Shown here: positions 1-42,873 of the stretch, piece after piece
How positions within the stretch are numbered: position 1 is the stretch's first letter
Layout: every line of letters starts with the position of its first letter
Source of the DNA: an uncultured Alphaproteobacteria bacterium
Lineage (GTDB): Bacteria; Pseudomonadota; Alphaproteobacteria; CAAHEQ01; UBA3637
Direction of reading: 5' to 3'
Length of the DNA: 42,873 bases
Assembly (NCBI GenBank): GCA_947629595.1
Contig: CANREI010000001.1
Span: 1-42,873, forward strand
Made by a program: the position numbers and the translations under genes
Notes under the pieces: model-generated
Databases searched by the model: none
Seen by the model: the letters and a program-made list of their open reading frames with translations, nothing else
Told to the model about the DNA's origin: nothing

Positions 1-40
1 ATAAATTGAGATATTATTGATTGATTACCCATCCTCAAAA

Positions 41-196
41 AAACGTACGATTTTTGCAACACTTTTTTTTAAAATTTTGAAAAAATTTTTATTTTGGTTG
101 AAAACAATTGATTTTTCGACTGTTTTTGAGTGCTTGATTTTGGCATTTTGAAGGCAATTTTGACCCCCGAATCCGCGTTGCATTAAAGGTACGTTT
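41..196. promoter_or_regulatory. Candidate invertible DNA switch 1 (inverton) upstream of pilin-like lectin gene
   Basis: Arms AAACGTACGATTTTTGCAAC (41-60) and GTTGCATTAAAGGTACGTTT (177-196) are 16/20 reverse-complementary, with exact termini AAACGTAC and GCAAC. They bracket 116 bp of AT-rich DNA ending 37 nt before the ATG at 234. The same module recurs at 29106-29262 and 31446-31601. Confidence 0.6.
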
Positions 197-233
197 ATTT
201 TATGCTGTTTCTATCAGCAACGGGAGTAAAAAA

Positions 234-1574
234 ATGACGAAATATGCAAGAAAAAATCAATTCAAACACGCGGAAATGCAGGGAAATAAAGAACAAATCG
301 CACCAGGGGAAACGGGGAGTCAAAAAATGACAAGAAAATCAAAAAAACAAATTCAAAATCAAGCACAAGCGGGATATATGCAAAGCAATGAACCGCAAAT
401 TGCAGGCGGGGAAGCGGGAAAACAAAATAGAAGCAAAACATACACTCAAAGCGGTAAAATGATGATTAAAAATACACAAGATAAAAAGGAAATCTCAAAA
501 AATAAATCAATGCTTTCAGAGCAATATATCTACAAGAAAAATATCATTCGAACGCGCTCTCAAGACGGGCGCAGTATGGTTGAAATGCTCGGGGTGTTGG
601 CCATTATCGGTGTTTTAAGTATTGGCGGAATCGCAGGGTATCGGTGGGGCATGGATAAGCATGTATCGAATCAGATTCTTTACGAAATGAATCTGAACAG
701 CGCCCAGTTAGCTATGTTATTACAAAAGGGAAATTCCGACGGGGTAACACTTTCTTTGGGTTCGCCTTATGATGATGCCGAGCCGAGATATCGCACCGTT
801 GATTATGGCTTTGATTACGGGTGTGAAGAAGAAGTCGAAGGAGAATTACATAAATGTTATAACCCCGATGAAACGGGATATTTTATATCAGCCTTAAATT
901 TGCCGGAACGAATTGCCAATATGGTGATTGAATCGGCACCCAATTTGCAATATTATGTTGATTATGAAGAAACGGTGGCAGATGAAGTTGAAAACAAAAC
1001 AGATGTCACCATATTCTTTGATATAAATGCCGATGCAACCGAATCGCTTCCCGATTCGGAAGTAACACAACCTGAAACAACGAAGCAGGTGAAATGCACT
1101 GAACATACTGACTGTAAGCCGAATGAATATTGCGATAGGAGTGTGGACGATTGTCGTGATGGAAAGCCTGTTCTTGCTGCGAGCGGACATTATTGTAAGA
1201 GTATAGAAAACAGTGATTATACATCAGTAGAAGTCGCAAATAGCGAAGGTATTAAAACAAAATTTTACAGATCAACATCAGAGCTGGATTGGTGGGAAGC
1301 CGAAGCATTTTGTAGAGCGTTGGGAAATAAGCTGGGTGATACAAACATACATTTGGTGAATTTGCGTGAACTGGGGTGTCCGGAAAGCAAAAATTCTTCT
1401 TGCCCGGCAACTTCATACGGAGCGGCATTGGCGAACAAGCTTCAACTTTCCGATTACGGATGGACGAGCATAAATGATAGTGAAGATAAGTGTATTGCCT
1501 ATAACATGAGTCTGATAAGCGGTTACGTTCGCAACGACAAGCTCAACAACCTCAACTATGCCTTATGCAAATGA
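234..1574 (+). CDS. Modular type IV pilin-like protein (K/Q-rich leader, prepilin-type N-terminus, Cys-rich linker, C-type-lectin-like C-terminal domain)
   Basis: GGGAG RBS lies 7 nt before the ATG. G112|RSMVE-MLGVLAIIGVLSIGGIAGY fits a class III signal (Gly -1, Glu +5, about 20 hydrophobic residues). The C-terminal pattern WWEAEAFC...GC...C...CIAY...GYVR...YALC has CTLD-like Cys/Trp spacing. Paralog at 29399..31222. The true start may be an internal Met (M76/M77 or M93), since the leader would otherwise be 112 aa. Confidence 0.75.
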   Translation: MTKYARKNQFKHAEMQGNKEQIAPGETGSQKMTRKSKKQIQNQAQAGYMQSNEPQIAGGEAGKQNRSKTYTQSGKMMIKNTQDKKEISKNKSMLSEQYIYKKNIIRTRSQDGRSMVEMLGVLAIIGVLSIGGIAGYRWGMDKHVSNQILYEMNLNSAQLAMLLQKGNSDGVTLSLGSPYDDAEPRYRTVDYGFDYGCEEEVEGELHKCYNPDETGYFISALNLPERIANMVIESAPNLQYYVDYEETVADEVENKTDVTIFFDINADATESLPDSEVTQPETTKQVKCTEHTDCKPNEYCDRSVDDCRDGKPVLAASGHYCKSIENSDYTSVEVANSEGIKTKFYRSTSELDWWEAEAFCRALGNKLGDTNIHLVNLRELGCPESKNSSCPATSYGAALANKLQLSDYGWTSINDSEDKCIAYNMSLISGYVRNDKLNNLNYALCK

Positions 1575-1627
1575 AAATTTCTGCGCGGAATTTTCGGGTG
1601 ACAATTCTTCTTTAAAAAGAGTCGAAT

Positions 1628-2374
1628 TTATTCCGGCAATTGAAATTCGTAACCGGCTTGCTTTAAAGTATCAATCATGCGCGCCAAAAGCGCCCGTTCT
1701 TTTTCGTGAACCTGTCCGTCGGCCATAATAATATCCAAAATAGCCACCATTAACGGTTGAACGACCATAATTCCTTTCCGCATCACGCGTTGAAACGCCA
1801 TTGAAAAACTATCTTCATCCGGCGCCATGGAAATTAAATAATCATTCATTTGCAATTCGTCATAATTCAAATACGGCACGCGATTTTTAACATAAGCCAA
1901 CACTTTTTCCCGTTCCGTACTGCTGCGAATACCGTCAACGGCAACCAAAAACATTAAAACCGTTAATTCATCGCCGGTTTCTTTAATGGCTTTCGCAAAA
2001 TCGGACATATCTTCCGGCAACAAAGCATTATCGATTTCAACACCCAATACTTCCTGCAAAAAGCGATAAGGATTGCTGTATCCGTTTGTGGCGGCTTTAT
2101 CTTTAATAAACGATATTTGCGCCACCCGAATTAACCGCGGAGACTTCACATCCATTGCCAAGCCGTCCAGATAATATTCGTTTTGATGCTTAATAATGCG
2201 CCGAATTAAAAAATCGCGACTTTTAATGTTGCCGCTTAACGATTGATAATTAACCGTTACCAGAAAAGAAACACCGGCACGGCTTTCAGTGGAAGAAGAA
2301 AGCGTTTCTTCAACCAACGGCGGTAATATTGTTTGTTCCTGATTTTCTGTTATTGTTTGCGCATTGTTTTCCAT
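1628..2374 (-). CDS. Hypothetical protein, possible WYL-like N-terminal region plus TerB-like C-terminal repeats
   Basis: ATG at 2374 follows an AGGAG RBS at 6 nt spacing; the ORF-track start at 2407 lacks an RBS. It overlaps the end of the DUF4381 gene by 25 nt, suggesting operon coupling. LMFLVAVDG...EREK and ILDIIMADGQVHEKERALL resemble TerB/DjlA-type helical motifs. The domain call is weak. Confidence 0.6.
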   Translation of the reverse strand: MENNAQTITENQEQTILPPLVEETLSSSTESRAGVSFLVTVNYQSLSGNIKSRDFLIRRIIKHQNEYYLDGLAMDVKSPRLIRVAQISFIKDKAATNGYSNPYRFLQEVLGVEIDNALLPEDMSDFAKAIKETGDELTVLMFLVAVDGIRSSTEREKVLAYVKNRVPYLNYDELQMNDYLISMAPDEDSFSMAFQRVMRKGIMVVQPLMVAILDIIMADGQVHEKERALLARMIDTLKQAGYEFQLPE

Positions 2375-2847
2375 TGATGCTCCTTTTTTAAAACACAACA
2401 AATCCACTCTTTAACGGCAGTATATAATTTTTCCGTTTGAATTGCAACAGCTTTTTGTTTGGGTAAATAGGCGGCCGATGCAATGAATTTTGCCTGTTCG
2501 GCCGATAAAGCATTATTTCCGTGTTGCAGTAAAAAATCAGCCCATTCCGTATCGCTTAACGAAGCGACTTTTTCACGCGGAAAAGCGGCTAACGCAACGC
2601 GTTTTAACAAAACACCCAATTCCACGCCGAGGGTTGATAAATCGGCATTTTGTCGTTCAATTTTTTTTAAAATGCGCAACGCATATCTTTTGGGTGAGCG
2701 GTTGAGAAAATAAATTAACAACAAAAGACTCATCAAAACAAGGCAGATACCGCCCGTTACAATCCACCACCCGACAGCCGGCGGAAAAAAAGAGGGTTCC
2801 ACGGGCAAATGAACATCTTTTAACGGGGATAAATCAATATCAGTCAT
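2350..2847 (-). CDS. DUF4381-like membrane protein (MoxR/DUF58 operon member)
   Basis: ATG at 2847 overlaps the DUF58 stop (ATGACTGA). The N-terminal PVEPSFFPPAVGWWIV motif followed by one TM helix is typical of DUF4381. The ORF-track start at 2928 would overlap DUF58 by 89 nt. Confidence 0.65.
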   Translation of the reverse strand: MTDIDLSPLKDVHLPVEPSFFPPAVGWWIVTGGICLVLMSLLLLIYFLNRSPKRYALRILKKIERQNADLSTLGVELGVLLKRVALAAFPREKVASLSDTEWADFLLQHGNNALSAEQAKFIASAAYLPKQKAVAIQTEKLYTAVKEWICCVLKKEHQWKTMRKQ

Positions 2848-3760
2848 TGTTTTTTTCTCCGACACAATAAGCAAAAACTTTTGAGATGATATCTTCATCG
2901 GTGCGAACGGGCAAATAGCCGATATCATAATTTCGGGCTAAACTTTTCAACGCTTCTTCCCGTTTTAAAAACACATCGGCATAATCGGTTTGAAAGCGAT
3001 GACTTTTTGTATCAATCAAAGTGATTTCCCGTCCGTCGGAAATCGGGAAAATGCCGCTCGGCAGGTGTTTTTCCAATTCATCATAAATATGAATCAATCC
3101 GCAGGTGCTTTTTTGTGCCCATCGCCGTAAAATTGATTCGCAAGCCGGCGTCCAATCCGAAAAATCACTCAATATAAAAACCAGCGATCCGGCACGAACA
3201 AGCGGCGTTGATTTTTGCAAAGCCTGATGCAGTGACAGTTGATCCGATGCCGTTTCTAACGGATCGGAAGCCGTTTCCAGCGTATGCAATAACCCGTTCA
3301 AAACTTCATTCGCTCCGTAAGCTTTCGTTGTTTCAATCTGTTCTGCCGTTAGAACGGTAAATCCCAGCCGATCCGATTTGTTTTCCGCCAAATAAGATAA
3401 TAAAGCAGCCGTATAGGCCGCCACAACCGATTTAAACCGACCGCGGGAAGCAAACTTCATTCTTGAACGCATATCGCAAATTAAAAACACCTGCCGTTCT
3501 TTTTCATCGGTATATAATTTTGTGAACGGTTTACCGTATTTAGCCGTTACGCGCCAATCAATCTGCCGAATATCATCACCGGGTTGATAAGCGCGGACTT
3601 CTTGAAAATCAAGCCCTTTCGACTTAAACGGCGATTTTGTATATCCCCGGCCGGTATACGCCTGCCGATTCGTTTCTTTCAGCCTAAATCCCAGCGCTTG
3701 TTTTTTTAAGCGCAGCAGATGATCAAGTTTGGCATAAACAAAAGCGGAATCGGTGCGCAT
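2840..3760 (-). CDS. DUF58 domain protein (vWA-like, MoxR partner)
   Basis: Contains the signature DFQEVRAYQPGDDIRQIDWRVTAKYGKPFTKLY and sits immediately downstream of the MoxR ATPase gene. Confidence 0.85.
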   Translation of the reverse strand: MRTDSAFVYAKLDHLLRLKKQALGFRLKETNRQAYTGRGYTKSPFKSKGLDFQEVRAYQPGDDIRQIDWRVTAKYGKPFTKLYTDEKERQVFLICDMRSRMKFASRGRFKSVVAAYTAALLSYLAENKSDRLGFTVLTAEQIETTKAYGANEVLNGLLHTLETASDPLETASDQLSLHQALQKSTPLVRAGSLVFILSDFSDWTPACESILRRWAQKSTCGLIHIYDELEKHLPSGIFPISDGREITLIDTKSHRFQTDYADVFLKREEALKSLARNYDIGYLPVRTDEDIISKVFAYCVGEKNND

Positions 3761-3769
3761 TTTTCTCCT

Positions 3770-4729
3770 TTATAACATGGGAATTCGAGGTAATAACAGC
3801 TCTAAAATCTTATCGGAAGTCATGCCGGTGCTTCTGGCTTCGAACGTGGGTAAAATACGATGACGCAACACATCATGCACAATGGATTTCACATCATCGG
3901 GCATAACATAATCGCGATTATTCAACCAGGCAACGGCGCGCGAACAAATATCCAGTGCGATGGTGCCGCGCGGGGAAACGCCGAATTCAATATATTTTGC
4001 CAAATCTTCGCCGTAGGCCGCCGGATGACGTGTTGCCATAACCAATTGAATGATATATTCTTCAATTTCGGGCGACATATAAACGTTTGATACCTCCTGA
4101 CGGGCGGCAAAAATCATCCGTTCGGTAATTTTTTCAATTTCGGGTAATTGTTCTTTTCTCTCTTCTTTTCGAATAAGCTTTAAAATTTTGCGTTCCGACT
4201 CGATATCGGGATAACCGATTTTCACATAAAGCAAAAAGCGATCGAGCTGCGCTTCCGGCAACGTATAGGTTCCCTCGTTATCAATCGGGTTTTGTGTTGC
4301 CATCACCATAAACAAATCGGGCAGACGATAGGTTGTGGCGCCCACCGTCACCTGCCGTTCACCCATGGCTTCCAGCAAGGCGGATTGCACTTTTGCCGGC
4401 GCTCTGTTAATTTCATCGGCTAAAATAAGATTGCTGAAAATAGGCCCCTTTTGAAAATAAAACTGATTCGTTTCCGGCCGATAAACATCGCTTCCCGTAA
4501 TGTCCGACGGCAATAAATCAGGCGTAAACTGAATACGTTTTTCATTGGCGTCAATAGCGTGAGCCAATGTTTTAATAGCCTTTGTTTTAGCCAGCCCGGG
4601 GGCGCCTTCCACTAAAAAGTTACCGTTTGAAAGCAAAGAAATAAGCATTTTTCGAATAAAATCGGATTGTCCGACAATGCAAGAATTCATATAGTTTTCA
4701 AGCTGTTTAAAGTTTTCATACAAAGTCAT
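3770..4729 (-). CDS. MoxR-family AAA+ ATPase
   Basis: Walker A GAPGLAKT, Walker B LILADEINRAPAKVQSALLEAM, and ATQNP...EAQLDRF. ATG at 4729 has a GGAG RBS; the track start at 4750 is a TTG. Confidence 0.9.
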   Translation of the reverse strand: MTLYENFKQLENYMNSCIVGQSDFIRKMLISLLSNGNFLVEGAPGLAKTKAIKTLAHAIDANEKRIQFTPDLLPSDITGSDVYRPETNQFYFQKGPIFSNLILADEINRAPAKVQSALLEAMGERQVTVGATTYRLPDLFMVMATQNPIDNEGTYTLPEAQLDRFLLYVKIGYPDIESERKILKLIRKEERKEQLPEIEKITERMIFAARQEVSNVYMSPEIEEYIIQLVMATRHPAAYGEDLAKYIEFGVSPRGTIALDICSRAVAWLNNRDYVMPDDVKSIVHDVLRHRILPTFEARSTGMTSDKILELLLPRIPML

Positions 4730-4798
4730 TTTTTTTACTCCGTTTTTCAAGTTGCAATTTATGTAAAATAATATATACTGTTTTTACAAGGATTGCAA

Positions 4799-5560
4799 AT
4801 GACAAATTCAATTTTATCCCTTTATCGGATATTTTTTACGGATGACAATCATCAGCTTTGGGCCGTTATGCGTGACGGACGGCCGGTTTTAATGAAAAGC
4901 ATACCGCCGTTTGCAACCTTTTCATCGGATCATACGGTTATTACCGGCGTTGAGTTAGACGGCGAACAAACGCACTTTTTGTGGACGCTTGCCAATTTTC
5001 AACAACAAAAATCTATGCAAATAATGACGCAATCGGGCTATTGTTACTATCCGGCGCTTTGGAATACGTCGCACGCGCAAATTGCCTTTTTGCGGGCCGA
5101 CTTGTTAAATCCGAAAGGAACGGCTGATATTTTCATTTATAAAAAAGCGCGAACAAAATTTCATTTAAACGATTCGTTTCCGGGGGCGTTATTACCTGTA
5201 TTTTTTGCTAAAAGCGGAGCGTTATATTATATTGATACGCAAAATCATTTTGCCAAACGCCTGATGAAAGAAAGCAGCGTTATTTTTGAAAACGTGACTT
5301 ATTTTGCTTTATCGCCCAATGAAACGGAATATGCCGTTTATACGAATGATATGGTTCATTGGATTGATTTTAAAATCGGACAATTGCGTCAATTTATTGC
5401 TTTTGATGTGACGGCCATCGGATTTAACGAAACAGGCAACAGTTTGTTTTTTGCAACCTGTAAAAGCGGTCGAACAAGTTTATATCAATATGATAAATTT
5501 TCGCAGGAAATCACGTTGGTTTTAAATCATCCGACCAAAATAACCGCCATATCGTTTTAA
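4799..5560 (+). CDS. Hypothetical protein (possibly beta-propeller-like)
   Basis: Long ORF divergent from the MoxR gene. AAGGA lies 6 nt before the ATG at 4799 (TTG at 4793 is an alternative). No recognisable motif. Confidence 0.6.
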   Translation: MTNSILSLYRIFFTDDNHQLWAVMRDGRPVLMKSIPPFATFSSDHTVITGVELDGEQTHFLWTLANFQQQKSMQIMTQSGYCYYPALWNTSHAQIAFLRADLLNPKGTADIFIYKKARTKFHLNDSFPGALLPVFFAKSGALYYIDTQNHFAKRLMKESSVIFENVTYFALSPNETEYAVYTNDMVHWIDFKIGQLRQFIAFDVTAIGFNETGNSLFFATCKSGRTSLYQYDKFSQEITLVLNHPTKITAISF

Positions 5561-6209
5561 AACAAAGCTTTTTTTGTAAGAAATGGCAATCGATTATTTG
5601 TTTAAATTTCCGAAGAACAAAAAGCGTCATTTTTAATTAACATTTTTAGGGGACACATACGGCACAGATACTTGGAAGCGAGGAAATGACCGACACAATG
5701 TTCGGTAAGATTGACAAATCTTTGATCTGAGAGAAATATGCCTGATTTATGGCAGTCATCATGCTTTTCAGATATCCGGCAATCCCGAAGTCGCTCCAAA
5801 AAAAACACCAAGGAGGTGGTTTTTTAATGAGAAATCAGCCAAAATAAAATCAATTTATTTGTTTTAAAACGAAAAAAATAAGAAAATTTTAAAATATAAA
5901 AAAATAGTGTTACCGTTTAAAAGTTTCAGTATGGGAAACGCCTATCCTTTAAAAGATGGCGGTTATGCCTTGGCTGTCGGTAAAACTGATATATCGGATG
6001 ATTTATGTGCACAAGAATGGTCAGCTGACGGGCATTTATTATGGACATTGGAATTAAAAAGAAAAGGGCTTAATTTGGTTTGTTATTATCTTTATAAAGA
6101 AGAATTATAATTATTTTTTTCAAAACTGATTTTGTGAAAAAATTATTGCCTTTCGGGAAAAAATTTTTTATACTGAAACGTTAGTTTGATATAAAAAAAG
6201 GAATTTAAT

Positions 6210-6566
6210 ATGAAAAAATCGGTGTTGATTATGGGTTTGTTGCTGGGCGGGTGCTCATTGATGCATTTTTCCGAAGATGAAAAAGCAAAAAATCCGCAAT
6301 GCGCAAGCTTTGAAAAAGATATTAACGTTTTTGCGGTTTATGATCGGTTTTTGTTGGGAACGGTTTGTTCAAATCGATACAAAAATGTGTGTTTGGATCA
6401 GCAGGTAATTTATTTATCGCGGGAAAAAGGCGCTCTTTATTATGACGGTTTAACGCTTCCGGTTCCCGAGGGAAAGTGCATCGCTTATGTTGATTCTTAT
6501 TCTTTAAATAAAGATTTATCTGTGCCTTTAACCGTTCCTGTTGTGAAGTTTGTCGATAAAAAATAG
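6210..6566 (+). CDS. Small lipoprotein, unknown function
   Basis: N-terminus MKKSVLIMGLLLGGC has a lipobox (LLGGC). An AAGGA-like RBS lies upstream. Confidence 0.65.
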   Translation: MKKSVLIMGLLLGGCSLMHFSEDEKAKNPQCASFEKDINVFAVYDRFLLGTVCSNRYKNVCLDQQVIYLSREKGALYYDGLTLPVPEGKCIAYVDSYSLNKDLSVPLTVPVVKFVDKK

Positions 6567-6578
6567 CGTTCGTTTATT

Positions 6579-6764
6579 ATGAAGCGGGATAAAATGAAAA
6601 AAGTTTTTGTTTCCGGTTGTTTTGATTTGCTGCACAGCGGGCATGGCGGATATGCGCTTTATTTATTTGAAACCGCTGCCCACAGAGACAGAGCCGTTCA
6701 AAACGAGAAAGATTTTTTAAGCATTGAGCCTTATTGTCGGTTATTCAACAAAGTGGAAAAGTAA
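6579..6764 (+). pseudogene. Truncated cytidylyltransferase-like fragment (HxGH nucleotidyltransferase N-terminus only)
   Basis: KKVFVSGCFDLLHSGH is the (T/H)xGH motif region of TagD/RfaE-type cytidylyltransferases. Similarity is lost right after it and the ORF stops at 61 aa. Confidence 0.5.
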
Positions 6765-6838
6765 GCTCATTTAAAGCGAACATTTAGCGCTGCAAGCGTT
6801 TATCGGGCAGAAGAAAATGTCGGGCGGATAAATTTTTG

Positions 6839-6867
6839 TTGACAGCGTGCGGAATATATGATATGGT
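6839..6867 (+). promoter_or_regulatory. Sigma70-like promoter candidate for the ATP-grasp gene
   Basis: TTGACA (6839-6844), 17 nt spacer, TATGGT (6862-6867); about 65 nt upstream of the ATG at 6931. Confidence 0.45.
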
Positions 6868-6930
6868 CGCAAATGAAATATGGAAAAAGATAAAATATTT
6901 CTTTAAAAAAAATGAATAACGGATTTTAAA

Positions 6931-8040
6931 ATGACGATAAATAATCAAGAAACGGCAGGAAAAATTACACCCCCCCCCCGCACAGAGCCGGATTTTATAG
7001 AGAATACAAATAAAAGATTACAATTACTGGAAAGTAAACTGACAAGTATGGATACGCGTTTGAAAGATGCTTTGGCAATAGCCGGAGCCGCAACACGCAG
7101 ACATATTTTTCATTGGGGCAATGAAGAAAAATTTACCCGTAAAGAATATGAATGGTTTGTCACGCGACAATATTTTGACGGGCTTCATCGCTGGCCTGAT
7201 TTAAAACATCCCGAAAGACTGGGTGAAAAAATACTGTGGTTGAAATTGCACTATCAGCATCCGCTGATGAACATTGTGACGGATAAATATCGCGTGAAAC
7301 AATATGTAGCCGATCAAATCGGAGAAAAATATGTTATTCCGCTGCTTAATGTTTGGGATAATGTGTGGGATATTGATTTTAACACGCTGCCGAATCAGTT
7401 TGTGATTAAATGTAACAATTGGGCAGGCGGAAAATTCGGTAATTATGTTATTCGTGATAAAAGTCAAATGAAGCGTGATGCCGTGCTTTATAATTTAGAA
7501 AATTGGATTCAGGATTGGCAGGATTGTTTTTATCATGCCGTTATTGAAGCACGGCGTAAACCGGTTGTGTTTGCGGAAAAATATATGGTAGATTCGAAAA
7601 GTGAGCAGTTGCGCGATTTTAAGTTTATGTGTTTTCACGGTGAACCGCAATTTTTTTGGATTGATTCGGATCGAACCACCGAGCATAAGCGTAATTTATA
7701 TGATACGCAAGGAAATTTGCTTCCTGTTCGATTGACTTATTCGAATTTTACCGATGATGAAAAGGCTATGCCTCAAAAGTTAGATGAAATGTTGGCGTTG
7801 GCAAGAAAGCTTTCGAAGCCGTTTCCGCACATGAGAATTGACTTTTATGAGGTGGACGGAGAAATTTATTTCGGCGAATTTACACCGCATACGGATGCAG
7901 GATTAGTTAATTTTACACCGGACGAATGGGATTTTAAATTCGGTGAATTTTTGAATTTAAAACGGTGCGATAAAGAGTATTTGGTAGAATATCCGGCCGT
8001 AAAAGAATCGCTTCCTTACACGGGTGAAATTCCCGATTAA
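6931..8040 (+). CDS. TupA-like ATP-grasp family protein (surface glycopolymer modification)
   Basis: DKYRVKQYV...YVIPLL.VWD...IDF..LP.QFVIKCN, DFKFMCFHGEP.FFWIDSDR..EHKRNLYD and RIDFYEVDGEIYFGEFT match my recollection of the ATPgrasp_TupA family. Confidence 0.8.
   Translation: MTINNQETAGKITPPPRTEPDFIENTNKRLQLLESKLTSMDTRLKDALAIAGAATRRHIFHWGNEEKFTRKEYEWFVTRQYFDGLHRWPDLKHPERLGEKILWLKLHYQHPLMNIVTDKYRVKQYVADQIGEKYVIPLLNVWDNVWDIDFNTLPNQFVIKCNNWAGGKFGNYVIRDKSQMKRDAVLYNLENWIQDWQDCFYHAVIEARRKPVVFAEKYMVDSKSEQLRDFKFMCFHGEPQFFWIDSDRTTEHKRNLYDTQGNLLPVRLTYSNFTDDEKAMPQKLDEMLALARKLSKPFPHMRIDFYEVDGEIYFGEFTPHTDAGLVNFTPDEWDFKFGEFLNLKRCDKEYLVEYPAVKESLPYTGEIPD
6970..6979 (+). repeat. Homopolymeric C10 tract inside codons 14-17 of the ATP-grasp gene
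   Basis: Counted directly: aca ccc ccc ccc cgc. The tract is in frame as assembled. Confidence 0.9.
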
Positions 8041-8063
8041 AAAAAATACTTTGAAGCTCATTT

Positions 8064-8094
8064 AAAAAAAGGTGCCGAAAATTGGCACCTTTTT
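8064..8094. terminator. Bidirectional rho-independent terminator between the ATP-grasp gene and ftsH
   Basis: Stem GGTGCC (8071-8076) / GGCACC (8084-8089), flanked by an A-run upstream and a T-run downstream. Confidence 0.7.
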
Positions 8095-8095
8095 G

Positions 8096-10147
8096 TTATT
8101 CTGTCGGGTTTTGAGCCTTCTTTTTGGGGCGCTTCGGCTTTAAAATCTTTTTAACAAGCGTTTGAGAAGCAGGTGTTGCATCAGGTGCATCAGATGCGGA
8201 TGCGGCCGCCTTTTCCGTGTCGGACGGCTTGTCGGCACCTTTCTTTCCCGCTTTTTTGTCTTGCGGATTTTTATAAACTTTCCCGAATTTTAAAACCGAT
8301 GCCCGATACGGCACTTTCTTTTTCACTTTTTGATCGCGAATGTTTTTTCCGGCCAATAAATCGTGAATTTCAGTACCGGAAAGCGTTTCATATTCAATCA
8401 ATCCGTTGGCCAAAATATCAAGTTCATTGCGATATTCCGTTAAAATCTGCCGTGTGCGACTATAAGCCGTGTCAATAATGCGACGAATTTCGTTATCAAC
8501 TTTCAGCGCCGTTGAATCCGACATATTTTTCCGCTTGGAAAGACTGTATCCCAAAAAGACTTCTTCTTGCGGTTCATCATAGGCAATCGGACCCAGTTCG
8601 TCACTCATTCCCCATTCGCTCACCATTTTACGGGCAATGGTTGTGGCGACCTGAATATCATTACTGGCGCCCGTGGAAACACCTTCTTTTCCGAGAATCA
8701 TTTCTTCGGCAATGCGTCCGGCAAACAAAATGCTTAACCGTGATTTTAAATATGTCATACTTTGCGAATATTTATCTTTTTCCGGTAATTGCATGGTAAT
8801 GCCCAGAGCCCGCCCGCGCGGAATAATCGTGACTTTGTGCAACGGATCGGATTCCGGTAAATGCAAAGACACAATCGCATGCCCGGCTTCGTGATATGCC
8901 GTCATACGCTTTTCCTGATCGTCCATCACCAGCGACCGCCGTTCGGAACCCATCATCACCTTATCTTTGGCATCTTCAAATTCCGTCATGGTGACCATAC
9001 TTTTATTGCGTCGTGCCGCCAACAAAGCCGCTTCGTTCACCAGATTTGCCAAATCGGCACCCGAAAAGCCGGGCGTGCCGCGCGCGATAACGGCTAAATC
9101 AACATTCGGCGCTTTCGAGATTTTTTTGGCATGAACGTTTAAAATAGCTTCCCGCCCGCGCACATCGGGATTCGATACAACAATTTGTCTGTCGAATCGC
9201 CCGGGACGTAACAGCGCCGGATCCAAAACATCGGGTCTGTTGGTGGCGGCAATTAAAATAATACCAGAGTTTTCTTCAAAACCGTCCATTTCAACCAGTA
9301 ACTGATTCAACGTTTGTTCGCGCTCATCGTTTCCGCCGCCGAGCCCTGCGCCCCGATGACGACCGACGGCATCAATTTCATCAACAAACACAATGCACGG
9401 AGCTGATTTTTTGGCTTGCTCAAACATATCGCGCACCCGCGAAGCACCGACACCCACAAACATTTCCACAAAATCCGACCCGGAAATGCTGAAAAACGGA
9501 ACGCCCGCTTCGCCGGCAATGGCGCGTGCCAATAAAGTTTTACCCGTGCCCGGAGGACCGACCAATAACGCCCCTTTGGGAATTTTTCCGCCCAAACGTT
9601 GAAACTTTTTCGGCGCTTTTAAAAAATCAACAATTTCCTGTAATTCCTGTTTGGCTTCTTCAATGCCGGCAACATCATCAAACGTGACTTTGTCTTTGCC
9701 TTCCATCAGGCGCGCTTTGGATTTGCCGAAACTTAACGCTTTGCCGTTACTGGCCGTCATTTGACGCATCATAATCAGCCACATACCGATGAATAAAATA
9801 ATGGGCAGCCAGGAAATAAGCCCCAATAACCAACCGCTTTCCGTTTCGGGCGGAACGGCGGTGATTTTCACGTTATGTTGTTGCAAAAGCGGAACCAATC
9901 CGGCATCATCGGGCGCATAACTGGTAAATTTTTTCCCCGATTTTAACGTGCCCGACAGCGCATGATCTTGAATTTCAACCGCCTCGATTGTATTTTCCCG
10001 AACGGCAGTCGTAAACTCCGAAAAAGAGAGTTTTTCCTCGGTCAGCGCTTCCGGATTCGGCGTGAAAGAACGCCCGATCAGCATAACGATAAAAACAATC
10101 ATTATCCACGCTAAAAAATTTCGTCCCGTTTTATTTTTTTTCTTCAT
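8096..10147 (-). CDS. ftsH: ATP-dependent zinc metalloprotease FtsH
   Basis: [11 protein letters not shown] Walker A, VFVDEIDA Walker B, HEAGHA zinc site and two N-terminal TM helices. ATGA overlap with the tilS stop. Carries a roughly 70-aa K/A/P-rich C-terminal tail. Confidence 0.97.
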
Positions 10148-11370
10148 AAACTTTTATCCCCGTTTTTTCCGATGAATTCGATTTGAACAAATGAATCGTT
10201 TTTTTCCTTATAGTCAATTTGTGTGATTTTTTCAAGCATTTTTTGCATAAACACGGCAGGAAATGTATTTTGTACCGCTGCCGGTACGGTTGATATTTTT
10301 TTTTGCGGCGCGCCTGCCCGAATAAAACCGTCGATAAAGGGCGTGACGATAAATCTGTCCCACCGAAAGGGTGTGCCGGCTTTAAATGCTTTTTCACCGG
10401 CCATTTTGCGCCTTTCCCGACAAATGTAAAGCCCCGTTTTGTGCGGTTTTAACTGACATCCGCCCAACGTTTTGTCGCACGGCAAGTCGGCGCACAGATT
10501 TTCCAATGCTTTTAAAGAAATAAAATGAGTACTCTGACTGATGCACAAAATAAGTTGATGCAAAACGCGCAGTTGAATTTCATCGGGTGTTTGACGCCAT
10601 AATTCAACGGGCAGACGCGCAAAGCCGCGAAAGTCAATCCACACGTTTTGTCGAATAAAATCCAGCGTGTATTTTTCCAAAGCTTCATCGGCACGAGATA
10701 ATCTACGCATACTTTCACAAACGGCCGATGCCCGAATACCGGCGGTTTCCAACGTGGGGAAAAAATGCCGCCATTTCACGCGTTCGAATCGCTCATCGTG
10801 ATTCATTTGATCTTCCGCCCACGCAATTTTTTGCTTTTGAAGCGCCATTGTTAAATCACTTTTCGGCACAAATAAAAACGGCCGACATAAACACAAATGC
10901 TTGTGTTGTGATAGGAAGCGCATACCGCTTAATCCCTTCACACCGCTGCTTTTTGAGAGGCGTAATAAAAACGTTTCGCTCTGATCGCCCGCATGATGCG
11001 CCAAAAACAGGTGTGAAATTTTATGTTCTTCGCAAAAGGTGCTCATCAATTGATAACGCACCTGTCGCGCATAAGATTCAATATTTGTTTCGGGAACGGG
11101 CAGATGATTGAATAAAATATGATGCGAAATGCCTTTTTGCGTTAAAAATGCGTGCAAATTTTGTGCTTCTTGTTCGGCTTCTTTGCGCAGGTTGTGTTGA
11201 ACGGTGAGTGCCGTTAAAGAAAGATGATGTTCTTTCGCCCAGCGCGCCAAAAAAAGCGTGAGACATAAACTGTCGGCTCCGCCCGAAACACCCACGGCAA
11301 TGCGCGCGCCCGATGCAAGAGAAAACGGCGTCATCAATGTTTCAAATCGATGAAAAGAAAGCGCCGTCAT
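10144..11370 (-). CDS. tilS: tRNA(Ile)-lysidine synthase
   Basis: PP-loop [11 protein letters not shown] and a position between cpoB and ftsH. Confidence 0.9.
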
Positions 11371-11385
11371 TTTTGAAAAAACTCC

Positions 11386-12180
11386 TTATTTACACGATAA
11401 TTTTTTGGCTTCCGCTTTGGCGCGGTCTTTGAGCGTTTGTGCCGCTTTCGGAAATTCTTTCGGCAGAGAAGTAAATGCTGTGCAGGCATCGGCTTTTCTT
11501 TTGAGCGCACTCATGCTGAGCCCGAGTTTCAGTAAATTATCGGGCGCTTTCGAGTTGTTTTTATATTTTGTAAATCCGTCGGCAAAAATACCGACCGCCT
11601 GCTCATATTGCTTGCGGGCGTAATAAGTTTCGCCGAGCCAATAATTGGCATTGCCCGCCAAAGACGAGGACGGATATTTTTTCATAAAGGCAGTGAAAGC
11701 GCTTTCCGCCGTTTTATAATCACCTTTCTTTAAGGCATTATAGGCTTTATCATATTCGGCCTGAACGGTAGCGGCATCGGCTTTCGGCGCGGATGCGTTT
11801 TTGGCAGAAGCGGAAGTTGTTCCTTTCTTTTCGGAGAGATTGAAACGCATATCAATATCGGCATTCATTTGAGTGATTTTGTCTTCCAATTGTTTTTGTT
11901 TAAATTCCAGCGTTTCAATTTTGGCGGTTAAGGCGCGAACGGTGGCTTCCTGTTCGTTGAGTTGCGTATATAAACCGTCGAGCGAGGCGGTGGAGGAAGC
12001 GGCAAGCGTTCCGGCGCCCGAAGCGGACGAGCCGTAAGAACGGCGTTGCAAAGCCATTACGTCTTTTTCCAACCGTTCCACTTTATCATACAACATATCG
12101 GTTTGCGTGTCGCTTGCGGCAAAAGTCGGCGTGCAAAAAGTTAAAAACCCCAAACACAGAAGCAGATTTTTTTGTTTCAT
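11386..12180 (-). CDS. cpoB: Tol-Pal system protein / cell division coordinator CpoB (YbgF)
   Basis: Signal peptide, a coiled-coil segment, then TPR-like YNALKKGDYKTAESAF...YWLGETYYARKQYEQA. Confidence 0.85.
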   Translation of the reverse strand: MKQKNLLLCLGFLTFCTPTFAASDTQTDMLYDKVERLEKDVMALQRRSYGSSASGAGTLAASSTASLDGLYTQLNEQEATVRALTAKIETLEFKQKQLEDKITQMNADIDMRFNLSEKKGTTSASAKNASAPKADAATVQAEYDKAYNALKKGDYKTAESAFTAFMKKYPSSSLAGNANYWLGETYYARKQYEQAVGIFADGFTKYKNNSKAPDNLLKLGLSMSALKRKADACTAFTSLPKEFPKAAQTLKDRAKAEAKKLSCK

Positions 12181-12316
12181 TTTTTCCTCACTTTAAAGAC
12201 TGATATTTTTTCTTATAAAAGACTATTTTTCATCAATTGTCAAATAAAAAAAAGGGGCGATTTTATAAAAAAGCAAGCGGCTTTTCTTTCTTTGGAATAA
12301 ACACAAAGAAAAAGGC

Positions 12317-12345
12317 TTGAAATTGTGGTGAATAAGGCGTATAAT
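12317..12345 (+). promoter_or_regulatory. Sigma70-like promoter candidate for uvrA
   Basis: TTGAAA (12317-12322), 17 nt spacer, TATAAT (12340-12345); 30 nt upstream of the ATG. Confidence 0.6.
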
Positions 12346-12374
12346 GCCGACACACACGGAAAAGAGGAAACAAA

Positions 12375-15164
12375 ATGCAAAATTTTATTCGAATCAGAGG
12401 CGCCCGCGAGCATAATTTAAAAAATATTGATGCGGATATTCCCCGCGATAAACTGGTGGTAATTACGGGTTTATCGGGATCGGGCAAATCATCGCTGGCG
12501 TTTGATACCGTTTATGCCGAAGGACAGCGGCGATATGTGGAAAGTTTGTCGGCTTATGCCCGTCAGTTTTTGGATTTAATGAAAAAGCCCGATGTCGATT
12601 TAATTGAGGGCTTATCGCCTGCCATTTCCATTGAGCAGAAAACAACGTCTAAAAATCCGCGTTCAACGGTGGGAACGGTTACGGAAATTTACGATTATAT
12701 GCGCTTATTGTGGGCGCGCGTGGGAATACCTTATTCGCCGGCAACCGGTTTACCCATTGAAGCGCAAACCGTTCAACAAATGCGCGATATTATTTTAAAA
12801 TACCCCGAGGGGAGTAAAATTTTAATCTGTGCGCCGGTAATTCGCGGGCGAAAAGGCGAATATAAAAAAGAATTGGCGGAATGGCAGAAAAAAGGCTTTG
12901 TTCGGGTTAAAATTGACGGTGAAGTTTATGATATCGATTCAACGCCGGAGCTGGCAAAAACAAAAAAACACGATATTTTTGTGGTGGTAGATCGGCTGGT
13001 TGTTAAAGAGGGTATCGACTCCCGCGTGGCCGAATCGTTGGAAAAAGCGTTGGAATTGGCTGACGGGTTGGCGTTGGTCGATAACTTAACAACAAAATCG
13101 GAACAGCTGTTTTCGGAAAAATTTGCGTGTCCCGTGAGCGGTTTTACCATTGCCGATTTGGAACCGCGCCTGTTTTCGTTTAACAATCCGCAAGGTGCGT
13201 GTCCGCAATGCGCCGGTTTGGGCTTTAAGCAATATGTTGATCCGAAACTGGTTATTCCCGATCCGACAAAGTCCGTGCGTCAGGGTGCCATTGCGCCGTG
13301 GGTCGGCATGGGCGGGGAAATGTTCCATTGGTACGACAGTGCCTTACGCTCGTTGGTGCGTATGGTTAAGTTTGATATGGATATGCCGTGGTGTCAATTG
13401 CCCGAAGTGACCCGACAGGCCATTTTATACGGTACCAAAGGAATGTATCAGTCGTTTGAGGGCGTTATTCCCAATATGGAACGGCGCTATTTGGAAACGG
13501 ATTCCGATTGGATGCGGGAAGAATTGGCAAAATATCAGGCTACTTCCCTGTGTGAGGCTTGTCACGGTGCGCGATTAAGACCTGAGGCGTTGGCGGTGCG
13601 CATTAATGATAAAAATATTTCGCAGGCAACGGAATTATCCATTCAAAAAGCGTTAACGTGGTTTGAAAATGCGGGGCAGACGTTAACCCCCCAAAAGCAG
13701 GAAATTGCCGCGCGCATTTTAAAAGAAATTACCGAACGGTTACGGTTTTTAAATAATGTGGGTTTGGGATATTTGGCACTCGATCGAATGAGCGGAACGC
13801 TTTCGGGCGGAGAAGCGCAACGGATTCGGCTGGCCAGTCAAATCGGATCGGGTTTAACGGGCGTTTTATATGTGTTGGACGAGCCGTCCATCGGCCTGCA
13901 TCAGCGCGATAACGATAAATTGTTGGCAACACTCACGCATTTAAGAGATTTAGGCAATACCGTTATTGTAGTTGAGCATGATGAAGATGCCATTCGTGCC
14001 GCCGATTATGTGTTTGATATCGGGCCGGCTGCCGGGCGTCGGGGCGGATATGTTGTTGCCAAAGGAACGCCCAAGGAAATTATGGATAATCCCATTTCCA
14101 CAACCGGGCAATATTTATCCGGTATGCGTAAAATTATCGTGCCGAAAATCAGGCGCGCGGGAAACGGTAAATTTTTAACGCTGGAAGGGGCAACCGCCAA
14201 TAATTTAAAAGATGTGACCGTTAAAATTCCGTTGGGAACGTTTACCTGTGTGACGGGCGTGAGCGGCAGCGGAAAATCCTCCCTGATTTTGGAAACGTTG
14301 TATAAAGGTCTGAACGGCATTATTAACCGATCTCACGAAAAAGCAGGGCCGTTTCGTGCCATTCACGGTGCAGGATACATTGATAAAATTATTGATATTG
14401 ATCAAAGCCCCATCGGGCGAACGCCGCGCTCTAATCCGGCAACCTATACGGGAATGTTTACGGGTATTCGGGAATGGTTTGCCAAGCTGCCCGAAGCCCA
14501 AGCGCGCGGCTATAAAGCCGGCCGATTTTCGTTTAACGTGAAAGGCGGGCGATGCGAATCGTGCTGCGGCGACGGCGTTTTGAAAATTGAAATGCATTTT
14601 CTGCCCGATGTTTATGTGCAGTGTGATGCGTGTAAAGGAAAACGATATAATACCGAAACGCTGGCGGTGAAATACAAAGATAAATCCATCGCCGATGTGT
14701 TGGAAATGACGGTTGATGAAGCGGCGGAATTTTTTAAAAACATTCCGGCGTTGAAAGATAAATGTCGCTTATTGCAACAAGTCGGATTGGGCTATATTTC
14801 TTTGGGGCAATCGGCGGTAACGCTTTCGGGCGGAGAAGCGCAACGCATTAAACTCAGTAAAGAGCTTTCCAAGCGCGGCACGGGGAAAACATTGTATATT
14901 TTAGATGAACCCACGACGGGATTGCATTTTGCCGATATTCAAAAACTGCTTGATGTGTTGCATGCGTTGGTGGAGCAGGGCAATACGGTAGTGGTGATTG
15001 AGCATAATCTTGATGTGATTAAAACGGCGGATTATATTATTGATATGGGGCCGGAAGGCGGTGACGGCGGCGGAACGGTTGTGGCTAAAGGAACACCCGA
15101 AGAAGTTGCCAAAGTTTCAAAAAGCTATACGGGACAGTATTTGAAAAAAATATTAAAGCGCTGA
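12375..15164 (+). CDS. uvrA: Excinuclease ABC subunit A
   Basis: [14 protein letters not shown], two ABC modules ([18 protein letters not shown]), LSGGEAQRI present twice, and zinc-finger Cys clusters. Confidence 0.98.
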
Positions 15165-15298
15165 TTTATTGTTTCGATGCGAAAAAGGCTGTTGTTTCTT
15201 GACGGAATTTTTTTTAAACCGCAGCGAAAAATTTTAAAATCAAACTTTCGAGTCGTTCAAGAAAAAAAACGGCAAAAACAGTGTGAAAACAAGCTTAA

Positions 15299-16951
15299 CT
15301 ATTCCATTTCCGACGATGTTTTTCCTTTAATCACAATTTTTACCGGACGACCTTTATCAACGCTTGAAGAATCGGTTGATGAATCATTGGGTACCGATGA
15401 GCCGGAATTTCCCAGTGTTGAGCCGTTGCCCGTTCCCGTATTTGAGTTGGTTTCCGTATTTGTTGCGGGTTGATTGCTTTGTGTGTTTAATGCTTCCGTT
15501 AAGCTTGATACTTTTGAATTTAAGCTTGACACTTGATTTGCCAGAGCGGAAGCTTCCGCTTGGGCTTCTTTTGTTTTATTTTTTTGCCTTTTGACAAGCC
15601 AGAATCCAATACCCAATGCCCCCAGTCCGCCGGCAATCAGCGCAAGAATATCCCAGTTGCGACTCCACCAGCTGCCTTGTTCCTTGACAGCTATTGCCGT
15701 TTGAAGAGATTTATTGTTGTCAAGTTGCGAAGCATCGACAGTTACGGGCGCGTTGGTTGAATTTTGCGTTTCTTCGGTAATTTTTTGACGAATGGCACTT
15801 AAATTCTGATTTAAGTTTTGAAGATTTGCCGGTGTGGTTGTAACTTGCCCTTTCTTCCCTTTAACGGTTAGAGACTGATTTACGTCTTTTTGAGAAAAAT
15901 CAATATTTTTTAACTGGATATCTTTTGTTTGGGTTGCATCTTCTTTTTGCTGCTTTTCTTTTTTCTTTTGATCTTCTTTTTGACGTTTTTCTTCTTCCAG
16001 TTGTTCCTTTCTCTGTTGTCGTTCTTCTTTTAATTGTTCTTTTCTCTGTTGCTGTTCTCTTCTCAATTCTTCCTTTTTCAGTTGCTGTTCTTCTTTTAGT
16101 TGTTCTTTTCTCTGTTGTTCTTCTTTTTTCCGCTCTTCGTTTTTTCTGCGCTCTTCATCTTTTTGCCGTTGTTCTTCGTTTTTTCGAGCATTTTCCTGTT
16201 CTTTTTGTCGCTCTTCATTTTCATTTATTTTGATGGGTTCCCATTCTTGTTGTCGTGATTGCGTATTTATATTTTCTTGTTGTCTTTGTAAGGTTTTGCC
16301 GTCTAATTCATTTTGTACTTGTTTCAACAACGTCGGGCCGCGTTTATCCGTATAAGTGAAATTACCGCCGTTTTGAATTTTAAACCCGGTATAAGCTCCG
16401 GCAGCAGCGCCGACGAGACCGCAGGTAGCTATACCTACAGGTCCGCCGACAAGACCCAGTTTTGCACCACCGACTGCTCCGGTTAGCGCACCGGCGATTG
16501 CTCCTGCGGCGGCACCGCCCCCTTGTACTTCTTGATCTAATTGCGGCTCTTCATTTGCAAAAGATTGTTTATATGTCGGATTTGTTGACATCATAATTTG
16601 ATCGGCAACGAAAGTTTCTTCGGAAGAGGCGTTTTGATAAAGCTGATTACAATAATTGACAACATGTTGTTGTTGGTCTTTTGTTAATTGCTCCCAAGGC
16701 TTAATCATGGCAGATTTTCCGTTTTCACCTTCTCTGATTAAAGCATTATGGAACGCTGTTTCATTTGAAGTATAAAAATCGTGATCACTCCAAGGAAGCC
16801 AGCCGCTTAATTTGCCAAAGCAGGCGCCGCCGTCTAAATTTCTTTCCAAATTGCTTTTTTCGGCGTCGGTTAAATCTTCGCGAAACAAGCCGTAATCATT
16901 GTTTTTTCCGTAAAGGGGTTTTAATAATTCACAACATTTTTTATAATCCAT
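15299..16951 (-). CDS. Hypothetical membrane protein with glycine-zipper segment and long E/K/Q/R-rich low-complexity coil
   Basis: AAGGAG lies 6 nt before the second ATG (16951). Gly-zipper GGGAAAGAIAGALTGAVGGAKLGLVGGPVGIA. A highly charged repeat region of roughly 110 aa. A second TM helix WDILALIAGGLGALGIGFWLV. S/T/N-rich tail. Confidence 0.7.
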   Translation of the reverse strand: MDYKKCCELLKPLYGKNNDYGLFREDLTDAEKSNLERNLDGGACFGKLSGWLPWSDHDFYTSNETAFHNALIREGENGKSAMIKPWEQLTKDQQQHVVNYCNQLYQNASSEETFVADQIMMSTNPTYKQSFANEEPQLDQEVQGGGAAAGAIAGALTGAVGGAKLGLVGGPVGIATCGLVGAAAGAYTGFKIQNGGNFTYTDKRGPTLLKQVQNELDGKTLQRQQENINTQSRQQEWEPIKINENEERQKEQENARKNEEQRQKDEERRKNEERKKEEQQRKEQLKEEQQLKKEELRREQQQRKEQLKEERQQRKEQLEEEKRQKEDQKKKEKQQKEDATQTKDIQLKNIDFSQKDVNQSLTVKGKKGQVTTTPANLQNLNQNLSAIRQKITEETQNSTNAPVTVDASQLDNNKSLQTAIAVKEQGSWWSRNWDILALIAGGLGALGIGFWLVKRQKNKTKEAQAEASALANQVSSLNSKVSSLTEALNTQSNQPATNTETNSNTGTGNGSTLGNSGSSVPNDSSTDSSSVDKGRPVKIVIKGKTSSEME

Positions 16952-17037
16952 TTTTTGCTCCTTCATCGAGATAATAATGAATTATATCATATTTTTGCAA
17001 AAAATACAATCAAAAAGTTTGCGAAAAAAACAAAAGG

Positions 17038-19689
17038 CTATATTTTGGCTTTAACCGCTTTTAACGCCGCTTCCGTTTGGCCAACAAGCGAGCCGCCCGC
17101 CTGTGCCATATCGGGGCGTCCGCCGCCGCCTTTTCCGCCCACAACTTCTGCTGCCGAGCGAACCAAATCAACGGCATTGTATTTGTGCGTTAAATCGGCC
17201 GTGACGCCCGCAACAACGGATACTTTTTCTTCATAATCGGCAATCACGACAATCACGCCGCTTTTAATTTGCTTTTTAAAATCATCAACCAACGGTTTTA
17301 ATTCTTTGGCAGGTGTGTCGTGCAAAATTTTGCCGATAAAACGAACGCCGTTAACGGTTTCAACACCGTTTTGTTCCCGAGAAGCGGAATCACCGCCGCC
17401 CATGGCCACTTGCCGCCGCAATTGCGCCACTTCTTTTTCTAACCGTTTTTTATCTTCCTGTAACGACGTGATTTTGGTTAATGTTTCATTTTCGCCGGTT
17501 GATTTAAGCGTTTCCATTAACGTATGCACAAACTGACTTTGATGCCGCATCAATTGCAAGGCGCTGCGACCGACAACGGCTTCAATTCGGCGCACGCCGG
17601 CCGATACGCCCGATTCGGACACCAGCCGGAATAAGCCGATATCGCCGGTTGCGCGCGCGTGTGTGCCGCCGCATAATTCGCATGAGTGCCGATTTTCGCC
17701 CGTTCCCATGGAAACAACGCGCACCGTTTCGCCGTATTTTTCATCAAACAACGCCATGGCACCTTGGGCAACGGCGGCTTTCGGCGTCATCAACTCGGTG
17801 ATAACGGGAACGTTTGTTAAAATCATTTCATTAACCAACTGTTCCGTTTGCGTGAGTTCTTCGGGCGTCATGGCCTTGTTATAGGTAAAATCAAACCGAA
17901 AACCGGTCGGCATAACAAGTGAGCCTTTCTGATGAACCTGCGGTCCCAACACTTTTTGCAGCGCAGCTTGTAACAAATGTGTTGCCGAGTGATGCGCCCG
18001 AATATCAAACCGACGGGTGGCGTCAATGGAAAATAGCCCTGTATCACCCGTTTTCACCGTTCCCGAAACAACGTGACAAATATGAATAATCAGCGCATTA
18101 TCGGCTTTGCGTTGCGTATCAACAACCTTTAAAAGAGCATTCGAGGTTTTAATTTGGCCCGTATCGCCCACTTGTCCGCCCATTTCTCCGTAAAACGGCG
18201 TTTGATTGGCAATAACAATCACGTCATTGCCGGCAGATGCTTGCGACACCTCCTGATTGTTTTGAATTAAAGCCGTTATGCAAGCTTGCACTTCATCGGA
18301 ATCGTAACCCAAAAATTCCGTCGCACCGACTTTTTCAGCCGTTTGAAAATAAATTTTTTCATCGGCGGCGTCGCCCGATCCCGTCCACGATTTTCGCGCT
18401 TCCGCACGTTGCTTTTCCATCGCTTTGTTAAAGCCCTCCACATCAACGGACATTTTTTTGGAACGCAAAGCATCTTGCGTTAAATCTAACGGGAAACCGT
18501 AAGTGTCGTAAAGCTTAAATGCTACGTCGCCCGAAAGTGAATCGCCTTCTTTTAACGAAACGGTTTCATCGGCCAGCAGTTTCAGGCCTTTATCCAACGT
18601 TTGCTTAAACTTTTCTTCTTCCAGTTGCAACGCCTCCGTAATAATGTGCCGCTGTTGCTCCAATTCGGGATAAGCTTCCCCCATTGTTTCAATAAGATTC
18701 GGCACTAACCGATACATCAGCGGTTCTTTGCACCCGATTAAATGCACATGCCGCATGGCGCGGCGCATAATGCGTCTTAAAACATAGCCGCGGCCTTCAT
18801 TCGAGGGCAAAACACCGTCTGCCAGCAAAAATGACGTAGAGCGCAAGTGATCGGCAATCACGCGTAAGGAGGTTTTATATTCCCCGTACGGTTCCACATG
18901 CGCCAAAGCGGCAGCGTTTTCAATAAGCGATTTAAAAATATCAATTTCATAGTTATCGTTTGTTCCGTGCAAAATGGCGCTTAACCGTTCCAAGCCCGAA
19001 CCGGTATCAATGCACTTTTTGGGAATGGCAATTCTTTCGCCCGACGGTAAATCTTCATATTGATCAAAAACCAAATTCCACACTTCAATAAAGCGATCGC
19101 CGTCTTCCTCCGGTGTGCCGGGTTTCCCGCCCCAATAGCGTTCACCGTGATCGTAAAAAATTTCCGAACACGGCCCGCACGGCCCCGTATCGCCCATTTG
19201 CCAAAAATTATCTTTGGTGGCAATGCGAATAATGTTTTCATCGGACAAACCGGCAATTTTTTTCCATAAGTCAAACGCTTCATCGTCGGTATGATAAACC
19301 GTCACCAACAATTTTGATTGATCCAATCCGATTTCTTTCGTTAACAATTCCCAGGCGTAAAAAATGGCTTTTTCCTTAAAATAATCACCGAAAGAAAAGT
19401 TGCCGATCATTTCAAAAAACGTGTGATGGCGTTTGGTATAACCCACGTTGTCCAAATCGTTATGCTTCCCGCCCGCCCGCACGGATTTTTGAACGGTTGC
19501 CGCCCGCGGAAACGGGGCTTTTTCAGCACCCGTGAAATAATTTTTAAACTGCACCATACCGGAGTTTGTGAACATCAATGTCGGATCGTTTTTCGGCACG
19601 AGCGAGCCGCCCGGCACAATGGTGTGGTCGTTTTTTTTAAAATAATCAATAAATGTGTTGCGTATTTGAGCTGTAATATTTTGACTCAT
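17038..19689 (-). CDS. alaS: Alanine--tRNA ligase
   Basis: Full-length AlaRS motifs (FTNSGMVQFK, HHTFFEMIGNFSFGDYFK, HSATHLL editing domain, C-terminal GGGGRPDMAQAGG). Confidence 0.98.
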   Translation of the reverse strand: MSQNITAQIRNTFIDYFKKNDHTIVPGGSLVPKNDPTLMFTNSGMVQFKNYFTGAEKAPFPRAATVQKSVRAGGKHNDLDNVGYTKRHHTFFEMIGNFSFGDYFKEKAIFYAWELLTKEIGLDQSKLLVTVYHTDDEAFDLWKKIAGLSDENIIRIATKDNFWQMGDTGPCGPCSEIFYDHGERYWGGKPGTPEEDGDRFIEVWNLVFDQYEDLPSGERIAIPKKCIDTGSGLERLSAILHGTNDNYEIDIFKSLIENAAALAHVEPYGEYKTSLRVIADHLRSTSFLLADGVLPSNEGRGYVLRRIMRRAMRHVHLIGCKEPLMYRLVPNLIETMGEAYPELEQQRHIITEALQLEEEKFKQTLDKGLKLLADETVSLKEGDSLSGDVAFKLYDTYGFPLDLTQDALRSKKMSVDVEGFNKAMEKQRAEARKSWTGSGDAADEKIYFQTAEKVGATEFLGYDSDEVQACITALIQNNQEVSQASAGNDVIVIANQTPFYGEMGGQVGDTGQIKTSNALLKVVDTQRKADNALIIHICHVVSGTVKTGDTGLFSIDATRRFDIRAHHSATHLLQAALQKVLGPQVHQKGSLVMPTGFRFDFTYNKAMTPEELTQTEQLVNEMILTNVPVITELMTPKAAVAQGAMALFDEKYGETVRVVSMGTGENRHSCELCGGTHARATGDIGLFRLVSESGVSAGVRRIEAVVGRSALQLMRHQSQFVHTLMETLKSTGENETLTKITSLQEDKKRLEKEVAQLRRQVAMGGGDSASREQNGVETVNGVRFIGKILHDTPAKELKPLVDDFKKQIKSGVIVVIADYEEKVSVVAGVTADLTHKYNAVDLVRSAAEVVGGKGGGGRPDMAQAGGSLVGQTEAALKAVKAKI

Positions 19690-19753
19690 GAAAATCCTCT
19701 GTGTTGTTATTAAAAATTTTTTCTTTTATACATCGTTTTAAAAATTTTTTCAA

Positions 19754-19785
19754 TAAAAAAATCCGGCCGTGAAAGCCGGATTTTT
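19754..19785 (-). terminator. Rho-independent terminator after recA
   Basis: Stem TCCGGC (19762-19767) / GCCGGA (19775-19780). An A8 run on the plus strand gives a U-run on the recA transcript. Confidence 0.7.
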
Positions 19786-19803
19786 ATGAACAGTGAACCG
19801 GCT

Positions 19804-20838
19804 TTATTCAACCGATGTGTCGGCGGCGCCGTCGGCAACCATCATTTGTTGAGAAATATCTTTGGCTTGCCCGCGCACCTGTTTTTCAATTTCGGCCGCT
19901 AATTCCGGATGTTCTTTCAAGTAAATGCGTGCCGATTCGCGCCCTTGGCCGATTCGTTCGCCTTTGCAGGAAAACCACGAGCCCGCTTTTTCAATCAGCC
20001 CCGTTTTAACGCCTAAATCCAGCAATTCGCCCGATTTTGAAATACCTTCGCCGTACAGAATATCGAAATCAACCGTTCGGAACGGCGGCGCGACTTTGTT
20101 TTTCACAATTTTCACGCGCGTTTGATTGCCCACGGTGTTATCTTTATCTTTAATGGCACCGATTCGGCGAATATCCAACCGCACGGACGCATAGAATTTT
20201 AAAGCGTTACCGCCGGTGGTTGTTTCGGGATTGCCGAACATAACACCGATTTTCATACGAATTTGGTTAATGAAAATCACCAGTGTGTTGGCGCGTGCAA
20301 CGGAGGCGGTAATTTTACGCAACGCCTGACTCATCAAGCGCGCTTGTAAACCCATGTGCGAATCGCCCATTTCGCCCTCTAATTCGGCTTTGGGAACCAG
20401 TGCGGCAACCGAATCGACCACCAACACATCAATTGTGCCGGAGCGAACCAACGTATCGGCAATTTCCAACGCCTGTTCACCCGTATCGGGTTGGGAAATT
20501 AAAAGCTCGTTAATGTTCACGCCCAGTTTGCCGGCATAAATCGGATCCATGGCGTGTTCGGCATCAATATAAGCGCAGGTGCCGCCTTGTTTTTGCGCTT
20601 CGGCAACCACATGCAGGGCCAATGTTGTTTTACCCGAGCTTTCGGGTCCGTAAATTTCAACAATTCGGCCGCGCGGTAAACCGCCGACGCCCAAAGCTAA
20701 ATCAAGCCCCAACGATCCGGTTGAAATGGCCGGTGTTTCCACCGCATTATCTTTTTGACCCAAACGCATAATCGAACCTTTGCCGAACGTGCGTTCAATT
20801 TGGCTTAATGCCGCTTCCAATGCTTTATCTTTTTCCAT
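19804..20838 (-). CDS. recA: Recombinase RecA
   Basis: [24 protein letters not shown]..., Walker [18 protein letters not shown] lies 6 nt before the ATG at 20838; the longer track ORF starts at a non-ATG codon. Confidence 0.97.
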
Positions 20839-20842
20839 TTTT

Positions 20843-20857
20843 GTTCCTCTTTCGTTC
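20843..20857. promoter_or_regulatory. Possible alphaproteobacterial-type LexA (SOS) box
   Basis: GTTC-N7-GTTC (GTTCctctttcGTTC) lies directly upstream of the recA start and overlaps the RBS. More GTTC half-sites follow at 20866 and 20872. Confidence 0.3.
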
Positions 20858-20959
20858 ATGTTTATGTTCTTGTTCAGTGTAAAAGATTTTGATTCAAAAT
20901 ACAACCTTTTTTTTAATAATAATGCATTTTTTTGTTTGTTTCAATAAATTCTTTTTGTT

Positions 20960-21532
20960 TTATTCCTTGTTTTTATTGTTATTTTCGTTGGTTTTATTCA
21001 AATTGTTCGGACGACACCCGCAATAAGTTTGCCGATAGAGTTGTTTTTCTTTTGCCAATCGTTCGGAAAGCTCCAATCCGCCCTGTTTGCGCCAGTTTGT
21101 CATATCGTATGGCAGGTGATACGTTTCGCTCACTTCTTGAGCGGCGGCGCAGACTTGATTAAAATCTTTAAATCGGGAAATGCCGAAAACCGACGTAAAA
21201 GAATCGAATCCGTGCGCGCGCGCGTATTCGGCGGCTTTGGTAAGGCGCAGTTTAAAACAAACGGAGCAACGTTTCCCGCGTTCGGGTTCGTTTTCCAATC
21301 CTTGAACGGCTTCACGCCAAAAAGCGGGATCATAAGGCAATTCAATAAAGGGAATATCGGCCTCTCGGCAGACGCGTTTATTTTCATCACGGCGCCGCAC
21401 ATATTCTTCCGCGGGTTGAATGTTGGGGTTATAAAACAACACGCTGAAACGAACGCCTTGTTCTTTTAAGCGTTGAATAACGCCCACACTGCACGGCCCG
21501 CAACAAGATACAAGCAATAAATTTTGACTCAT
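20960..21532 (-). CDS. queH: Epoxyqueuosine reductase QueH (DUF208)
   Basis: SCCGPCS near the N-terminus, RCSVCFKLRL, and C-terminal LYRQTYCGC. Confidence 0.85.
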   Translation of the reverse strand: MSQNLLLVSCCGPCSVGVIQRLKEQGVRFSVLFYNPNIQPAEEYVRRRDENKRVCREADIPFIELPYDPAFWREAVQGLENEPERGKRCSVCFKLRLTKAAEYARAHGFDSFTSVFGISRFKDFNQVCAAAQEVSETYHLPYDMTNWRKQGGLELSERLAKEKQLYRQTYCGCRPNNLNKTNENNNKNKE

Positions 21533-21787
21533 TTTTATCTCCTCTTCATATTATAGAAGAAGAAAATGATTTTAGCAAATTTTTTTCAATCCGAATGATT
21601 TTTAAAGAGCTTATTTAAAATTTTATTTTTATTTTTGCCCCGAAAAATATTTTTTGAATAGTATTTTATGCATTTTTTCAAAAAAAATAGTTGTAATCAT
21701 ATTTTTTTATGATAAAATCGGAATCAGCCGTGGGGTAAAGTAATTTTATTTCGCGAAAAGTTTAGTTCTTTTATAAAGGAGAAAAAT

Positions 21788-24700
21788 ATGAATAACAAAT
21801 TAGCTGTTGCTGCTTTAATTTTTCCGTTAATGATGACAAGTACCGTTGCTTATTCGGCTGATACCATAAACACGTTTGATGATTTAAAAAAGGCGATTGA
21901 AGAAGAGAAAAAAAATGATATTCTGCTCGGCGCTGATATTTCGTTTTCGGAAAAGAAACAATTTACCGCTGCTGCTTTTGATTTAAAGAATGGTGACAAA
22001 ACAGAAGCTCATCTCACGATTGACGGCGATGGTCATACTCTTCGGGGTACTACATTCACTGCCACCAAAGGCAATTCAGATGCCTTTTTATTAGAAAGTG
22101 GTTCATTAACATTAAAAAACGTAACGGTTAAAGATTTTATTGGCAGTAGTTCAGCGCCATGGACCGGTGCTATCACGCTGCGTGGCGGAACATTAACTTT
22201 AACGGCGGAACAAGAAAAAAATGTTGTTTTTGAAAATAATAATGTGGAACGTCGCGGCGGGGGCGGAGATATTTACTTGGGAAACGATGCTAAACTAATC
22301 GTAAATGGCGACGGTGGTCAGGTTGCATTAAAAACGGGTGTATTCGGAAGCGGTACGATAACGCATCAAGGAAATTCATTGCTTGTTTTGGGTGGCACTA
22401 ATGGCGCTTTTACGGGCAGTTTTACCAATGAAGACGGCGATGTTGAAGTAACCGGAAACAGCACTTTGTTCGGCAGAGGTAATGAGTTTAAAAAAGGCAC
22501 GTTAAAATGGAATTCGAAGAGCGGTTTATCTTCGGGTTCTACTTTATCTCTTTCAAAAGGAACGGGGTTAATTGTGGGTGAAGATGAAAAGGTCAATGCC
22601 CGGTTAACGCTTAAAAAAGGGCAAACAAAATTGGAAAATGGTGTTTCTTTAACAACAAAGAACAACGGTGAATTGATTTTATCGGGTTGGACAGATCAAT
22701 TTAAAGAAAAAGTCAGCGGTAACGGCAAGTTGACTTTACAAAATACAAACCTTACCATTACCAATAATGAAATTGAAGAACATGATTTATTGCAAGTAAA
22801 GCTTGACGGGCAAAGTGCCGTTACGGGTGAAGATTTATCATTTGCTTCTTTAAGTAACGGTGGCACAGTAACGGCAACCGATGAATTAGATGTTCAAAAT
22901 CATGCCGATAACAGCGGTACCGTTTCGGGTAAAACTTTGAAAGTCGGTTCGCTGAATAATACGGGAAAGGTAACGGTTTCCGATGCCTTAACGGTGAGTG
23001 GCACAGGGCTTAGCGAATCCGAAAAAAGCGCTTTAATTAACGGTGTTCAAGCTGTTGCTACCGAAGCAGACGACGCCGAAGCGACAAAAGCTCAAATAAC
23101 TGCCGATACATTAACGGTAACGGGCGATGTTTCCAATAACGGCACAATTACGGTGACAAATGATGCAACGGTGCATGGAAATCTTGCCAATGAAAGCGGT
23201 ACATTCTCGGCAAAAGGCTTGACTGTTGACGGGAATATTACCAATAACGGCACCGTGACGGCGCAAGGGGCTCTTTCCGGTCAAAAATTAACGAATACGG
23301 GAACGGTTACCGCCGCTTCCGTTACGGTTTCCGATGCCGTTGAAAACAGCGGTACAATCACGGCAAGCGGTGAATTGAAGGCCGGGAGCGTGAAAAATGA
23401 AACACAAGGAAATATCACGTTTGCAGGCGGTACAATCGGCGGAACCGTTGAAAACGACGGCACAATCGAAAATTCGGGCAATTTAACAATTGCGGGTGCT
23501 GTTTCGGGAAAAGGCACGTTGAAGAATACGGGAACATTAACATTGAATGCCGACAGTCGTTCATTTACCGGAACATTTACGCAAACGGGCGAATCCAGCG
23601 CAACAACGGTTACAGGTGTGTTGGGCGGTACGAAAGATATTCAAAGCGGCTCGTTAACAATGTCTTCTTCCACACTTTATGACGGTCAAGTGAAATTGGG
23701 AAGCAATGCTCAACTTGATTTTACTTTACAAGCCATGGAAGATAAGGAACATCACAATGTTATCGGTAAAGACTCGTTAGCATTTACGGGAAGCGATGCG
23801 ACAGCCGCCTTTAAAGGTGTTGATAAATCGCACTTAACGTTGGCTGATGATGTGGAAAACTCAAAAGACAACAATATTTCTTTTGATAACACAACGCTGG
23901 GATTAAGCGGTACAACACATAATTATGATTATAAGTCGTTTGAATTAAAAAATTCCACGTTAAGCTTGGGTGACGAAAGCGGTGATGTGGAAGATTATAG
24001 TTTCAATAATTTCAAAACTTCCGGTTCGTCGGTTGATTTGAATTTGAAATTATCGGCAGAGGACAAATTAAGTTCCGATACGTTAACCTTTAAAGGTACC
24101 GGTGAAGGGACGTTAAACGTGGGTAAAGTTTATTTATCCGATGAATCGACAAGTAACGACGGCTCCTATACCGCAGATGTTGTTAAAAATGAAGGTGAGA
24201 ACAGCCATGTTCAATTGGGAATTGAGGGCGATGATGCCGATATACATGTTGCGTCAAGCAAATATACGTATGATTTGGAAGTGCAAGACGGAAAGAACGT
24301 TTCATTGACAAAAACAGGAGACACAACGAATGACACGTTGGCAGACTTAAACCACGATCAACCAGGAACAAGAGATTTTGAAGTTATTGACTCTTATACA
24401 ACGGATAAGGATCTTGGAAAGACTCAGAAAGGCACAATACTTGTTTACGGTGAAAGCAAAACAGGGGCAGAGGTGTTAGACGGCGGCGGACATTCTCTCT
24501 TTGATATTGAAAAAAATACAGAAGTTCAAGTCGGCCTTTCCGATTTAACCGTTCAAAATGCCGCAACAACCAATCCCAAAGGCGGATCGGTTGTGCATAA
24601 CGAAAGCGATTCCGCAAAAGTTGAACTGAAAAATGTGACGGTTAAAAATAATAAAGGTGCCGTTTATAATAAAGGCGGTCACTATGAGAGCGGTGACTAT

Positions 24701-27700
24701 GAAGATGCACAATTGCTTTCTATTTTAGATGCAACATTTTCAGGAAATGCTGCCGGTGTTGAAACTGTCGGTTCTGATACGCTCGGCAAACTCGGGGCTG
24801 CCGTTTATAATGACAATGATGTCGTTACCGGCGGTCGCGGTGTGATTTATATGGAAGATGTGAGCTTTGAAAAAGGAACAGAGGAAGCTCAAAACGATAT
24901 TTACAACGCCGGTGATATTTATGTTAACAGCGAAGATGTTAAAAATAGGTTCGGAAGTAAAATTACAAATGCCCAAACAGGGTCAATGGAATTTTACGGT
25001 CAAAATGAGGTTTCAGATATTGAAAATGATCATGGTCGGTTGAAATTTGCCGGAACAGATGTCCATATTGAAAATTTGAACACCAATGGCGGTACCGTTT
25101 TGCTTGAAAGTCAAAATGCAACGCTCGATTCGGTTTCAAATACCGGCGGTAACATTGTAGCTGATAAGGAAACAAACACCACTATTGATAATTTGGACTT
25201 ATTGACCGAAACCGAAACGACAGACAATGCAAAAGGAAAACTGACCGTTGAGGATGGTCAAGTGACTTTGAATACCGTGAGCGGTGATGCAGATACGACA
25301 ATTGAAAACAGTCAAGGTAATCTTTTCTTAAACGGCAGTGCTTTCGGATTTGCCGGCACGTTTACACAAGAATCCGGCACAACAACCGTTGCGGAAGGAG
25401 CCGGTTTCTTCGGTGGTATTTCTACCGTTTCGGGCGGCACGCTTTATTGGAAAACAATAAATGATTTGGGCAATGAAGCCTTGCTTACGGTTGAAGGTGA
25501 TTCGCAATTGGTTATCGGCAACTTTGAAAATGTCCAAAGTAGCGAAAGTCAAGCACGCAGCGCCGAACCGAATGTGACTTTAACGTTGCAAAACGGAAGC
25601 TCGGTTAATGCAAAAGTGGCTCTTGCCGACGGGGCTTCATTAAATGTGAATGAAGCCGGTTCCGCAACATTGAACGACGGTTCCTATTGGAGCGGTACGA
25701 TTACCGTGAACGGCGGTGATTTAACCGTGAACGCACAATCACCGATTCAAACCGCAACAGGCTCGTTGAAAGCTTCAAAAGGGGCCGTTACCTTAAACGA
25801 CGGTTCTTCCTTAAATGTGAATGCCGATAGTTTTATTGACGGAGCGGTTACATTTACGGGTGCAGAGAATACAAACTTGTTTGTTTCCGGCGGATCGGTC
25901 ACATTGAATGAGGGTGATACCGTTGAAGGGCACACGGCCTTATTTGACGGCGGTACGCTGACTTATGAAGGTACAAAAGTTGGTGACAATGCTTCCTTAA
26001 CGGCAACCGATGGTAATTTGAATATCGTTAAAGGATCTTCCTTAACGGTTGATGCCGAAAAGAATACCGTTGCCGATGCGGTTCATGTGACCATTGATAA
26101 AGAGTCAAGCGTGGCTGTTAAAAACGGCGGTTCGCTCAGCATTGACGACGCGGATTCTTGGGGCGGACAAATTACCCTTGATGACGGATCGTTAACTTAC
26201 GGTGCCAAAGACAACGGTATTTTAACGGCTAACACCGGTTCTTTGAATTTAATAAGCGGTAGTGAATTAACTTTAAACAGTGAAAGTGAAATTAAAGATG
26301 CCGTTTCCATAGATATTCAAAACGGTGCAACCGTTAAAGTTGACGGCGGTGCGTTAACGCTGAACAGCCATACCGAAGATAAATGGCACGGTTTGATTGA
26401 AAATAACGGCGGTACTCTTACCACTTTGGGTGTTGATACCACAACGGAAGGTTTTGCCGGACAGTTTAAGCAATCATCAGGCACGGCCCTTTTTGATGCC
26501 GCTTCGAATATTGTGATTGCCAATCCGAATACGGCCATTACCGGCGGTAATGTTTCCGTGTTGAGCGGATCGCATTTGTCGTTTGTTGACGGTGAAAATA
26601 TTCAATTGAATAACTTAACCGTGAGCGGAAACTCATCGTTCGGCATTAAGAACGAAAAGGGACAAACCGTTACGCTTGATTCCTTAACGATTGACGGCGA
26701 GAACAATTTTGATATGGATTTGCAAGGCGCTGCGGGAGACGGTGATTTGTTTGTCATTAAAGATTTGAAGGGCAGCGGTACAATTAACGTGTCCGACTTT
26801 GCGTTTGCGGGCAGTGTGCCGACAACACGGCAAGTGGATATGCAGCTGTTTCAGGTTGAAAACGGCGGGGAAGGTGTTTCCTTCAATTCAACAAGCGGTG
26901 CCGTTTCCACGCCGTTGGGTGATTACATTTTGCAATCCCTGGGGAACGGTTCTTATCGGGCAACGCTTGATAAGCTGAATCCCGATGTTTACAGAGGACA
27001 GGCTTCAACGTTGGCTATGTATAATAACCAGCTGGAAATCGATGATATGATTTTAAATCATGCCATTGTGGAAAACGGTTTCGGGCAACAAGCTGCCGCG
27101 CAATCAAAAGCCGACAGAACGCGTTTGAATGAGGACGGCGGTTTGTGGAGCAAAGCCTACTACCACGACGGCAATATGGATTTAAGCCGGAACTTGGATA
27201 TGGATACCACCGCTTACGGCTTGTTTATCGGTGCCGATTTGCCGATGACGGATTTAGGCTGCGGTTGGAATTTTGTTCCCACGGTCTTTGCGGGCTATAA
27301 CGGTTCCAAACAAGAATACAATGATATTGATATGAAACAAAACGGCGGCCAAGGCGGTGTGATGGGAACGTTTGCGAAAAATGATTTCGTTACGTCCGTT
27401 ATGGCTTATGCCGGCGGTTATTCCAACAAAATGAAAGGCCACGGCTATGAAGACAGCACGCATAACTGGTTTGTCGGTACGGCAGCCAAAGCGGCTTATA
27501 ACTGGCATGTTGCCGATCAGGTTGTTGTGCAACCGACAGCGTTTGTTTCTTACAACACATTCGGTAAGCAGGATTGGACAACACAATTCGGCAATATGAA
27601 TATGTCAACCGATACCTTAAACGGTTTCAGCGTGGCGCCGGGAATTAACGTTATTTACGCACCGAAAACATGGAGTACCTATGCTTCGTTGCAATATGTT

Positions 27701-27916
27701 TATAATGTGAATAATAAAGTCGGCGGCCGGGCCGGAACAGATGTTGATTTACCGAAATTGAAAACGGATAACGGATTTGTTCAATACGGTATCGGCGCAA
27801 CAAAAATGTTGGGTGATCAATGGAATACCGATTTCCGCGTTACGGCCGAAAGCGGCGGCAGAACGGGTGTCGGTTTCCGCTTGGGTATCGAATATTTGTT
27901 CGGTGTAACAAAGTAA
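21788..27916 (+). CDS. Large type Va autotransporter adhesin-like protein (2042 aa)
   Basis: Signal peptide (MNNKLAVAALIFPLMMTSTVAYSA). Long passenger of G-T-[LIV]-T beta-strand repeats (NNGTITVTND, NTGTVTAAS and similar). C-terminal beta-barrel of roughly 280 aa (GLWSKAYYHDG...GFRLGIEYLF). Confidence 0.9.
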   Translation: MNNKLAVAALIFPLMMTSTVAYSADTINTFDDLKKAIEEEKKNDILLGADISFSEKKQFTAAAFDLKNGDKTEAHLTIDGDGHTLRGTTFTATKGNSDAFLLESGSLTLKNVTVKDFIGSSSAPWTGAITLRGGTLTLTAEQEKNVVFENNNVERRGGGGDIYLGNDAKLIVNGDGGQVALKTGVFGSGTITHQGNSLLVLGGTNGAFTGSFTNEDGDVEVTGNSTLFGRGNEFKKGTLKWNSKSGLSSGSTLSLSKGTGLIVGEDEKVNARLTLKKGQTKLENGVSLTTKNNGELILSGWTDQFKEKVSGNGKLTLQNTNLTITNNEIEEHDLLQVKLDGQSAVTGEDLSFASLSNGGTVTATDELDVQNHADNSGTVSGKTLKVGSLNNTGKVTVSDALTVSGTGLSESEKSALINGVQAVATEADDAEATKAQITADTLTVTGDVSNNGTITVTNDATVHGNLANESGTFSAKGLTVDGNITNNGTVTAQGALSGQKLTNTGTVTAASVTVSDAVENSGTITASGELKAGSVKNETQGNITFAGGTIGGTVENDGTIENSGNLTIAGAVSGKGTLKNTGTLTLNADSRSFTGTFTQTGESSATTVTGVLGGTKDIQSGSLTMSSSTLYDGQVKLGSNAQLDFTLQAMEDKEHHNVIGKDSLAFTGSDATAAFKGVDKSHLTLADDVENSKDNNISFDNTTLGLSGTTHNYDYKSFELKNSTLSLGDESGDVEDYSFNNFKTSGSSVDLNLKLSAEDKLSSDTLTFKGTGEGTLNVGKVYLSDESTSNDGSYTADVVKNEGENSHVQLGIEGDDADIHVASSKYTYDLEVQDGKNVSLTKTGDTTNDTLADLNHDQPGTRDFEVIDSYTTDKDLGKTQKGTILVYGESKTGAEVLDGGGHSLFDIEKNTEVQVGLSDLTVQNAATTNPKGGSVVHNESDSAKVELKNVTVKNNKGAVYNKGGHYESGDYEDAQLLSILDATFSGNAAGVETVGSDTLGKLGAAVYNDNDVVTGGRGVIYMEDVSFEKGTEEAQNDIYNAGDIYVNSEDVKNRFGSKITNAQTGSMEFYGQNEVSDIENDHGRLKFAGTDVHIENLNTNGGTVLLESQNATLDSVSNTGGNIVADKETNTTIDNLDLLTETETTDNAKGKLTVEDGQVTLNTVSGDADTTIENSQGNLFLNGSAFGFAGTFTQESGTTTVAEGAGFFGGISTVSGGTLYWKTINDLGNEALLTVEGDSQLVIGNFENVQSSESQARSAEPNVTLTLQNGSSVNAKVALADGASLNVNEAGSATLNDGSYWSGTITVNGGDLTVNAQSPIQTATGSLKASKGAVTLNDGSSLNVNADSFIDGAVTFTGAENTNLFVSGGSVTLNEGDTVEGHTALFDGGTLTYEGTKVGDNASLTATDGNLNIVKGSSLTVDAEKNTVADAVHVTIDKESSVAVKNGGSLSIDDADSWGGQITLDDGSLTYGAKDNGILTANTGSLNLISGSELTLNSESEIKDAVSIDIQNGATVKVDGGALTLNSHTEDKWHGLIENNGGTLTTLGVDTTTEGFAGQFKQSSGTALFDAASNIVIANPNTAITGGNVSVLSGSHLSFVDGENIQLNNLTVSGNSSFGIKNEKGQTVTLDSLTIDGENNFDMDLQGAAGDGDLFVIKDLKGSGTINVSDFAFAGSVPTTRQVDMQLFQVENGGEGVSFNSTSGAVSTPLGDYILQSLGNGSYRATLDKLNPDVYRGQASTLAMYNNQLEIDDMILNHAIVENGFGQQAAAQSKADRTRLNEDGGLWSKAYYHDGNMDLSRNLDMDTTAYGLFIGADLPMTDLGCGWNFVPTVFAGYNGSKQEYNDIDMKQNGGQGGVMGTFAKNDFVTSVMAYAGGYSNKMKGHGYEDSTHNWFVGTAAKAAYNWHVADQVVVQPTAFVSYNTFGKQDWTTQFGNMNMSTDTLNGFSVAPGINVIYAPKTWSTYASLQYVYNVNNKVGGRAGTDVDLPKLKTDNGFVQYGIGATKMLGDQWNTDFRVTAESGGRTGVGFRLGIEYLFGVTK

Positions 27917-27946
27917 CCGGACAACATCTTGTTTTAAAACAGAAAA

Positions 27947-27972
27947 ACACCCTCTCGTGAGGGTGTTTTTTT
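27947..27972 (+). terminator. Rho-independent terminator after the autotransporter gene
   Basis: Stem ACACCCTC / GAGGGTGT with loop TCGT, followed by T6. Confidence 0.85.
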
Positions 27973-27992
27973 ATGGGCTGACTGTTGAAATT

Positions 27993-28004
27993 TAGCGTTC
28001 GCTA
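27993..28004. repeat. 12-bp palindrome TAGCG-TT-CGCTA (site A of a pair)
   Basis: Perfect half-site dyad around a central TT. The partner at 28136-28147 is identical except that the central dinucleotide is AA. Confidence 0.8.
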
Positions 28005-28135
28005 TTTTTCCATATTATACTATGTCTTTTTGGAAATGCAATCTTTTTTAAGACTTCCGTTTAAAAAAATAGTTTTTTGAACAGATTATTTCATCTTCCG
28101 AAAAACGGTTTTTTATACATTTTTTTGTTGGTATT

Positions 28136-28147
28136 TAGCGAACGCTA
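28136..28147. repeat. 12-bp palindrome TAGCG-AA-CGCTA (site B of a pair)
   Basis: See site A. Lies 70 nt upstream of the recombinase ATG. Confidence 0.8.
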
Positions 28148-28217
28148 TCTTTCAATATCATTTCAGAAAACTATATGACTTCTGTTTCATAAACAAGTTA
28201 AACTAGGAGTTCCAAAA

Positions 28218-28811
28218 ATGACAGTTTATGCTTATATTCGTGTTTCAACCGATCGCCAGAATAACGATAATCAGCGGTTTCAAATTATCAATTACTGCAA
28301 AGAAAAAAATTTAAACATTGATTTGTGGATTGAAGAAATCATTTCAACCGGGCAGGCTTTGAAAAAAAGAAAATTATCGCGTCTTTTAAAAAAAGTAAAG
28401 GAAAACGATATTTTAATAACCTGTGAAATATCCCGCTTGGGAAGAAATCTCTTTGAAGTCATGGAAATTTTATCAACGTGTATGAAAAAAGGGTGTCGGG
28501 TTTGGACCATTAAAGATTGTTATACGCTCGGAAATGATATTCAATCAAAAGTGTTGGCTTTTGCCTTTGCTTTGGCGGCAGAAATTGAAAAACAGCTGAT
28601 ATCGCAACGAACAAAACAATCTTTGGCGCGTCGCAAGGCGGAAGGAAAGCCGATCGGGCGCATGAAAGGGGCTAAAAATAAAACGCACAAATTGGACGGC
28701 AAAGAAGAACAAATTGAAGATTTGTTTAAAAAGGGTGTTCCGATTGCGCAAATTGCCCGTATGATGAAATGTCATCGCGACACGATTTCCCACTTTTTAA
28801 AACCCGTTTAA
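28218..28811 (+). CDS. Serine recombinase / DNA invertase, Mpi-family-like
   Basis: AGGAG RBS. N-terminal YAYIRVSTDRQ (catalytic Ser10), [31 protein letters not shown], and C-terminal HTH (GVPIAQIARMMKCHRDTISHFLK). Size is typical of small invertases at 197 aa. Confidence 0.85.
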   Translation: MTVYAYIRVSTDRQNNDNQRFQIINYCKEKNLNIDLWIEEIISTGQALKKRKLSRLLKKVKENDILITCEISRLGRNLFEVMEILSTCMKKGCRVWTIKDCYTLGNDIQSKVLAFAFALAAEIEKQLISQRTKQSLARRKAEGKPIGRMKGAKNKTHKLDGKEEQIEDLFKKGVPIAQIARMMKCHRDTISHFLKPV

Positions 28812-29025
28812 AGAAATACGGTTTGTTTTTTCAGGTTGTGCGGAAAAAAAATGAGGCTTTGCACCTAAAAACAAATAGAAAAGCTATCATTTCGGCACAC
28901 TCTTTTATTTTCGGCGGGAAGTGCTGTCCCGTGAAACGTGGGACAGCGCGGTGTGTCGAAAATAAGGCGATTCGGTGCAAAACAATAAGTTTGCTGTAAA
29001 CTTTTCCCTCTGTCGGCGGGTGTGG

Positions 29026-29062
29026 GGAGGCAAAATTTAAGCCGCTCCGCTATGGGTCGATA
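29026..29062. repeat. Left copy of a ~37-bp inverted repeat flanking the second pilin-like cassette
   Basis: The reverse complement (TATCGACCCATAGCGGAGCGGCTTAAATTTTGCCTCC) aligns by eye with 31282-31318 (TATCGAAATAGAGCGGTGCGGCTTTAATTTATGCCTC) at roughly 85 percent identity with small gaps. Confidence 0.55.
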
Positions 29063-29105
29063 GAGGAAAAAATTGGTGTTTTTTTTAAGAGCAGTTGCAC
29101 AAATT

Positions 29106-29262
29106 AAACGTACGTTTTTTGCAACACTTTTTTTTGATTTTTTCAAAAAAAATTTATTTGGAGGTGTTTTTAATGCAATATCAACGGGTTATAAAAAGCC
29201 TGTTTCACCAATTTTTGAGGGTATTTTTGCCCCCGAAACCGCGTTGCATTAAAGGTACGTTT
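29106..29262. promoter_or_regulatory. Candidate invertible DNA switch 2 (inverton)
   Basis: Arms AAACGTACGTTTTTTGCAAC (29106-29125) and GTTGCATTAAAGGTACGTTT (29243-29262) are 17/20 complementary. The last ~30 internal nt resemble switch 1. It ends 38 nt before the ATG at 29301 and lies 295 nt downstream of the recombinase gene. Confidence 0.6.
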
Positions 29263-29300
29263 AATTGTATACTATTCGTATAGTGAAAGGGAGTCGGAAA

Positions 29301-29423
29301 ATGACAATGCAATTCAAAAAACAAGTTCAAAATCAAGCACAAGCGGTATATATGCAAAGCAACGAACCGCAAATTGCAGGCGGGGAAGCGGAAAAAAAAT
29401 GCAAATTCGGCAGGACAAAATAA
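29301..29423 (+). other. Out-of-frame 5' leader segment of the second pilin-like gene
   Basis: GGGAG RBS 7 nt before the ATG, as in gene 234. It encodes MTMQFKKQVQNQAQAVYMQSNEPQIAGGEA, homologous to residues 36-62 of the first paralog. It leaves the main frame at the A8 tract 29392-29399 and stops at 29423. Confidence 0.6.
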
Positions 29424-31222
29424 TTGGGAAAACACAAATTCGGCAAGATAAAATCATTGAAAATCAATCACAAAGCGGTAAAATGATGATTAAAAATACA
29501 CAGAACAAAAAAGAAAGCTCAAAACATAAATCAATGCTTTCAATTTACAAGAAAAATATCATTGAAACACACTCTCAAAGTGGCCGTTCCATGATTGAAA
29601 TGCTGGGTGTGTTGGCTATTATTGCCATTTTATCAATCGGAGGGATTGTGGGGTTTCGATTGGCAATGAATTACTATCGAGCATCACAAATTGCCCATGA
29701 AATGAATATGATGCGCACCGATGCGCAAATAAAAATTGCCCAAGGGACGGAAGAGTTAATGCTCGGAGAACCTTATGATCCTGTCAACGATTCCCTCGGA
29801 CATATTCAGTTTAATGATGCGTATCTTGTTGATTTTGATTGTATTTATATGAAAACGGAAATATCAGAACCCGAACCTGCTTTTTGTACCGGTGCCAATG
29901 CTTATTATATAGAATTGCAAAACATTCCCGAAGGTGTTTGTAAACCGCTGGCAAACTTAATTGATAAAATGGATAATGAAATTGCCTTTTACATTAACGG
30001 AAACTCTGTTGATGCGGAAGAGGGAGAAAAAGGCGTTTGCAATGCAGAATTCAATACATTAAGGGTCATCTTCGGTGCCGATTCGGATTCGAACGCCATT
30101 AAATGCGGTGGTGCCGATGACCCCGCTTGTCCAACAGAACTGCCTGTTTGCCTTAACCATATGTGTGTGGAATGCGAAGAAAGTAATGATTGCGGCGAGT
30201 TTGAAGTTTGTGATCGGGAAACGGGAAGATGTATCGATGATTGTACGAAAGGCGCATGTAACAGTGGTGTTTGTGTGGGCGGCGTTTGTAAAGAATGCAA
30301 AAACATGGAAGATTGCGACAACGGTTTAGCATGCATAGACAATCAATGTATGCGTTGCGAAAACGAATCGGATTGCGAAGAAAAACATTGCATAGAAGGT
30401 TCATGTGTTGACTGTACGGAACCGACACCGAAATATAACGCGACAGAAAACAGGTGCGTGGAATGTATAGATAGTGAAGATTGTGAAAATCCGAAACCAT
30501 ATTGTAATCCCACAACAAATACATGCGAACCGTGTGAAAATGATTTACAGTGCGATACAACGCAAAACGAACATTGCCAAGTTTCCACCGGATCGTGTAT
30601 TATATGTGATGTCTATACAGAAGTTTGGGATGAAGAGTTAAAAGATTGTCGTTTGGCAAAATCTTGTAAGGAATTAGATTGCCCGATAGATACATTCTGT
30701 TTAAGTGGCAAGTGTAATGCTCCATGTCCAACCGATGAGGTAATAACAATAGAAGAAGAAGTCTGTAATAGCTTTTTTTGTCGACCAACAAATATTGGTT
30801 TTGTGCAAGGGCAAGTAAATGGAAGAAGCTATTATGGAAACAGATATAGCCTAAACTGGTGGAGTTCTCAGCGATTTTGCCAAGCAGCAGCCCGCGAAGC
30901 AGGTGTAACAAGTGGTCGATTGGTGAGTTGGAGTGATATTAATTGGCAATGTTATAATGATGCTAACAAACCGGATCCAACAAACAAGAAAGATGGATAC
31001 TGCAAAGCAACAAACGATGATTCCGGTAGTGATAATGTGTCGAAAGCAATAACAGATTTGAGAAATATGTATCAATGTACTAGTCAATGTTTTCCATGGC
31101 TGCAAGAGGCATATAGTTCTTGTCGGGCGTATGATGTAAATCTTTTCGACGGATATGTGCGACCCTATTCTTTTGGCGGTAACGGCAGTTATGCTGATTA
31201 TGCTTTATGTGTAGGTAATTGA
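29399..31222 (+). CDS. Modular type IV pilin-like protein paralog with expanded Cys-rich repeats and C-type-lectin-like C-terminus
   Basis: G62|RSMIE-MLGVLAIIAILSIGGIVGF prepilin motif. At least 4-5 repeats of C-x2-C-x3-5-DC-x5-8-C-x5-8-C (for example CVECEESNDCGEFEVCDRETGRCIDDC). C-terminal WWSSQRFC...C...CRAYDV..FDGYVR...YALC. The functional start is uncertain (29399, 29483 or 29534, or 29301 after a +1 slip). Confidence 0.75.
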   Translation: MQIRQDKIIGKTQIRQDKIIENQSQSGKMMIKNTQNKKESSKHKSMLSIYKKNIIETHSQSGRSMIEMLGVLAIIAILSIGGIVGFRLAMNYYRASQIAHEMNMMRTDAQIKIAQGTEELMLGEPYDPVNDSLGHIQFNDAYLVDFDCIYMKTEISEPEPAFCTGANAYYIELQNIPEGVCKPLANLIDKMDNEIAFYINGNSVDAEEGEKGVCNAEFNTLRVIFGADSDSNAIKCGGADDPACPTELPVCLNHMCVECEESNDCGEFEVCDRETGRCIDDCTKGACNSGVCVGGVCKECKNMEDCDNGLACIDNQCMRCENESDCEEKHCIEGSCVDCTEPTPKYNATENRCVECIDSEDCENPKPYCNPTTNTCEPCENDLQCDTTQNEHCQVSTGSCIICDVYTEVWDEELKDCRLAKSCKELDCPIDTFCLSGKCNAPCPTDEVITIEEEVCNSFFCRPTNIGFVQGQVNGRSYYGNRYSLNWWSSQRFCQAAAREAGVTSGRLVSWSDINWQCYNDANKPDPTNKKDGYCKATNDDSGSDNVSKAITDLRNMYQCTSQCFPWLQEAYSSCRAYDVNLFDGYVRPYSFGGNGSYADYALCVGN

Positions 31223-31281
31223 TAATTTGGCTATTTAGAAACATATCAATCTGAAAGAAGCTTCCGAAGTTATAAGGGAGG

Positions 31282-31318
31282 TATCGAAATAGAGCGGTGC
31301 GGCTTTAATTTATGCCTC
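31282..31318. repeat. Right copy of the ~37-bp inverted repeat flanking the second pilin-like cassette
   Basis: See 29026-29062. Lies 60 nt after the stop of the pilin-like gene. Confidence 0.55.
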
Positions 31319-31445
31319 TTATATGGAATTGCCGAGTATGTCGTTGGAAAAGTTTTTTGAAAAAAGAGATAACGGCAAACATAACAGCATGAAACAAGTG
31401 CAGCTGAAAATGTTTAAAATTTAAAATTCAGATTTTGTCTTAAAA

Positions 31446-31601
31446 AAACGTACGATTTTTGCAACACTTTTTTTTAAAATTTTGAAAAAATTTTTTACTC
31501 AAGTGTAATTTTTTGATTTTTAAAAATTTTTTTTACTTTTTCTTTCAGTGGTTGCAAGGGTCTGAAAAATGCAAAAAAAGCGTTGCATTAAAGGTACGTT
31601 T
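31446..31601. promoter_or_regulatory. Candidate invertible DNA switch 3 (inverton) upstream of the GIY-YIG gene pair
   Basis: Arms AAACGTACGATTTTTGCAAC (31446-31465) and GTTGCATTAAAGGTACGTTT (31582-31601). The first ~35 internal nt are identical to switch 1. Contains a plus-strand TTGAAA-16-TGTAAT promoter-like pair. Ends 56 nt before the ATG at 31658. Confidence 0.6.
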
Positions 31602-31657
31602 TATTGTAGTATACCAAAGTATATTTTTTAAATTTAATTTATAATCAGGAGGAAAAA

Positions 31658-32074
31658 ATGAGTGAAAATTTGAGCATAACAACAAGTTTGGCAGATATTT
31701 TTCAATTGCCCGAACCGATAGACCAATATACTTTGCATTTTGCAACGGGAGCATGGCGTGCCTTTACGGAAACACCGGAAATATGGATTAAAAACTGGAA
31801 TTCCAATGTGAATGCAGGCAGAACAAAAAAAGCTTTTACCCGAAAATATATTATTTCTTTTGTCAATTACGATCATAATGAATGGTTATTCGGCGGTATT
31901 ATTCGCTTATTAAACAATCAGGGGGAAGAAGAGCCGATTTTAACTGATTTATATGCTGATCTTGTGGGCAGACTCGTTGTAACTTTTCAGAAAGGGAGAA
32001 CTCCTTACTTACAATTAAACCACCAGCGTTTTAAAGAAATTAAAGTTAAACAAATTTTGGATCAACCCAAGTAG
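31658..32074 (+). CDS. Stand-alone copy of the N-terminal domain of the downstream GIY-YIG protein
   Basis: AGGAGG RBS. The 138-aa product is about 88 percent identical by eye to residues 1-142 of ORF 32104..32943 and lacks the nuclease domain. Confidence 0.7.
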   Translation: MSENLSITTSLADIFQLPEPIDQYTLHFATGAWRAFTETPEIWIKNWNSNVNAGRTKKAFTRKYIISFVNYDHNEWLFGGIIRLLNNQGEEEPILTDLYADLVGRLVVTFQKGRTPYLQLNHQRFKEIKVKQILDQPK

Positions 32075-32103
32075 ATGTTTTAATTTATAATCAGGAGAAA
32101 GAA

Positions 32104-32943
32104 ATGAGTGAAAATTTGAGCTTAACAACAAGTTTGGCAGATATTTTTCAATTGCCCGAACCGATAGATAAATATTATTTGCACTTTGCAACGGGAGCAT
32201 GGCATGCCTTTACGGAAACACCGGAAATATGGATTAAAAACTGGAATTCCAATGTAAATGCAGACAAATCGAAAAGATCGAAAAAAGCTTTTACCCGAAA
32301 ATACATTATTTCTTTTGTCAATTACGATTCTCATGAATGGTTATTCGGCGGTATTATTCGCTTATTAAATGATCAGGGAGAAGAAGAGCCGATTTTATTA
32401 ACTGATTTATATGGTGATCTTGTGGGCAGATTGGTTGTAACTTTTAAGAAATGGAGAACTTATCACCTTAAATTAAACCACCAGCGTTTTAAAGAAATTA
32501 AAGTCAAACAAATTTTGGATCAACCGATTCTTTCAAAACAATTTAGCTCTTACGAAGATGTGCATTTAACTTTTAATGAATTGAAAAACATTGTTGACAG
32601 ACAAATAACGCAATGGAAAGAAAAACTTTCTTTTGTTCAAGGAATTTATTTAATTTTTGATAAAGAAAGTCGAAAAATATATATCGGCAAGGCAGACGGT
32701 TCTTGCGGTATTTGGGAACGTTGGAGCTGCTATGCGCATTCGGACGGAACGGGATATAATGATAAATTGGTAGAATTGATAAAAACAAACGGTGCGGAAT
32801 ATGCTTCAAATTTTGAATTTACTTTATTGGAATATGCTTATTTGGGGCAGATAAAGGATAAAAATTATTTCAATGAGCGGGAAAGTTATTGGAAAAAGGT
32901 TTTCCATTCACGCATTGAAAGTGTCGGGTTGAACGCAAATTAA
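32104..32943 (+). CDS. GIY-YIG nuclease family protein with uncharacterised ~145-aa N-terminal domain
   Basis: GIY (180-182), 10 residues, then YIG (193-195). Followed by IWERW (conserved Arg), NERESYWKKVF (conserved Glu) and a terminal GLNAN. Confidence 0.8.
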   Translation: MSENLSLTTSLADIFQLPEPIDKYYLHFATGAWHAFTETPEIWIKNWNSNVNADKSKRSKKAFTRKYIISFVNYDSHEWLFGGIIRLLNDQGEEEPILLTDLYGDLVGRLVVTFKKWRTYHLKLNHQRFKEIKVKQILDQPILSKQFSSYEDVHLTFNELKNIVDRQITQWKEKLSFVQGIYLIFDKESRKIYIGKADGSCGIWERWSCYAHSDGTGYNDKLVELIKTNGAEYASNFEFTLLEYAYLGQIKDKNYFNERESYWKKVFHSRIESVGLNAN

Positions 32944-33084
32944 CAGCTGCTGACAACCCATGATTCAAATTTATGAAAACAATATATAACAAATGACAGA
33001 AGCAATGCCGGCTGGAATAAGGGCAACAAATTTATCAGTTGTTTAAGCTGAAAGTGAATCAATAATTAAGCGGACATAAAAAAA

Positions 33085-33378
33085 CGGGGTATCCTGTTGC
33101 TGGGAACCCCGCAAACCCCACCGCTCTGCTCATTTGAGAACGGAATTGATGGTCATTTGGCTACATTAAGCAGCTTTGGCGACCGGAGCAAAATTATCAT
33201 TTGCGTTTATATTTTCAGCCCGATAACGGTGGTACAATACCGGATACAAGAAAAAGCCTTTATTATGCGTGTCGATCCTGTTTCACCCCCATTGGTGGAG
33301 GTGTCGGGTACCGCCCCCGAGTCCACAGACATCTATTCTGCTTTTCGTTTAGCATCATAGTCAAAATTGCTTTGACAA
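33085..33378 (-). ncRNA. ssrA: Two-piece (circularly permuted) tmRNA gene
   Basis: The minus strand reads ...GGACTCGGGGGCGGTACCCGACACCTCCACCA-AT-GGGGGTGAAACAGGATCGAC... The 5' GGGGGTG pairs with CACCTCC, giving the G3:U pair followed by ACCA. The tag frame GCA AAT GAT AAT TTT GCT CCG GTC GCC AAA GCT GCT TAA encodes ANDNFAPVAKAA (33204..33166). TTGATT-17-TATACT promoter at 33412..33384. The 5' and 3' ends are approximate. Confidence 0.8.
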
Positions 33379-33466
33379 AGAAAAGTATAACCCGTTTTTG
33401 AGAAAAAATCAAGATTTTTTATGATAACTTTGTTCGATGCCTGCCGTTACACAAAACAGACCCCCT

Positions 33467-33503
33467 AAAAAAACCTCCCGCAAAACGCAAGGAGGCTTTT
33501 TTT
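33467..33503 (-). terminator. Probable terminator after tuf
   Basis: CCTCC / GGAGG stem with a 12-nt loop, flanked by A7 and T7 runs. The stem is weak. Confidence 0.45.
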
Positions 33504-33519
33504 AGTAAAACGTATGTGC

Positions 33520-34710
33520 TTATTTGTCGATTTTAGCAACGACACCGGCGCCAACCGTGTGGCCGCCTTCACGAATAGCAAAACGTAAACCTTCGTCCAT
33601 GGCAACCGGCACAATCAATGTGACTTTTAATTTCACATTATCACCCGGCATAACCATTTCAACACCGGCCGGTAATTCAATTGTACCGGTCACGTCTGTT
33701 GTACGGAAATAGAATTGCGGACGATAGTTTGCAAAGAACGGTGTATGACGACCGCCTTCTTCTTTGCTCAACACATAAACTTCGGATTCGAACGTTGTGT
33801 GCGGGGTGATTGTTCCCGGAGCAGCCAAAACCTGACCGCGTTCCACTTCGTCCCGTTTTGTACCGCGGAGCAAGACACCGATGTTATCGCCGGCTTCACC
33901 TTGATCCAACAATTTACGGAACATTTCAATGCCCGTGCAGGTTGTTTTTGTTGTCGGACGTAAACCAACGATTTCAACTTCTTCGCCCACTTTTAACGTA
34001 CCGCGTTCCACACGACCCGTCACAACCGTACCACGGCCGGAAATGGAGAACACGTCTTCAATCGGCATTAAGAACGGTTTGTCTTTCGGACGTTCCGGTT
34101 GCGGAATGTAATTATCAACGGCATCCATTAAAGCAATAATGGAATCTTTGCCCATTTTCGGATCGCCGCCGTCCAAAGCAACTTTGGCAGAACCGCGAAT
34201 GATAGGAATATCATCACCCGGGAATTGATAGGAAGACAGTAATTCACGAACTTCCATTTCCACCAAGTCTAATAATTCGGCATCGTCAACCATATCAACT
34301 TTGTTCATATAAACAACAATGGCAGGCACACCGACCTGACGAGCCAACAAAATGTGTTCACGTGTTTGCGGCATCGGACCGTCGGCAGCGGAAACCACCA
34401 AAATAGCACCGTCCATTTGAGCGGCACCCGTAATCATGTTTTTAACATAGTCGGCGTGGCCCGGGCAGTCAACGTGCGCATAGTGCCGTTTGGCTGTTTC
34501 ATATTCAACGTGTGACGTTGAAATGGTAATACCGCGAGCGCGTTCTTCCGGAGCTTTATCGATGTTTGCATAATCAACGAATGCAGCGCCGCCTTGTTCA
34601 GCCAAAACTTTTGTAATGGCTGCCGTTAATGTTGTTTTACCGTGGTCAACGTGGCCGATTGTGCCGATGTTGCAGTGCGGTTTTGTTCTTTCAAATTTTT
34701 CTTTACTCAT
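33520..34710 (-). CDS. tuf: Elongation factor Tu
   Basis: [22 protein letters not shown] and full-length identity to EF-Tu. Confidence 0.99.
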
Positions 34711-34772
34711 TATTTAATTTCCTTAACTGATCAGTGTTAAAAAATAAATCCTCTTGCGGAGGACCCCTTAAT

Positions 34773-34846
<74 letters not shown>

Positions 34847-34857
34847 AATCGGGTCTT

Positions 34858-34943
34858 TGGTGGAAGGGGAAAGATTCGAACTTTCGTAGACATAAGTCGG
34901 CAGATTTACAGTCTGCTGCCATTAACCACTCGGCCACCCTTCC
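34858..34943 (-). tRNA. tRNA-Tyr (anticodon GUA)
   Basis: Reverse complement GGAAGGGTGGCCGAGTGGTTAATGGCAGCAGACTGTAAATCTGCC... has a long variable arm, GGTTCGAATC T-loop and an encoded CCA. Confidence 0.92.
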
Positions 34944-35159
34944 GGCCCAATAGACACTCTTGCTTTACACAAGAGGAATACATTATGCCGTTAATTCAAA
35001 AAATTGTCAAGCACTTTTTTCGAAAAATAATTTAATTTGACGGTTTATTAACTTTTTTAACAAGTAATTCAATGAATTATATTATAAAATCAAAGAAGGC
35101 GCTTAAAAAACGTATTCTTTTGAATAAAATGCCGGAACAAGTGTTTTTGCGGCGTTTTT

Positions 35160-36104
35160 TTAATCCTCTTTCGAAAGCGTGGATTGCGAAACAAGATAAG
35201 ACGGTCGATGTTTCGTTTCCAAATAAATCAATCCCAAATATTCACCCAAAATTCCGATAATAATAAGCTGAATACCGCCGATGATTAAAACGGAAACCAA
35301 AACCGATGCCCAGCCGGAAACAACAAACATATCGGTAAAAATTTTCATATATAAAACATAGCAGGCATATAAAAAACCGACAGTGGTTGTGATAAAACCC
35401 AAAACGGAAGCCAATCGCAGCGGCATAATTCCGAAAGATGTTATGCCCGACCAGGCGAGCATCATCATACGCCGTAACGTATAGCTGCTTTGGCCTTTAA
35501 ACCGTTTTGCCACCTGATAGGGCAGAAAAACCTGCTTATAGCCCATCCAATAAATATACCCGCGCAAAAATAAATTGCGTTCCGTTGTTTTTTTAAGCGC
35601 CGTTACCACTTTTTTATCCAACAAACGAAAATCGGCGGCGCCGCGCGGCACATGAATATTCGTCATAAAGCCCAATATGCTGTAAAACAAGTTTGATGTT
35701 TTGCGTTTCAACCACGATTGATTGCTGTTTTCCTGCCGAAGCGTATTTACAATTTCGGCCCCCGACAGCCACGCATCAATCATTTGGGGAATCATGGCAA
35801 CGGGGTGTTGCAAATCGGCATCCATGGTAATAACGCAATCGCCCGACGCATAATCCAAGCCGGCACGCAACGCACTTTGATGTCCGAAGTTGCGCGAAAA
35901 AGAAACATAATGCACCGCCGGATTTTTTTGATGCATTTTTTGCAAAATCGATAAGGTTTCGTCTTTGGATCCGTCATTAACGAAAATCACTTCATAAGCC
36001 GAATATTTTTTTAATATCGGCAACAGTTGTCTTAACATTTCCTCAATATTTTGGGCTTCGTTATAAGCCGGCAAAACAACCGAAACTTTAAAATTTTTTT
36101 TCAT
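35160..36104 (-). CDS. Family 2 glycosyltransferase, polyprenyl-phosphate sugar transferase type (GtrB/ArnC-like)
   Basis: VSVVLPAYNE, FVNDGSKD and MDADLQHP motifs, plus two C-terminal TM helices. Confidence 0.85.
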   Translation of the reverse strand: MKKNFKVSVVLPAYNEAQNIEEMLRQLLPILKKYSAYEVIFVNDGSKDETLSILQKMHQKNPAVHYVSFSRNFGHQSALRAGLDYASGDCVITMDADLQHPVAMIPQMIDAWLSGAEIVNTLRQENSNQSWLKRKTSNLFYSILGFMTNIHVPRGAADFRLLDKKVVTALKKTTERNLFLRGYIYWMGYKQVFLPYQVAKRFKGQSSYTLRRMMMLAWSGITSFGIMPLRLASVLGFITTTVGFLYACYVLYMKIFTDMFVVSGWASVLVSVLIIGGIQLIIIGILGEYLGLIYLETKHRPSYLVSQSTLSKED

Positions 36105-36244
36105 TCCTTTCTCCCCGCTTTTTGCATGAAACTGATTATATGTTACAATAAAATTTTTAAAAACACAACTTTTTTATGCCGAAAAACAAATGTTTTGACA
36201 ATTTTATTTTTTCGGTTTATTTTATACGCAAAGGACTTTTTAAT

Positions 36245-37009
36245 ATGAAACCTCAATTCAAACAAAAACAATCATTTTCCAAAAACACAAATACATTTGT
36301 TCTTTTATACGGGCGTCACCCCGTAACGGCGGCCCTTTATAATCCGAATCGAAAAATTAAAGAACTTTATTTAACCAAAGAAGCGGCCGGAGAAATAAAA
36401 GTGCCGTCCGATATAACCGTACATGTGTGTCCCAAAGAGCAGTTAGATTCGCTTGTCGGCAAAGAAGCAGTGCATCAGGGGTTTGTTGCCAAATGTGCAC
36501 CGCTGAAAAATAAAACAATTGAAGAAGTGATTGAACAAACACGTTCTCAAAAAGAAACGCTTGTCGTGATTTTGGATCAGGTCAGCGATCCGCATAATAT
36601 CGGTGCGATTTTGCGCTCTGCCGGCGCCTTTCAAGCCGCGGCCGTTATTGTGCCGGAAGCCGGTGCGCCTGATGAAACGGGTGTTTTGGCAAAATCATCC
36701 AGCGGTGTTTTGGAGCTGGTTCCCTATGTGCGGGTTGCCAATTTGGCGCGCGCGATGGAAGCGTTAAAGAAAAACGGTTTTTGGTGCATCGGTTTTGACG
36801 GAAACGCCCCGCATTCCGTTTATGAGACAAAACTGCCTTCAAAATGTGCGCTTGTGTTGGGGTCGGAAGGATTCGGGCTGCGTCGATTAACGGCCCAAAA
36901 CTGTGATGATACGGTGAAATTGCCGATGAATCCGCAAGTGGAAAGTTTAAATGTGTCCAACGCCTGCGCCATTGCACTTTATGAATGGAATCGCCAACAT
37001 CACGCTTAA
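36245..37009 (+). CDS. rlmB: 23S rRNA (guanosine-2'-O)-methyltransferase RlmB (TrmH/SpoU family)
   Basis: SpoU motifs (DQVSDPHNIGAILRSA, LVLGSEGFGLR, LNVSNACAIALYE). ATG at 36245 is preferred over the upstream track start. Confidence 0.85.
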   Translation: MKPQFKQKQSFSKNTNTFVLLYGRHPVTAALYNPNRKIKELYLTKEAAGEIKVPSDITVHVCPKEQLDSLVGKEAVHQGFVAKCAPLKNKTIEEVIEQTRSQKETLVVILDQVSDPHNIGAILRSAGAFQAAAVIVPEAGAPDETGVLAKSSSGVLELVPYVRVANLARAMEALKKNGFWCIGFDGNAPHSVYETKLPSKCALVLGSEGFGLRRLTAQNCDDTVKLPMNPQVESLNVSNACAIALYEWNRQHHA

Positions 37010-37019
37010 AAACAAGGCG

Positions 37020-38216
37020 TTAAAAATCGGTTTTTGCCGGTTCGACCGATTGAATATATCCCATTGAGCGAATTTGAAACATTTCCAAAAGACGATCGTT
37101 CGTGCCATCTTGATTTAAGCGGAATCGGCCGTTAATACCTTGATAGCCCACCGAATCGGTTAATGTGTTTTCATTTAAAGCCCCCTTGCCGGACAGGAAA
37201 GATACCAATGAAAAGGCATCATATCCGAAAGAGGCAATCGGTATGGCGTTTTTATCGAAAGCCTCTTTATATTTTGATTTAAACACCGTCATACGCGTTT
37301 GCGGCACATCGGCAAAATAAGCACCGACAAGTTGCGTGTTTTTCGTATGGCGCAGGGTAGCCAAGCCGTAATAGGGCACAATTTGAGGCGTCACATCATA
37401 ATAATATAAAATGGAAACCAATTGTTCTAATTTAATACCTTGTTCAAAAACAAATAAGGCATCAAACGATAAGCGTTCCGCCGACGGGTTACGAATCAGC
37501 TCTTTTTCGCGCTCGGTCAGATTTTTTCGACGCGGATCAATTAACGGCGGGGCTATTTTTTCCACCGGCGTGGTTAAATCATTTGATGTCGGCGCATAAA
37601 ACGAGCGATGAACAATTTCCATACCCGGACAGCTTTGAACGGCCGTTTCAAACGATTGCACCACAATATCGCCCGTTTTGTCTTTGGGGCCGATTAAGGC
37701 AAACCGTCGTTGGCCTTGTGCGCAGGCATAGTCAACAATGCGTTGAATTTGTTGCGGAATCAACAAAGCAACGGAATAAACGCCGTTACCCAGTACCGAT
37801 GTATCCGATGTGAAGGACAAAACCGGCTTATCGGGGTGTTGCGCGCCCACGGATTGCACTTCGCCGGCAAAAACGGGACCGACGAACACATCGGGCGATT
37901 CGGCTGAGGCTTTTTGATAAGCTTCAACGGCGCCTTGCGGGGTACCTTTCGTATCAAAGAACAAAACTTCCGTCGATTCGCTCGGGCGTTCTAATCCTGC
38001 CATCAGTGCCGCATTCTGGAAATTTTCGCCGACGGCGGCATTCGGGCCGCTTAACGGCAACAAGAAGGCTGTTTTCGTTTTTTCGCCCGCTTGTCCGCCA
38101 GAAATTGAAACGTCTCTTTCGGAAGCCGGTATTTTAATTTGTTCGGCACAACCCGTCATCAATGCCAGTAAAAAAATGCATAAAATTTGTCTTTTCATTG
38201 TTTTTATCCTTTTCAT
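37020..38216 (-). CDS. LpoA-like / periplasmic-binding-protein type 1 lipoprotein
   Basis: Lipobox LMTGC and a Leu/Ile/Val-binding-protein-like fold pattern. Divergent from rsmI, as lpoA (yraM) is in E. coli. The start may be M7 (38198). Confidence 0.65.
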   Translation of the reverse strand: MKRIKTMKRQILCIFLLALMTGCAEQIKIPASERDVSISGGQAGEKTKTAFLLPLSGPNAAVGENFQNAALMAGLERPSESTEVLFFDTKGTPQGAVEAYQKASAESPDVFVGPVFAGEVQSVGAQHPDKPVLSFTSDTSVLGNGVYSVALLIPQQIQRIVDYACAQGQRRFALIGPKDKTGDIVVQSFETAVQSCPGMEIVHRSFYAPTSNDLTTPVEKIAPPLIDPRRKNLTEREKELIRNPSAERLSFDALFVFEQGIKLEQLVSILYYYDVTPQIVPYYGLATLRHTKNTQLVGAYFADVPQTRMTVFKSKYKEAFDKNAIPIASFGYDAFSLVSFLSGKGALNENTLTDSVGYQGINGRFRLNQDGTNDRLLEMFQIRSMGYIQSVEPAKTDF

Positions 38217-38288
38217 CTCTCTTTTTTCCTGATATACTGGATTTTAATTTCATTTTCAAGTTGATTCTCTTAAAAACGGAGTTTTTTT

Positions 38289-39107
38289 ATGTTATATCTT
38301 GTTTCAACACCGATCGGGAATTTGGGCGATTTATCGCCGCGTGCCAAACAAGTCCTTGAATCTGTTGATTTAGTTGCTTGTGAAGATACGCGAACGAGTC
38401 AACAGCTTTTTTCGCTTTTGGGATTAAACGTAAAAGCCGTTACGCCCTATCATGAGCATAACGGGGCCGTTGCCCGTCCGAAATTGATTGAAAAATTAAA
38501 GCACGGCGTTACGATTGCCTTAATCAGTGACGCGGGAACGCCGCTTATTTCCGACCCGGGATATAAACTGGTGCGCGCCTGTCAGCAAAATAATATTCCC
38601 GTTACAACCGTGCCGGGAGCAAACGCCGTGTTATCGGCATTGCAGTTATCGGGCTTGCCGAGTGATGCGTTTTTATTTGCCGGTTTTTTACCGCCCAAAC
38701 AGGCAGCCCGACGGCAAACATTATTGAAATATAAATCCGTGCCCGCCACGCTTCTTTTTTATGAAACGGCAAATCGGTTAATCGAGTCGCTTGCGGATAT
38801 GGCTGCCGTTTTCGGCAATCGGGAAACGGCGGTTGTGCGCGAAATAACCAAAAAGTTTGAAGAAGTGAAGCGCAATACAATTCAAAATCTGCTGTTGTTT
38901 TATCAAGAGCAGGGAGCGCCGAAAGGTGAGCTTGTTTTGGTGGTCGATCGGGCCGATGAGGCAACGGAAAATGCTGTTGATTTGGAAAAACTCATTCAAG
39001 AAAGTTTAAAAACGCATTCCGTTCGTGATACGGTGGAAATTATAACGGGCATGACATCTGTTCCCAAAAAAGAAGTATATAAAAAAGTGTTGGAGTTATC
39101 CGAATGA
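38289..39107 (+). CDS. rsmI: 16S rRNA (cytidine1402-2'-O)-methyltransferase RsmI
   Basis: LYLVSTPIGNLGDLSPRA...VACEDTR...SDAGTPLISDPG tetrapyrrole-methylase-like motifs. Confidence 0.9.
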   Translation: MLYLVSTPIGNLGDLSPRAKQVLESVDLVACEDTRTSQQLFSLLGLNVKAVTPYHEHNGAVARPKLIEKLKHGVTIALISDAGTPLISDPGYKLVRACQQNNIPVTTVPGANAVLSALQLSGLPSDAFLFAGFLPPKQAARRQTLLKYKSVPATLLFYETANRLIESLADMAAVFGNRETAVVREITKKFEEVKRNTIQNLLLFYQEQGAPKGELVLVVDRADEATENAVDLEKLIQESLKTHSVRDTVEIITGMTSVPKKEVYKKVLELSE

Positions 39108-39472
39108 AAAAAACAAATTATCAAGTCGGGCATTTTGCCGAAACACTGGCGCTTTGGTATTTGCGCTTGAAGGGTTATCGATTCGTTGCCAAAAATTTTG
39201 TCGTGAAGCGCGGTACGGGTGCGGGTGAAATTGATTTAATTATGACAAAAGGCAAAACAATTGTTTTTGTTGAAGTGAAAAAAAGACACACCTACGGTGC
39301 GGCGGCCGAAGCCGTTACCATTGAAAATCAAATGCGGGTTGTTAAATCATCGGCGGTTTTTCTGCAACGAAACCCGCGATTTTCAAAATATGAAATGCGC
39401 TATGATGCCGTTTTATTCAGCGCGCATCACTTTTTTCCGCGTCACATTCAAAATGCATGGAGAGTTTTATAA
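39104..39472 (+). CDS. yraN: YraN family protein (UPF0102, endonuclease-like)
   Basis: GEIDLIM...VFVEVKKR motif, 122 aa, overlaps the rsmI stop. Confidence 0.85.
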   Translation: MKKTNYQVGHFAETLALWYLRLKGYRFVAKNFVVKRGTGAGEIDLIMTKGKTIVFVEVKKRHTYGAAAEAVTIENQMRVVKSSAVFLQRNPRFSKYEMRYDAVLFSAHHFFPRHIQNAWRVL

Positions 39473-40062
39473 TGAGGGGTCCACTGAAAATTTTTCTTTT
39501 GGTTACGGTTTGTTCGTGTTTAAACGGCTGTCAATATCTCGGAACAATTTTTTCGGCAACGCATAAAGTGGCATCGGTGGTGATGGATGATCGCTCCATT
39601 TCCGATGATTATACCGATACTAAGCTTAATTTGGCGATTCGTCACAATTTGGCGCAACAAAAATTAAGTTATGCCGTTGATATTGAACTTACCGTATTTG
39701 AAGGAGCGGTTTTGTTAAACGGTGCATTGCCTGCCGAAAATTATATTGATGATGTTTTAAAAACCGTTTGGCAAACAGAGGGGGTTAAAAAAGTTTATAA
39801 CTATATTCGCTTGGCGGAGCCGCCGTCGGTTGATGTGGTGAATGAAGATGCGGCCATGTCGGCCAAAATTCGGTATCAGTTGTCCGTTACGCGGGGAATA
39901 TCATCGGTTAATTACAAAATCACCATGGAAAACGGCGTGATTTATTTAATGGGCATTGCACAAAACCGGGAGGAGCTTGATTCGGTGATTGCCGTTATTA
40001 AAAACACGGTGAACATTAAAGATATTATTATTTTAACGCGTTTTATCGAAGATAAAAAATGA
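39472..40062 (+). CDS. BON-domain lipoprotein (DolP/YraP-like)
   Basis: Lipobox LNGC and two BON-like repeats (VDIELTVFEGAVLLNGALP; YKITMENGVIYLMGIA). TAATG overlap with the yraN stop and a GGAG RBS; an ATG at 39457 is an alternative start. Confidence 0.75.
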   Translation: MRGPLKIFLLVTVCSCLNGCQYLGTIFSATHKVASVVMDDRSISDDYTDTKLNLAIRHNLAQQKLSYAVDIELTVFEGAVLLNGALPAENYIDDVLKTVWQTEGVKKVYNYIRLAEPPSVDVVNEDAAMSAKIRYQLSVTRGISSVNYKITMENGVIYLMGIAQNREELDSVIAVIKNTVNIKDIIILTRFIEDKK

Positions 40063-40655
40063 GTTTGTTTTGGGTGAGTTGTTTTTTGATTTTGATTTCC
40101 GTTTTTGTCGGCGCTTTGGGGCTTGTCGGTATTTATTATTGCCTTGCTTCCGGCTTTTTTATCAATCCGCCGCCGGTGCCGTCCGATAAAAAGGTAAGAG
40201 ATGCCGTTTTAAAAGAAATTGAAACAACGCTTTCTTGCTCATCAAACAAAATTATTATGGATTTAGGCAGCGGGTGGGGCAGTTTTTTAATTCCGTTGGC
40301 AAAGCAGTTTCCGGCTCATTCGTTTATCGGTATTGAAAAAGCGTTTCTGCCTTATTTTTATGCCAAAATCAAGGGCAGACGTTTCAAAAATTTACGATTT
40401 GAACGCCAAAATTTCTTTTTATCCGATATTTCAAAAGCCGATATTGTTATTTTATATTTAATTGCGCATATTATGCCGCGCGTTACGCAAAAATGCCTAT
40501 CGGAAATGAAAAACGGCGCCGTGATTTATTCAAATCATTTTCCGTTAACGAACATTCAACCGGTGCGTATTCAAACATGCGGGCATTCCTTTGACAGATA
40601 TTATGTTTATGAAATCAATCATCATCAAAAAGCATTATTGATAAAAAATGAATAA
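40059..40655 (+). CDS. Class I SAM-dependent methyltransferase with N-terminal TM helix
   Basis: Motif I IMDLGSGWGSF. Overlaps the upstream stop. Confidence 0.7.
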   Translation: MSLFWVSCFLILISVFVGALGLVGIYYCLASGFFINPPPVPSDKKVRDAVLKEIETTLSCSSNKIIMDLGSGWGSFLIPLAKQFPAHSFIGIEKAFLPYFYAKIKGRRFKNLRFERQNFFLSDISKADIVILYLIAHIMPRVTQKCLSEMKNGAVIYSNHFPLTNIQPVRIQTCGHSFDRYYVYEINHHQKALLIKNE

Positions 40656-40670
40656 AAAGTTAAAAAATCC

Positions 40671-40699
40671 TTGTTTTATATAAAAAATTGGTGTATAAT
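40671..40699 (+). promoter_or_regulatory. Sigma70-like promoter candidate
   Basis: TTGTTT (40671-40676), 17 nt spacer, TATAAT (40694-40699); 55 nt upstream of the ATG at 40755. Confidence 0.5.
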
Positions 40700-40754
40700 A
40701 TTTTTATGGGTATTAAAGTAAGCGGTTCAGATTATTTAAAAAACGGAGGCAAAA

Positions 40755-41969
40755 ATGGCAGATTCTAAAGAAGAACAATCTTGGTTTTCCCAAGCTTGGG
40801 ATTGGACACGCAATTCGTTATTAGGGCGTACGATCGGGATAGATGATGCAACAAAAGCAGGTAAAGAATCAAAAGGCCTGTGGGGTGAAACAAAAGATTT
40901 GCTGGGTATCGGCAGTTCCGATGAAACCAAGGGAAAAAGCGCCGAAGCAGAAGAAAACAAATCTTGGTTTTCTCAGGCTTGGGATTGGACACGCAATTCA
41001 TTGTTAGGGCGTACAATCGGAATAGATGATGCAACAAAAGCCGGTAAAGAATCAAAAGGCTTGTGGGGTGAAACAAAAGATCTGCTGGGTATCGGCAGTT
41101 CCAAAGAAACCGATGAAAAAGGAGCCGCAAAACAAACCGAATCAAAAGGCCTGTGGGGTTGGATGAAAAACTCCCTGCTCGGGCGTACTTTCGGGTTGGC
41201 CGATGAAGGCAATAACGAACCCGGTTTGTGGGGGTGGATGAAAAACTCCATGCTCGGGCGCACTTTCGGTTTGGAAGACAAAGGCAATGACAAACCCGGT
41301 TTATGGGGGTGGATGAAAAATTCCATGCTGGGGCGTGCTTTGGGATTAGCCGATAAAAAAGAAGCAACGGCTAATACGGCGACGGCGCAACAAACGCAAG
41401 CGCCGCAGCAAAAAACAGCTACCGTGAGCAATCAGCAAACCAATACGCAACAAGTGCAAAGAACATCGAACGGGGCGATTATTGATGATGTGATTGTGGA
41501 GCATTCAACGGTTAATGCGCCGAAAGCAGCGGCGAAAGCAGCAGCCCCGAAAGCAGCGGCACCTAAGACACCGGCGAAAGAAGCAGCACCGAAAAAGGCA
41601 GCGCCGAACACGGCAACGAAAGAAGCAGCATCGAATATAAGACTGGAGGATATAGGGTCGGAATTCGGAGCCGGGATGCCGACGTTGGAGGCAGCTTCCT
41701 TGAACATAACAGCACCCCGCCTCCTTGATCCGTCGGTGTCGGAGGTGACTTTGGGTTATAATCCTAAAACTTCCGGAACAACGCTTATCGACGCTAACGA
41801 ATCATCGAATCTTTGTTCCCTTTTGAATACAATTACGGCAGTCAGAAATGGTACCACAGTCGATGGTTTCGGATTAAACCCCCTTGACACGAAGACCGTA
41901 GGCGATAATGCCGGACTGGGAGCCGTACCCAACATTGCCGGTATTTACCTGGGGGATAAAGCGCGCTGA
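40755..41969 (+). CDS. Repeat protein with Trp-rich amphipathic motifs and an A/P/K-rich tract
   Basis: GGAGG RBS. Two 61-aa repeats (SWFSQAWDWTRNSLLGRTIGIDDATKAGKESKGLWGETKDLLGIGSS). Three 25-aa repeats (GLWGWMKNS[LM]LGR[TA][FL]GL). Then APKAAAKAAAPKAAAPKTPAKEAAPKKAAP. Confidence 0.75.
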   Translation: MADSKEEQSWFSQAWDWTRNSLLGRTIGIDDATKAGKESKGLWGETKDLLGIGSSDETKGKSAEAEENKSWFSQAWDWTRNSLLGRTIGIDDATKAGKESKGLWGETKDLLGIGSSKETDEKGAAKQTESKGLWGWMKNSLLGRTFGLADEGNNEPGLWGWMKNSMLGRTFGLEDKGNDKPGLWGWMKNSMLGRALGLADKKEATANTATAQQTQAPQQKTATVSNQQTNTQQVQRTSNGAIIDDVIVEHSTVNAPKAAAKAAAPKAAAPKTPAKEAAPKKAAPNTATKEAASNIRLEDIGSEFGAGMPTLEAASLNITAPRLLDPSVSEVTLGYNPKTSGTTLIDANESSNLCSLLNTITAVRNGTTVDGFGLNPLDTKTVGDNAGLGAVPNIAGIYLGDKAR

Positions 41970-42344
41970 CAAGACGCACAAAAAAGGCCGTCTGTTAAAG
42001 CAGGCGGCTTTTTTATGGGCGCTTCACCGTTTTTTTTGGGGGGGTATGATTTGTTCAACCCGTCGCCTTTCATTGATACGCGTTTTTGCCCGGGAAAGAA
42101 GCGTGTTTTCATCTGACAAGTCAATTTTTATGCATCGGCCGAAAGTTGTTGAGATTATATTTGTTTGAAGAAACATCAGCGCGCCATAAAAAAACGTTCT
42201 TATGCATCGTAAAAAAAGTGCTTTTCTTTTAATCGGCAAGGCGCCACAAAAAACGCTCATAAAAAGTGCTTTTCCTTCGCCCCAAGGCGCCACAAAATGC
42301 TCATAAAAGCGCCTTCTTTCGCCCGGCAATGCATCCCCGCTCAT

Positions 42345-42373
42345 AAAAAAAACGCCCTTCTTTCGAAAGGCGC
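42345..42373 (-). terminator. Rho-independent terminator after the outer-membrane protein gene
   Basis: On the minus strand: CGCCTTTC-GAAA-GAAGGGCG (8-bp stem, one G:U pair, GNRA loop) followed by T8. Confidence 0.8.
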
Positions 42374-42399
42374 TTTTTCAAGCTTTTTCCAATCGGAAA

Positions 42400-42873
42400 T
42401 TAGAAAGCTGTACGCAGTCTTAAACCGAGAGAATTGCCATATACATCTGTTGAGTATTTGGCTTTGCCGTCGATCATGTAAGAACCGAATGCGCTGATAG
42501 CAACATTATCCGTTAAGAAGTAAGAAACTTCTAAATCATATGTGTAAGCTGTTTCTTTTGCTGTATCATCATAGTCCACACGAACATCTGTATCAACGGC
42601 AACATCGGCGCGCGGGCAATAAGCATAAACACCGGCTTTGCCTTGATATTTGGCATGATGATCACCGAATTTGCTTTGGAACAACGGCCGTTCAACCGCG
42701 CCGGCTAAATACGGTGTGTAAATACCGATTGTGTGACCCAATTTAACACCGGCGTCAACATATTTGTAAGCGCCGTGATTGTCATGAGAGTTGCTTTCTT
42801 CTTGACCGTAAGCGGCAGAAACTTGCAATTTGGTCGGGCCTGTTAAGACATTCCATGTAGCCCCTAAATCCCA
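42400..42873 (-). CDS. Outer-membrane beta-barrel (porin-like) protein, 5' end outside the window
   Basis: Alternating beta-strand pattern and a C-terminal ...LGLRLRTAF (terminal Phe). The frame stays open to the window edge. Confidence 0.75.
   Translation of the reverse strand, partial: WDLGATWNVLTGPTKLQVSAAYGQEESNSHDNHGAYKYVDAGVKLGHTIGIYTPYLAGAVERPLFQSKFGDHHAKYQGKAGVYAYCPRADVAVDTDVRVDYDDTAKETAYTYDLEVSYFLTDNVAISAFGSYMIDGKAKYSTDVYGNSLGLRLRTAF

Follow-up and report, generated by a model that had tools for sequence, protein, structure and literature searches.

Switch 1 is a 156-bp segment bounded by inverted repeats at positions 41-196 of the window, and the question it raises is whether it is an inversion switch for the pilin-like gene that follows it. 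If it flips, the further questions are which enzyme acts on it and in which orientation the gene is expressed. The window is the whole 42,873-nt stretch analyzed here. It is contig 1 of G000, the genome of a rabbit-gut alphaproteobacterium (1.34 Mb in 151 contigs, 77% complete), and it also encodes an alpha-type two-piece tmRNA. The start codon of the pilin-like gene is at 234, 37 nt past the right arm, which is the gap given in a preliminary description of the locus. The favored reading, held at a probability of about 0.78, is that switch 1 is an Mpi-type inversion cassette and one of a dispersed family.

Each arm of switch 1 is 20 nt long. The left arm (41-60) is AAACGTACGATTTTTGCAAC, and the reverse complement of the right arm (177-196) is AAACGTACCTTTAATGCAAC. 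The arms are complementary at 16 of 20 positions, as described earlier. The outer eight and inner five bases are exact, and mismatches fall at four of the seven central positions. The interior (61-176) is indeed AT-rich, with 29.3% G+C compared with 42.5% for the window. It starts with the A-end (61-95), AC-T8-AAAATTTTGAAAAAATTTTT, which is conserved in 76/76 modules, and finishes with the B-end (about 146-176), a loose GC palindrome and then CCCGAATCCGC. The hairpin of this B-end is no more stable than shuffled sequences (z = 0.48), and no intrinsic terminator was found in the module. A sigma-54 promoter was also considered for the interior and rejected, since the GG and GC positions differ among aligned module copies. 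Rfam searches gave no family matching the modules or the structured repeats upstream.

Exact matches to the arm pattern, AAACGTAC-N7-GCAAC, number six in the window and represent the paired arms of three modules (Table 1). When up to two mismatches are allowed, eight matches are observed versus 1.5 expected, and none of 100 shuffles reaches eight. The three modules had been described as mosaics, and the comparison bears this out. The left 52 nt of switch 1 match switch 3 at 50 of 52 positions, and its right 52 nt match switch 2 at 45 of 52. The two orientations of a module are referred to here as state 1, with the B-end toward the gene, and state 2, with the A-end toward the gene.

Table 1. 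Positions of switch 1, its neighbors, and the related elements of the window.
Feature	Positions	Strand	Description
Switch 1 left arm, type A	41-60	+	AAACGTAC-GATTTTT-GCAAC; likely crossover TA at 46-47, core AAACG-TA-CG
Switch 1 interior, class I	61-176	+	Conserved A-end, variable center, B-end
Switch 1 right arm, type B	177-196	+	GTTGC-ATTAAAG-GTACGTTT; likely crossover TA at 190-191; holds -35-like TTGCAT at 178-183
-10-like hexamer, outside the module	201-206	+	TATGCT, 17 nt past TTGCAT
Pilin-like gene, 446 aa	234-1574	+	Prepilin-like motif GRSMVEMLGVLAIIGVL
Separate 171-bp invertible segment upstream of the invertase gene	27985-28155	.	TAGCG-TT/AA-CGCTA repeats; inverted in other samples
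Mpi-family serine invertase, 197 aa, candidate trans-acting recombinase	28218-28811	+	NF009949; Pfam Resolvase and HTH
Switch 2, class II, before a pilin-like gene	29106-29262	+	State 1; same orientation in sample ERZ27249352
Switch 3, class III, before a pair of GIY-YIG-related genes	31446-31601	+	State 1; same orientation in three other samples

The modules of the window belong to a repeat family that extends across the genome. G000 contains 163 exact matches to the arm pattern, compared with 0 and 1 for the reversed control. These arms pair into 76 complete modules of 155-157 bp, and 11 lone arms are found mostly at contig ends. The modules are spread over at least 50 contigs, and nearly all are located 34-41 nt before a pilin-like gene. 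Their interiors form three classes (I, n = 50; II, n = 21; III, n = 5), and switch 1 is a member of class I. In an alignment of the 76 modules, invariance is at least 97% in the arms and in the A-end next to them, and the center is variable. The arms are thus far more conserved than the interior, which fits the selection on the arms that the preliminary description had proposed.

Each module is polar, with two different ends. The A-end is made up of the arm heptamer GATTTTT or GTTTTTT, followed by GCAAC-AC-T8-AAAATTTT. The B-end is composed of a GC-rich palindrome, CCCCGAATCCGC-GTTGC, and then the heptamer ATTAAAG. The arm pattern is also present in three other species of the genus (179 matches in G011, 54 in G015, and 26 in G017), and the remaining 17 genus genomes have at most one stray match each. 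One sister genome contains about 89 modules.

Several unusual arrangements are observed within the family. Hybrid modules of G000 carry A-type heptamers on both arms (C45:1824-1979 and C100:1989-2144) or B-type heptamers on both arms (C5:3996-4151 and C117:2462-2617), which suggests occasional exchange between modules or gene conversion. Contig C6 of G011 has three A-type arms exactly 4188 bp apart (33434, 37622, and 41810), the first two without a partner, and this trio could reflect either a tandem repeat of 4.2 kb or an invertible unit of larger size. The window also contains two strongly folding units on the + strand, at 28900-28970 and 29000-29072 (-36 and -34 kcal/mol; z = -5.6 and -4.6). 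These recur at least 23 and at least 28 times in the genome, respectively, and have no Rfam match. For the 29000-29072 unit, 20 of 28 copies are within 600 nt of a module arm.

Copies of the module are found in both orientations. About 70 G000 modules, including all three in the window, are in state 1. State 2 is observed in five places in the same genome: C20:16112-16267, C20:15529-15684, C28:7404-7559, C65:70-225, and a lone arm at C104:70. In these copies, the A-end and the A heptamer lie beside the -10 and leader of the gene, and the B-end lies beside the typical upstream flank. Their leaders equal those of state-1 paralogues. The sequence outside AAACGTAC is unchanged, and the sequence inside it, including the heptamers, is reverse-complemented. 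Junction searches gave six state-2 matches in G000 (five genuine), three in G011, one in G015, and three in G017. The corresponding state-1 matches number 61, 59, 18, and 0.

The inverted copies also locate the exchange. Among A arms, 82 of 84 have the heptamer that belongs to their interior end, and so do 71 of 73 B arms. The exchange therefore occurs inside the outer eight bases, AAACGTAC. Half-site tables give an imperfect palindrome, AAACG-TA-CG(A/T)TTT, which has A/T tracts on both sides and is centered on TA. This hix-like palindrome is likely the recombination site. It is offset from the 20-nt arms, and its centers in switch 1 would be the two TA dinucleotides in Table 1. The full left site of switch 1 probably spans about 34-59.

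The C20 contig carries further traces of rearrangement. A small-pilin gene is inverted between C20 of G000 and the orthologous locus on C9 of G011, with breakpoints at module arms. C20 retains a fused, degenerate arm, AAACGTCCGTTTTGCAAC, that combines the outer half of one site with the reverse-complemented flank of the next. The state-2 module at C20:16112-16267 precedes a 519-aa pilin-like gene. C20 and C45 were considered as alleles in opposite states. They are instead paralogues, because their 519-aa genes share only ~90% identity over the 5' end and are divergent beyond it.

A candidate recombinase is encoded in the window itself. The 28218-28811 protein scores 283 bits against the NCBIfam equivalog NF009949 ('master DNA invertase Mpi family'), where the cut-off is 272. 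The preliminary description had called this the only recombinase gene in the window, 28 kb from switch 1. The distance holds, with the gene starting 28.0 kb away, but the genome as a whole has three Mpi-like genes. The two paralogues share 53-55% identity and score 266.6 and 267.3 bits, just under the NF009949 cut-off. The number of Mpi-like genes per member of the genus ranges from one to six. Only G011 (98%) and G017 (93%), both of which bear modules, have an orthologue at or above 93% identity, and the 17 module-free genomes possess only paralogues of at most 58% identity. A close orthologue and modules therefore occur together in 3/4 module-bearing genomes versus 0/17 module-free genomes. 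The module-bearing genome without a close orthologue is G015, which is only 77% complete. Outside of the genus, the nearest relatives share 55-57% identity and come from three Bacteroidales MAGs and one labelled Clostridia.

The repeats point to the same family of enzymes. The Mpi repeat of Bacteroides fragilis is quoted as ARACGTTCGTN (PMC8375218). Arms of the forms AAACGTACGT, AAACGTACGA, and AAACGTACCT match this repeat at 8-9 of 10 positions, and the constant difference is a central A for T. Judged from these sequence comparisons, the 28218-28811 enzyme is most likely the invertase serving the modules. The trans-acting control suggested earlier gains support at the level of the family, with dispersed inversion cassettes and an Mpi-family serine invertase in one genome. 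The segment upstream of the invertase gene (27985-28155) is inverted in two of four other samples (L013 and L014), and DNA inversion is thus active in this species. This segment represents a second site class and is possibly a self-switch of the invertase.

The earlier proposal of an invertible switch is supported for the module family, but switch 1 itself is seen in a single orientation. The window, four other samples (L068-L071), and the orthologous locus of G011 all show state 1. L068 and L069 share the upstream context of the window and are 99.4% and 96.7% identical to it. In L070 and L071, the same gene body follows another module copy and another upstream context. Two other large pilin-like genes were followed on four contigs each. 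Seven of these eight contigs show state 1, and the eighth, which is truncated, has the B arm beside the gene. Taken together, the 12 further contigs with large pilin-like genes are in state 1. The sample contigs are consensus assemblies at 2-10x coverage and are blind to minority orientations, so we infer the flipping of switch 1 from the module family. A single orientation at switch 1 and on these 12 contigs does not point to rapid flipping. A scan of JGI metagenomes for the left junction specific to switch 1 returned no match.

The genes at this locus are themselves exchanged. In L076-L079, the upstream context of switch 1 stands before a different pilin-like gene (465 aa), which indicates that the locus swaps genes between strains. 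Comparison of L070, L071, and L076-L079 with positions 1-600 of the window places the right-hand breakpoints in the repetitive K/Q-rich leader coding region (about 268-576).

The targets of the modules are mainly pilin-like genes. The prepilin-like motif G-x-S-M-V-E-M-L-G is found in 82 reading frames of G000. Some 60 of them are large (400-700 aa), and each of the large frames starts 34-41 nt past a module. In the switch 1 gene, the motif is G/RSMVEMLGVLAIIGVL, with E at +5, and the Pfam N_methyl match is sub-threshold (E = 0.09). Pfam and PDB sequence searches found no lectin domain in this gene. The genome also encodes a prepilin peptidase and PilB-type ATPases.

One class III module has a special arrangement. 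It is located at C5:15634-15789 (2135-2290 in L042), between divergent pilin paralogues of 141 and 144 aa whose N-terminal 43 residues are identical, and G011 is arranged likewise. A -10 hexamer stands on each side of the module at equal distance, TATACT on one side and TATAAT on the other. The module looks like a toggle between alternative major pilins. Such an arrangement would be hard to explain unless the two ends of the cassette differ in activity.

At switch 1, the promoter-like elements are divided between the module and its flank. The -35-like hexamer is located in the right arm and the -10-like hexamer outside it, and the latter is followed by a ribosome-binding site, GGGAG (222-226), and the ATG. 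In a scripted test of the G000 gene-side flanks beside the B-end, 66 carry TAnnnT 16-18 nt past the arm TTGCA(T/A). Another five read TATACA. In these gene-side flanks, the ATG lies about 28 nt past the hexamer. Upstream flanks beside the A-end have TAnnnT in only 5 of 80 cases. For class III modules, the six gene-side flanks without a large pilin-like gene read TATAAT (twice), TATACT (twice), TACAAT, and TAGTAT. A promoter scan found no complete sigma-70-type promoter inside the module. The proposed split promoter matches the E. coli consensus weakly, at 7-8 of 12 positions, which is under the threshold of a generic promoter scan.

Class II interiors have a further feature. In switch 2 (29155-29290) and other class II modules, a GGAGG, an ATG, and a frame of roughly 35 codons (MQYQRVIKSLF...RCIKGTF) run through the B arm toward the gene. 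Fifteen of 17 copies keep the frame open. It could encode a leader peptide or have arisen by chance, and it suggests that transcripts may pass through the module in state 1.

Since the two arms carry similar -35-like hexamers, flipping would alter only the DNA upstream of the -35. In state 2, this DNA brings A8-GTG before TTGCAA, and in state 1, it is the GC-rich B-end. The best sigma-70-type promoter of the window, that of the tRNA-tRNA-tuf operon (35010-34982, - strand), reads A6-GTGC-TTGACA-17-CATAAT. Outside of the modules, A5-GTG-(N)-TTG occurs 43 times, compared with 5-17 for permuted controls, and in several cases the motif stands before a housekeeping gene and is followed by a suitably spaced -10. 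The A-end is conserved in all three module classes. State 2 is enriched among small major-type pilins, with 5/7 versus 3/61 for large genes (Fisher p = 1e-4), where the test entered three large state-2 genes and inspection confirmed only one of the three. The conservation of the A-end, its likeness to housekeeping promoters, and the enrichment among small pilins together favor state 2 as ON. It is rather probable, then, that state 2 is the ON state and that the assembled switch 1 is OFF. This contrast depends on an upstream element that we infer, both arms having a similar -35. The ON/OFF model is less clear for class III, whose B-ends have an A-tract as well.

The reverse assignment has to be weighed against this. 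The cassette would still invert, but the assembled state 1 would be ON, with the GC palindrome of the B-end or an internal promoter or leader driving the gene, and state 2, the rare orientation, would be OFF. Several observations agree with such an arrangement. TTGCAT-17-TATGCT exists in state 1, which is also the dominant state in the assemblies, and the ribosome-binding site, ATG, and ~35-codon frame of class II point to the gene in this state. State 1 is also the only state among the class III modules that precede non-pilin genes, and these have good -10 hexamers and a B-end A-tract. However, about 58 large adhesin-like genes would then be ON simultaneously in a ~1.7-Mb genome. The conserved end in all classes is moreover the A-end, which mimics the upstream half of housekeeping promoters, and it is state 2 that is enriched among small major-type pilins. 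A state-1 ON assignment is accordingly judged unlikely, and state 2 is retained as the probable ON state.

Two other explanations dispense with inversion altogether. The arms could be operator or promoter elements for a non-recombinase regulator, perhaps with DNA looping, so that the module is a non-flipping duplicated leader of a paralogous gene family. The arms do overlap promoter-like hexamers, and switch 1, like every other large-gene locus examined in other samples, has a single orientation. Such leaders are nevertheless at odds with the five G000 copies, and others in three sister genomes, that are exactly inverted in their interior and heptamers between unchanged flanks. The arms also match the Mpi repeat, an Mpi-family invertase co-occurs with the modules, and the 8 + 5 identical arm bases are too short for homologous inversion. 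An operator function without flipping is for these reasons very improbable. Alternatively, the modules could be MITEs, whose spread across the genome placed copies in both orientations. The uniform length (155-157 bp) and terminal inverted repeats of the ~80 copies would suit such elements, but there is no target-site duplication, and the flanks (...CAAAA / module / ATTTT...) form an inverted and not a direct repeat. The modules keep a constant position, 34-41 nt ahead of start codons that belong to a single gene family, orientation is 93:7 and not random, the outer half of each site is part of the conserved flank, and there is no associated transposase. An origin of the two orientations by MITE insertion is hardly credible, and inversion of the cassette remains the preferred explanation.

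The proposed inversion mechanism would proceed as follows. The Mpi-family invertase would bind the hix-like imperfect palindrome, AAACG-TA-CGNTTT, at each end of the module. Strand exchange at the central TA (46-47 and 190-191) would flip about 144 bp together with both of the differing central heptamers. The promoter would be split, where each arm provides a -35 (TTGCAT or TTGCAA) and the -10, start site, ribosome-binding site, and gene stay fixed outside. A flip to state 2 would set the A8-GTG upstream element beside the -35, as in the upstream half of housekeeping promoters. Expression would be limited to a few of the ~60 large pilin-like adhesin genes, with most of them silent, leading to combinatorial variation of the pilus-associated surface proteins.

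The broadest form of this proposal is tentative, and we give it somewhat less than even odds. It describes an invertible upstream-half promoter, in which a UP-like A-tract and -35 alternate with an inert GC-rich end before a fixed -10, in ~80-90 modules per 1.6-Mb genome served by one horizontally shared Mpi-family invertase. If true, pilus tip adhesins would be displayed combinatorially, with individual cassettes acting as toggles for divergent major-pilin alleles. The symmetry of the core TA would also let these sites invert or delete gene cassettes. The scale would be exceptional, with approximately one switch per 17 kb and variable pilin-like adhesins taking up ~8% of a reduced genome. To our knowledge, this would be the densest inversion-switch network known. 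The design would also be unusual, as the recombination site doubles as the -35 and the cassette holds only the upstream half of the promoter. The 156-bp cassette and the 197-aa invertase make a tractable system for how a serine invertase chooses among dozens of sites and for how promoter strength toggles without moving the -10.

Several known systems resemble the one described here. Moraxella Piv is a DNA inversion system that toggles two alternative pilin genes by inverting coding segments, and Piv is not a serine recombinase. The likeness lies in the C5 module between divergent pilin paralogues, though here only a promoter-proximal cassette would flip. The literature searched contained no paper on invertons in this lineage or in gut Alphaproteobacteria.

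Hin and Gin are closer in site and enzyme. The hix and gix sites are imperfectly palindromic with A-tract half-sites (AAACC-AA-GGTTT in hix), and exchange takes place at the central dinucleotide. The layout of AAACG-TA-CGTTT is alike, as is the resolvase-type catalytic domain with a C-terminal HTH. Hin and Gin are each limited to a single nearby segment, which contains or borders the recombinase gene, and they require a Fis-bound enhancer. In contrast, 28 kb separate the invertase gene from switch 1 here, and the targets are scattered over many contigs. The central TA is also symmetric here and thus gives the site no polarity.

Mycoplasma penetrans has 38 mpl (P35 family) genes, each behind its own short invertible promoter (PMC10502178, citing Horino 2003). 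The two systems share a large paralogous family of surface proteins, a small genome, and one switch per gene. They differ in their targets, which are lipoproteins in M. penetrans and pilin-like here, and their repeats are unrelated. The mpl recombinases have been reported as tyrosine-type.

The closest system is Mpi of B. fragilis, where one master invertase acts on 13 dispersed invertible regions, including seven capsular-polysaccharide promoters (PMC4747536). Both systems have a recombinase of the NF009949 family, many dispersed short cassettes, and surface structures as targets, and here too the enzyme would act in trans. The repeat core is ARACGTTCGTN there and AAACGTACGT/A here, and cassette sizes are similar, with 183-186 bp in B. 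intestinalis and 155-157 bp here. The central dinucleotide is TT there and TA here. The host differs as well, being an alphaproteobacterium and not a member of the Bacteroidales, and 76-89 cassettes in 1.3-1.6 Mb stand against the 13 Mpi targets of B. fragilis. Pilin-like protein genes replace the polysaccharide operons. The promoter is apparently divided between the cassette and a fixed -10 beyond it, while the Bacteroides promoter is located inside the cassette. The system described here would carry the Bacteroides strategy of a master invertase with many invertible promoters to a different phylum in the same gut habitat.

Follow-up and report, generated by a model that had tools for sequence, protein, structure and literature searches.

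A class III signal consists of a hydrophilic leader that ends in Gly or Ala and precedes a hydrophobic stretch of about 20 residues, and position +5 is often Glu. Type IV pilins have a lollipop fold, in which an antiparallel beta-sheet head packs onto an extended N-terminal helix of about 50 residues. In the R64 thin pilus, alternative C-termini of PilV bring about alternative specificities. For modular pilins, Raynaud et al. (2021; PMC8179133) list 264 architectures represented by over 1,200 proteins, a census at odds with the statement in the original prediction for the present locus that such proteins occur in only a few species. In Streptococcus sanguinis, PilB combines a pilin with a vWA domain and PilC a pilin with a concanavalin-A-like lectin (PMC8179133). 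A second line of comparison is offered by Bacteroides fragilis, whose invertase Mpi acts in trans on 13 regions (PMC4747536).

Here we describe an open reading frame in a window of 42,873 nucleotides (the whole stretch of DNA that was analysed) from an uncultured alphaproteobacterium. We consider its product a probable precursor of a modular pilin-family protein of type IVb-like character. The predicted layout comprises an N-terminal helix with a beta head, followed by an acidic linker, a hairpin rich in disulfides and, at the C-terminus, a compact C-type-lectin-like domain (CTLD; Table 1). The window additionally contains a paralogue of the gene, a conserved inverted-repeat (IR) element upstream and an Mpi-family invertase gene, all of which go beyond what had been noted originally.

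Table 1 Features of the window, with coordinates counted from its first nucleotide.
Feature	Coordinates	Strand	Details and basis
IR element, 156 bp, imperfect inverted repeats	41..196	+	Distal arm AAACGTACGATTTTTGCAAC, proximal arm GTTGCATTAAAGGTACGTTT
Promoter-like geometry	178..206	+	-35 and -10 hexamers separated by a 17-nt spacer
Putative -35, TTGCAT	178-183	+	Inside the proximal arm
Putative -10, TATGCT	201-206	+	Just outside the IR element; spacer holds an ACGT-rich core
Shine-Dalgarno (SD), GGGAG	222..226	+	7 nt 5' of ATG 234; read from the sequence
Probable precursor of a modular pilin-like protein	234..1574	+	Complete ORF, 446 aa, ATG start
Leader unit A, M1-K31	234..326	+	MTKYARKNQFKHAEMQGNKEQIAPGETGSQK; diverged copy of units B+B'
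SD GGGGAG inside unit A, for ATG 327	314-319	+	Sequence
Leader unit B, M32-G47	327..374	+	MTRKSKKQIQNQAQAG; own SD-ATG; whole leader in other family members
Leader unit B', Y48-G74	375..455	+	Recurs in homologues
Leader unit D, K75-G112	456..569	+	KMMIKNTQDKKEISKNKSMLSEQYIYKKNIIRTRSQDG; ends at the predicted cleavage residue Gly112
Predicted mature N-terminus	570..728	+	RSMVE, Glu at +5, hydrophobic alpha1N, rest of the predicted 52-residue alpha1
Predicted alpha1 helix, 52 residues	573-728	+	AF2
Predicted small globular head of the N-module	729..1037	+	Four strands and one helix; AF2
Acidic, Thr/Pro-containing flexible linker, residues 269-282	1038..1079	+	pLDDT <50
Cys-rich beta-hairpin unit, C288...C321	1095..1196	+	CTEHTDCKPNEYCDRSVDDC; near-invariant Cys; confident model
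Predicted compact C-type-lectin-like domain, residues ~328-446	1215..1571	+	Foldseek, profile search
Mpi-family master DNA invertase, serine recombinase, 197 aa	28218..28811	+	NF009949, Pfam
Second IR element copy, 156/157 bp, upstream of paralogue 2	29106..29262	+	
Paralogue 2 upstream leader units B/B'	29302-29398		Out of frame, beside an A8 run
Paralogue 2, 607 aa, identical to P0051	29399..31222	+	Gly codon at 29582
Third IR element copy	31446-31601		In the window

Results

Reading frame and prepilin-type N-terminus

The frame and its ATG with a ribosome-binding site are present as originally described. Exact-sequence look-ups returned no record for the 446-residue protein or for its homologues P0040 and P0046, and searches of the protein against Pfam and NCBIfam gave sub-threshold matches only (N_methyl, DUF7107, DUF5127 and ExbB).

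Read directly, the protein displays a class III signal, ...SQDG112↓RSMVE117MLGVLAIIGVLSIGGIAGY (that is, G112↓R113-S-M-V-E117 followed by LGVLAIIGVLSIGGIAGY), and the motif occurs again in the window at position 29582. Residues G112, R113, S114, M115, E117, M118 and L119 are invariant among 28 aligned homologues, as are the G, R, S, M, E, M and L of the cleavage region in an alignment of 77 sequences. To our knowledge, Arg at +1 is not seen in characterised pilins. Pfam PF07963 (N_methyl) scores 12.8 bits on the window protein, below its cut-off of 21.2 bits; NCBIfam TIGR02532 does not match this protein and neither do the Pfam models for PilS (PF08805) and Bundlin (PF05307), and none of the small relatives tested exceeds the N_methyl threshold. 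That G↓RSMVE and the adjoining hydrophobic helix form a prepilin-type signal, as first proposed, is supported mostly by family context, namely by small relatives that pass the PilS and Bundlin models and by genes for an A24 peptidase and a T2SSE ATPase in related MAGs.

The full AF2 model (mean pLDDT 86.6) contains a helix at model residues 15-66, and a model of the N-module (pTM 0.76, pLDDT mostly 80-97) a helix at model residues 2-53. Conserved motifs of the head are PYD, F/YDYGC and LPE..C. Compared with solved pilins by Foldseek, the head gave no significant match, the best being PilS of S. Typhi at rank 44 with E = 0.78. Only one half of the earlier view that the mature part holds no normal pilin globular domain could thus be retained: the head matches no solved pilin head, but a pilin-type module (a 52-residue helix and a four-stranded head, residues 113 to ~268) is predicted to precede the linker. 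The top matches of the N-module, RNA polymerase subunit L/Rpb11-like beta-alpha-beta folds, had E ≥ 0.09 and were taken as noise; matches of the N-module to engineered proteins, obtained with the whole-family profile against PDB, were spurious. The linker itself is replaced in homologues by long T/E/P-rich linkers.

A C-terminal domain resembling C-type lectins

Both the Cys-rich unit and the WW..FC / CIAY / YALC pattern pointed out originally are found, in columns that are nearly invariant across 77 homologues. Within the Cys-rich unit, C288, C294, C300 and C321 are nearly invariant among 28 aligned homologues. Pfam matches this unit weakly with DUF7107 (E = 0.26), and in paralogues EGF-like repeats occupy its position.

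When the predicted structure of the C-terminal domain (CTD) was searched for CTLD relatives, as had been proposed, almost all matches were C-type lectins with marginal E-values. Such annotation is carried by seven of the first nine Foldseek matches in PDB (snake-venom CTLs, TC14), the top matches having probabilities of 0.89-1.0, TM-scores by target of 0.45-0.61 and a marginal E of ~5e-3. The top PDB match is the Legionella Lcl C-terminal domain, and CTLD entries of DEC205, the mannose receptor and PLA2R appear further down the list. A profile of the CTD family compared with PDB sequences gave CTLDs in 15 of 16 matches, all in the same register (E = 0.01-0.8, again marginal). Because these E-values are marginal, the likeness may reflect homology or analogy.

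Secondary structure read from the model runs beta1-alpha1-alpha2-beta2-beta3-beta4-beta5, and the nearly invariant C360 and C445 are positioned as the CTLD disulfide pair (helix 1 and last strand). The model therefore displays the two helices, two sheets and Cys positions of a CTLD, and supports a compact CTLD-like fold. No Pfam model, including Lectin_C (PF00059), matches the CTD; its sequence contains none of the motifs EPN, QPD and WND and no long-loop region, the WTS and CIAY strands being only ~6 residues apart in sequence and model. Since it would be a compact CTLD without these motifs, lectin activity is not implied. Of the lectin-like module postulated at the outset, the modular architecture and the CTLD-like fold hold up (AF2, Foldseek, profile), whereas the Ca- and sugar-binding motifs are missing. 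The CTD is also found behind ordinary Sec-type N-termini.

A leader assembled from recurring units

The leader contains 18 K and 15 Q (K+R = 23, D+E = 9), and its frame runs through 112 codons without a stop, the other two frames having 4 and 7. The internal repeat reported earlier was verified by aligning DNA 234-326 with 327-434 (local score 50; 500 shuffles gave 21.2 ± 3.4 with a maximum of 34; z ~8). Strong SDs occur in this gene only 5' of ATG 234 and ATG 327; inspection of the sequence revealed none upstream of M76, M77 or M93.

Most family leaders have 9-20 residues and are followed by the invariant GRSMVEMLGVLAIIGVLS. The units of the present leader recur across the family: unit A in P0045-49, P0089, P0092 and P0097; unit B as the exact whole leader of P0105 and P0043, with DNA-level conservation in paralogue 2; unit B' in 43- and 74-residue leaders of at least 15 homologues; and unit D in paralogue 2, P0039, P0040, P0042 and P0053. 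In the callers' ORFs, in-frame leaders built from units measure 43, 47-51, 62, 69, 73-78, 85, 89, 112, 138 and 184 residues, where the 89- and 138-residue calls begin upstream of the SD. Hence the 112-residue leader is not the singular anomaly it was taken for, as relatives carry leaders of 43-184 residues made from the same duplicated units. Judged by sequence, these long leaders of relatives appear to be stacked, duplicated SD-ATG-leader cassettes, some upstream copies of which have decayed. Substitutions between paralogous leader units are distributed 41/33/61 over the three codon positions, a mild third-position enrichment, and four of the six changes relative to the 96%-identical orthologue are synonymous.

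A large family with small pilin relatives

With the whole protein, 725 homologues were found at E ≤ 1e-3 (clusters at 90% identity), none of them named and almost none with a Pfam domain; the CTD alone gave 871 clusters at 50% identity. The homologues (>700) come almost entirely from MAGs of gut Alphaproteobacteria, and at least 568 family coding stretches lie in species-representative genomes. Among the 79 distinct loci listed, almost all bear the title of an Alphaproteobacteria MAG and three bear other labels; the loci stem from animal and human gut samples, and one MAG holds at least 14 members. We conclude that uncultured gut Alphaproteobacteria possess a very large paralogous family of surface proteins, so far unnamed, all members of which share an invariant class III-type N-terminus, G↓RSMVEMLGVLAIIGVLSIGGI. 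Paralogue 2 in the window combines such an N-terminus with many Cys-rich repeats and the same CTD.

Small proteins of 120-188 residues with leaders of 6-11 residues have the same N-terminus, and most of them end with a Cys pair. Two of these, L072 and L075, pass the models for PilS (43 and 28 bits, respectively; cut-off 22) and Bundlin (27 and 33 bits; cut-off 22.3), and L072 matches BfpA (1zwt) with E = 1e-4. L075 is also the only one among the relatives with this N-terminus to pass TIGR02532 (16.8 vs 16.3 bits). The neighbours of these PilS/Bundlin-type small pilins are housekeeping genes.

As stated in the original prediction, no T4P or T2SS gene is present among the ORFs of ≥100 aa in the 42.9 kb window, nor is a prepilin peptidase. 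When the window and related flanks totalling 1.1 Mb were searched with E. coli HofB/C, PpdD and GspD/E/F/G/K/L/O, these flanks gave one ATPase and one peptidase only: a Peptidase_A24 gene located 6 kb from a family gene (L025:3071-3775) and a T2SSE ATPase (L046:16443-18326), both in related MAGs and neither reaching its NCBIfam cut-off. The 1.1 Mb of flanks yielded no platform protein or secretin. These observations, with no machinery in the window and a peptidase and an ATPase in related MAGs only, count against a pilin reading.

An upstream inverted-repeat element and an Mpi-family invertase

In addition to the three copies in the window, ~27 copies of the IR element precede family genes in related MAGs, and its length is always 156-157 bp. 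By direct reading, nearly all copies have TTGCAT-17/18 nt-TATRCW in a constant position. From this geometry we infer a promoter at 178..206; a generic sigma-70 scan left it unscored. The arm core AAACGTACGT fits ARACGTWCGT, which we take to be the Mpi repeat consensus. The invertase gene of the window passes the NCBIfam equivalog NF009949 (283 bits vs a cut-off of 272) and contains the Pfam domains Resolvase and HTH, so that a cognate Mpi-family serine invertase is encoded. The element is a candidate for a promoter/operator cassette or an Mpi-type invertible promoter. That it is a MITE is an unlikely explanation of its position: it stands at a fixed SD distance before genes and has been duplicated together with the 5' gene region.

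None of the ~27 copies upstream of family genes is inverted, all having one orientation, and independent assemblies of the same loci agree. In four other samples the contigs break near the element, their readable parts showing the same orientation. Two scans of JGI metagenomes detected no copy, and so the lineage is absent from that collection. The junction expected of an inverted element would read, for example, ...AAAAAAAAGTGTTGCAAAAATCGTACGTTTATTTTATGCT. At locus L060, an invertase homologue adjoins a small pilin, and no IR element is present.

Discussion

We favour a model in which tandem duplication of an SD-ATG-leader cassette gave rise to the 112-residue leader, its units being ordered A, B, B', D. 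Translation from ATG 234 or ATG 327 would yield a leader of 112 or 81 residues, of which the basic, K/Q-rich part would stay cytoplasmic as the hydrophobic helix enters the inner membrane. A prepilin peptidase would then cleave after Gly112, and the leader would be discarded; having been duplicated and being lost at processing, its length would be tolerated rather than functional. The 334-residue mature protein would join a type IV filament via alpha1, probably as a low-abundance or tip subunit, with the filament itself built from the small pilins that share its N-terminus. The CTLD-like module would thereby be displayed as a ligand-binding (adhesive) head, and paralogues with differing Cys-rich repeats and C-terminal domains would supply a repertoire of specificities.

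This pilin reading has to be weighed against two others. The class III N-terminus could be a general surface-display handle that has no pilus behind it, on proteins that are processed by the peptidase and held in the envelope or in a bindosome- or pseudopilus-like structure, in which case they would resemble the archaeal sugar-binding proteins with class III signals. Giant family members of 2,000-6,368 residues with up to 20 CTD copies have similar N-termini (those of 2,070-6,368 residues, with 4-20 copies, start with G↓R(S/T)(M/L)xE and a hydrophobic helix); they do not readily fit the picture of ordinary filament subunits and speak for a handle, as do the single family genes, scattered along the genome outside pilus operons, and the dissimilarity of the N-module head to known pilin heads. 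However, Glu5 and the long alpha1, which are needed for polymerisation, are strictly conserved, and the pilin-sized proteins with the same N-terminus and PilS/Bundlin domains have the look of a filament-forming major subunit; we regard a mere handle as unlikely. Far less credible still is an uncleaved signal anchor, which would make the protein a type II inner-membrane protein with a cytoplasmic K/Q-rich domain of 112 residues and a periplasmic CTLD-like domain. The sub-threshold N_methyl match, the window without a peptidase and the long, open and weakly constrained N-terminal extension would suit an anchor, yet Gly -1 and Glu +5 are invariant across hundreds of homologues, whereas the segment preceding them varies from 6 to 184 residues and in content. 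This is what would be expected of a removed leader and not of a functional cytoplasmic domain, and some relatives pass type IVb pilin models.

A further alternative concerns the leader only and is compatible with the pilin reading: most of the leader may be untranslated, with the true start at ATG 327 or at the non-SD codons M76, M77 or M93 and the upstream units forming the 5' UTR of decaying cassettes. The upstream ATG of paralogue 2 (29302) has an SD but stands outside the pilin frame, identically so in an independent assembly; at locus L086, the promoter element and the mature N-terminus are ~1 kb apart, with leader-like units in between, the first of which are broken by stops; and the units carry a weak coding signal. 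On the other hand, the uninterrupted 112-codon frame starts at the first SD-ATG behind the promoter element, M76, M77 and M93 are not preceded by an SD, and more than 25 diverged homologues keep the units in frame. An untranslated leader is accordingly possible, though we would not expect it; read from sequence, the leader is most likely translated from ATG 234 or ATG 327. The A8 run in paralogue 2 had been considered an assembly error, an idea rejected because the independent assembly contains an identical run.

A broader scenario, which we put forward only tentatively and as a whole, is that these gut Alphaproteobacteria maintain a phase-variable repertoire of dozens of pilin-anchored adhesins, from 350-residue proteins with a single CTLD to 6,000-residue proteins with 20, controlled by 156-bp Mpi-type invertible promoters and one master invertase acting in trans. 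Most promoters would be OFF, and the class III signal with alpha1 would serve as a universal display handle. Locus L010 would hint at a shared bidirectional switch toggling alternative major pilins, and recombination at the conserved 5' cassette would have left the stacked leaders as a by-product.

The host bacteria, which are uncultured, are common in the gut communities of animals and humans. If displayed on filaments, the proteins would be prime candidates for the recognition of host glycans, mucin or partner cells, and would constitute a natural library of compact CTLD-like binders. Leaders of up to 184 residues, if real, would widen the length range known for class III signal peptides several-fold, making the stacked leaders a test of the cytoplasmic leader length that a prepilin peptidase tolerates.

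Comparison with known systems

The AF2 layout, with a predicted pilin module, a linker and a non-pilus domain in the form of the CTLD-like CTD, is that of a modular pilin. As in PilB and PilC of S. sanguinis, a class III signal and a pilin module would be followed by a short linker and a predicted ligand-binding domain. Unlike in these proteins, the graft is a compact CTLD-like fold placed after a Cys knot, N_methyl is sub-threshold, Arg stands at +1, leaders are stacked and at least 14 genes occur in one MAG. As no Pfam or InterPro signature detects the grafted module, the family was invisible to the published survey (PMC8179133); undetected by current domain libraries, it is missing from the modular-pilin census.

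With the CTLD superfamily (bacterial compact CTLDs of intimin/invasin D-domains, snake-venom CTL proteins), the CTD shares the predicted order of strands and helices, and its helix Cys in W-x-x-A-x-x-F-C could pair with the C-terminal Cys in ...ALC, whereas it differs in the lacking Lectin_C match, long loop and EPN/QPD or WND motifs. The type IVb minor pilins CofB, TcpB and LngB, and PilV of R64, are likewise large proteins in which a linker connects a pilin domain to beta-rich binding domains at the C-terminus, and the small pilins of the lineage are type IVb-like (PilS and Bundlin passes). In contrast to CofB, no sequence or fold similarity beyond the helix was detectable (5ypz, Foldseek probability 0.08); in contrast to type IVb systems, the family genes are dispersed and not part of a T4b operon; and in contrast to the R64 shufflon, diversity here comes from many separate genes.

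As with Mpi of B. fragilis, short IR-flanked elements precede many dispersed surface-protein genes. The present system differs in its alphaproteobacterial host, in the pilin-like proteins (not capsule operons) encoded downstream, in a -35 that appears to lie inside the repeat arm with the -10 outside the element, and in the single orientation of its ~27 copies. If confirmed, this would be an Mpi-type master-invertase regulon outside Bacteroidales, with a surface-variation strategy of Bacteroides adopted by a distant gut lineage.

A large, unnamed family in uncultured gut Alphaproteobacteria

At E ≤ 1e-3, the 446-aa pilin-like protein has 725 homologues in a search space of 5.8 billion proteins; none is named, and nearly all are without a Pfam domain. 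Scanning species-representative genomes yielded at least 568 family coding stretches. Among the matches listed, the 79 distinct loci are almost all titled Alphaproteobacteria MAGs, with three labelled otherwise (Gastranaerophilales, Acidaminococcaceae and Lactobacillales), and record titles give rabbit, roe deer, sheep, goat, water buffalo and Hadza human as sample sources. A single MAG holds at least ten large and at least four small members among the loci fetched. The family is large, unnamed and one of uncultured gut Alphaproteobacteria.

In the family alignment, a leader precedes an invariant G-R-S-M-x-E-M-L, a nearly invariant hydrophobic stretch and an N-domain of ~155 residues with conserved PYD, (F/Y)DYGC and LPE..C motifs, followed by a variable acidic or Thr-rich linker, Cys-rich units in varying number (EGF-like in some members) and a C-terminal domain of ~110 residues. 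The original prediction had described the gene correctly: its start, Shine-Dalgarno sequence (SD), K/Q-rich leader and internal repeat were all confirmed, residues 112-136 read G↓RSMVEMLGVLAIIGVLSIGGIAGY (arrow, predicted cleavage site), and the Cys-rich string was found, as were the landmarks WW..FC, CIAY and YALC. Its surroundings proved richer than described, with an in-window paralogue, a conserved inverted-repeat (IR) element and an Mpi-family invertase (see table).

As had been claimed, the window holds no pilus or T2SS genes: Pfam scans of its remaining ORFs (≥100 aa) detected no pilus or secretion machinery. Housekeeping genes among them encode TerB, MoxR-DUF58-DUF4381, FtsH, TilS, CpoB, UvrA, AlaRS, RecA, QueH, EF-Tu, LpoA and RsmI. 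Two further ORFs were without Pfam matches. One (2042 aa; E ≤ 1e-3) starts like a signal peptide, and its C-terminal region resembles an autotransporter barrel; in the related locus L086, a family gene has as its neighbour a gene for a 1472-aa protein in which Pfam finds an Autotransporter domain. The other (404 aa) consists of nested tandem repeats (183 nt x2, 75 nt x3 and 12-15-nt units), the shortest of which encode an Ala/Pro/Lys-rich stretch.

Features of the pilin-like gene and its window; residues refer to the 446-aa protein
Feature	Position	Strand	Remarks
Shine-Dalgarno GGGAG	222-226	+	7 nt before ATG 234
ORF of modular pilin-like protein	234..1574	+	ATG start, 446 aa
Leader unit A			MTKYARKNQLKHAEMQGNKEQIAPGETGSRK
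Leader unit B			MTRKSKKQIQNQAQAG
Leader unit B'			YMQSNEPQIAGGEAGKQNRIKTHSQSG
Leader unit C			QIRQDKII repeats; in long leaders of other members
Leader unit D			KMMIKNTQDKKE.SKNKSMLSEQYI.KKNIIQTQSQSG
Acidic linker	residues 269-282		low confidence in AlphaFold model
Cys-rich hairpin unit	residues 288-321		confident in AlphaFold model
Compact alpha/beta domain	residues ~328-446		AlphaFold model
IR element, first copy	41-196		156 bp, imperfect inverted repeats; upstream of pilin-like ORF
IR element, second copy	29106-29262		upstream of paralogue 2
IR element, third copy	31446-31601		before unrelated duplicated gene
2042-aa ORF	21788..27916	+	
20-nt inverted repeat	27985-28004 / 28136-28155		90% complementary, 131 nt apart
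Serine recombinase	28218..28811	+	just upstream of paralogue 2
Paralogue 2	29399..31222	+	607 aa, identical to homologue P0051; N-terminus as in pilin-like ORF
Tandem duplicate, first copy	31658..32074	+	behind third IR element
Tandem duplicate, second copy	32104..32943	+	extra C-terminal half of ~140 aa
404-aa ORF	40755..41969	+	

Evidence for a prepilin-type N-terminus

Direct signatures fail on the 446-aa protein: Pfam N_methyl scores 12.8 bits, below its cut-off of 21.2 bits, and TIGR02532 gives no match. The class III signal reading is nevertheless well supported for the family by context. Positions -1 (Gly) and +5 (Glu) are constant in the family, and the segment before them ranges from 6 to 184 residues, as expected of a leader that is removed. 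Related MAGs encode small proteins (120-188 aa, leaders of 6-11 residues) with an identical GRSMVEMLGVLAIIGVLS N-terminus, most of which end in a Cys pair and so resemble ordinary pilins. Two of them exceed the cut-offs of type IVb pilin models in Pfam: L072 (PilS 43 bits, Bundlin 27 bits), which also matches bundlin 1zwt (E = 1e-4), and L075 (Bundlin 33 bits, PilS 28 bits), which barely exceeds the TIGR02532 cut-off. When E. coli components were compared by tblastn with 1.1 Mb of family flanks, two genes emerged: one for a Peptidase_A24 in L025, with a family gene ~6 kb away, and one for a 627-aa T2SSE ATPase in L046; both were seen in related MAGs and not in the genome of the window. AlphaFold, given a 77-sequence alignment (mean pLDDT 86.6), predicted a 52-residue N-terminal helix, then four strands and one helix. 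This N-module of helix and head reached a pTM of 0.76 when modelled alone, and the head had no significant Foldseek match among solved pilins. Three points count against the reading: the unmatched head, Arg at +1, which is to our knowledge unusual for pilins, and a peptidase and an ATPase seen only in related MAGs. We infer that the large 446-aa member is incorporated into a filament, and consider it fairly probable that it is a pilin-family modular adhesin.

A compact CTLD-like domain

Searching the PDB with the whole model, Foldseek ranked the Legionella Lcl C-terminal domain first and snake-venom C-type lectin-like proteins and TC14 next; C-type lectin annotations are attached to seven of the first nine matches, and more entries with C-type-lectin-like domains (DEC205, uPARAP, mannose receptor and PLA2R) appear lower down. 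Probabilities are 0.89-1.0 and TM-scores by target 0.45-0.61, yet E-values are only ~5e-3 and higher. A profile of the domain alone matched 16 PDB sequences, 15 of them C-type lectin domains (E = 0.01-0.8), all in one register covering the beta1-alpha1 'W..A..FC..LG..L.S' region, and a whole-family profile gave a concordant picture. The order of secondary-structure elements is compatible with a C-type-lectin-like domain (CTLD), and C360 (helix 1) and C445 (in the final ...ALC) are nearly invariant. The long-loop region and an EPN/QPD/WND motif are absent from the domain. The structural model therefore points to a compact CTLD-like fold whose ligand is not predictable; the fold half of the original claim holds, whereas lectin activity does not follow, calcium- and sugar-binding motifs being absent.

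Pfam has no model for this domain, which we found in 871 clusters (1.84 billion representatives searched). Giant carriers P0121-P0124 (6,368, 4,335, 3,034 and 2,070 aa) contain 20, 13, 4 and 4 copies, respectively, and start with G↓R(S/T)(M/L)xE and a hydrophobic helix (G↓RSLFE, G↓RTMLE and G↓RSMVE among them). Carriers with ordinary Sec-type N-termini, a minority, show the domain to be an independent module. Paralogue 2 carries many Cys-rich repeats.

Leaders assembled from stacked units

Residues 1-112 include 18 Lys and 15 Gln (K+R = 23, D+E = 9), and their 112 codons contain no stop in frame and four and seven in the other two frames. The repeat proposed within the leader is real at the DNA level (local score 50 between its halves vs 21.2 ± 3.4 for shuffles). 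The uniqueness of the leader was overstated. Leaders are mostly 9-20 residues long among the best 120 homologues, and a subclade has long ones in gene callers' ORFs (43, 47-51, 62, 69, 73-78, 85, 89, 112, 138 and 184 residues), of which the 89- and 138-residue calls include translated promoter sequence from before the SD and so overstate the leader. Long leaders are assembled from few units, A+B+B'+D in the window; in other members, unit B is the entire leader. Units B, B', C and D have the normal leader ending (N/T)Q(A/S)QxG, and unit A terminates in a translated SD (...GETGSRK). The peptide GETGS(R/Q)K-MT translates the SD of the following unit together with its spacer and ATG, so the units are tandem duplications of an SD-ATG-leader cassette.

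As to whether all of this is translated, the uninterrupted leader frame begins at the first SD-ATG that follows the promoter element, and the units are in frame in more than 25 diverged homologues. Against a 96%-identical orthologue, four of six substitutions in 341-569 are synonymous, at third positions; paralogue substitutions at codon positions 1/2/3 number 41/33/61, from pairs that are not independent. Two observations argue against strict constraint. Upstream of paralogue 2, an SD-supported ATG (29302) starts B/B' units whose frame differs from that of the pilin ORF, next to an A8 run (29391-29398) that is identical in an independent assembly. In L086 (9211-10383), the IR element and the mature N-terminus of the homologue P0042 are separated by ~1 kb of repeated leader-like units, with stops in the first units and only the last 184 codons open. 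One additional A would join the B/B' frame to the ORF of paralogue 2. Good SDs occur in the leader of the 446-aa protein only at ATG 234 and ATG 327, so the precursor leader is, judging from sequence, most likely 112 or 81 residues long. Its length is probably tolerated baggage removed at processing rather than a functional domain.

An upstream IR element and an Mpi-family invertase

The arms of the IR element (25-31 nt) read AAACGTACG(A/T)TTTTTGCAAC and GTTGCATTAAAGGTACGTTT, with the core AAACGTACGT. About 27 family genes in related MAGs, small pilins included, are preceded by it, and its length is always 156-157 bp. Nearly every copy has TTGCAT in the arm nearer the gene and, 17-18 nt further on and immediately beyond the element, TATRCW; by eye these make a plausible -35/-10 pair, to which a generic promoter scan gave no score. 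In L010 (8933-10206), one element separates a pair of divergently transcribed small-pilin genes (143 and 147 aa), each ~120 nt away, with a TATACT -10-like box on both sides; such an arrangement would fit a bidirectional switch between alternative major pilins.

The element is a candidate for either a promoter/operator cassette or an Mpi-type invertible promoter. The recombinase upstream of paralogue 2 exceeds the cut-off of the NCBIfam equivalog 'master DNA invertase Mpi family' (283 vs 272 bits), and invertase homologues lie close to family genes in L017 and L060, the latter without an IR element. The core of the IR element fits the Mpi repeat consensus ARACGTWCGT. The Mpi enzyme of Bacteroides fragilis inverts 13 scattered promoter regions (PMC4747536); here, the enzyme is found on an alphaproteobacterial contig. 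Against an invertible promoter, all ~27 copies lie one way relative to their gene, independent assemblies agree in orientation with no inversion, the element is missing from L060, and the lineage was absent from the one metagenome collection scanned. Consensus assemblies would look identical if many copies were each mostly OFF in the population, and we regard an Mpi-type invertible promoter as a tentative reading, somewhat on the unlikely side.

Contigs from several samples begin or end in or beside the element (window 1, L085 1, L087 3942, L082 1-130), which fits assemblies breaking either at a multi-copy repeat or where a segment occurs in both orientations. Between the 2042-aa ORF and the invertase gene lies a further inverted repeat, each arm containing the near-palindrome TAGCG(A/T)(A/T)CGCTA. 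The duplicate genes behind the third IR copy are 87% identical over 138 aa and have no Pfam matches.

Relation to known modular pilins

Modular pilins are established and widespread (PMC8179133; PMC10191384), not confined to a few species as first supposed; the core pilin and modular reading was otherwise largely right. The 446-aa protein has the architecture by which modular pilins are defined, and, as the curated signature failed and the head domain went unrecognised, we class it as a variant rather than a plain new member. Foldseek against the PDB detected no specific similarity to CofB, TcpB or PilV, the large type IVb minor pilins that are its nearest functional analogues. What is new lies in the CTLD-like cargo, in how large the family is and the range of its hosts, in giant members with multiple CTLD-like domains, in Arg at +1 and in the stacking of leaders.

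Follow-up and report, generated by a model that had tools for sequence, protein, structure and literature searches.

The recombinase gene and its promoter switch

The window, a stretch of 42,873 nucleotides from an uncultured Alphaproteobacteria bacterium (contig CANREI010000001.1), carries a small serine recombinase gene, a 155-bp switch directly upstream of it, and three look-alike modules in front of other genes. The features at the recombinase gene are:

27943–27970, no strand: G+C-rich hairpin of 12 pairs with T-runs, a terminator-like site after a 2042-aa gene
27993–28004, no strand: left inverted repeat, TAGCG-TT-CGCTA, a perfect 12-nt reverse complement of 28136–28147; boundary of the segment inverted in assemblies L002 and L003
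28005–28135, no strand: invertible core of 131 bp, 100% identical in reverse complement in L002 and L003
28014–28041, minus strand: predicted promoter within the invertible core, TTGCAT-16 nt-TATAAT, its function read from the consensus
28136–28147, no strand: right inverted repeat, TAGCG-AA-CGCTA, reverse complement of the left repeat; the L104 and L106 contigs begin exactly here
28218–28811, plus strand: gene for an Mpi-family small serine DNA invertase of 197 aa (NF009949, Resolvase and HTH_38, conserved catalytic residues)

The 197-aa product (N-terminus MTVYAYIRVSTDRQ) has the layout of a small serine recombinase, with an N-terminal catalytic domain that contains the Ser nucleophile and a C-terminal helix-turn-helix. 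Pfam matched Resolvase at residues 3–144 (108 bits) and HTH_38 at residues 164–194, residues Y6, R8, S10, D35, R73, R76 and E124 were invariant in an alignment with eight relatives, and the best solved-structure match was the Gin invertase (4m6f, E 7e-12). The serine-recombinase N-terminus read in this ORF by the initial annotation belongs to a protein with its catalytic residues intact. The likeness to the Mpi family noted there was also upheld by a profile search: the protein scored 283 bits on the NCBIfam model NF009949/PRK13413 (“master DNA invertase Mpi family”), an equivalog model with a curated whole-protein cut-off of 272 bits. The ortholog P0123 scored 285 bits, and a sister-MAG paralog and the outside relatives P0005 and P0006 scored 260–271 bits, just under the cut-off. 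We propose that the ORF encodes an active Mpi-family small serine invertase.

The window matched the alphaproteobacterial tmRNA model (alpha_tmRNA) at 33083–33416 with 222 bits, and RecA and QueH were likewise confirmed. An alphaproteobacterial host is thus supported; the initial annotation had described the host markers as not those of Bacteroidetes. Orthologs of the recombinase with at least 90% amino acid identity lie in syntenic position in the recA-queH neighbourhood of Lapin-032__bin105 and Lapin-005__bin43, which makes three species-level MAGs in all. Two origins had been offered as alternatives, a cross-phylum acquisition or an undescribed alphaproteobacterial inverton regulon; orthology and synteny in three MAGs favour the latter over a recent cross-phylum pick-up. 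In our reading the recombinase gene would have been passed on vertically, as part of the chromosome, within a clade of Alphaproteobacteria from the rabbit gut.

The 155-bp switch (27993–28147), bounded by the repeats TAGCGTTCGCTA/TAGCGAACGCTA, is unlike the three modules. Its core was exactly reverse-complemented in L002 (ERZ27249358) and L003 (SRR27728183), and had the window-like orientation in L001 and L004. The orthologous core in L101 was flipped relative to L096–L100 and L103, and L103, a Logan unitig, begins within the left repeat, just where the two orientations part. The core was thus inverted in 3 of the 13 informative assemblies (L002, L003 and L101), and in the remaining 10 the promoter faced away from the recombinase gene. 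In the window this promoter points toward the hairpin at 27943–27970, which would stop leftward transcription leaving the switch; in the three inverted copies it points into the gene. The recombinase gene therefore lies behind a switch that inverts, and the recombinase itself would be the enzyme that inverts it. Because the promoter faces away here and faces the gene in other samples, the supply of recombinase is probably itself phase-variable. The site TAGCGWWCGCTA had no second occurrence among 111 loci. This fourth switch and the split-promoter layout described below were both absent from the initial annotation.

The closest sequence relatives of the recombinase (64–68% identity) belong to local Mpi-family invertons (P0005/L005, P0006/L006 and P0020/L108). 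As at 27993–28147, their 159-bp element with AAACG-NN-CGTTT-type arms and a centre spacing of 143–144 bp lies immediately upstream of the recombinase gene; the centres are 143 and 144 bp apart beside P0005 and P0006, with cores AAACG-GA-CGTTT and TAACG-AA-CGATT. They differ in having a complete internal promoter (TTGCTT-17-TATTAT), in toggling between the recombinase gene and an Eco57I-like restriction-modification operon, and in a single site pair per enzyme rather than a dispersed family.

The three modules and their relatives

The modules of the window and the genes that follow them are:

41–196, plus strand: module 1, 156 bp; L arm 41–60, R arm 177–196; putative crossover TA at 46–47 and 190–191
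178–206, plus strand: putative split promoter of module 1; -35 TTGCAT at 178–183 in the R arm, 17 nt, -10 TATGCT at 201–206 outside it
234–1574, plus strand: pilin-like gene after module 1 (G|RSMVEMLGVLAI motif, sub-threshold N_methyl matches, AF2 model)
29106–29262, plus strand: module 2, 157 bp; L arm 29106–29125, R arm 29243–29262; putative -35 TTGCAT at 29244–29249 and -10 TATACT at 29268–29273
29302–31222, plus strand: pilin-like Cys-rich gene after module 2; the ATG at 29302 is out of frame with the long ORF from 29399
31446–31601, plus strand: module 3, 156 bp, of the T-rich interior type; L arm 31446–31465, R arm 31582–31601; putative -35 TTGCAT at 31583–31588 and -10-like TAGTAT at 31607–31612
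31658–32943, plus strand: genes after module 3, a 138-aa ORF and a 279-aa protein with a weak GIY-YIG match

The 20-nt inverted repeat AAACGTACNNTTWWTGCAAC had exactly six matches in the window, forming three inverted pairs, and none in 100 shuffles; the three modules had thus been placed correctly, with a common terminal inverted repeat, in the initial annotation. The further claim that this repeat fits ARACGTWCGT, the putative Mpi-site consensus, held for one arm (AAACGTACGT at 29106–29115, an exact match) and failed by one base in the other five arms. Both arms of the L006 inverton are also one base off this sequence. The 10-mer is poorly specific (22 matches at up to one mismatch vs. 12 expected), and the consensus was not found in the literature searched. 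The core of the module repeat is AAACG-TA-CGTTT, and its central TA is palindromic, which removes the usual chemical bar to deletion by a serine recombinase.

The pilin-like proteins have Glu at +5 of the G|RSMVEMLGVLAI motif and matches to N_methyl and TIGR02532 below the cut-off (E 0.03–0.4); searches of Pfam, NCBIfam and PDB folds returned no significant family. The AF2 model of the 234–1574 product (pLDDT 83) has a 52-residue N-terminal helix (residues 19–70), a beta head and a C-type-lectin-like C-terminal domain. A PDB fold search with this model gave no match at E < 0.001, and an exact match to the gene was absent from the record. After module 2, an A8 run (29392–29399) separates the ATG at 29302 from the frame of the long ORF, and L094 is identical to this gene, A8 run included. 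After module 3, the 138-aa ORF duplicates the N-terminal half of the next, 279-aa protein (repeats D3, D9 and D10).

A paired-repeat scan of 185,579 species genomes returned ∼68 further modules, all of 155–158 bp, so that 71 modules were compared in total. At least 41 were found in one sister rabbit-gut MAG, and further copies in other MAGs of the clade. The hosts are rabbit-gut MAGs labelled Alphaproteobacteria, save for a few short contigs that were binned, probably wrongly, under other phyla. Another 23 pattern matches outside Alphaproteobacteria (Bacteroides, Phocaeicola, Treponema and others) were set aside as chance singles, since none had a partner arm. The interiors fall into three diverged types while the length stays at 155–158 bp, and the crossover centres are 143–146 bp apart, compared with 143 bp in the recombinase switch and 143–144 bp in the local invertons of P0005 and P0006. 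A pilin-like gene lies on the -10 side of 53 of the 71 modules; the dispersed sites first described from the window alone extend to a family of more than 40 look-alike modules. Many contigs break at or close to modules. A small ORF inside type-A interiors (GGAGG...ATGCAATATCAA) was considered and dropped, because an extra base in one type-A copy, spotted by eye in the alignment, suggests that its frame is not conserved.

Comparison of the 71 copies, and only this comparison, revealed a promoter-like arrangement across the R arm; standard sigma-70 promoter scans of the three window modules found nothing above shuffled background. The triplet TAT occurs at +4 to +6 outside the R arm in 67/71 modules, but outside the L arm in 5/71, and the spacing from TTGCA(A/T) to TAT is 16–18 nt in both states. 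Variant R arms have ACCAAC in place of the -35. Each module would then be half of a split promoter. An unchanging -10, ribosome-binding site and gene would stand beyond one arm, the repeat would hold the -35, and crossover would take place in the spacer, so that inversion would exchange the sequence upstream of the -10. The majority state would present TTGCAT with a G+C-rich upstream stretch (or, in variant modules, no -35 at all), and the minority state TTGCAA after an invariant A8 tract (AAAAAAAAGTG) that resembles the proximal subsite of an UP element. We propose that the majority state is OFF or low and the minority state ON.

The modules are small and of constant size, end in inverted repeats, number dozens in a genome and often have a contig break at or near them; they might also be MITEs that spread through the genome independently of the recombinase. 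Against this, 67 of the 71 copies stand in one orientation and keep a constant spacing to a -10 box, a ribosome-binding site and a start codon, and arms and length are conserved although the interiors have diverged. Copies have homologous flanks on both sides, which indicates that modules were duplicated together with their genes. Target-site duplications were not evident on inspection of the module flank listing; on this and on the position fixed relative to gene starts the MITE reading, highly improbable in our estimate, was rejected.

Module orientation and the candidate enzyme

Flipped 156-bp modules in front of pilin-like genes were found in two other assemblies. One, L122, carries a module that is 94% identical to window module 1 but lies in reverse orientation beside the same gene-side flank. 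In the other, L123, the left flank is 91% identical to L019 and homology stops exactly after AAACGTAC; a Logan unitig common to three samples stops exactly at the same place. Between L016 and both L052 and L060 the gene flank is shared (93% identity), the junction falls at the same base and the interior is inverted, and L079 and L041 have opposite module orientations. Both orientations, with breakpoints at the repeats, are therefore seen for the recombinase switch in the window's own strain and for the module family at the homologous loci L122, L123, L016 and L079.

Most comparisons gave a single orientation. Module 2, after the recombinase, was unchanged at the orthologous loci L096, L097, L098 and L102, module 3 was unchanged in three other assemblies (L093–L095), and a glycosyltransferase module had one orientation in five assemblies. 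The inversion predicted by the initial annotation was thus borne out at the recombinase promoter and, in two further assemblies, at modules homologous to those of the window, but not for the window's own three modules, which were never seen flipped; a search of other assemblies for flipped copies of modules 2 and 3 and of the glycosyltransferase module found none. Paralog pairs homologous on both flanks also shared one orientation throughout, so that flipping must be rare or strongly biased. JGI metagenomes had zero matches to the flipped-junction and paired-arm patterns; the lineage is absent there, and this result is hence uninformative.

Orientation is the same at some 60 pilin-like loci and from sample to sample, as static regulatory cassettes would also have it. 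The arms would in that case be -35/spacer halves left over from divergent promoters of an ancestor, and the reversed copies old one-off rearrangements. The palindrome AAACGTACGTTT, which is located in the promoter spacer, would then be the operator of a dimeric repressor that possibly loops the DNA between two operators. The L flanks (TGTGCA or GATGCA vs. TATGCT) resemble -10 boxes that have decayed, and L071 has paralogous genes on both sides of its module. Nevertheless, the flipped copies in other assemblies break exactly at the arms, and the length, 155–158 bp however far the interiors have diverged, matches the spacing in the proven inverton. The local inverton that belongs to the closest recombinase homolog is likewise delimited by AAACG/CGTTT half-sites, and an Mpi-family invertase is conserved in the clade. 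We consider static cassettes decidedly unlikely.

One repeat family occupies three sites in the window and at least 42 in the sister MAG, and flipped copies exist; the enzyme acting on them would be the recombinase at 28218–28811. This assignment is indirect, because the sister MAG also encodes a second Mpi-like paralog (L007:4467–5069, 55% identity, 271.4 bits on NF009949) only 1.2 kb from a module. The modules might accordingly be flipped by an L007-type paralog or another recombinase, the window enzyme being a local, self-regulating invertase of the TAGCG-TT-CGCTA switch, much as P0005, P0006 and P0020, its close homologs next to restriction-modification genes, act locally. The only inversion seen beside the recombinase gene involves a different repeat core, found nowhere else (AGCG-TT-CGCT vs. 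AACG-TA-CGTT in the modules). On the other hand, both site types share a TTG(A/C)AA - A/T-rich - CG|NN|CG layout and the 143-bp spacing. The window recombinase is also the one that is conserved and syntenic in all three MAGs checked, and it lies 295–475 bp from a module in two of them. The paralog, seen in the sister MAG, belongs to a large clade whose relatives are 73–82% identical, which suggests its recent arrival. We regard another enzyme as unlikely.

The proposed regulon and known inversion systems

The explanation that we favour, and hold to be reasonably probable as a whole, is that a vertically inherited, self-gated Mpi-family invertase flips more than 40 split-promoter modules. In a first tier, the recombinase would be gated by its own 155-bp invertible element with a strong sigma-70-type promoter; in a second, the dispersed modules with their 20-nt repeats would be its distributed substrates. 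Of the ∼50 pilin-like surface proteins with a lectin domain, any one cell would express only a few, together with a few other genes such as the glycosyltransferase. That the lineage varies its surface by DNA inversion is probable. The full two-tier stochastic programme, in which a self-gated domesticated invertase reshuffles more than 40 switches so that cells show different subsets of about 50 lectin-tipped pilin-like proteins, is a tentative extension that we would not rely on.

Global regulons under a single invertase are textbook knowledge for Bacteroides, and no description of one in Alphaproteobacteria was found in the literature searched. The novelty is a probable Mpi-type inversion regulon in another phylum, with a recombinase that would be self-gated. 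The recombinase resembles B. fragilis Mpi in its above-cut-off NCBIfam family, size and domain order, and the site family resembles that of Mpi in that one short inverted-repeat family is dispersed over many sites in front of surface-structure genes, with a repeat core of the form A-R-A-C-G-(2 nt)-C-G-T, as in the putative B. fragilis consensus.

B. fragilis Mpi, also termed FinA or Ssr2, is the global serine invertase of capsular-polysaccharide promoters and inverts 13 regions (PMC4747536). Its deletion locks the promoters, and additional phase variation reportedly may influence how mpi is expressed (PMC10403206), which would be a parallel to the present system. In contrast to those 13 regions, one MAG here has at least 42 sites, and pilin-like genes take the place of capsule operons as targets. 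The host is alphaproteobacterial, with sigma-70-type promoters instead of the Bacteroides TAnnTTTG type, and an invertible promoter bounded by a separate repeat precedes the recombinase gene. The modules are uniform (155–158 bp) and strongly one-sided in orientation in assemblies. The B. fragilis promoter was reported inside the invertible region (PMC10403206, PMC3090145), whereas here it appears to be split, with the -35 in the repeat and the -10 fixed outside.

The enzyme is a small serine recombinase like Hin, Gin, Cin and Pin, with Gin (4m6f) as its best solved match, and the sites here likewise consist of two A-tract half-sites around a 2-nt crossover. The half-site ATCAAAAAAACG resembles the hix half-site TTATCAAAAACC. 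The Hin/Gin/Cin/Pin systems, which comprise the Salmonella flagellar switch and the tail-fibre switches of phages Mu and P1, flip one ∼1–4 kb segment, which includes the invertase gene or lies next to it, and require a Fis-bound enhancer. Here, by contrast, there are dozens of segments of ∼131–137 bp, and the crossover dinucleotide of the modules is palindromic (TA). In E. coli fimS, FimB and FimE are tyrosine recombinases that act on a single 314-bp switch with the promoter wholly inside the element. Like the system proposed here, fimS has a recombinase supply tied to switch orientation (orientational control of fimE) and a strong ON/OFF bias; it differs in the recombinase class, the single switch and the internal promoter.

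If the favoured explanation is true, (i) uncultured, poorly known gut Alphaproteobacteria use a Bacteroides strategy at larger scale, and the surface molecules that they vary in this way are of another class, namely pilin-like proteins that carry a lectin-like domain; and (ii) the layout departs from the classic inverton, with the recombination site in the promoter spacer, the -10 fixed outside and a strict length of 155–158 bp. If the two-tier programme is also true, it would amount to phase-variable phase variation, in the largest single-site inverton regulon so far described, outside Bacteroidota. Since the recombinase gene lies behind its own proven switch, the switch hierarchy is directly testable. 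Assemblies and MAG annotations of the clade will break or mis-call genes at the modules, and read-level phase calling would show which surface genes are expressed per host.

The recombinase gene and its invertible switch

The initial annotation had proposed an Mpi-like serine invertase in an alphaproteobacterial chromosome. Both parts of this proposal were borne out. The gene product matched the NCBIfam model NF009949 ("master DNA invertase Mpi family serine-type recombinase") with 283 bits, above the curated cut-off of 272, and Pfam returned a Resolvase match (108 bits) and HTH_38 at the C-terminus. The catalytic positions Y6, R8, S10, D35, R73, R76 and E124 were unchanged in an alignment with eight relatives. 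Among solved structures, Gin invertase (4m6f, 3uj3) was closest, and the gamma-delta and Tn3 resolvases ranked after it. The host assignment was supported by an alpha-type permuted tmRNA, with RecA and QueH close by; the G+C content of the window is 42%.

Features of the recombinase region
28218-28811, + strand: recombinase gene, 197 aa, N-terminus MTVYAYIRVSTDRQ
27993-28004 and 28136-28147: switch repeats TAGCGTTCGCTA and TAGCGAACGCTA, a perfect 12-nt inverted repeat with a non-palindromic TT/AA centre
28041-28014, - strand: predicted switch promoter, directed in the window into the hairpin at 27943-27970
33083-33416: alpha-type permuted tmRNA (222 bits)

The NCBIfam "Mpi family" is broad, and a protein can belong to it without having a master role or coming from Bacteroides: the family holds thousands of proteins ∼60% identical to the window recombinase, including a named protein from a Clostridiales MAG and several within restriction-modification shufflons. 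One strong member (P0020, 341 bits) adjoins an MmeI/Eco57I-TaqI_C gene pair sharing a 64-nt inverted repeat (95% complementary, L108 6448-6511 and 8963-9026), which looks like a specificity-domain shufflon.

When the window was compared with two assemblies carrying an identical recombinase (L002, L003), the alignment showed a gap of 131 bp directly upstream of the gene. At this place both assemblies carry window 28005-28135 in exact reverse complement. In the other two species the switch is conserved ahead of the orthologous gene, again in both orientations. The window, L001 and L004 share one orientation, and L002 and L003 the other; among the orthologs, L096-L100 and L103 form one group and L101 the other (3 of 13 assemblies flipped in all). 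The right repeat is the exact start of contigs L104 and L106, and the Logan unitig L103 starts where the two orientations part, as expected from within-sample mixtures. Exact reverse-complement cores and the presence of both orientations show that site-specific inversion is active in these populations.

The switch core holds a predicted promoter, TTGCAT-16-TATAAT. In the window it faces the hairpin after the upstream gene, and in the flipped assemblies it is directed into the recombinase gene. Since its direction changes with inversion, recombinase expression very probably depends on switch orientation. The TAGCGWWCGCTA site was absent elsewhere among the 111 loci. The upstream gene (21788-27916) encodes a 2042-aa protein with no Pfam match, a Gly/Thr/Asn-rich repetitive body and a C-terminal stretch with a final Phe, resembling an autotransporter or outer-membrane adhesin; its synteny is kept in Lapin-032 and it is missing from this position in Lapin-005.

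A module family confined to one clade

The coordinates given by the initial annotation for the three modules are exact. The 20-nt pattern AAACGTACNNTTWWTGCAAC matched six times in the window, forming three inverted pairs, vs. none in 100 shuffles.

Modules in the window
41-196: module 1
29106-29262: module 2
31446-31601: module 3

The L arm reads ACG(A/T)TTTTTGCAAC-AC and the R arm, as reverse complement, ACCTTTAATGCAAC-GC, and this arm difference is constant between modules. A scan for the arm pattern in 185,579 genomes, one per species, returned at least 86 stretches. At least ∼68 additional paired modules were found among the matches listed, all 155-158 bp long and mostly in MAGs labelled Alphaproteobacteria.

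Modules by rabbit-gut MAG
Lapin-032__bin105 (sister MAG, Alphaproteobacteria): at least 41, and one more downstream of the recombinase gene
Lapin-026__bin93 (Alphaproteobacteria): at least 11
Lapin-005__bin43 (Alphaproteobacteria): at least 4, and ∼7 with the divergent R arm GTGCACCAACTAGACCTACGTTT
Lapin-021__bin60 (Alphaproteobacteria): at least 1
Lapin-016__bin11 (labelled Akkermansia, short contigs): at least 8
Lapin-014__bin53 (labelled Gastranaerophilales, contigs up to 26.5 kb): at least 3

The module contigs labelled Akkermansia and Gastranaerophilales are probably mis-binned. Among the matches listed, the modules are a large family confined to one clade; the sister MAG is 96% identical to the window across 4.2 kb. 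A further 23 matches in other phyla were lone arms, and were discarded as chance matches because the partner arm was absent.

In an alignment of 71 modules the arms were invariant, the ∼30 nt adjoining the L arm (ACACTTTTTTTT..., with A/T tracts) were almost invariant, and the rest of the interior fell into three diverged types. In a subtype from Lapin-005 and Lapin-026 (L039, L041, L044, L047, L079, L010) the L arm is normal, and the GTGCACCAACTAGACCTACGTTT R arm shares just the outer half-site and central TA with the usual R arm, without a -35; such copies may be locked or under different regulation. The stretch from the recombinase gene to module 2 holds, at 28890-29000, a hairpin-rich repeat (TTTTCGGCGGGAAGTGCTGTCCCGTGAAACGTGGGACAGCGCGG...), where the Rfam scan at gathering thresholds returned no family; the repeat recurs in tandem beside sister-MAG modules (L007 6500-7700; L096 ∼4700-4800).

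Module orientation and the enzyme involved

Like the recombinase switch, the 156-bp modules probably serve as recombination substrates of this kind. The crossover centres are 143 bp apart in the switch and, computed from the module lengths, 143-146 bp in the modules, a spacing that is kept despite interior divergence. Lapin-005 has a paralogous gene flank (TT(G/A)TATACTCAATAGTCGAGGAGTG, 93% identity across ∼190 bp) that in L052 and L060 meets the R arm and in L016 the L arm, at the same junction base and with the interior reversed. The L079 module is likewise the reversed form of the L041 type.

Module 1 was then flipped in silico and translated, and the junction peptide was used to search the protein collection. 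Of 23 small called ORFs reading out of the interior via the L arm, 20 run into L-type flanks; P0252 and P0263, and probably P0273, run into the gene-side flank. The contigs of such ORFs bear out flipped modules. L122 carries a reversed, 94% identical copy of module 1, followed by AATTTATGCTATTTATATCAGCAACGGGAGTAAAAAATGACGAAATA, a flank of the same gene-side family. The left flank of L123 is 91% identical to L019 through AAACGTAC, after which come R arm, reversed interior, L arm, TATGCT and a pilin-like gene. At the glycosyltransferase module, a Logan unitig common to three samples stops exactly after AAACGTAC, which is only suggestive of a within-sample branch at the crossover.

The flipped form of the window's own three modules was not seen in other assemblies. 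Module 3 is collinear in three of them, the module following the recombinase has the same orientation in L096-L098 and L102, and the glycosyltransferase module is constant across five assemblies. No paralog pair with homology on both flanks disagreed in orientation; therefore, module inversion is rare or strongly biased relative to the recombinase switch (3/13 flipped).

The site cores differ, AGCG-TT-CGCT in the switch vs. AACG-TA-CGTT in the modules, and the sister MAG carries, 1.2 kb away from one of its modules, a second Mpi-like gene (55% identity, 271 bits). Both observations speak for a less likely alternative in which this second enzyme or another recombinase, rather than the window's recombinase, flips the modules. 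The second gene falls in a very populous clade with relatives 73-82% identical. Relatives also point to the modules as substrates. In the closest outside homologs of the window recombinase, P0005 (68% identity) and P0006 (64%), a 159-bp IR-bounded element (L005 9776-9941; L006 9778-9945) separates the recombinase gene from an Eco57I-like restriction-modification operon. The arms, TCAAACG-GA-CGTTTGA and T(T/C)AAACG-AA-CGATTGAT, have the same half-sites as the module core AAACG-TA-CGTTT, and are altered in concert between the two genomes. Centre-to-centre distances are 143 and 144 bp, and a promoter (TTGCTT-17-TATTAT) is predicted inside. These operons (Eco57I-like/ResIII, with a second resolvase gene close by) are probably phase-variable.

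In serine recombinases, a palindromic central dinucleotide permits joining in either alignment, and the usual bar to deletion is missing. This bar is absent at the modules, because their central TA is palindromic.

A putative split promoter

With all 71 modules set in the L arm to R arm direction, TAT was found at +4 to +6 beyond the R arm in 67 (TATGCT, TATACT or TATACA) and beyond the L arm in just 5. A ribosome-binding site and start codon follow 20-40 nt past the R-side -10-like box (∼125 nt in one short-gene family). The R-arm TTGCAT and the outer box would make a putative promoter, TTGCAT-17/18-TATGCT, split such that the inverted repeat contains the -35, the spacer contains the AAACG-TA-CG core, and the -10 does not belong to the invertible segment.

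In 53 of the 71 modules the R-side gene encodes a prepilin-like N-terminus, G|RSM(V/I)EMLGVLAI, with Glu at +5. N_methyl and TIGR02532 matches are consistent with a prepilin, yet under cut-off, and the family (265 representative clusters at E ≤1e-10) has no Pfam annotation. The AlphaFold model (25 relatives, pLDDT 83) predicts an N-terminal helix of 52 residues, then a beta head and, at the C-terminus, a domain whose top fold matches are C-type-lectin-like but weak (8q4e_A, E 3e-3). Other modules are linked to a glycosyltransferase gene (L007), a 361-aa family (L016, L052, L060) and, for module 3, a GIY-YIG-like gene pair.

Because the -35 sits within the inverted repeat, inversion would put a -35-like hexamer back at an unchanged distance from the fixed -10, and the variables would be -35 quality and upstream DNA. 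In the R state (the majority), the DNA ahead of TTGCAT is G+C-rich and often palindromic (e.g., GGGGTAATTTTACCCC), and variant modules have ACCAAC at this position, i.e., no -35. In the L state, TTGCAA follows AAAAAAAAGTG, the most conserved interior part. The proximal UP-element subsite of Estrem et al. (1999) reportedly reads AAAAAARNR, which we take AAAAAAAAGTG to fit. From -35 quality and UP-like upstream DNA we infer that the R state would be OFF or low and the L state ON. This polarity would suit a large paralogous surface-protein family with each locus OFF in the population consensus, and non-pilin genes (e.g., the glycosyltransferase) found in the L state. The opposite polarity, with R ON and L OFF or low, would be the less likely reading. 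Instead or in addition, DNA bending by the conserved A/T tracts could allow two sites only ∼143 bp apart to meet.

The B. fragilis Mpi regulon comprises 13 regions (PMC4747536), and mpi deletion locks its promoters (PMC10403206). The window system would work alike, and its protein passes the Mpi family model. In contrast to B. fragilis, it has another host phylum and promoter type, at least 42 sites (in the sister MAG), different target genes, modules of strict length with a putative split promoter, and a recombinase gene preceded by a proven inverton of its own. Invertons have been predicted in Proteobacteria by general surveys, with Alphaproteobacteria mentioned once only, in a comparison of G+C (PMC11602134); the literature searched yielded no account of an Mpi-type regulon in Alphaproteobacteria.

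Other repeats were observed in the window. Downstream of module 3, the 138-aa ORF 31658-32074 duplicates the N-terminal half of the adjoining gene 32104-32943 (279 aa, weak GIY-YIG match) with 91-93% identity (repeats D3, D9, D10), and the duplication extends over the ribosome-binding region. Downstream of module 2, an A8 run (29392-29399), unchanged in one other assembly (L094), lies where the RBS-linked ATG 29302 and the long ORF from 29399 are one frame apart. The ATG opens a leader ORF of 40 aa with homology to the N-terminus of gene 234-1574. Slipped-strand switching at the run, a pseudogene lesion or simply a leader could each account for this layout. ORF 15299-16966 has a long degenerate 15-18-nt repeat run at 15908-16212 (Glu/Lys-rich, minus strand), and ORF 40755-41969 contains tandem repeats of 183 nt (x2), 75 nt (x3) and ∼15 nt (x7, Ala/Pro/Lys-rich) at 40741-41376 and 41517-41642.

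Follow-up and report, generated by a model that had tools for sequence, protein, structure and literature searches.

A probable Mpi-type invertible promoter module upstream of a pilin-like gene, one of at least 85 similar modules in an uncultured gut alphaproteobacterium

Invertible promoters under the control of a master invertase are best known from Bacteroides. In Bacteroides fragilis, a single serine invertase, Mpi, flips 13 regions, including 7 capsular-polysaccharide promoters (PMC4747536, PMC8375218). The repeat published for this enzyme is ARACGTTCGTN, in the form in which PMC8375218 cites it. Another system with many switches is that of Mycoplasma penetrans, where the mpl (P35) lipoproteins are encoded by 38 genes, most of them with an invertible promoter of their own (Horino et al. 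2003, via PMC2268961). As far as that second-hand account goes, the likeness to the locus described here lies in a small genome, dozens of paralogous surface-protein genes, each with its own short invertible promoter, and independent switching. The candidate recombinases there are tyrosine (Xer-like) enzymes, and neither the repeats nor the gene family nor the phylum is related.

The Hin, Gin, Cin and Pin invertases (hix and gix sites) are alike in that a dimer acts on imperfect palindromes, the crossover lies in the central 2 bp and the sites are inverted; Gin is also the nearest structure. These systems have segments of ~1–3 kb, one site pair per element, a Fis-bound enhancer and an asymmetric overlap dinucleotide. 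Here, the segment is ~140 bp and the TA centre is symmetric. The fimS switch of E. coli is acted on by the tyrosine recombinases FimB and FimE, carries the whole promoter and is a single locus. It has in common with our case that a short segment bounded by inverted repeats, upstream of a pilus gene, sets ON or OFF; here, the genes are pilin-like and the loci are many. No account of such a system in Alphaproteobacteria turned up in a literature search.

The window, i.e. the whole stretch of DNA that was analysed (42,873 nt), holds three modules, at 41–196, 29106–29262 and 31446–31601. The middle one, a stretch of 157 bp, is switch 2. It and its surroundings have the following features:

27985–28155, no strand: separate invertible segment upstream of the invertase gene, with arms TTTAGCGTTCGCTA / TTTAGCGAACGCTA (TTTAGCG-TT/AA-CGCTA)
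28218–28811, plus strand: Mpi-family serine DNA invertase, 197 aa, with the catalytic Ser in YIRVSTDRQ and a C-terminal HTH
~28900–28966 and 29002–29071, both strands genome-wide: dispersed REP-like hairpin repeats, with >60 and ~25 copies, respectively, by BLAST of the genome
29106–29125, plus strand: left arm, L-type, AAACGTACGTTTTTTGCAAC; outer 8 bp AAACGTAC, dyad centre TA at 29111–29112
29126–29242, no strand: predicted invertible interior, 117 bp, from the family alignment; at most 94% identity (median 75%) to the other 84 modules
29126–29159, minus strand: interior L-end, minus-strand AAATAAATTTTTTTTGAAAAAATCAAAAAAAAGT, an UP-element-like A/T tract abutting the arm's TTGCAA
29229–29242, plus strand: interior R-end, GC-rich block GCCCCCGAAACCGC, now upstream of the putative -35; ACCCCCGAATCCGC is conserved across modules
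29243–29262, plus strand: right arm, R-type, GTTGCATTAAAGGTACGTTT; -35-like TTGCAT at 29244–29249; 73 identical copies in the genome
29268–29273, plus strand: fixed -10-like hexamer TATACT beyond the end of the invertible segment, spaced 18 nt from the TTGCAT in the arm
29289–29293, plus strand: RBS GGGAG, with 7 nt between it and the ATG (29301); part of the conserved flank consensus GAAAGGGAGTCGAAAAATGAC
29301–29423, plus strand: leader reading frame, which ends prematurely after an A8 tract (29392–29399)
29399–31222, plus strand: pilin-like, Cys-rich surface-protein ORF, 607 aa, with the prepilin-type N-terminus GRSMIEMLGVLAIIAIL

Switch 2 had been described in a sequence-only reading of the same DNA, and most of that description was borne out. 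The two arms are complementary at 17/20 positions, with mismatches at arm positions 9, 13 and 14, and the left arm carries the 12-bp palindrome AAACGTACGTTT at 29106–29117; both can be read from the sequence directly. The right arm is the same in all three modules of the window (177–196, 29243–29262 and 31582–31601). The left arms at 41–60 and 31446–31465 show a single difference from that of switch 2, in that position 10 of the arm is A and not T. The left arm of switch 2 begins 295 nt past the recombinase stop (28811), and the pilin-like gene downstream has an RBS-supported ATG at 29301, 38 nt beyond the end of the right arm. The perfect palindrome, which that reading had linked to a dimer-bound crossover site, is present in switch 2 but is a minority form: 16 left arms have T and 68 have A at position 10, so perfection is not required.

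With a repeat finder, the inverted repeat of switch 2 extends to 31 nt at 81% (29102–29132 and 29236–29266). Matches to the right arm with ≤3 mismatches numbered 4 in the window (0.03 expected), and matches to the degenerate arm numbered 6 (0.34 expected). For the whole genome, there were 110 arm matches vs 1 for the reversed control. The 295-nt spacer between the invertase gene and switch 2 is filled by the REP-like hairpin repeats, the copies of which lie mostly beside other modules. An Rfam search of 28800–29300 returned no known RNAs.

The arms are similar to the published Mpi repeat in the form cited in PMC8375218. The arm core, AAACGTACGT, is one base away from ARACGTTCGTN and has the same ACG-NN-CG shape. 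Arms start with AAACGTACGTT, AAACGTACGAT or AAACGTACCTT, and in the left arm of switch 2, nine of the first ten bases agree with ARACGTTCGT; the central dinucleotide differs, being TA (symmetric) here and TT in the cited repeat. Further likenesses are the recombinase, a small serine enzyme above the cut-off of the same NCBIfam equivalog model, surface structures as targets and one enzyme for many dispersed short regions, which here would be the 28218–28811 invertase acting on 85 modules. The two systems differ in the host, which is alphaproteobacterial here, in the number of sites (at least 85 in 1.34 Mb vs 13 in ~5 Mb) and in the targets (pilin-like protein genes vs polysaccharide operons). 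They also differ in the promoter, which is apparently split here, with the -10 outside the segment, and lies wholly inside the segment in Mpi. By these features, the system largely belongs to the B. fragilis Mpi system. It departs from it in the host phylum, the copy number, the target family, the symmetric TA centre and the apparently split promoter.

The neighbouring recombinase had been called a serine recombinase, and the profile searches agree. Its product matches Pfam Resolvase (E=5.8e-31) and HTH_38, and it scores 283 bits against NCBIfam NF009949 (master DNA invertase Mpi family), the equivalog cut-off of which is 272; the alignment spans residues 3–195. Two paralogues (C144 and C29) are below this cut-off. 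The nearest solved structure is that of the Gin invertase (4m6f, E=6.7e-12), and the protein aligns also to gamma-delta resolvase. The best homologues outside the genus are from Bacteroidales MAGs (55–57% identity), plus one MAG labelled Clostridia. Mpi-like paralogues with 45–58% identity occur in 20/20 sampled genomes of the genus, and Mpi-like recombinases are absent from all 16 other alphaproteobacterial families sampled. The window itself holds an alpha-type two-piece tmRNA, and MAGs from rabbit gut with the label uncultured Alphaproteobacteria are the nearest genomes.

Orthologues of the invertase with ≥93% identity were found only in the genome of the window (G000), in G011 (98%) and in G017 (93%), all of which bear arms. 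Because of this co-occurrence, we assign the arms to the 28218–28811 enzyme, which would serve them rather than the C144 and C29 paralogues. As a side observation, the paralogue on C144, which at 263 bits narrowly misses the cut-off, has an inverted-repeat pair in front of it, ATACATAAATCCCCGTTTAT / ATAAACGGGGGTTTATGTAT, with ~120 bp between the two repeats (C144 ~690–850, L009). This pair may be a third switch type that controls that paralogue.

The segment at 27985–28155 has an arm type that is unique to this site in the genome. It was reversed in two of four contigs from other samples (L013 and L014), with colinear flanks. It contains a complete promoter, AAAAAAGA-TTGCAT-N16-TATAAT, which points away from the invertase gene in the window. 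If this promoter is the invertase's own, the invertase would be mostly off in the present population, and this would fit the uniform orientations seen. With this promoter segment directed away from the gene, inversion may be an infrequent event in the population.

The assembly of G000 comprises 1.34 Mb in 151 contigs, with 41.5% GC, and is 77% complete. Across the whole assembly, 183 arms gave 85 pairs of 155–164 bp on 54 contigs. Given the completeness of 77%, 85 modules is a lower bound, and the density is at least one switch per 16 kb. The modules can be aligned over their full length, and we oriented them by the interior: the end with the A/T tract is the L-end, and the GC-rich end (ACCCCCGAATCCGC) is the R-end. 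A pilin-like gene lies directly downstream in 72 of the 85 modules. It is found at the R-end only in 68, at the L-end only in three (C20:15529, C20:16112 and C28:7404) and on both sides in one (C5:15634), which is located between two divergent short-pilin genes. Of the L-end-proximal loci, two are short (major-type) pilins, one is a large adhesin-like gene that runs divergently from one of these pilins, and the last is one side of the C5:15634 module. A few modules precede genes other than pilin-like ones. Neighbouring modules are often opposite in direction, and for 20 of the 85, the nearest contig end is less than 500 bp away. Of the 41 related genomes examined, four have arms, namely G000, G011, G015 (77% complete) and G017.

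Some modules depart from the usual form. The module between two pilins (C5:15634–15789, L035) has a -10 of its own on each flank (TATACT and TATAAT); its flipping should toggle between the two genes. Its orientation is unchanged in G011 and in one other sample (L050). Variant modules with two L-type, two R-type or mixed arms are found at C45:1824, C100:1989, C117:2462, C5:3996 and C36:5005. Exchange in the core could not give rise to such variants (LL, RR or G at position 9), so gene conversion or point mutation seems the likelier source. At C28:7213–7224, a solo core AAACGTACGTTT lies between a gene-side-type flank (TATAAT, with an ORF start ~42 nt off) and a distal-type flank. Excision of a module would leave a junction of this kind, and it fits a symmetric TA overlap that permits occasional deletion.

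The proteins encoded downstream of the modules have the N-terminus GRSM[VI]EMLGVLAII in common. For the 607-aa ORF behind switch 2, both profiles stayed below threshold: N_methyl PF07963 at E=0.03 (14.4 vs 21.2 bits) and TIGR02532 at 12.7 vs 16.3 bits. By eye, the G-RSMIE motif plus a hydrophobic helix can be recognized. Genes for a prepilin peptidase and for T2SSE-type ATPases lie elsewhere in the genome. The equivalent leader is in frame in the paralogue C58:4274, and the A8 tract that precedes the premature end of the leader at switch 2 is also present in another sample (L028). The tract could add slipped-strand phase variation as a second layer, or the leader could simply be decaying.

Reversed modules were found in two kinds of comparison. 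At C20:16112, the distal and gene-side flanks are colinear with those of the paralogous locus C100:1989 (84% and 86%) and with those of switch 2 (78% and 85%), and the module is reversed in both cases. The other comparison is between samples. The short-pilin locus C20:15529, which has the L-end beside the gene, differs from its counterpart L053 (ERZ27249325) by a reversed module (91.6%), while the distal flank is identical at 34/34 positions (100%) and the leader plus gene at 95%; L055 is partly alike.

In all flipped loci, the arm that adjoins the gene is an intact L-type arm. This means that arm positions 9–14 move with the interior and that the exchange takes place in the outer AAACGTAC. 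As these 8 bp hold the TA of ACG-TA-CG, the mapping supports the earlier proposal of a crossover centred on TA. Such a placement is what a serine recombinase dimer cutting the central dinucleotide would produce. Hybrid arms, proposed by the sequence-only reading as the diagnostic of the crossover point, turned out to be unsuitable: positions 9–14 lie inside the crossover and travel with the segment, and the flipped loci keep intact L and R arms. Hybrid arms are therefore not expected, and the informative junctions are those between arm and flank. A flipped switch 2 would carry the junctions ...CACAAATTAAACGTACCTTTAATGCAACGCGG... and ...AAAAAAGTGTTGCAAAAAACGTACGTTTAATTGTATACT..., and the diagnostic joins would be CACAAATTAAACGTAC to CTTTAATGCAACGCGG and AAAAAAGTGTTGCAAAAAACGTACGTTT to AATTGTATACT.

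The four instances of switch 2 that were seen all share one orientation: the window, L012 (left junction), L028 (whole module) and the orthologous locus of G011. Its left junction, in either state, had no match in the scanned JGI metagenome contigs. Arms missing from orthologous loci that keep the recombinase had been named beforehand as evidence against a switch; the sister species G011 has the arms. The switch is kept there, and the downstream pilin-like gene and its leader are intact. In G017, a different gene follows the recombinase, and the arms are elsewhere. Comparing G000 with contigs from other samples, the orientation was the same for switch 2 (L012 and L028), switch 3 (L029–L031) and the two-pilin toggle (L050). 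It differed only at the short-pilin locus (L053/L055) and at the segment upstream of the invertase gene (L013 and L014). Inversion is thus seen in members of the family, and switch 2 is very probably an inverton of the Mpi type.

The gene-side flanks of the modules follow the consensus GTTGCAT-TAAAGGTACGTTTATTT-TATGCT...GGGAG...ATG. A TAnnnT hexamer 16–18 nt from the arm's TTGCAW is present in 63 of 69 R-side pilin flanks and in 4/4 L-side pilin flanks. It is also present in 7/7 R-side flanks of unrelated genes, where the hexamers vary (TATAAT, TACAAT and TAGTAT). Only 8 of 78 gene-less flanks have it, and the common hexamers there are GAGGAC, TGTGCA and GATGCA. These counts indicate that the -10 is fixed on the gene side and that the arm gives the -35 either way. 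No -35/-10 pair was found inside the interior, so the segment does not hold a complete internal promoter. This bears on how the switch acts, not on the family membership of the recombinase.

Housekeeping promoters (tRNA and tuf) on several contigs follow the pattern A5–7 tract, GTGC or similar, TTGACA, N17 and -10, which would be useful for promoter annotation in this lineage. Among 12 high-scoring tRNA promoters, 8 have an A5–7 tract, 3–4 nt, TTGACA or TTGCAA, 17 nt and a -10. The tRNA-tuf promoter in the window near 35020 (34990–35030, minus strand) reads AAAAAAGTGC-TTGACA-N17-CATAAT. The L-end with its arm, AAAAAAAAGTG-TTGCAA, follows the tRNA/tuf pattern, and the R-end with its arm, CCGAAACCGCG-TTGCAT, departs from it. 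In UP elements, the alpha subunit of the polymerase contacts A-tracts at -38 to -59. As only the L-end has an A-tract, the L-end beside the gene is rather probably the ON state, and the present, majority orientation of switch 2 would be OFF or low. As both orientations have a -35-like hexamer, some expression may leak from the OFF state, or the polarity may be opposite. The GC-rich end is conserved as well as the A/T end, for which the OFF reading offers no account. A sigma-54 promoter was also considered for the interiors, many of which have TGGCA-N9-GC facing the gene. It was rejected, as no Sigma54_DBD/rpoN was found in 13 genomes of the genus (G000 and 12 others, most of them ≥90% complete). 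Switch 2 is without the sigma-54-like motif.

In a census of junctions, the numbers of R-arms vs L-ends on a '-10'-type flank were 65/8 in G000, 78/3 in G011 and 18/1 in G015, with the second figure setting an upper limit to the number of flipped loci. The eight of G000 comprise four L-end-proximal pilin flanks (C20:15529, C20:16112, C28:7404 and the L side of C5:15634); the other four include C100:1989, which has LL arms in standard orientation, and distal flanks that match the pattern loosely (C17, C65 and C104). For G017, the result of 0/4 is no test of the census, because the listed arms are almost all L-type and the R-arm pattern finds nothing. The G011 orthologue of the C20 short pilin is likewise L-end-proximal. 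The census fits a state with most genes OFF and few ON.

We consider it likely that switch 2 is an Mpi-type inverton, one of at least 85 near-identical ~156-bp modules, with a split promoter that is presently OFF. The modules most likely serve to switch pilin-like surface-protein genes individually. We infer that this copy still flips, that the 28218–28811 enzyme acts on it and where exactly it is cleaved. In the mechanism we propose, this serine invertase would bind the two imperfectly palindromic sites of switch 2 and cut at the dyad centre, i.e. the TA in ACG-TA-CG. The ~140 bp between the two centres would be reversed, arm positions 9–20 included. The -10 (TATACT, 29268–29273), the RBS and the ATG would stay fixed outside the module. 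The arm would supply the -35 both ways, as TTGCAT at present and as TTGCAA once flipped. Flipping would then swap the DNA upstream of the -35 from the GC-rich block (OFF or low) to AAAAAAAAGTG plus phased A/T tracts (ON).

The polarity could be the opposite one, with the GC-rich end beside the gene as ON, its block as an activator site or promoter part, and flipping as silencing. The R-arm TTGCAT with TATGCT or TATACT at 17–18 nt is itself promoter-like, the complete promoter ahead of the invertase gene has TTGCAT as its -35, conservation of the GC-rich end is strong, and the present orientation is the majority one. We nevertheless regard this as unlikely. The GC-rich end is without the A-tract seen at 8/12 strong tRNA promoters, no interior -35/-10 pair faces that way, and sigma-54 is excluded by the lack of rpoN in 13 genomes. 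Moreover, ~70 large paralogous surface proteins and 5–6 major-pilin paralogues would all be on together. Considerably less probable still is a fixed copy of a promoter cassette, inherited by gene duplication, with the arms as relics or operator sites. Both arms of switch 2 match the consensus arms of loci found flipped, the right arm is the same as 72 other copies, and the module is conserved at the orthologous locus of the sister species, all of which speaks against fixation. The finding of 4/4 instances in one orientation could be taken in its favour, as could the frameshifted leader downstream and the invertase promoter segment facing away from its gene; however, one orientation in consensus assemblies is expected if most switches are OFF.

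Shufflon-like rearrangements between modules would move whole genes to active promoter ends. The geometry would allow this, as the pilin-like gene (29263–31445) is bracketed by two mutually inverted arms, the right one of switch 2 and the left one of switch 3, the core is common to all modules, neighbours often alternate, and the symmetric TA overlap gives the sites no polarity. The solo site resembles a deletion product, and the assembly is highly fragmented at modules, 20 of the 85 being so close to a contig end. Both observed flips, however, are of single modules with colinear flanks, and the gene order from switch 2 to switch 3 is the same in the other sample (L028/L031), which makes such rearrangements very improbable as the explanation. 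The least probable reading is that of a MITE inserted before genes in either orientation, without site-specific inversion. We rejected it because target-site duplications are missing, the flanks being without direct repeats, and because C20:15529 and L053 differ by a precise in-place reversal bounded by the arm cores at an orthologous locus, not by presence vs absence. The high copy number, the terminal inverted repeats and the uniform length are what a MITE would have, but the -10 always lies at a fixed gene-side distance, and a dedicated serine invertase co-occurs with the arms.

The preferred reading of switch 2 as one Mpi-type inverton among many can be extended to the whole organism, and we offer this extension tentatively, as a possibility that we hold to be a little less likely than not. 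Half-promoters, each with an A-tract and a -35 in the recombination site, would flip against fixed -10s at ~85–110 switches, driven by an Mpi invertase derived from Bacteroidales. A gut alphaproteobacterium of ~1.7 Mb would thereby show few of ~70 pilin-like adhesins at a time, and the promoter of the invertase, being itself invertible, would add another level of control. If the half-promoter reading is true, this is, to our knowledge, the densest set of invertible promoters described. The modules explain the poor genome assembly in this lineage. An enzyme of the Mpi family and a near-same recombination core are found in an uncultured gut alphaproteobacterium, at far higher density and together with a very large pilin-like family. 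If the promoter is indeed split, the switch would be of a compact design, in which one and the same site serves for recombination and as the -35, and the activating element upstream of it is all that switches sides. In addition, we see here a concrete case in which the passage of phase-variation machinery from one gut phylum to another can be tested.

Follow-up and report, generated by a model that had tools for sequence, protein, structure and literature searches.

An ordinary indel probably breaks the leader frame of one switch-controlled pilin-like gene in an uncultured rabbit-gut alphaproteobacterium

The window analysed here, a stretch of 42,873 nucleotides from an uncultured alphaproteobacterium of the rabbit gut, carries a serine recombinase gene, an invertible switch and, behind the switch, a pilin-like gene whose leader changes reading frame at a run of eight adenines (A8). 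Both the frame break and its rescue by a ninth adenine are real, and breaks of this kind are rare in the gene family. We favour, with modest confidence, the explanation that the break is an ordinary, non-programmed indel in the modular, cleavable and translated leader of this one switch-controlled gene. The alternatives, which include phase variation, recoding, a non-coding leader and an assembly artefact, are weighed below against the paralogs of the gene and its relatives in sister species.

Results

Structure of the broken leader

An earlier note on this DNA had described a start codon at 29301 backed by a ribosome-binding site, a frame that closes shortly after the A8 tract, and a main ORF continuing in the +2 frame from 29399, 98 nt from that start. 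All of this was confirmed (Table 1): the ATG follows its GGGAG motif at a 7-nt spacing, and the frame break cuts the front part of the leader short after 40 codons, at a TAA. The frame opened at 29301 translates as MTMQFKKQVQNQAQAVYMQSNEPQIAGGEAEKKCKFGRTK, and its start context, GGGAGTCGGAAAATGAC, is found in most paralogs. Homology of the leader to the first paralog was borne out as well, with a match to residues ~32–64 of that paralog at 95% nucleotide identity over 81 nt. Rebuilding the tract in silico showed, as the note had predicted, that A9 fuses both frames into a single open frame of 640 amino acids and that A7 runs into a stop; A6 also fuses them (639 amino acids) and A10 does not. 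A change in tract length thus toggles the reading frame, A9 and A6 being open and A8, A7 and A10 meeting stops after 40, 49 and 50 codons, respectively. The 33-bp tandem repeat that had been noticed just past the tract (29402–29434 and 29435–29467) is real, in frame and 84% identical between its units, and the downstream ATGs at 29483/29486 and 29534 are present. The first codon at which translation of the main ORF could restart is the ATG at 29399, and the body of the gene remains open for 543 codons past the pilin signal motif.

Table 1. Features of the switch-controlled pilin-like locus, in positions of the window
Feature	Position	Strand	Remarks
Serine recombinase (invertase) gene	28218..28811	+	Pfam Resolvase PF00239, E = 5.8e-31; C-terminal HTH; adjoins the switch; context
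Invertible switch 2, upstream of the gene	29106..29262	.	Inverted repeat I1; left arm AAACGTACGTTTTTTGCAAC, right arm GTTGCATTAAAGGTACGTTT
Shine-Dalgarno GGGAG	29289..29293	+	7-nt spacer to ATG 29301; read directly; canonical start context of the family
Leader front part, now a 40-codon ORF	29301..29423	+	Stop TAA 29421–29423; residues 1–33 match the family leader consensus
A8 tract	29392..29399	+	A_AAA_AAA heptamer 29393–29399 in zero frame; GAAAGAAAAAAAAT in the closest paralogs
Main ORF, 607 codons	29399..31222	+	Rest of the leader (62 codons), then pilin-like Cys-rich mature protein
33-bp tandem duplication, in frame	29402..29467	+	QIRQDKIIGKT / QIRQDKIIENQ; common to paralog C58; single in C21 and a G015 relative
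In-frame Met codons, MM 29483–29488 and M 29534–29536	29483..29536	+	Within degenerate leader-unit copies; possible weaker restart sites
Class-III-type signal	29582..29650	+	Gly(-1) 29582–29584; predicted cleavage before R-S-M-I-E; Glu+5 29597–29599; then hydrophobic helix MLGVLAIIAILSIGGIVGF

Reading-frame constraint on the leaders of the family

A motif count over the genome assembly retrieved 83 genes with the G-R-S-M-(I/V)-E-M-L-G-V-L signal, and in 81 of these the first ATG with a ribosome-binding site is in frame with the signal and open up to it. The long leaders contain no stop in 1,380 codons of frame 0, whereas 72 and 58 occur in the alternative frames; the third positions of their codons are slightly more variable (0.18 vs 0.10–0.15), and the length differences between leader classes (9, 12, 33, 81 and 93 nt) are every one a multiple of three. 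Some 50 leaders sampled from two sister species (G011 and G015) are likewise all in frame, including ones of 96 and 103 amino acids, and the frame of long leaders remains open between species even where many substitutions have accumulated. Since one frame is kept in nearly the whole family, without stops, and in the sister species as well, the leader reads as translated sequence rather than as an untranslated region; the pattern of conservation points to a reading-frame constraint on the leaders, unusually long and stacked as they are, and hence to their translation.

These same observations bear on a suggestion of the earlier note, namely that the leader is untranslated or a uORF, with the true start further downstream in both paralogs, at MMIK (29483) or MLS (29534). 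Extended to the whole family as a non-coding or regulatory 5′ region, this reading would make the break irrelevant. Long-leader paralogs do indeed conserve the Met codons of MMIK and MLS, the final unit MLSIYKKNIIETHSQSG matches a canonical leader in length and charge, and conservation of the leader DNA exceeds that of the gene body. Against this stand the in-frame leaders of the paralogs and sister species, the lack of stops in one frame only, the indels in multiples of three and the openness of long leaders between species, all of which contradict a downstream start; moreover, 29534 lacks a Shine-Dalgarno sequence in front of it, whereas GGGAG or GGAGG is present at every post-switch ATG. 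We consider a non-coding leader very unlikely.

Taking the leaders as translated, synthesis in this family would normally start at the ATG just past the switch, and the ribosome would then read a Lys/Gln-rich leader built of stacked, duplicated leader units, ~8 to ~115 residues long, that ends in SQSG followed, across the predicted cleavage site, by RSM(I/V)EMLGVL. This end resembles a class III (prepilin) signal, at which the A24 peptidase of the genome would be expected to cut. In the window gene the signal reads SQSG, then RSMIEMLGVLAIIAILSIGGIVGF, with Gly at -1, Glu at +5 and a hydrophobic N-terminal helix of ~20 residues, and we infer cleavage between G and RSMIE. These traits are shared with type IV pilins and pseudopilins, as is the presence in the genome of a prepilin peptidase gene (PF01478, 56.8 bits, C54:3554-3871), and assembly ATPases of the T2SSE type are encoded at three PF00437 loci. 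The curated N-methylation models give matches that fall short of threshold (PF07963, 17.1 bits where 21.2 are required; TIGR02532, 12.7 of the 16.3 bits required). The family differs from type IV pilins and pseudopilins in having Arg at +1 and in its leaders of up to ~115 residues made of stacked duplicated units; known class III leaders have ~6–30 residues.

The right-arm motif of the switch occurs in 89 copies in the 1.34-Mb genome and in 101 copies in a sister genome; a promoter scan found nothing above shuffled expectation. The 83 surface-protein genes are redundant, and most of them are probably silent. The arrangement is reminiscent of the Mpi promoters of Bacteroides fragilis, in that a single serine invertase gene adjoins many similar switches bounded by inverted repeats in front of genes for surface structures. 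It differs in its host, in its targets, which are pilin-like proteins and not capsule loci, and in that the frame break described here forms no part of the inversion mechanism.

Origin of the frame break

Alignment with the loci of two paralogs and of G015 points to the nature of the lesion. Both the paralog that shares the 33-bp duplication (C58) and an outgroup paralog (C21) read GAA-AGA-AAA-AAA-AT(G/A) where the window reads GAA-AAA-AAA-TG, so that the window copy is short of GAAAGAAAAAAAAT by one GAAA unit (4 nt) while the A8 run itself is unchanged; the homologous site in G015 is A6. Judged by these alignments, the 4-nt loss is the derived state. Loss of the unit (net -4 nt) leaves the canonical start with a 40-residue peptide and shifts the remainder of the gene to the -1 (+2) frame. 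Upstream of the break the leader has not decayed further, which also fits a very recent or a reversible change.

In the closest sister MAG (Lapin-032 bin105, G011), whose recombinase is 98% identical at the protein level, the syntenic gene has a plain 16-aa leader, MTKQLKKQFKNQSQSG. The orthologous tract, sought in this syntenic gene, was absent together with the entire leader module; because a 16-aa leader is all that this gene has, long leaders are dispensable. A search of 5.8 billion protein clusters with the 607-aa product gave a best match of 53% identity, and hence no 640-aa allele of the A9 type is present in these clusters; a metagenome scan for TTGCAGGCGGGGAAGCGG-N(4–16)-TGCAAATTCGGCA returned no matches. 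As no orthologue turned up in any of the collections searched, the A8 allele has been seen only once.

The tract itself invites another explanation, in which the run is a contingency repeat with A8 as the off or low state and A9 or A6 as the on state, so that translational switching would be added to promoter inversion. Such slipped-strand phase variation had been proposed in the earlier note, and it is in keeping with the restoration of the 640- or 639-aa frame by a +1 or -2 change, with the location of the tract in the 5′ sequence that encodes the leader in a variable family of surface proteins, with the undamaged state of the rest of the gene and with the occurrence of classic contingency-type tracts (C9 to C12) elsewhere in the genome. 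These poly-C tracts are, however, the unusually long homopolymers of the genome. The A8 tract is not longer than genome composition predicts, because A8 and T8 runs number 655 (338 and 317) in 1.34 Mb, or roughly one every 2 kb. In the two closest paralogs this A8 stands in frame, G015 has A6, and the lesion is the loss of a 4-nt unit with no change in run length. Although A7 occurs in nearly every leader, a homopolymer-associated shift is found in just one of the 83 paralogs, the window gene, with no other family member shifted in this way, and in none of the ~50 leaders sampled from sister species. MutS and MutL are intact, and the leader module is missing from the syntenic gene of the sister MAG. 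The proposal thus finds no positive support, and we regard it as unlikely.

The comparison with Neisseria is instructive in this respect. The CTCTT repeats of opa and the poly-G tract of pilC lie in the signal-peptide coding region; they are long, conserved in all copies and visibly polymorphic. The window gene resembles these systems in that a repeat within the leader-coding region of a multi-copy variable surface family can toggle the frame by a change in length and leave the mature protein unaltered. It differs from them in having a single A8 of a kind common throughout the genome, with a shift in one family member of 83 and a 4-nt loss adjacent to the run.

Sequence fidelity at the tract

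An assembly or sequencing artefact would also produce a broken frame: the true sequence would be in frame (for example A9 or GAAAGAAAAAAAA), the indel having arisen in a multi-copy repeat region. The leader is a repeat of ~90% identity with dozens of copies in a fragmented MAG (151 contigs, 77% completeness), and homopolymers are a known weak point of sequencing. The break nevertheless sits in the middle of the longest contig, and the housekeeping ORFs of the window are intact. Of 814 long homopolymers in the genome, 276 lie within open stretches of at least 200 codons, which makes an assembly indel unlikely, and a genome-wide scan of all 814 runs gave only seven weak candidates for homopolymer-linked frameshifts, mostly at boundaries between neighbouring genes, which argues against systematic homopolymer error. 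A chimeric assembly path was also considered and set aside: other paralogs have no long k-mer in common with the junction GCGGAAAAAAAATGC, leaving no source for such a path. Altogether, an artefact appears very improbable.

Recoding and slippage

Programmed recoding would make the break functional, through a -1 shift on A_AAA_AAA or through an A added by RNA polymerase, so that the fusion protein and the 40-aa peptide would be produced in a fixed proportion. The register of the heptamer is right for the zero frame, and a ribosome slipping by -1 would land exactly on ATG-CAA-ATT to give EAEKK-MQIRQ; the sole tRNA-Lys gene found in the 77%-complete assembly has the anticodon UUU, and runs of A are among the known shift and slippage sites (PMC5009743). 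However, A_AAA_AAA is far less shift-prone than A_AAA_AAG, and efficient transcriptional slippage in bacteria takes ~9 A/T (PMC5009743), one more than the eight present; the RNA polymerase of Escherichia coli requires at least 7 T, and still more A (PMC6260861). A stimulatory hairpin or pseudoknot was sought at 29400–29470 and none was found, the segment folding at a minimum free energy of -2.2 kcal/mol (z = +1.19) and 184 of 200 shuffles folding at least as well. No homologue keeps the shifted two-frame arrangement, all other long-leader homologues having a single frame. The site therefore resembles dnaX-type -1 frameshifting (A_AAA_AAG) in its lysine-codon slippery heptamer in the correct register and its tRNA-Lys UUU, but differs from it in the weaker heptamer, in the lack of a downstream hairpin or pseudoknot and in the lack of conservation. 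We consider programmed recoding extremely improbable.

Incidental rescue in RNA is a separate matter. Transcriptional slippage rescues an indel in a poly(A) run of tssM in Citrobacter rodentium (PMC4256274), and the same is cited for poly(A)-run indels in Buchnera and Blochmannia (in PMC5009743). As in these cases, a frameshifting indel at an A run might be made good in part of the transcripts of a gene that is intact otherwise; the window gene differs in that its run has only eight A and in that expression could proceed more simply from an internal ATG.

Discussion

Under our preferred explanation, an ordinary indel in a translated leader, the precursor could still be made in two ways. The first would be internal initiation at the ATG at 29399, at the end of the A8 tract, where we infer a restart; this codon has a weak GGA Shine-Dalgarno sequence and an A-rich context, and the upstream ORF overlaps it, with its stop 22 nt downstream. 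The second would be rare slippage on the A run, by -1 if ribosomal or by +1 if transcriptional. The effect of the lesion on expression is predicted to be neutral or mildly down-regulating. Because processing would remove the leader, and because paralogs function with leaders that vary widely in length, the mature protein is probably unchanged and the lesion would alter only the level of expression.

A combined scheme can also be drawn, in which a switch between A8 and A9 or A6 acts over promoter inversion and leaky slippage on A_AAA_AAA makes expression graded and not binary. We hold this to be decidedly unlikely; if it were true, the leader of a family of pilin-like adhesins in a gut alphaproteobacterium would be subject to two-tier variation. 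Likewise, a true mixture of A8 and A9 would mean that repeat-based and inversion-based phase variation act on one gene, a rare combination.

Taken alone, the break is of little consequence, being one damaged or down-tuned copy among 83. The window copy is of value as a natural experiment, in that it shows the frame constraint on the family's long stacked leaders and marks a gene that would allow the requirement for the upstream leader units to be tested directly.

A pilin-like gene family downstream of invertible switches

The G000 assembly, of which the window is contig C1, comprises 1.34 Mb in 151 contigs (41.5% GC, 77% complete); among named genomes, those nearest to it are the 'Lapin' MAGs, uncultured Alphaproteobacteria of the rabbit gut. 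The N-terminal signal G-(R/Q)-S-M-(I/V)-E-M-L-G-V-L was found in 83 genes of this assembly, including the second pilin-like gene on C1 (hereafter the window gene). It resembles the class III (prepilin) signal in having Gly(-1), Glu(+5) and a hydrophobic helix; it scored 17.1 bits against PF07963 and 12.7 bits against TIGR02532, below the cut-offs of 21.2 and 16.3 bits, respectively. Genes for an A24 prepilin peptidase and for three ATPases of the T2SSE type are present in G000. The switch arm GTTGCATTAAAGGTACGTTT lies 100-410 nt upstream of 67 of the 83 genes, oriented as at the window gene, and occurs 101 times in the 1.6 Mb of the sister-species genome G011. Seven further family genes carry the variant arm GTTGCAAAAA(A/T)CGTACGTTT, with the switch interior inverted in the assembly at four of them. 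This context is similar to that of the Mpi inverton regulon of Bacteroides fragilis.

Where the switch has the opposite orientation in the assembly (Table), an AT-rich stretch (AAAATAAATTTTTTTTGAAAAAA...) adjoins a promoter-like TTGCAA-N18-TAT(A/G)CT that spans the gene-proximal arm. A small pilin-like subfamily, found in both G000 and G011, has an 8-residue leader, M(K/R)xTNESG. In the members that were measured, 131-152 residues follow the signal, which is true-pilin size. The subfamily's 5' region of about 110 nt between switch and RBS contains the conserved hairpin-like repeats GAGAGAAAGAATCTCTC, AAGGCAATAATGCCTT and GGCTCGGGGAGCTT.

Leaders are modular and held in frame

We extracted every G000 locus from the switch arm through the signal and compared the leaders, that is, the stretches between the post-switch RBS-ATG and the predicted cleavage site. 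They are modular. The basic unit has 15-22 residues (for example, MTRKSKKQFKNQSQSG|RSMVEML); to it may be added a 27-residue insert (...YMQSNEPQIAGGEAGKQNRIKTHSQSG), a 31-residue unit at the N-terminus (MTKYARKNQLKQAEMQGNKAKIVQGETGSRK), whose end repeats the RBS-ATG region in translated form, and longer units (QIRQDKII..., MMIKNTQNKKESSKHKSMLSIYKKNIIETHSQSG), to a total of up to about 115 residues. The first post-switch RBS-ATG is in frame and open to the signal in 81 of the 83 genes, and the leader classes differ by 9, 12, 33, 81 and 93 nt, all divisible by three. Across 1,380 long-leader codons there are no stops in frame 0, as against 72 and 58 in the other two frames. Third codon positions are only somewhat more variable (0.18) than first and second positions (0.10-0.15), indicating that amino-acid constraint is weak whereas frame constraint is strict. 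All of some 50 leaders sampled from G011 and G015, other species of the same genus, are likewise in frame, including leaders of 96 and 103 residues with the same QIRQ units. These patterns show that the leader is translated throughout the family. The earlier note had offered an untranslated or uORF leader with a downstream start in both paralogs; the in-frame starts and absence of stops lead us to reject this, and the strict frame constraint across G000 paralogs and sister-species leaders makes any non-coding reading improbable.

A four-nucleotide deletion splits the leader of the window gene

The translated leader, normally continuous, is split in the window gene by one derived, uncompensated indel of -4 nt. 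As the earlier note described, the frame from the first ATG (MTMQFKKQVQNQAQAVYMQSNEPQIAGGEAEKKCKFGRTK) terminates shortly after the A8 run, and the main ORF lies 98 nt from that ATG, in the +2 frame. When tract length was rebuilt in silico, A9 gave a single 640-aa frame and A6 a 639-aa frame, whereas A7 stopped after 49 codons and A10 after 50. The 33-bp tandem repeat directly after the tract is genuine and in frame, and the gene body continues for 543 codons after the signal without interruption. The frame break thus stands as described; the interpretation put on it was supported only in part.

Table. Coordinates of features discussed in the text
Feature	Contig	Position	Strand	Remarks
GGGAG	C1	29289-29293		Read directly
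First ATG	C1	29301		7 bases after GGGAG
A8 run	C1	29392-29399	+	
A_AAA_AAA	C1	29393-29399		Zero frame
Main ORF	C1	29399..31222	+	607 codons; ATG begins with last A of A8 run
33-bp tandem repeat	C1	29402-29434 / 29435-29467
TAA	C1	29421-29423		Ends frame from first ATG
Poly-C run, C10	C1	6970-6979		Codons 14-17 of TupA-like ATP-grasp gene (PF14305, E = 4.9e-55)
Poly-C run, C12	C8	14460-14471
Poly-C runs, C11	C29; C62	581-591; 3994-4004
Poly-C runs, C9	C51; C94	8280-8288; 2799-2807
Syntenic gene L041	CANQUX010000013.1 (G011:C13)	2570-3588		Downstream of invertase; basic 16-residue leader MTKQLKKQFKNQSQSG vs 95-residue in window
Opposite switch orientation (four genes)	G000	C5:15934, C20:16430, C20(-):2479, C28:7704
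Small subfamily, G000	G000	C36(-):7961, C70(-):588, C5(-):16046, C20(-):2479, C28:7704, C104:377
Small subfamily, G011	G011	Loci L014, L062, L063, L069, L081, L085

Closest to the window gene are two paralogs: C58:4409, with the same 33-bp duplication, and C21:315, in which that unit is single and which served as outgroup in the alignment of the A8 site. Both read GAA-AGA-AAA-AAA-AT(G/A) (E-R-K-K-M/I) in frame, so the A8 run itself is inherited unchanged; the window gene reads GAA-AAA-AAA-TG. In this alignment, the derived change is that GAAAGAAA has lost one GAAA unit, for a net -4 nt. The homologous site in a G015 relative is A6, and in paralog C101 a related leader module has A9, in frame, at a Lys-rich junction of its own. 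The site is no more than a stretch rich in Lys and in A, along which run length drifts.

The only other shifted leader in G000, at C28:1369 (+), has lost one G of a GG pair in GCGGAAATG and no homopolymer unit. Its upstream 31-residue unit now ends at an ATGA overlap with an internal canonical RBS-ATG, which still gives a normal 16-residue leader (MTRKSKKQIQNQAQDG).

The orthologue comparison proposed in the earlier note led to the syntenic gene of the closest MAG (Lapin-032 bin105, G011), which reads MTKQLKKQFKNQSQSG|RSMIEML and lacks the long-leader module. The recombinases are 98% identical in protein and the flanking DNA is 89% identical. The contrast in leader length at this locus implies that leader units are gained or lost quickly. 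The units are bounded by a repeated CA(A/G)AGCGG (QSG) motif, through which in-frame unequal recombination between units could occur.

We regard an assembly error at the A8 run as unlikely, given that 276 of 814 long homopolymers sit within open stretches of at least 200 codons, that a scan for runs whose +/-1 change merges long ORFs returned only seven weak candidates, and that no large housekeeping ORF of the window is disrupted. The window gene is absent from the other assemblies searched, the next best match in 5.8 billion protein clusters was 53% identical, and a metagenome pattern scan gave no matches; neither allele has therefore been observed a second time.

Repeat switching and recoding at the A8 run

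Slipped-strand phase variation, also proposed earlier, found no support, and reversible switching at the run seems doubtful. Runs of this length occur roughly every 2 kb in G000 (338 A8 and 317 T8, plus 53 runs of nine), and a shift at an A run is confined to a single paralog of the 83, though an A7 (TCAAAAAAACAA) is present in nearly all leaders. None of the approximately 50 leaders sampled from G011 and G015 was shifted, MutS and MutL are intact in G000, and the syntenic G011 gene has no long leader at all. Leader-region repeats of Neisseria, in opa (CTCTT) and pilC (poly-G), switch the frame in the signal-peptide region and leave the mature protein unchanged. They are the closest analogues in principle, sharing this logic; unlike them, the A8 run has neither length beyond composition nor recurrence across copies.

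The homopolymer spectrum of G000 (A7/T7, 1,789; A8/T8, 655; A9/T9, 53; A10, two; T10, none) falls sharply between 8 and 9, and the A8/T8 excess is partly due to the switches, about 90 in number, each of which contains T8 and A8 runs. The tracts that stand out against G000 composition are poly-C runs of 9-12 (Table), several of them in the context AATA-Cn in this 41.5% GC genome. If the organism uses repeat-based switching at all, these, not the A8 runs, are the candidates.

Programmed recoding could in theory join the two frames: A_AAA_AAA lies in the zero frame, a -1 shift lands exactly on ATG-CAA-ATT, and tRNA-Lys(UUU) is the only tRNA-Lys gene found in the 77% complete assembly. However, the RNA that follows has no marked structure (-2.2 kcal/mol, z = +1.2) and the two-frame arrangement is conserved in no homologue. 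A_AAA_AAA shifts far less readily than A_AAA_AAG, and transcriptional slippage in bacteria is reported to be efficient on runs of about 9 (PMC5009743); E. coli RNA polymerase requires a run of 7 or more T, or a still longer run of A (PMC6260861). Low-level, unselected slippage at the A8 run is plausible; programmed recoding is not, and we consider it very unlikely.

Consequences for the window gene and its family

Translation from ATG 29301 would give a 40-residue peptide, ending at 29423, which is 22 nt beyond ATG 29399. Initiation or re-initiation at the latter, which has GGA five bases upstream in an A-rich context, would yield a precursor with a 62-residue leader; weaker starts may lie at 29483 or 29534, within degenerate leader-unit copies. 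Because processing would remove the leader at G|RSMIE, and because leaders ranging from about 8 to about 115 residues presumably function in paralogs and in the syntenic orthologue, the mature protein should be unaffected and yield alone altered.

The A8 frame break is real but ordinary. On balance we lean towards an ordinary indel with a neutral or mildly down-regulating effect in one copy of a redundant family. What is unusual about that family is its long, stacked leaders of class III type.

What the first reader, a model, noticed from the sequence alone, without database searches (positions are those of the whole stretch)
31446..31601. Switch 3 sits in front of a GIY-YIG nuclease gene pair, suggesting a phase-variable nuclease or defence-like module
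The third IR module precedes not a surface protein but two tandem genes, 31658..32074 and 32104..32943. The second ends in a clear GIY-YIG nuclease domain. Stochastic ON/OFF control is well known for restriction-modification and surface genes. A GIY-YIG nuclease with an unknown N-terminal domain under an Mpi-type switch would be an unusual cargo. It hints at a costly function, such as anti-phage or anti-plasmid activity or self-DNA-toxic activity, that is bet-hedged. This switch also contains the best internal plus-strand promoter-like pair (TTGAAA-16-TGTAAT, roughly 31477-31504), pointing toward the genes.
Basis: partly seen in the sequence, partly recalled or inferred. Interest (0 to 1): 0.75.

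Follow-up and report, generated by a model that had tools for sequence, protein, structure and literature searches.

The report
Invertible switch before Uzume defence nuclease
A short flippable DNA segment, one of dozens served by a single Mpi-family invertase in an uncultured gut alphaproteobacterium, sits in front of an Uzume-type anti-phage nuclease gene and a truncated copy of it, so this immune gene is probably switched on and off at random, although flipping at this site was not observed.

Summary
Exact inverted repeats AAACGTAC-N6-TGCAAC lie at 31446-31465 and 31582-31601. They are identical to two other switches in the window. An Mpi-family serine invertase gene lies at 28218-28811.

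The cargo is not an unknown nuclease. The 279-aa protein matches PADLOC UzuA (Uzume single-gene anti-phage system, E 2e-44, near full length). Its C-terminal GIY-YIG domain resembles I-TevI. The 138-aa upstream ORF is an 87%-identical tandem duplicate of its N-terminal domain only.

The host is an alphaproteobacterium, not a Bacteroides. A related rabbit-gut MAG carries at least 58 such switches, mostly before pilin-like genes. Switch 3 is the only one seen with a defence gene.

Homologues elsewhere have ordinary sigma-70 promoters, often with an XRE regulator, and no switch.

Inversion at switch 3 was not seen: five of five assemblies share one orientation. The family pattern instead suggests a fixed -10 outside the repeat and a swappable -35/A-tract inside. 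That would make the common orientation OFF, but switch 3 has A-tracts at both ends, so its state is unresolved.

Verdict: a plausible phase-variable defence gene, a new variant of a known kind, of moderate interest.

The parts
28218..28811 (+). Mpi-family serine invertase gene (197 aa), the likely enzyme for all three switches in the window
   Evidence: Pfam Resolvase E 5.8e-31 plus a C-terminal HTH. NCBIfam NF009949 'master DNA invertase Mpi family' scores 283 bits against a cut-off of 272, covering model positions 2-194 of 203.
31446..31465 (+). Switch 3 left inverted repeat (IRL), AAACGTACGATTTTTGCAAC. The core AAACGTACG is quasi-palindromic and is the likely crossover region.
   Evidence: Exact pattern match. 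Identical to IRL of switch 1 and to the commonest IRL in the family.
31466..31581 (.). Invertible interior of switch 3 (116 bp). The left 'T-end', ACTTTTTTTTAAAATTTTGAAAAAATTTTT, is conserved in the family. The right half is unusual for the family.
   Evidence: Alignment of the three window switches. Consensus of 86 switches. Median identity of the other switches to switch 3 is 66% for the T-half and 41% for the other half.
31482..31509 (+).
   Evidence: Read from the sequence. Not listed by the consensus scan. The hexamers are not conserved in the family.
31573..31579 (+). A7 tract at the gene-proximal end of the interior, just upstream of TTGCAT. It is found only at this locus among the 88 switches scored.
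   Evidence: The upstream 9-mer is GCAAAAAAA here, whereas 72 of 88 switches have only 2-3 A at these positions.
31582..31601 (-). Switch 3 right inverted repeat (IRR), read on the + strand as GTTGCATTAAAGGTACGTTT. It contains the -35-like TTGCAT at 31583-31588.
   Evidence: Exact pattern match. Identical to IRR of switches 1 and 2.
31607..31612 (+). Candidate fixed -10 (TAGTAT), 18 bp after TTGCAT and outside the invertible DNA
   Evidence: A TAnnnT hexamer lies 16-18 bp after TTGCA on the gene side in 65 of 88 switches. On the other side it occurs in only 8 of 88, and at least seven of those eight have a gene beside that end. Its function is inferred.
31633..31657 (+). Leader with ribosome-binding site (AGGAGG at 31647-31652). 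It is duplicated at 32079-32103 in front of the second gene.
   Evidence: Direct repeats D1/D2. The same leader lies beside a degenerate IRR in a related MAG that lacks uzuA.
31658..32074 (+). 138-aa ORF: a stand-alone copy of the UzuA N-terminal domain, made by tandem duplication, with no nuclease domain
   Evidence: 87% identical to residues 1-141 of the 279-aa protein. The 446-bp tandem unit is about 91% identical in DNA. dN/dS is 0.47 and the indels are in frame. The ORF is intact in four other assemblies. The model has pLDDT 83.
32104..32943 (+). uzuA homologue (279 aa). The N-terminal domain (about residues 1-142) has no recognised fold. The C-terminal GIY-YIG nuclease domain covers about residues 178-279 (32635-32943).
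   Evidence: PADLOC UzuA E 2.3e-44. phrog_26160 E 1.1e-34. Fold and sequence matches to I-TevI. Catalytic residues are conserved.
33083..33416 (-). Context: alphaproteobacterial permuted tmRNA gene. Its 3' end faces the end of uzuA across 139 bp. The stretch next to it differs between close relatives.
   Evidence: Rfam RF01849 at 222.5 bits and ARAGORN. Homology to the related MAG locus L081 (91.7% over this stretch; about 95% over 32983-34965) starts at 32983, just after the uzuA stop.
29106..29262 (.). Sister switch 2, in front of a prepilin-type Cys-rich protein gene (29399-31222)
   Evidence: A weak prepilin N-terminal motif and the family-wide motif GRSM(I/V)EMLGVLAII.
41..196 (.). Sister switch 1, in front of gene 234-1574

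Best explanation
Switch 3 is a target site of a master serine invertase of the Mpi family (28218-28811). In this lineage of uncultured gut Alphaproteobacteria that enzyme serves dozens of near-identical 150-bp switches.

Switch 3 lies directly upstream of an Uzume-type (UzuA) single-gene anti-phage nuclease and a tandem, nuclease-less copy of its N-terminal domain. The invertase most likely recombines at the ACGT|ACG core of the two repeats and flips the 116-bp interior together with the inner half-sites.

I infer that the -10 element (TAGTAT, 31607-31612) stays fixed beside the gene. What changes is the -35-like hexamer (TTGCAT or TTGCAA) and the sequence just upstream of it. In the family, the flipped state brings an A8 tract, which resembles an UP element, next to the -35. 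So the flipped state is probably ON and the common state OFF or low.

The outcome is stochastic, heritable ON/OFF or high/low expression of a potentially self-toxic DNA nuclease. Here the switch takes the place of the XRE-type repressor that accompanies several homologues.

Shown: the repeats, the invertase family, the UzuA identity, the intact catalytic residues, the duplicate, the size of the family and its cargo.

Inferred: that switch 3 actually flips, which state is ON, the promoter anatomy, and the anti-phage function of this particular homologue.
For: - Exact shared repeats at three sites in the window.
- The invertase scores above the curated cut-off for the Mpi family.
- UzuA match at E 2.3e-44 over nearly the whole model. 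The N-only ORF also hits the N-part of the model, E 0.0014.
- The GIY-YIG fold and catalytic residues are present.
- Uzume is listed as a single-gene defence system with GIY-YIG homology and unknown mechanism (10.1101/2024.10.26.620412; PMC12926258).
- Close homologues (51-71% identical) have conserved sigma-70 promoters and no repeats. Those of P0007 and P0004 have divergent XRE regulators, and P0004 lies in an integrase/primase island. So the switch is a lineage-specific replacement of the usual control.
- uzuA is absent from the same tmRNA-adjacent site in a relative about 95% identical in the flanking DNA, and its G+C is 33% against about 45% in the flanks. This fits an accessory gene.
- The family is seen in both orientations relative to paralogous genes: L087, and L023/L093 against L048/L053. 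L061 lies between two divergent pilin genes.
- The -10-like hexamer tracks the side that carries a gene.
- The spacer G(A/T)TTTT stays with the T-end wherever that end lies, which places the crossover at the core.
Against: - No inverted copy of switch 3 was found. The window and L001, L002, L095 and L096 all share one orientation, but these are low-coverage consensus assemblies.
- No orthologous locus was caught in both orientations.
- Neither the locus nor the switch family occurs in the JGI metagenome collection.
- Switch 3 has A-tracts at both ends, so the UP-element logic does not clearly separate its two states.
- TATAAT at 31640-31645 and the conserved leader could give orientation-independent transcription.
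- The -10-like hexamer overlaps an outward extension of the repeat symmetry, so its conservation could reflect recombinase binding rather than a promoter.
- The defence function rests on homology to a family whose tested members I could not read about at source.
Confidence: 0.6

Rival explanations
1. The invertible segment carries its own promoter (TTGAAA-16-TGTAAT, 31482-31509) reading toward the genes, so the orientation in the window is ON and flipping turns the pair OFF.
For: The hexamers exist on the + strand with 16-bp spacing. In Bacteroides fragilis the Mpi-inverted segments carry the promoter, which is active only in the ON orientation (PMC13139388). All five assemblies show this orientation, as expected if ON were favoured for a useful defence gene.
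Against: The -10 has G at the key second position and fails the scan. At the same offsets, 58 of 91 family members have TTCAAA, only 6 have TTGAAA, and the -10 position is CGGAAT, GTAAAT and so on. No conserved strong internal promoter exists in either direction. 75 pilin-type genes have this orientation and one has the opposite. If this orientation were ON, dozens of variable surface genes would all be ON together.
Confidence: 0.15
2. The switch is real or a relic, but uzuA expression is essentially independent of orientation. The cassette landed behind an existing switch next to tmRNA and is transcribed from the leader, the IRR promoter, or read-through from the upstream gene.
For: A related MAG keeps the same leader and ribosome-binding site behind a degenerate IRR with no IRL. 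Switch 3 has A-tracts at both ends. TATAAT lies at 31640-31645. Only a weak terminator-like site lies between the upstream gene and the switch. The orientation is the same in five of five assemblies.
Against: Both repeats are perfect copies of the family's commonest arms, with no sign of decay. The invertase gene is 2.6 kb away. Homologues normally sit under dedicated control by an XRE regulator, which argues that unregulated expression is avoided.
Confidence: 0.2
3. The pair is a selfish free-standing GIY-YIG endonuclease (homing-type or toxin), not a defence gene.
For: The nuclease domain is closest to I-TevI. There are partial hits to TIGR01453 group I intron endonuclease (E 2e-6) and to homing-endonuclease PHROGs. 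Homologues lie in mobile contexts.
Against: The domain order is reversed relative to I-TevI, and no NUMOD or IENR1 DNA-binding modules were found. TIGR01453 scores 27.8 bits against a 56 cut-off and matches only model positions 3-83 of 215. No intron or intein surrounds the gene, and Rfam finds only tmRNA and tRNAs in the window. The whole protein, including the N-domain, matches the UzuA defence model far better.
Confidence: 0.05

Closest known systems
Mpi-controlled invertible promoters of Bacteroides fragilis (capsular polysaccharide loci and others)
   Same: A small serine invertase of the same NCBIfam family. One enzyme serves many distant sites with the same repeats, as Mpi inverts 13 regions (PMC4747536). 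The segments are short, intergenic, and lie just upstream of surface-structure genes. The repeat core AAACGTACG(T/A) fits the Mpi core consensus ARACGTWCGT as I recall it (from memory, not checked at source).
   Different: The host is an alphaproteobacterium. The regulon is far larger, at least 58 sites in one MAG. The cargo is mostly prepilin-type proteins and, here, a defence nuclease. The segment is shorter (arms 136 bp apart). The promoter seems split between fixed and invertible DNA rather than lying wholly inside (inferred). Inversion was not demonstrated here.
Uzume (UzuA) single-gene anti-phage system (Millman et al. 2022, as cited in PMC12926258)
   Same: Near full-length HMM match, about 270-280 aa, an N-terminal domain plus a C-terminal GIY-YIG domain, and no conserved partner gene. 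The family is large, with 1951 cluster representatives at E <= 1e-3.
   Different: It is preceded by an invertible switch rather than an ordinary promoter or an XRE regulator. It is accompanied by an N-domain-only tandem paralogue. Activity of this member is untested, and the mechanism of the family is listed as unknown.
I-TevI and other GIY-YIG homing endonucleases
   Same: The catalytic fold and motif set: GIY, YIG, Arg, Tyr/His, Glu, Asn.
   Different: The catalytic domain is C-terminal, not N-terminal. The other domain is unrelated. There is no intron or intein context.
CMoRE, a single-protein GIY-YIG type IV restriction enzyme (PMC12923530)
   Same: A single-gene defence protein that joins a GIY-YIG nuclease to a second, sensing domain.
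   Different: CMoRE has the nuclease at the N-terminus and a C-terminal domain that senses modified cytosine. The UzuA N-domain has no detectable fold relative, so a modification-sensing role is only a guess.
Phase-variable defence in gut bacteria (for example the inverting type I R-M specificity genes of B. fragilis, PMC7641763)
   Same: Site-specific inversion creates population heterogeneity in a defence function (abstract).
   Different: There, inversions reshuffle specificity genes. Here, an upstream regulatory segment would switch a whole single-gene nuclease system on or off.

Membership tests
Mpi-type invertible switch | A serine recombinase of the Mpi family encoded in the genome | tested here: met
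   NF009949 at 283 bits against a cut-off of 272, nearly full length. Resolvase domain plus HTH.
Mpi-type invertible switch | The same inverted repeats at several distant loci (global control by one enzyme) | tested here: met
   Three exact pairs in the window, up to 31 kb apart. At least 58 distinct switch ends in one related MAG.
Mpi-type invertible switch | Repeat core matching the Mpi consensus ARACGTWCGT | tested here: inconclusive
   IRL of switch 2 is AAACGTACGT (10 of 10). IRL of switch 3 is AAACGTACGA (9 of 10). IRR is AAACGTACCT (9 of 10). The consensus is from my memory, because the source paper was not held.
Mpi-type invertible switch | The segment is found in both orientations | tested here: not met
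   Switch 3 has one orientation in five of five assemblies, and no orthologous locus was caught in both states. Only indirect family-level support exists: paralogous genes lie beside either end. Raw reads were not available.
Mpi-type invertible switch | A promoter inside the invertible segment drives the downstream gene in one orientation | tested here: inconclusive
   No conserved internal sigma-70-like promoter. A conserved -10-like hexamer lies outside the repeat on the gene side. No transcript data.
Uzume (UzuA) | Full-length sequence match to the UzuA profile | tested here: met
   PDLC03973 E 2.3e-44, 150 bits, residues 48-279 against model positions 40-278 of 278. Homologues P0007 and P0008 match likewise.
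Uzume (UzuA) | GIY-YIG nuclease domain with catalytic residues | tested here: met
   GIY-YIG homology of Uzume is stated in 10.1101/2024.10.26.620412.
Uzume (UzuA) | Acts alone (single-gene system) | tested here: inconclusive
   No partner gene is conserved across homologue contexts. Here, though, an N-domain paralogue is co-transcribed in appearance.
Uzume (UzuA) | Protects against phage | not testable with these tools
   Needs plaque assays.
GIY-YIG homing endonuclease (I-TevI type) | N-terminal catalytic domain joined to C-terminal DNA-binding modules; curated family score reached | tested here: not met
   The catalytic domain is C-terminal. TIGR01453 scores 27.8 bits against a 56 cut-off and matches only model positions 3-83 of 215.
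GIY-YIG homing endonuclease (I-TevI type) | Located in a group I intron or intein, or free-standing in a phage genome | tested here: not met
   It is intergenic in a chromosome among housekeeping genes. Rfam finds no intron.
GIY-YIG type II restriction-modification (Eco29kI type) | An adjacent DNA methyltransferase | tested here: not met
   The neighbours are a pilin-like gene and tmRNA. The only methyltransferase-type domains found in the window are SpoU, TP_methylase/RsmI and Methyltransf_4, several kb away; by family name I take them to act on RNA.
Terminator-type switch (C. difficile cwpV/RecV type) | The orientation decides whether an intrinsic terminator forms in the leader | tested here: not met
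   No terminator-like site lies in 31446-31657 in the present orientation. The flipped state was not folded.

The most novel reading that the evidence does not exclude
A split-promoter inverton. In this alphaproteobacterial lineage the -10 stays fixed beside each gene, and the invertase swaps the -35 hexamer and an UP-element-like A-tract in or out. One master invertase applies this to 58 or more loci. The device has been extended from surface proteins to an intracellular immune nuclease. The nuclease-less N-domain paralogue of that nuclease would act as a co-expressed decoy or inhibitor that limits self-damage.
Probability: 0.25. Interest if true: 0.75.

Novelty: new variant of a known kind. 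Interest (0 to 1): 0.58.

Why it matters
Anti-phage systems are usually thought of as constitutive or induced by infection. Direct on/off switching of a single-gene nuclease system by promoter inversion would show that bacteria hedge the cost of innate immunity in the same way they vary their surface.

The locus also points to a very large, undescribed inverton regulon outside the Bacteroidota. It contains a natural comparison: the same gene family under an XRE repressor in some genomes and under an invertible switch in another. That comparison could be used to ask why Uzume needs tight control.

Uzume's mechanism is listed as unknown. The N-domain-only paralogue offers a handle on what that domain does.

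Tried and rejected
- A protein-pattern scan of genome contigs with the UzuA alignment found no confirmed relative. The patterns were too specific to the closest homologues.
- Two metagenome-contig scans found nothing. One used the fixed right junction of switch 3, the other the family T-end pattern. These organisms appear to be absent from that collection.
- Exact-protein look-ups gave only five low-coverage contigs of this locus, all in one orientation.
- A search for orthologous loci in opposite orientations among the 79 fetched loci found none. Only paralogue-level cases turned up.
- Foldseek searches with the N-domain model (pLDDT 83) against PDB and BFVD gave no significant match. The best was E 0.017, probability 0.2, TM 0.25. 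I reject the weak Brix/Imp4 and YTH hits as noise.
- The Millman preprint held in the library does not contain the word Uzume, and the Mpi paper PMC193581 is not held. Statements about the tested Uzume system and about the Mpi repeat consensus therefore rest on secondary citations or on memory.
- Library searches for an inverton controlling Uzume or another single-gene nuclease defence found none.
- I considered a terminator-type switch and an R-M system. Neither fits: there is no terminator and no DNA methyltransferase.
- The dN/dS of the duplicate (0.47) is too intermediate to decide between a functional gene and a decaying copy.

Full report
**1. The observation**

The stretch 31446-31601 is bounded by AAACGTACGATTTTTGCAAC on the + strand and AAACGTACCTTTAATGCAAC on the - strand. 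The extended arms are 33 nt long and 82% complementary.

The pattern AAACGTAC-N6-TGCAAC has six perfect matches in the window, forming three convergent pairs: 41/177, 29106/29243 and 31446/31582. An exact match to 14 fixed bases is expected about 3e-4 times in 2 x 42.9 kb (my arithmetic). So the repeats are not chance.

The three switches align over both arms and over about 35 nt next to the left arm, ACTTTTTTTT(A/G)A..TTTT(G/C)AAAAAA...

Its G at -10 position 2 keeps it out of the consensus scan.

**2. The enzyme and the host**

The 197-aa ORF at 28218-28811 has a resolvase domain and a C-terminal HTH. It exceeds the curated cut-off of NCBIfam NF009949, 'master DNA invertase Mpi family', with 283 bits against 272.

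The window is chromosomal. It carries FtsH, TilS, UvrA, AlaRS, RecA, QueH, EF-Tu and RsmI. It also carries an alphaproteobacterial permuted tmRNA at 33083-33416 (RF01849, 222 bits).

It is about 95-96% identical to contigs of rabbit-gut MAGs labelled 'uncultured Alphaproteobacteria'. So the label 'Mpi-type' is right for the recombinase family, but the host is not a Bacteroides.

**3. The switch family**

I scanned the species-representative genomes for the left arm plus the first interior bases. One MAG alone has at least 58 distinct switch ends.

Some 94 complete switches have arms 131-134 bp apart. I call the A/T-tract end the 'T-end' and the other end the 'G-end'. The consensus of 86 switches shows an almost invariant T-end and a mostly G+C-richer G-end..CCCnGAAtccGC. 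It then runs GTTGCATTAAAGGTACGT-TTAaTTTATgCTATT, a GGGAG ribosome-binding site, and ATG.

Cargo:
- 75 switches have a gene with a prepilin-type N-terminus (GRSMVEMLGVLAII) beside the G-end. This is the orientation of all three window switches.
- One switch (L087) has such a gene beside the T-end only.
- One switch (L061) lies between two divergent genes of this type.
- A second gene family, with a long signal peptide, lies beside the T-end in L023 and L093 and beside the G-end in L048 and L053, all within one MAG.

The family is therefore seen in both orientations relative to paralogous genes, as expected for invertible DNA. No single orthologous locus was caught in both states.

**4. Where the promoter is (inference)**

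At the same offsets, 58 of 91 switches have TTCAAA and the -10 position varies. No strong internal sigma-70-like promoter is conserved in either direction.

Instead, a TAnnnT hexamer lies 16-18 bp beyond TTGCA on the gene side in 65 of 88 switches: TATGCT 45 times and TATACT 16 times. On the other side it occurs in only 8 of 88. At least seven of those eight (L023, L026, L061, L072, L087, L089, L093) have a sizeable gene beside the T-end; at the eighth, L051, only a short ORF cut off by the locus end lies there.

The 9 bp that would lie just upstream of the -35 hold 7-8 A at the T-end in 86 of 88 switches, but only 2-3 A at the G-end in 72 of 88. AAAAAAAAG matches the proximal UP-element consensus AAAAAARNR as I recall it.

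The spacer G(A/T)TTTT stays with the T-end whether that end is next to the gene or away from it. This places the crossover at the quasi-palindromic ACGT|ACG core, so the TTGCA(A/T) hexamer moves with the interior.

My reading is a split promoter. The -10 is fixed. The -35 and the upstream A-tract are swapped by inversion. The common orientation is then OFF or low. That also fits the expectation that most of some 60 variable surface genes are silent at any one time.

One caveat: the outward flanks of both arms share TTAnTTnATGC. Part of this conservation could therefore be recombinase binding rather than a promoter.

**5. Switch 3 in particular**

Its arms are the commonest variants in the family. 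Its T-half is typical (median identity of the other switches to it 66%). Its G-half is unusual (median identity 41%).

Uniquely among the 88 switches scored, it has an A7 tract (31573-31579) directly upstream of TTGCAT (31583-31588). An 18-bp spacer and TAGTAT (31607-31612) follow. So both orientations would put an A-tract upstream of the core promoter, and the ON/OFF assignment for this switch is open.

The window and four other assemblies (L001, L002, L095, L096; 2-3x coverage) all show the same orientation. Inversion at this site is therefore not demonstrated.

**6. The cargo**

The 279-aa protein matches the PADLOC profile of UzuA, the single protein of the Uzume anti-phage system. The match has E 2.3e-44 and covers residues 48-279 against model positions 40-278 of 278. 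The protein also matches phrog_26160.

Its C-terminal 100 residues are a GIY-YIG domain:
- Pfam scores it below threshold.
- A profile hits I-TevI at E 0.0016 and UvrC at 0.015.
- The AlphaFold model (pLDDT 70) superposes on the I-TevI catalytic domain with probability 1.0.
- Y182, Y193, R206, Y210, E260 and N277 are conserved.

An exhaustive profile search finds 1951 cluster representatives at E <= 1e-3, and the best-scoring full-length hits are about 270-290 aa.

Reviews list Uzume (Millman et al. 2022) as a defence system of unknown mechanism (PMC12926258) with GIY-YIG homology (10.1101/2024.10.26.620412).

The N-terminal domain models well on its own (pLDDT 83, pTM 0.80) but has no significant structural relative in PDB or BFVD. 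Its role as sensor, DNA binder or oligomerisation module remains a guess.

**7. The 'pair'**

The 138-aa ORF is 87% identical to residues 1-141 of UzuA. It arose by tandem duplication of a 446-bp unit that includes 25 nt of leader and the ribosome-binding site.

It lacks the nuclease domain and is intact in all five assemblies. Its indels are in frame, and dN/dS against its parent is 0.47. It may be a functional N-domain-only protein, for example a decoy or inhibitor, or a slowly decaying copy. The data do not decide.

**8. Comparison with homologues**

- P0007 (51% identical, found in many assemblies) sits between housekeeping genes. It has a divergent XRE-type HTH gene, a TTGACA-17-TAGAAT promoter with a palindromic operator, and a 64-aa ORF. 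It has no repeats.
- P0004 lies in an integrase/primase island, again with an XRE gene.
- P0003 lies next to a tRNA gene, and P0002 lies between secE-nusG and a pilin gene.
- P0002, P0003 and P0004 all have a conserved TTGACA-17-TA(T/C)ACT promoter and no repeats.

At the same tmRNA-adjacent site, a relative about 95% identical in the flanking DNA has only a degenerate right arm, the same leader and a 26-codon ORF. The uzuA region has 33% G+C against about 45% in the flanks.

So uzuA is an accessory gene that, in this lineage only, has come under the resident inverton system.

**9. Rivals**

- A homing endonuclease is unlikely. The domain order is reversed, the family score is far below the cut-off, and there is no intron or intein.
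- An R-M enzyme is unlikely because there is no DNA methyltransferase nearby.
- A terminator-type switch is unsupported.
- The serious rival is that expression does not depend on orientation. This rests on the leader promoter, the A-tracts at both ends, and the constant orientation across assemblies.

**10. Verdict**

The interpretation as a bet-hedged defence gene is plausible but unproven. The proposed promoter is probably wrong.

It combines two known kinds, a master-invertase switch and a catalogued defence gene, in a new host, with a possibly different promoter arrangement. I found no report of this combination in the library. The larger surprise is the size of the switch regulon in these uncultured Alphaproteobacteria.

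Noticed in passing
L016-L094 (related MAGs); window 41-196 and 29106-29262: A very large inverton regulon in uncultured rabbit-gut Alphaproteobacteria. One MAG has at least 58 distinct switch ends, and the scan was truncated. 75 of about 94 complete switches precede genes with a prepilin-type N-terminus (GRSMVEMLGVLAII). Many of those proteins are Cys-rich or Thr/Pro-rich and up to 1180 aa long.
   Followed up: partly
L061 1487-1638: One switch lies between two divergent, near-identical pilin-type genes. Each gene has TTGCA(A/T)-17-TATACT beside it, which looks like a toggle that would express one gene or the other.
   Followed up: partly
window 27983-28161: Upstream of the invertase gene are two 36-nt copies (81% identical) containing TTTAGCG(TT/AA)CGCTAT. 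They also form a 20-nt inverted repeat (90% complementary) with 131 nt between the arms. This is either a second kind of invertible segment or a pair of operator sites controlling the invertase. The motif occurs nowhere else in the window.
   Followed up: partly
L004-L011, about 4430-5000: The P0007 homologue of UzuA is preceded by a divergent XRE HTH gene, a TTGACA-17-TAGAAT promoter with the palindrome ATCCCAAATTGGGAT, and a 64-aa ORF made of two internal repeats (..YIYNETGMQTGVVF.. and ..YIYDETGLQTGVVY). That ORF may be a partner or regulator of UzuA in that lineage.
   Followed up: no
window 32437-32469 (UzuA residues about 112-122) and 31991-32020: A short patch of the N-domain differs sharply between otherwise near-identical copies: KKWRTYHLKLN in the window's UzuA, KKGRRSYFKLN in L096, and QKGRTPYLQLN in the 138-aa paralogue. 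This may reflect gene conversion between the tandem copies or a loop that determines specificity.
   Followed up: no
L081 5025-5175 against window 31587-31671 and 32983 onward: A related MAG has, next to the 3' end of tmRNA, a degenerate right arm, the same leader and ribosome-binding site, and a 26-codon ORF in place of the uzuA pair. The tmRNA-adjacent site is a variable spot.
   Followed up: partly
L095 position 1: An independent assembly contig begins exactly inside the left arm of switch 2 (GTACGTTTTTTGCAAC...). This fits an assembly break at the repeat, caused either by repeat copy number or by mixed orientations.
   Followed up: no
T-end flanks of many switches in L017-L094; window 28812-29105: About 260-330 nt upstream of many switches is itself conserved between loci (80-92% identity). 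In the window this stretch holds a G+C-rich hairpin (GCTGTCCCGTGAAACGTGGGACAGC). It may be a conserved RNA or a regulatory element belonging to the switch cassette.
   Followed up: no
window 21788-27916: A 2042-aa ORF with a signal-peptide-like start has no Pfam match at E <= 0.01. It is preceded by an A/T-rich region without the switch repeats.
   Followed up: no
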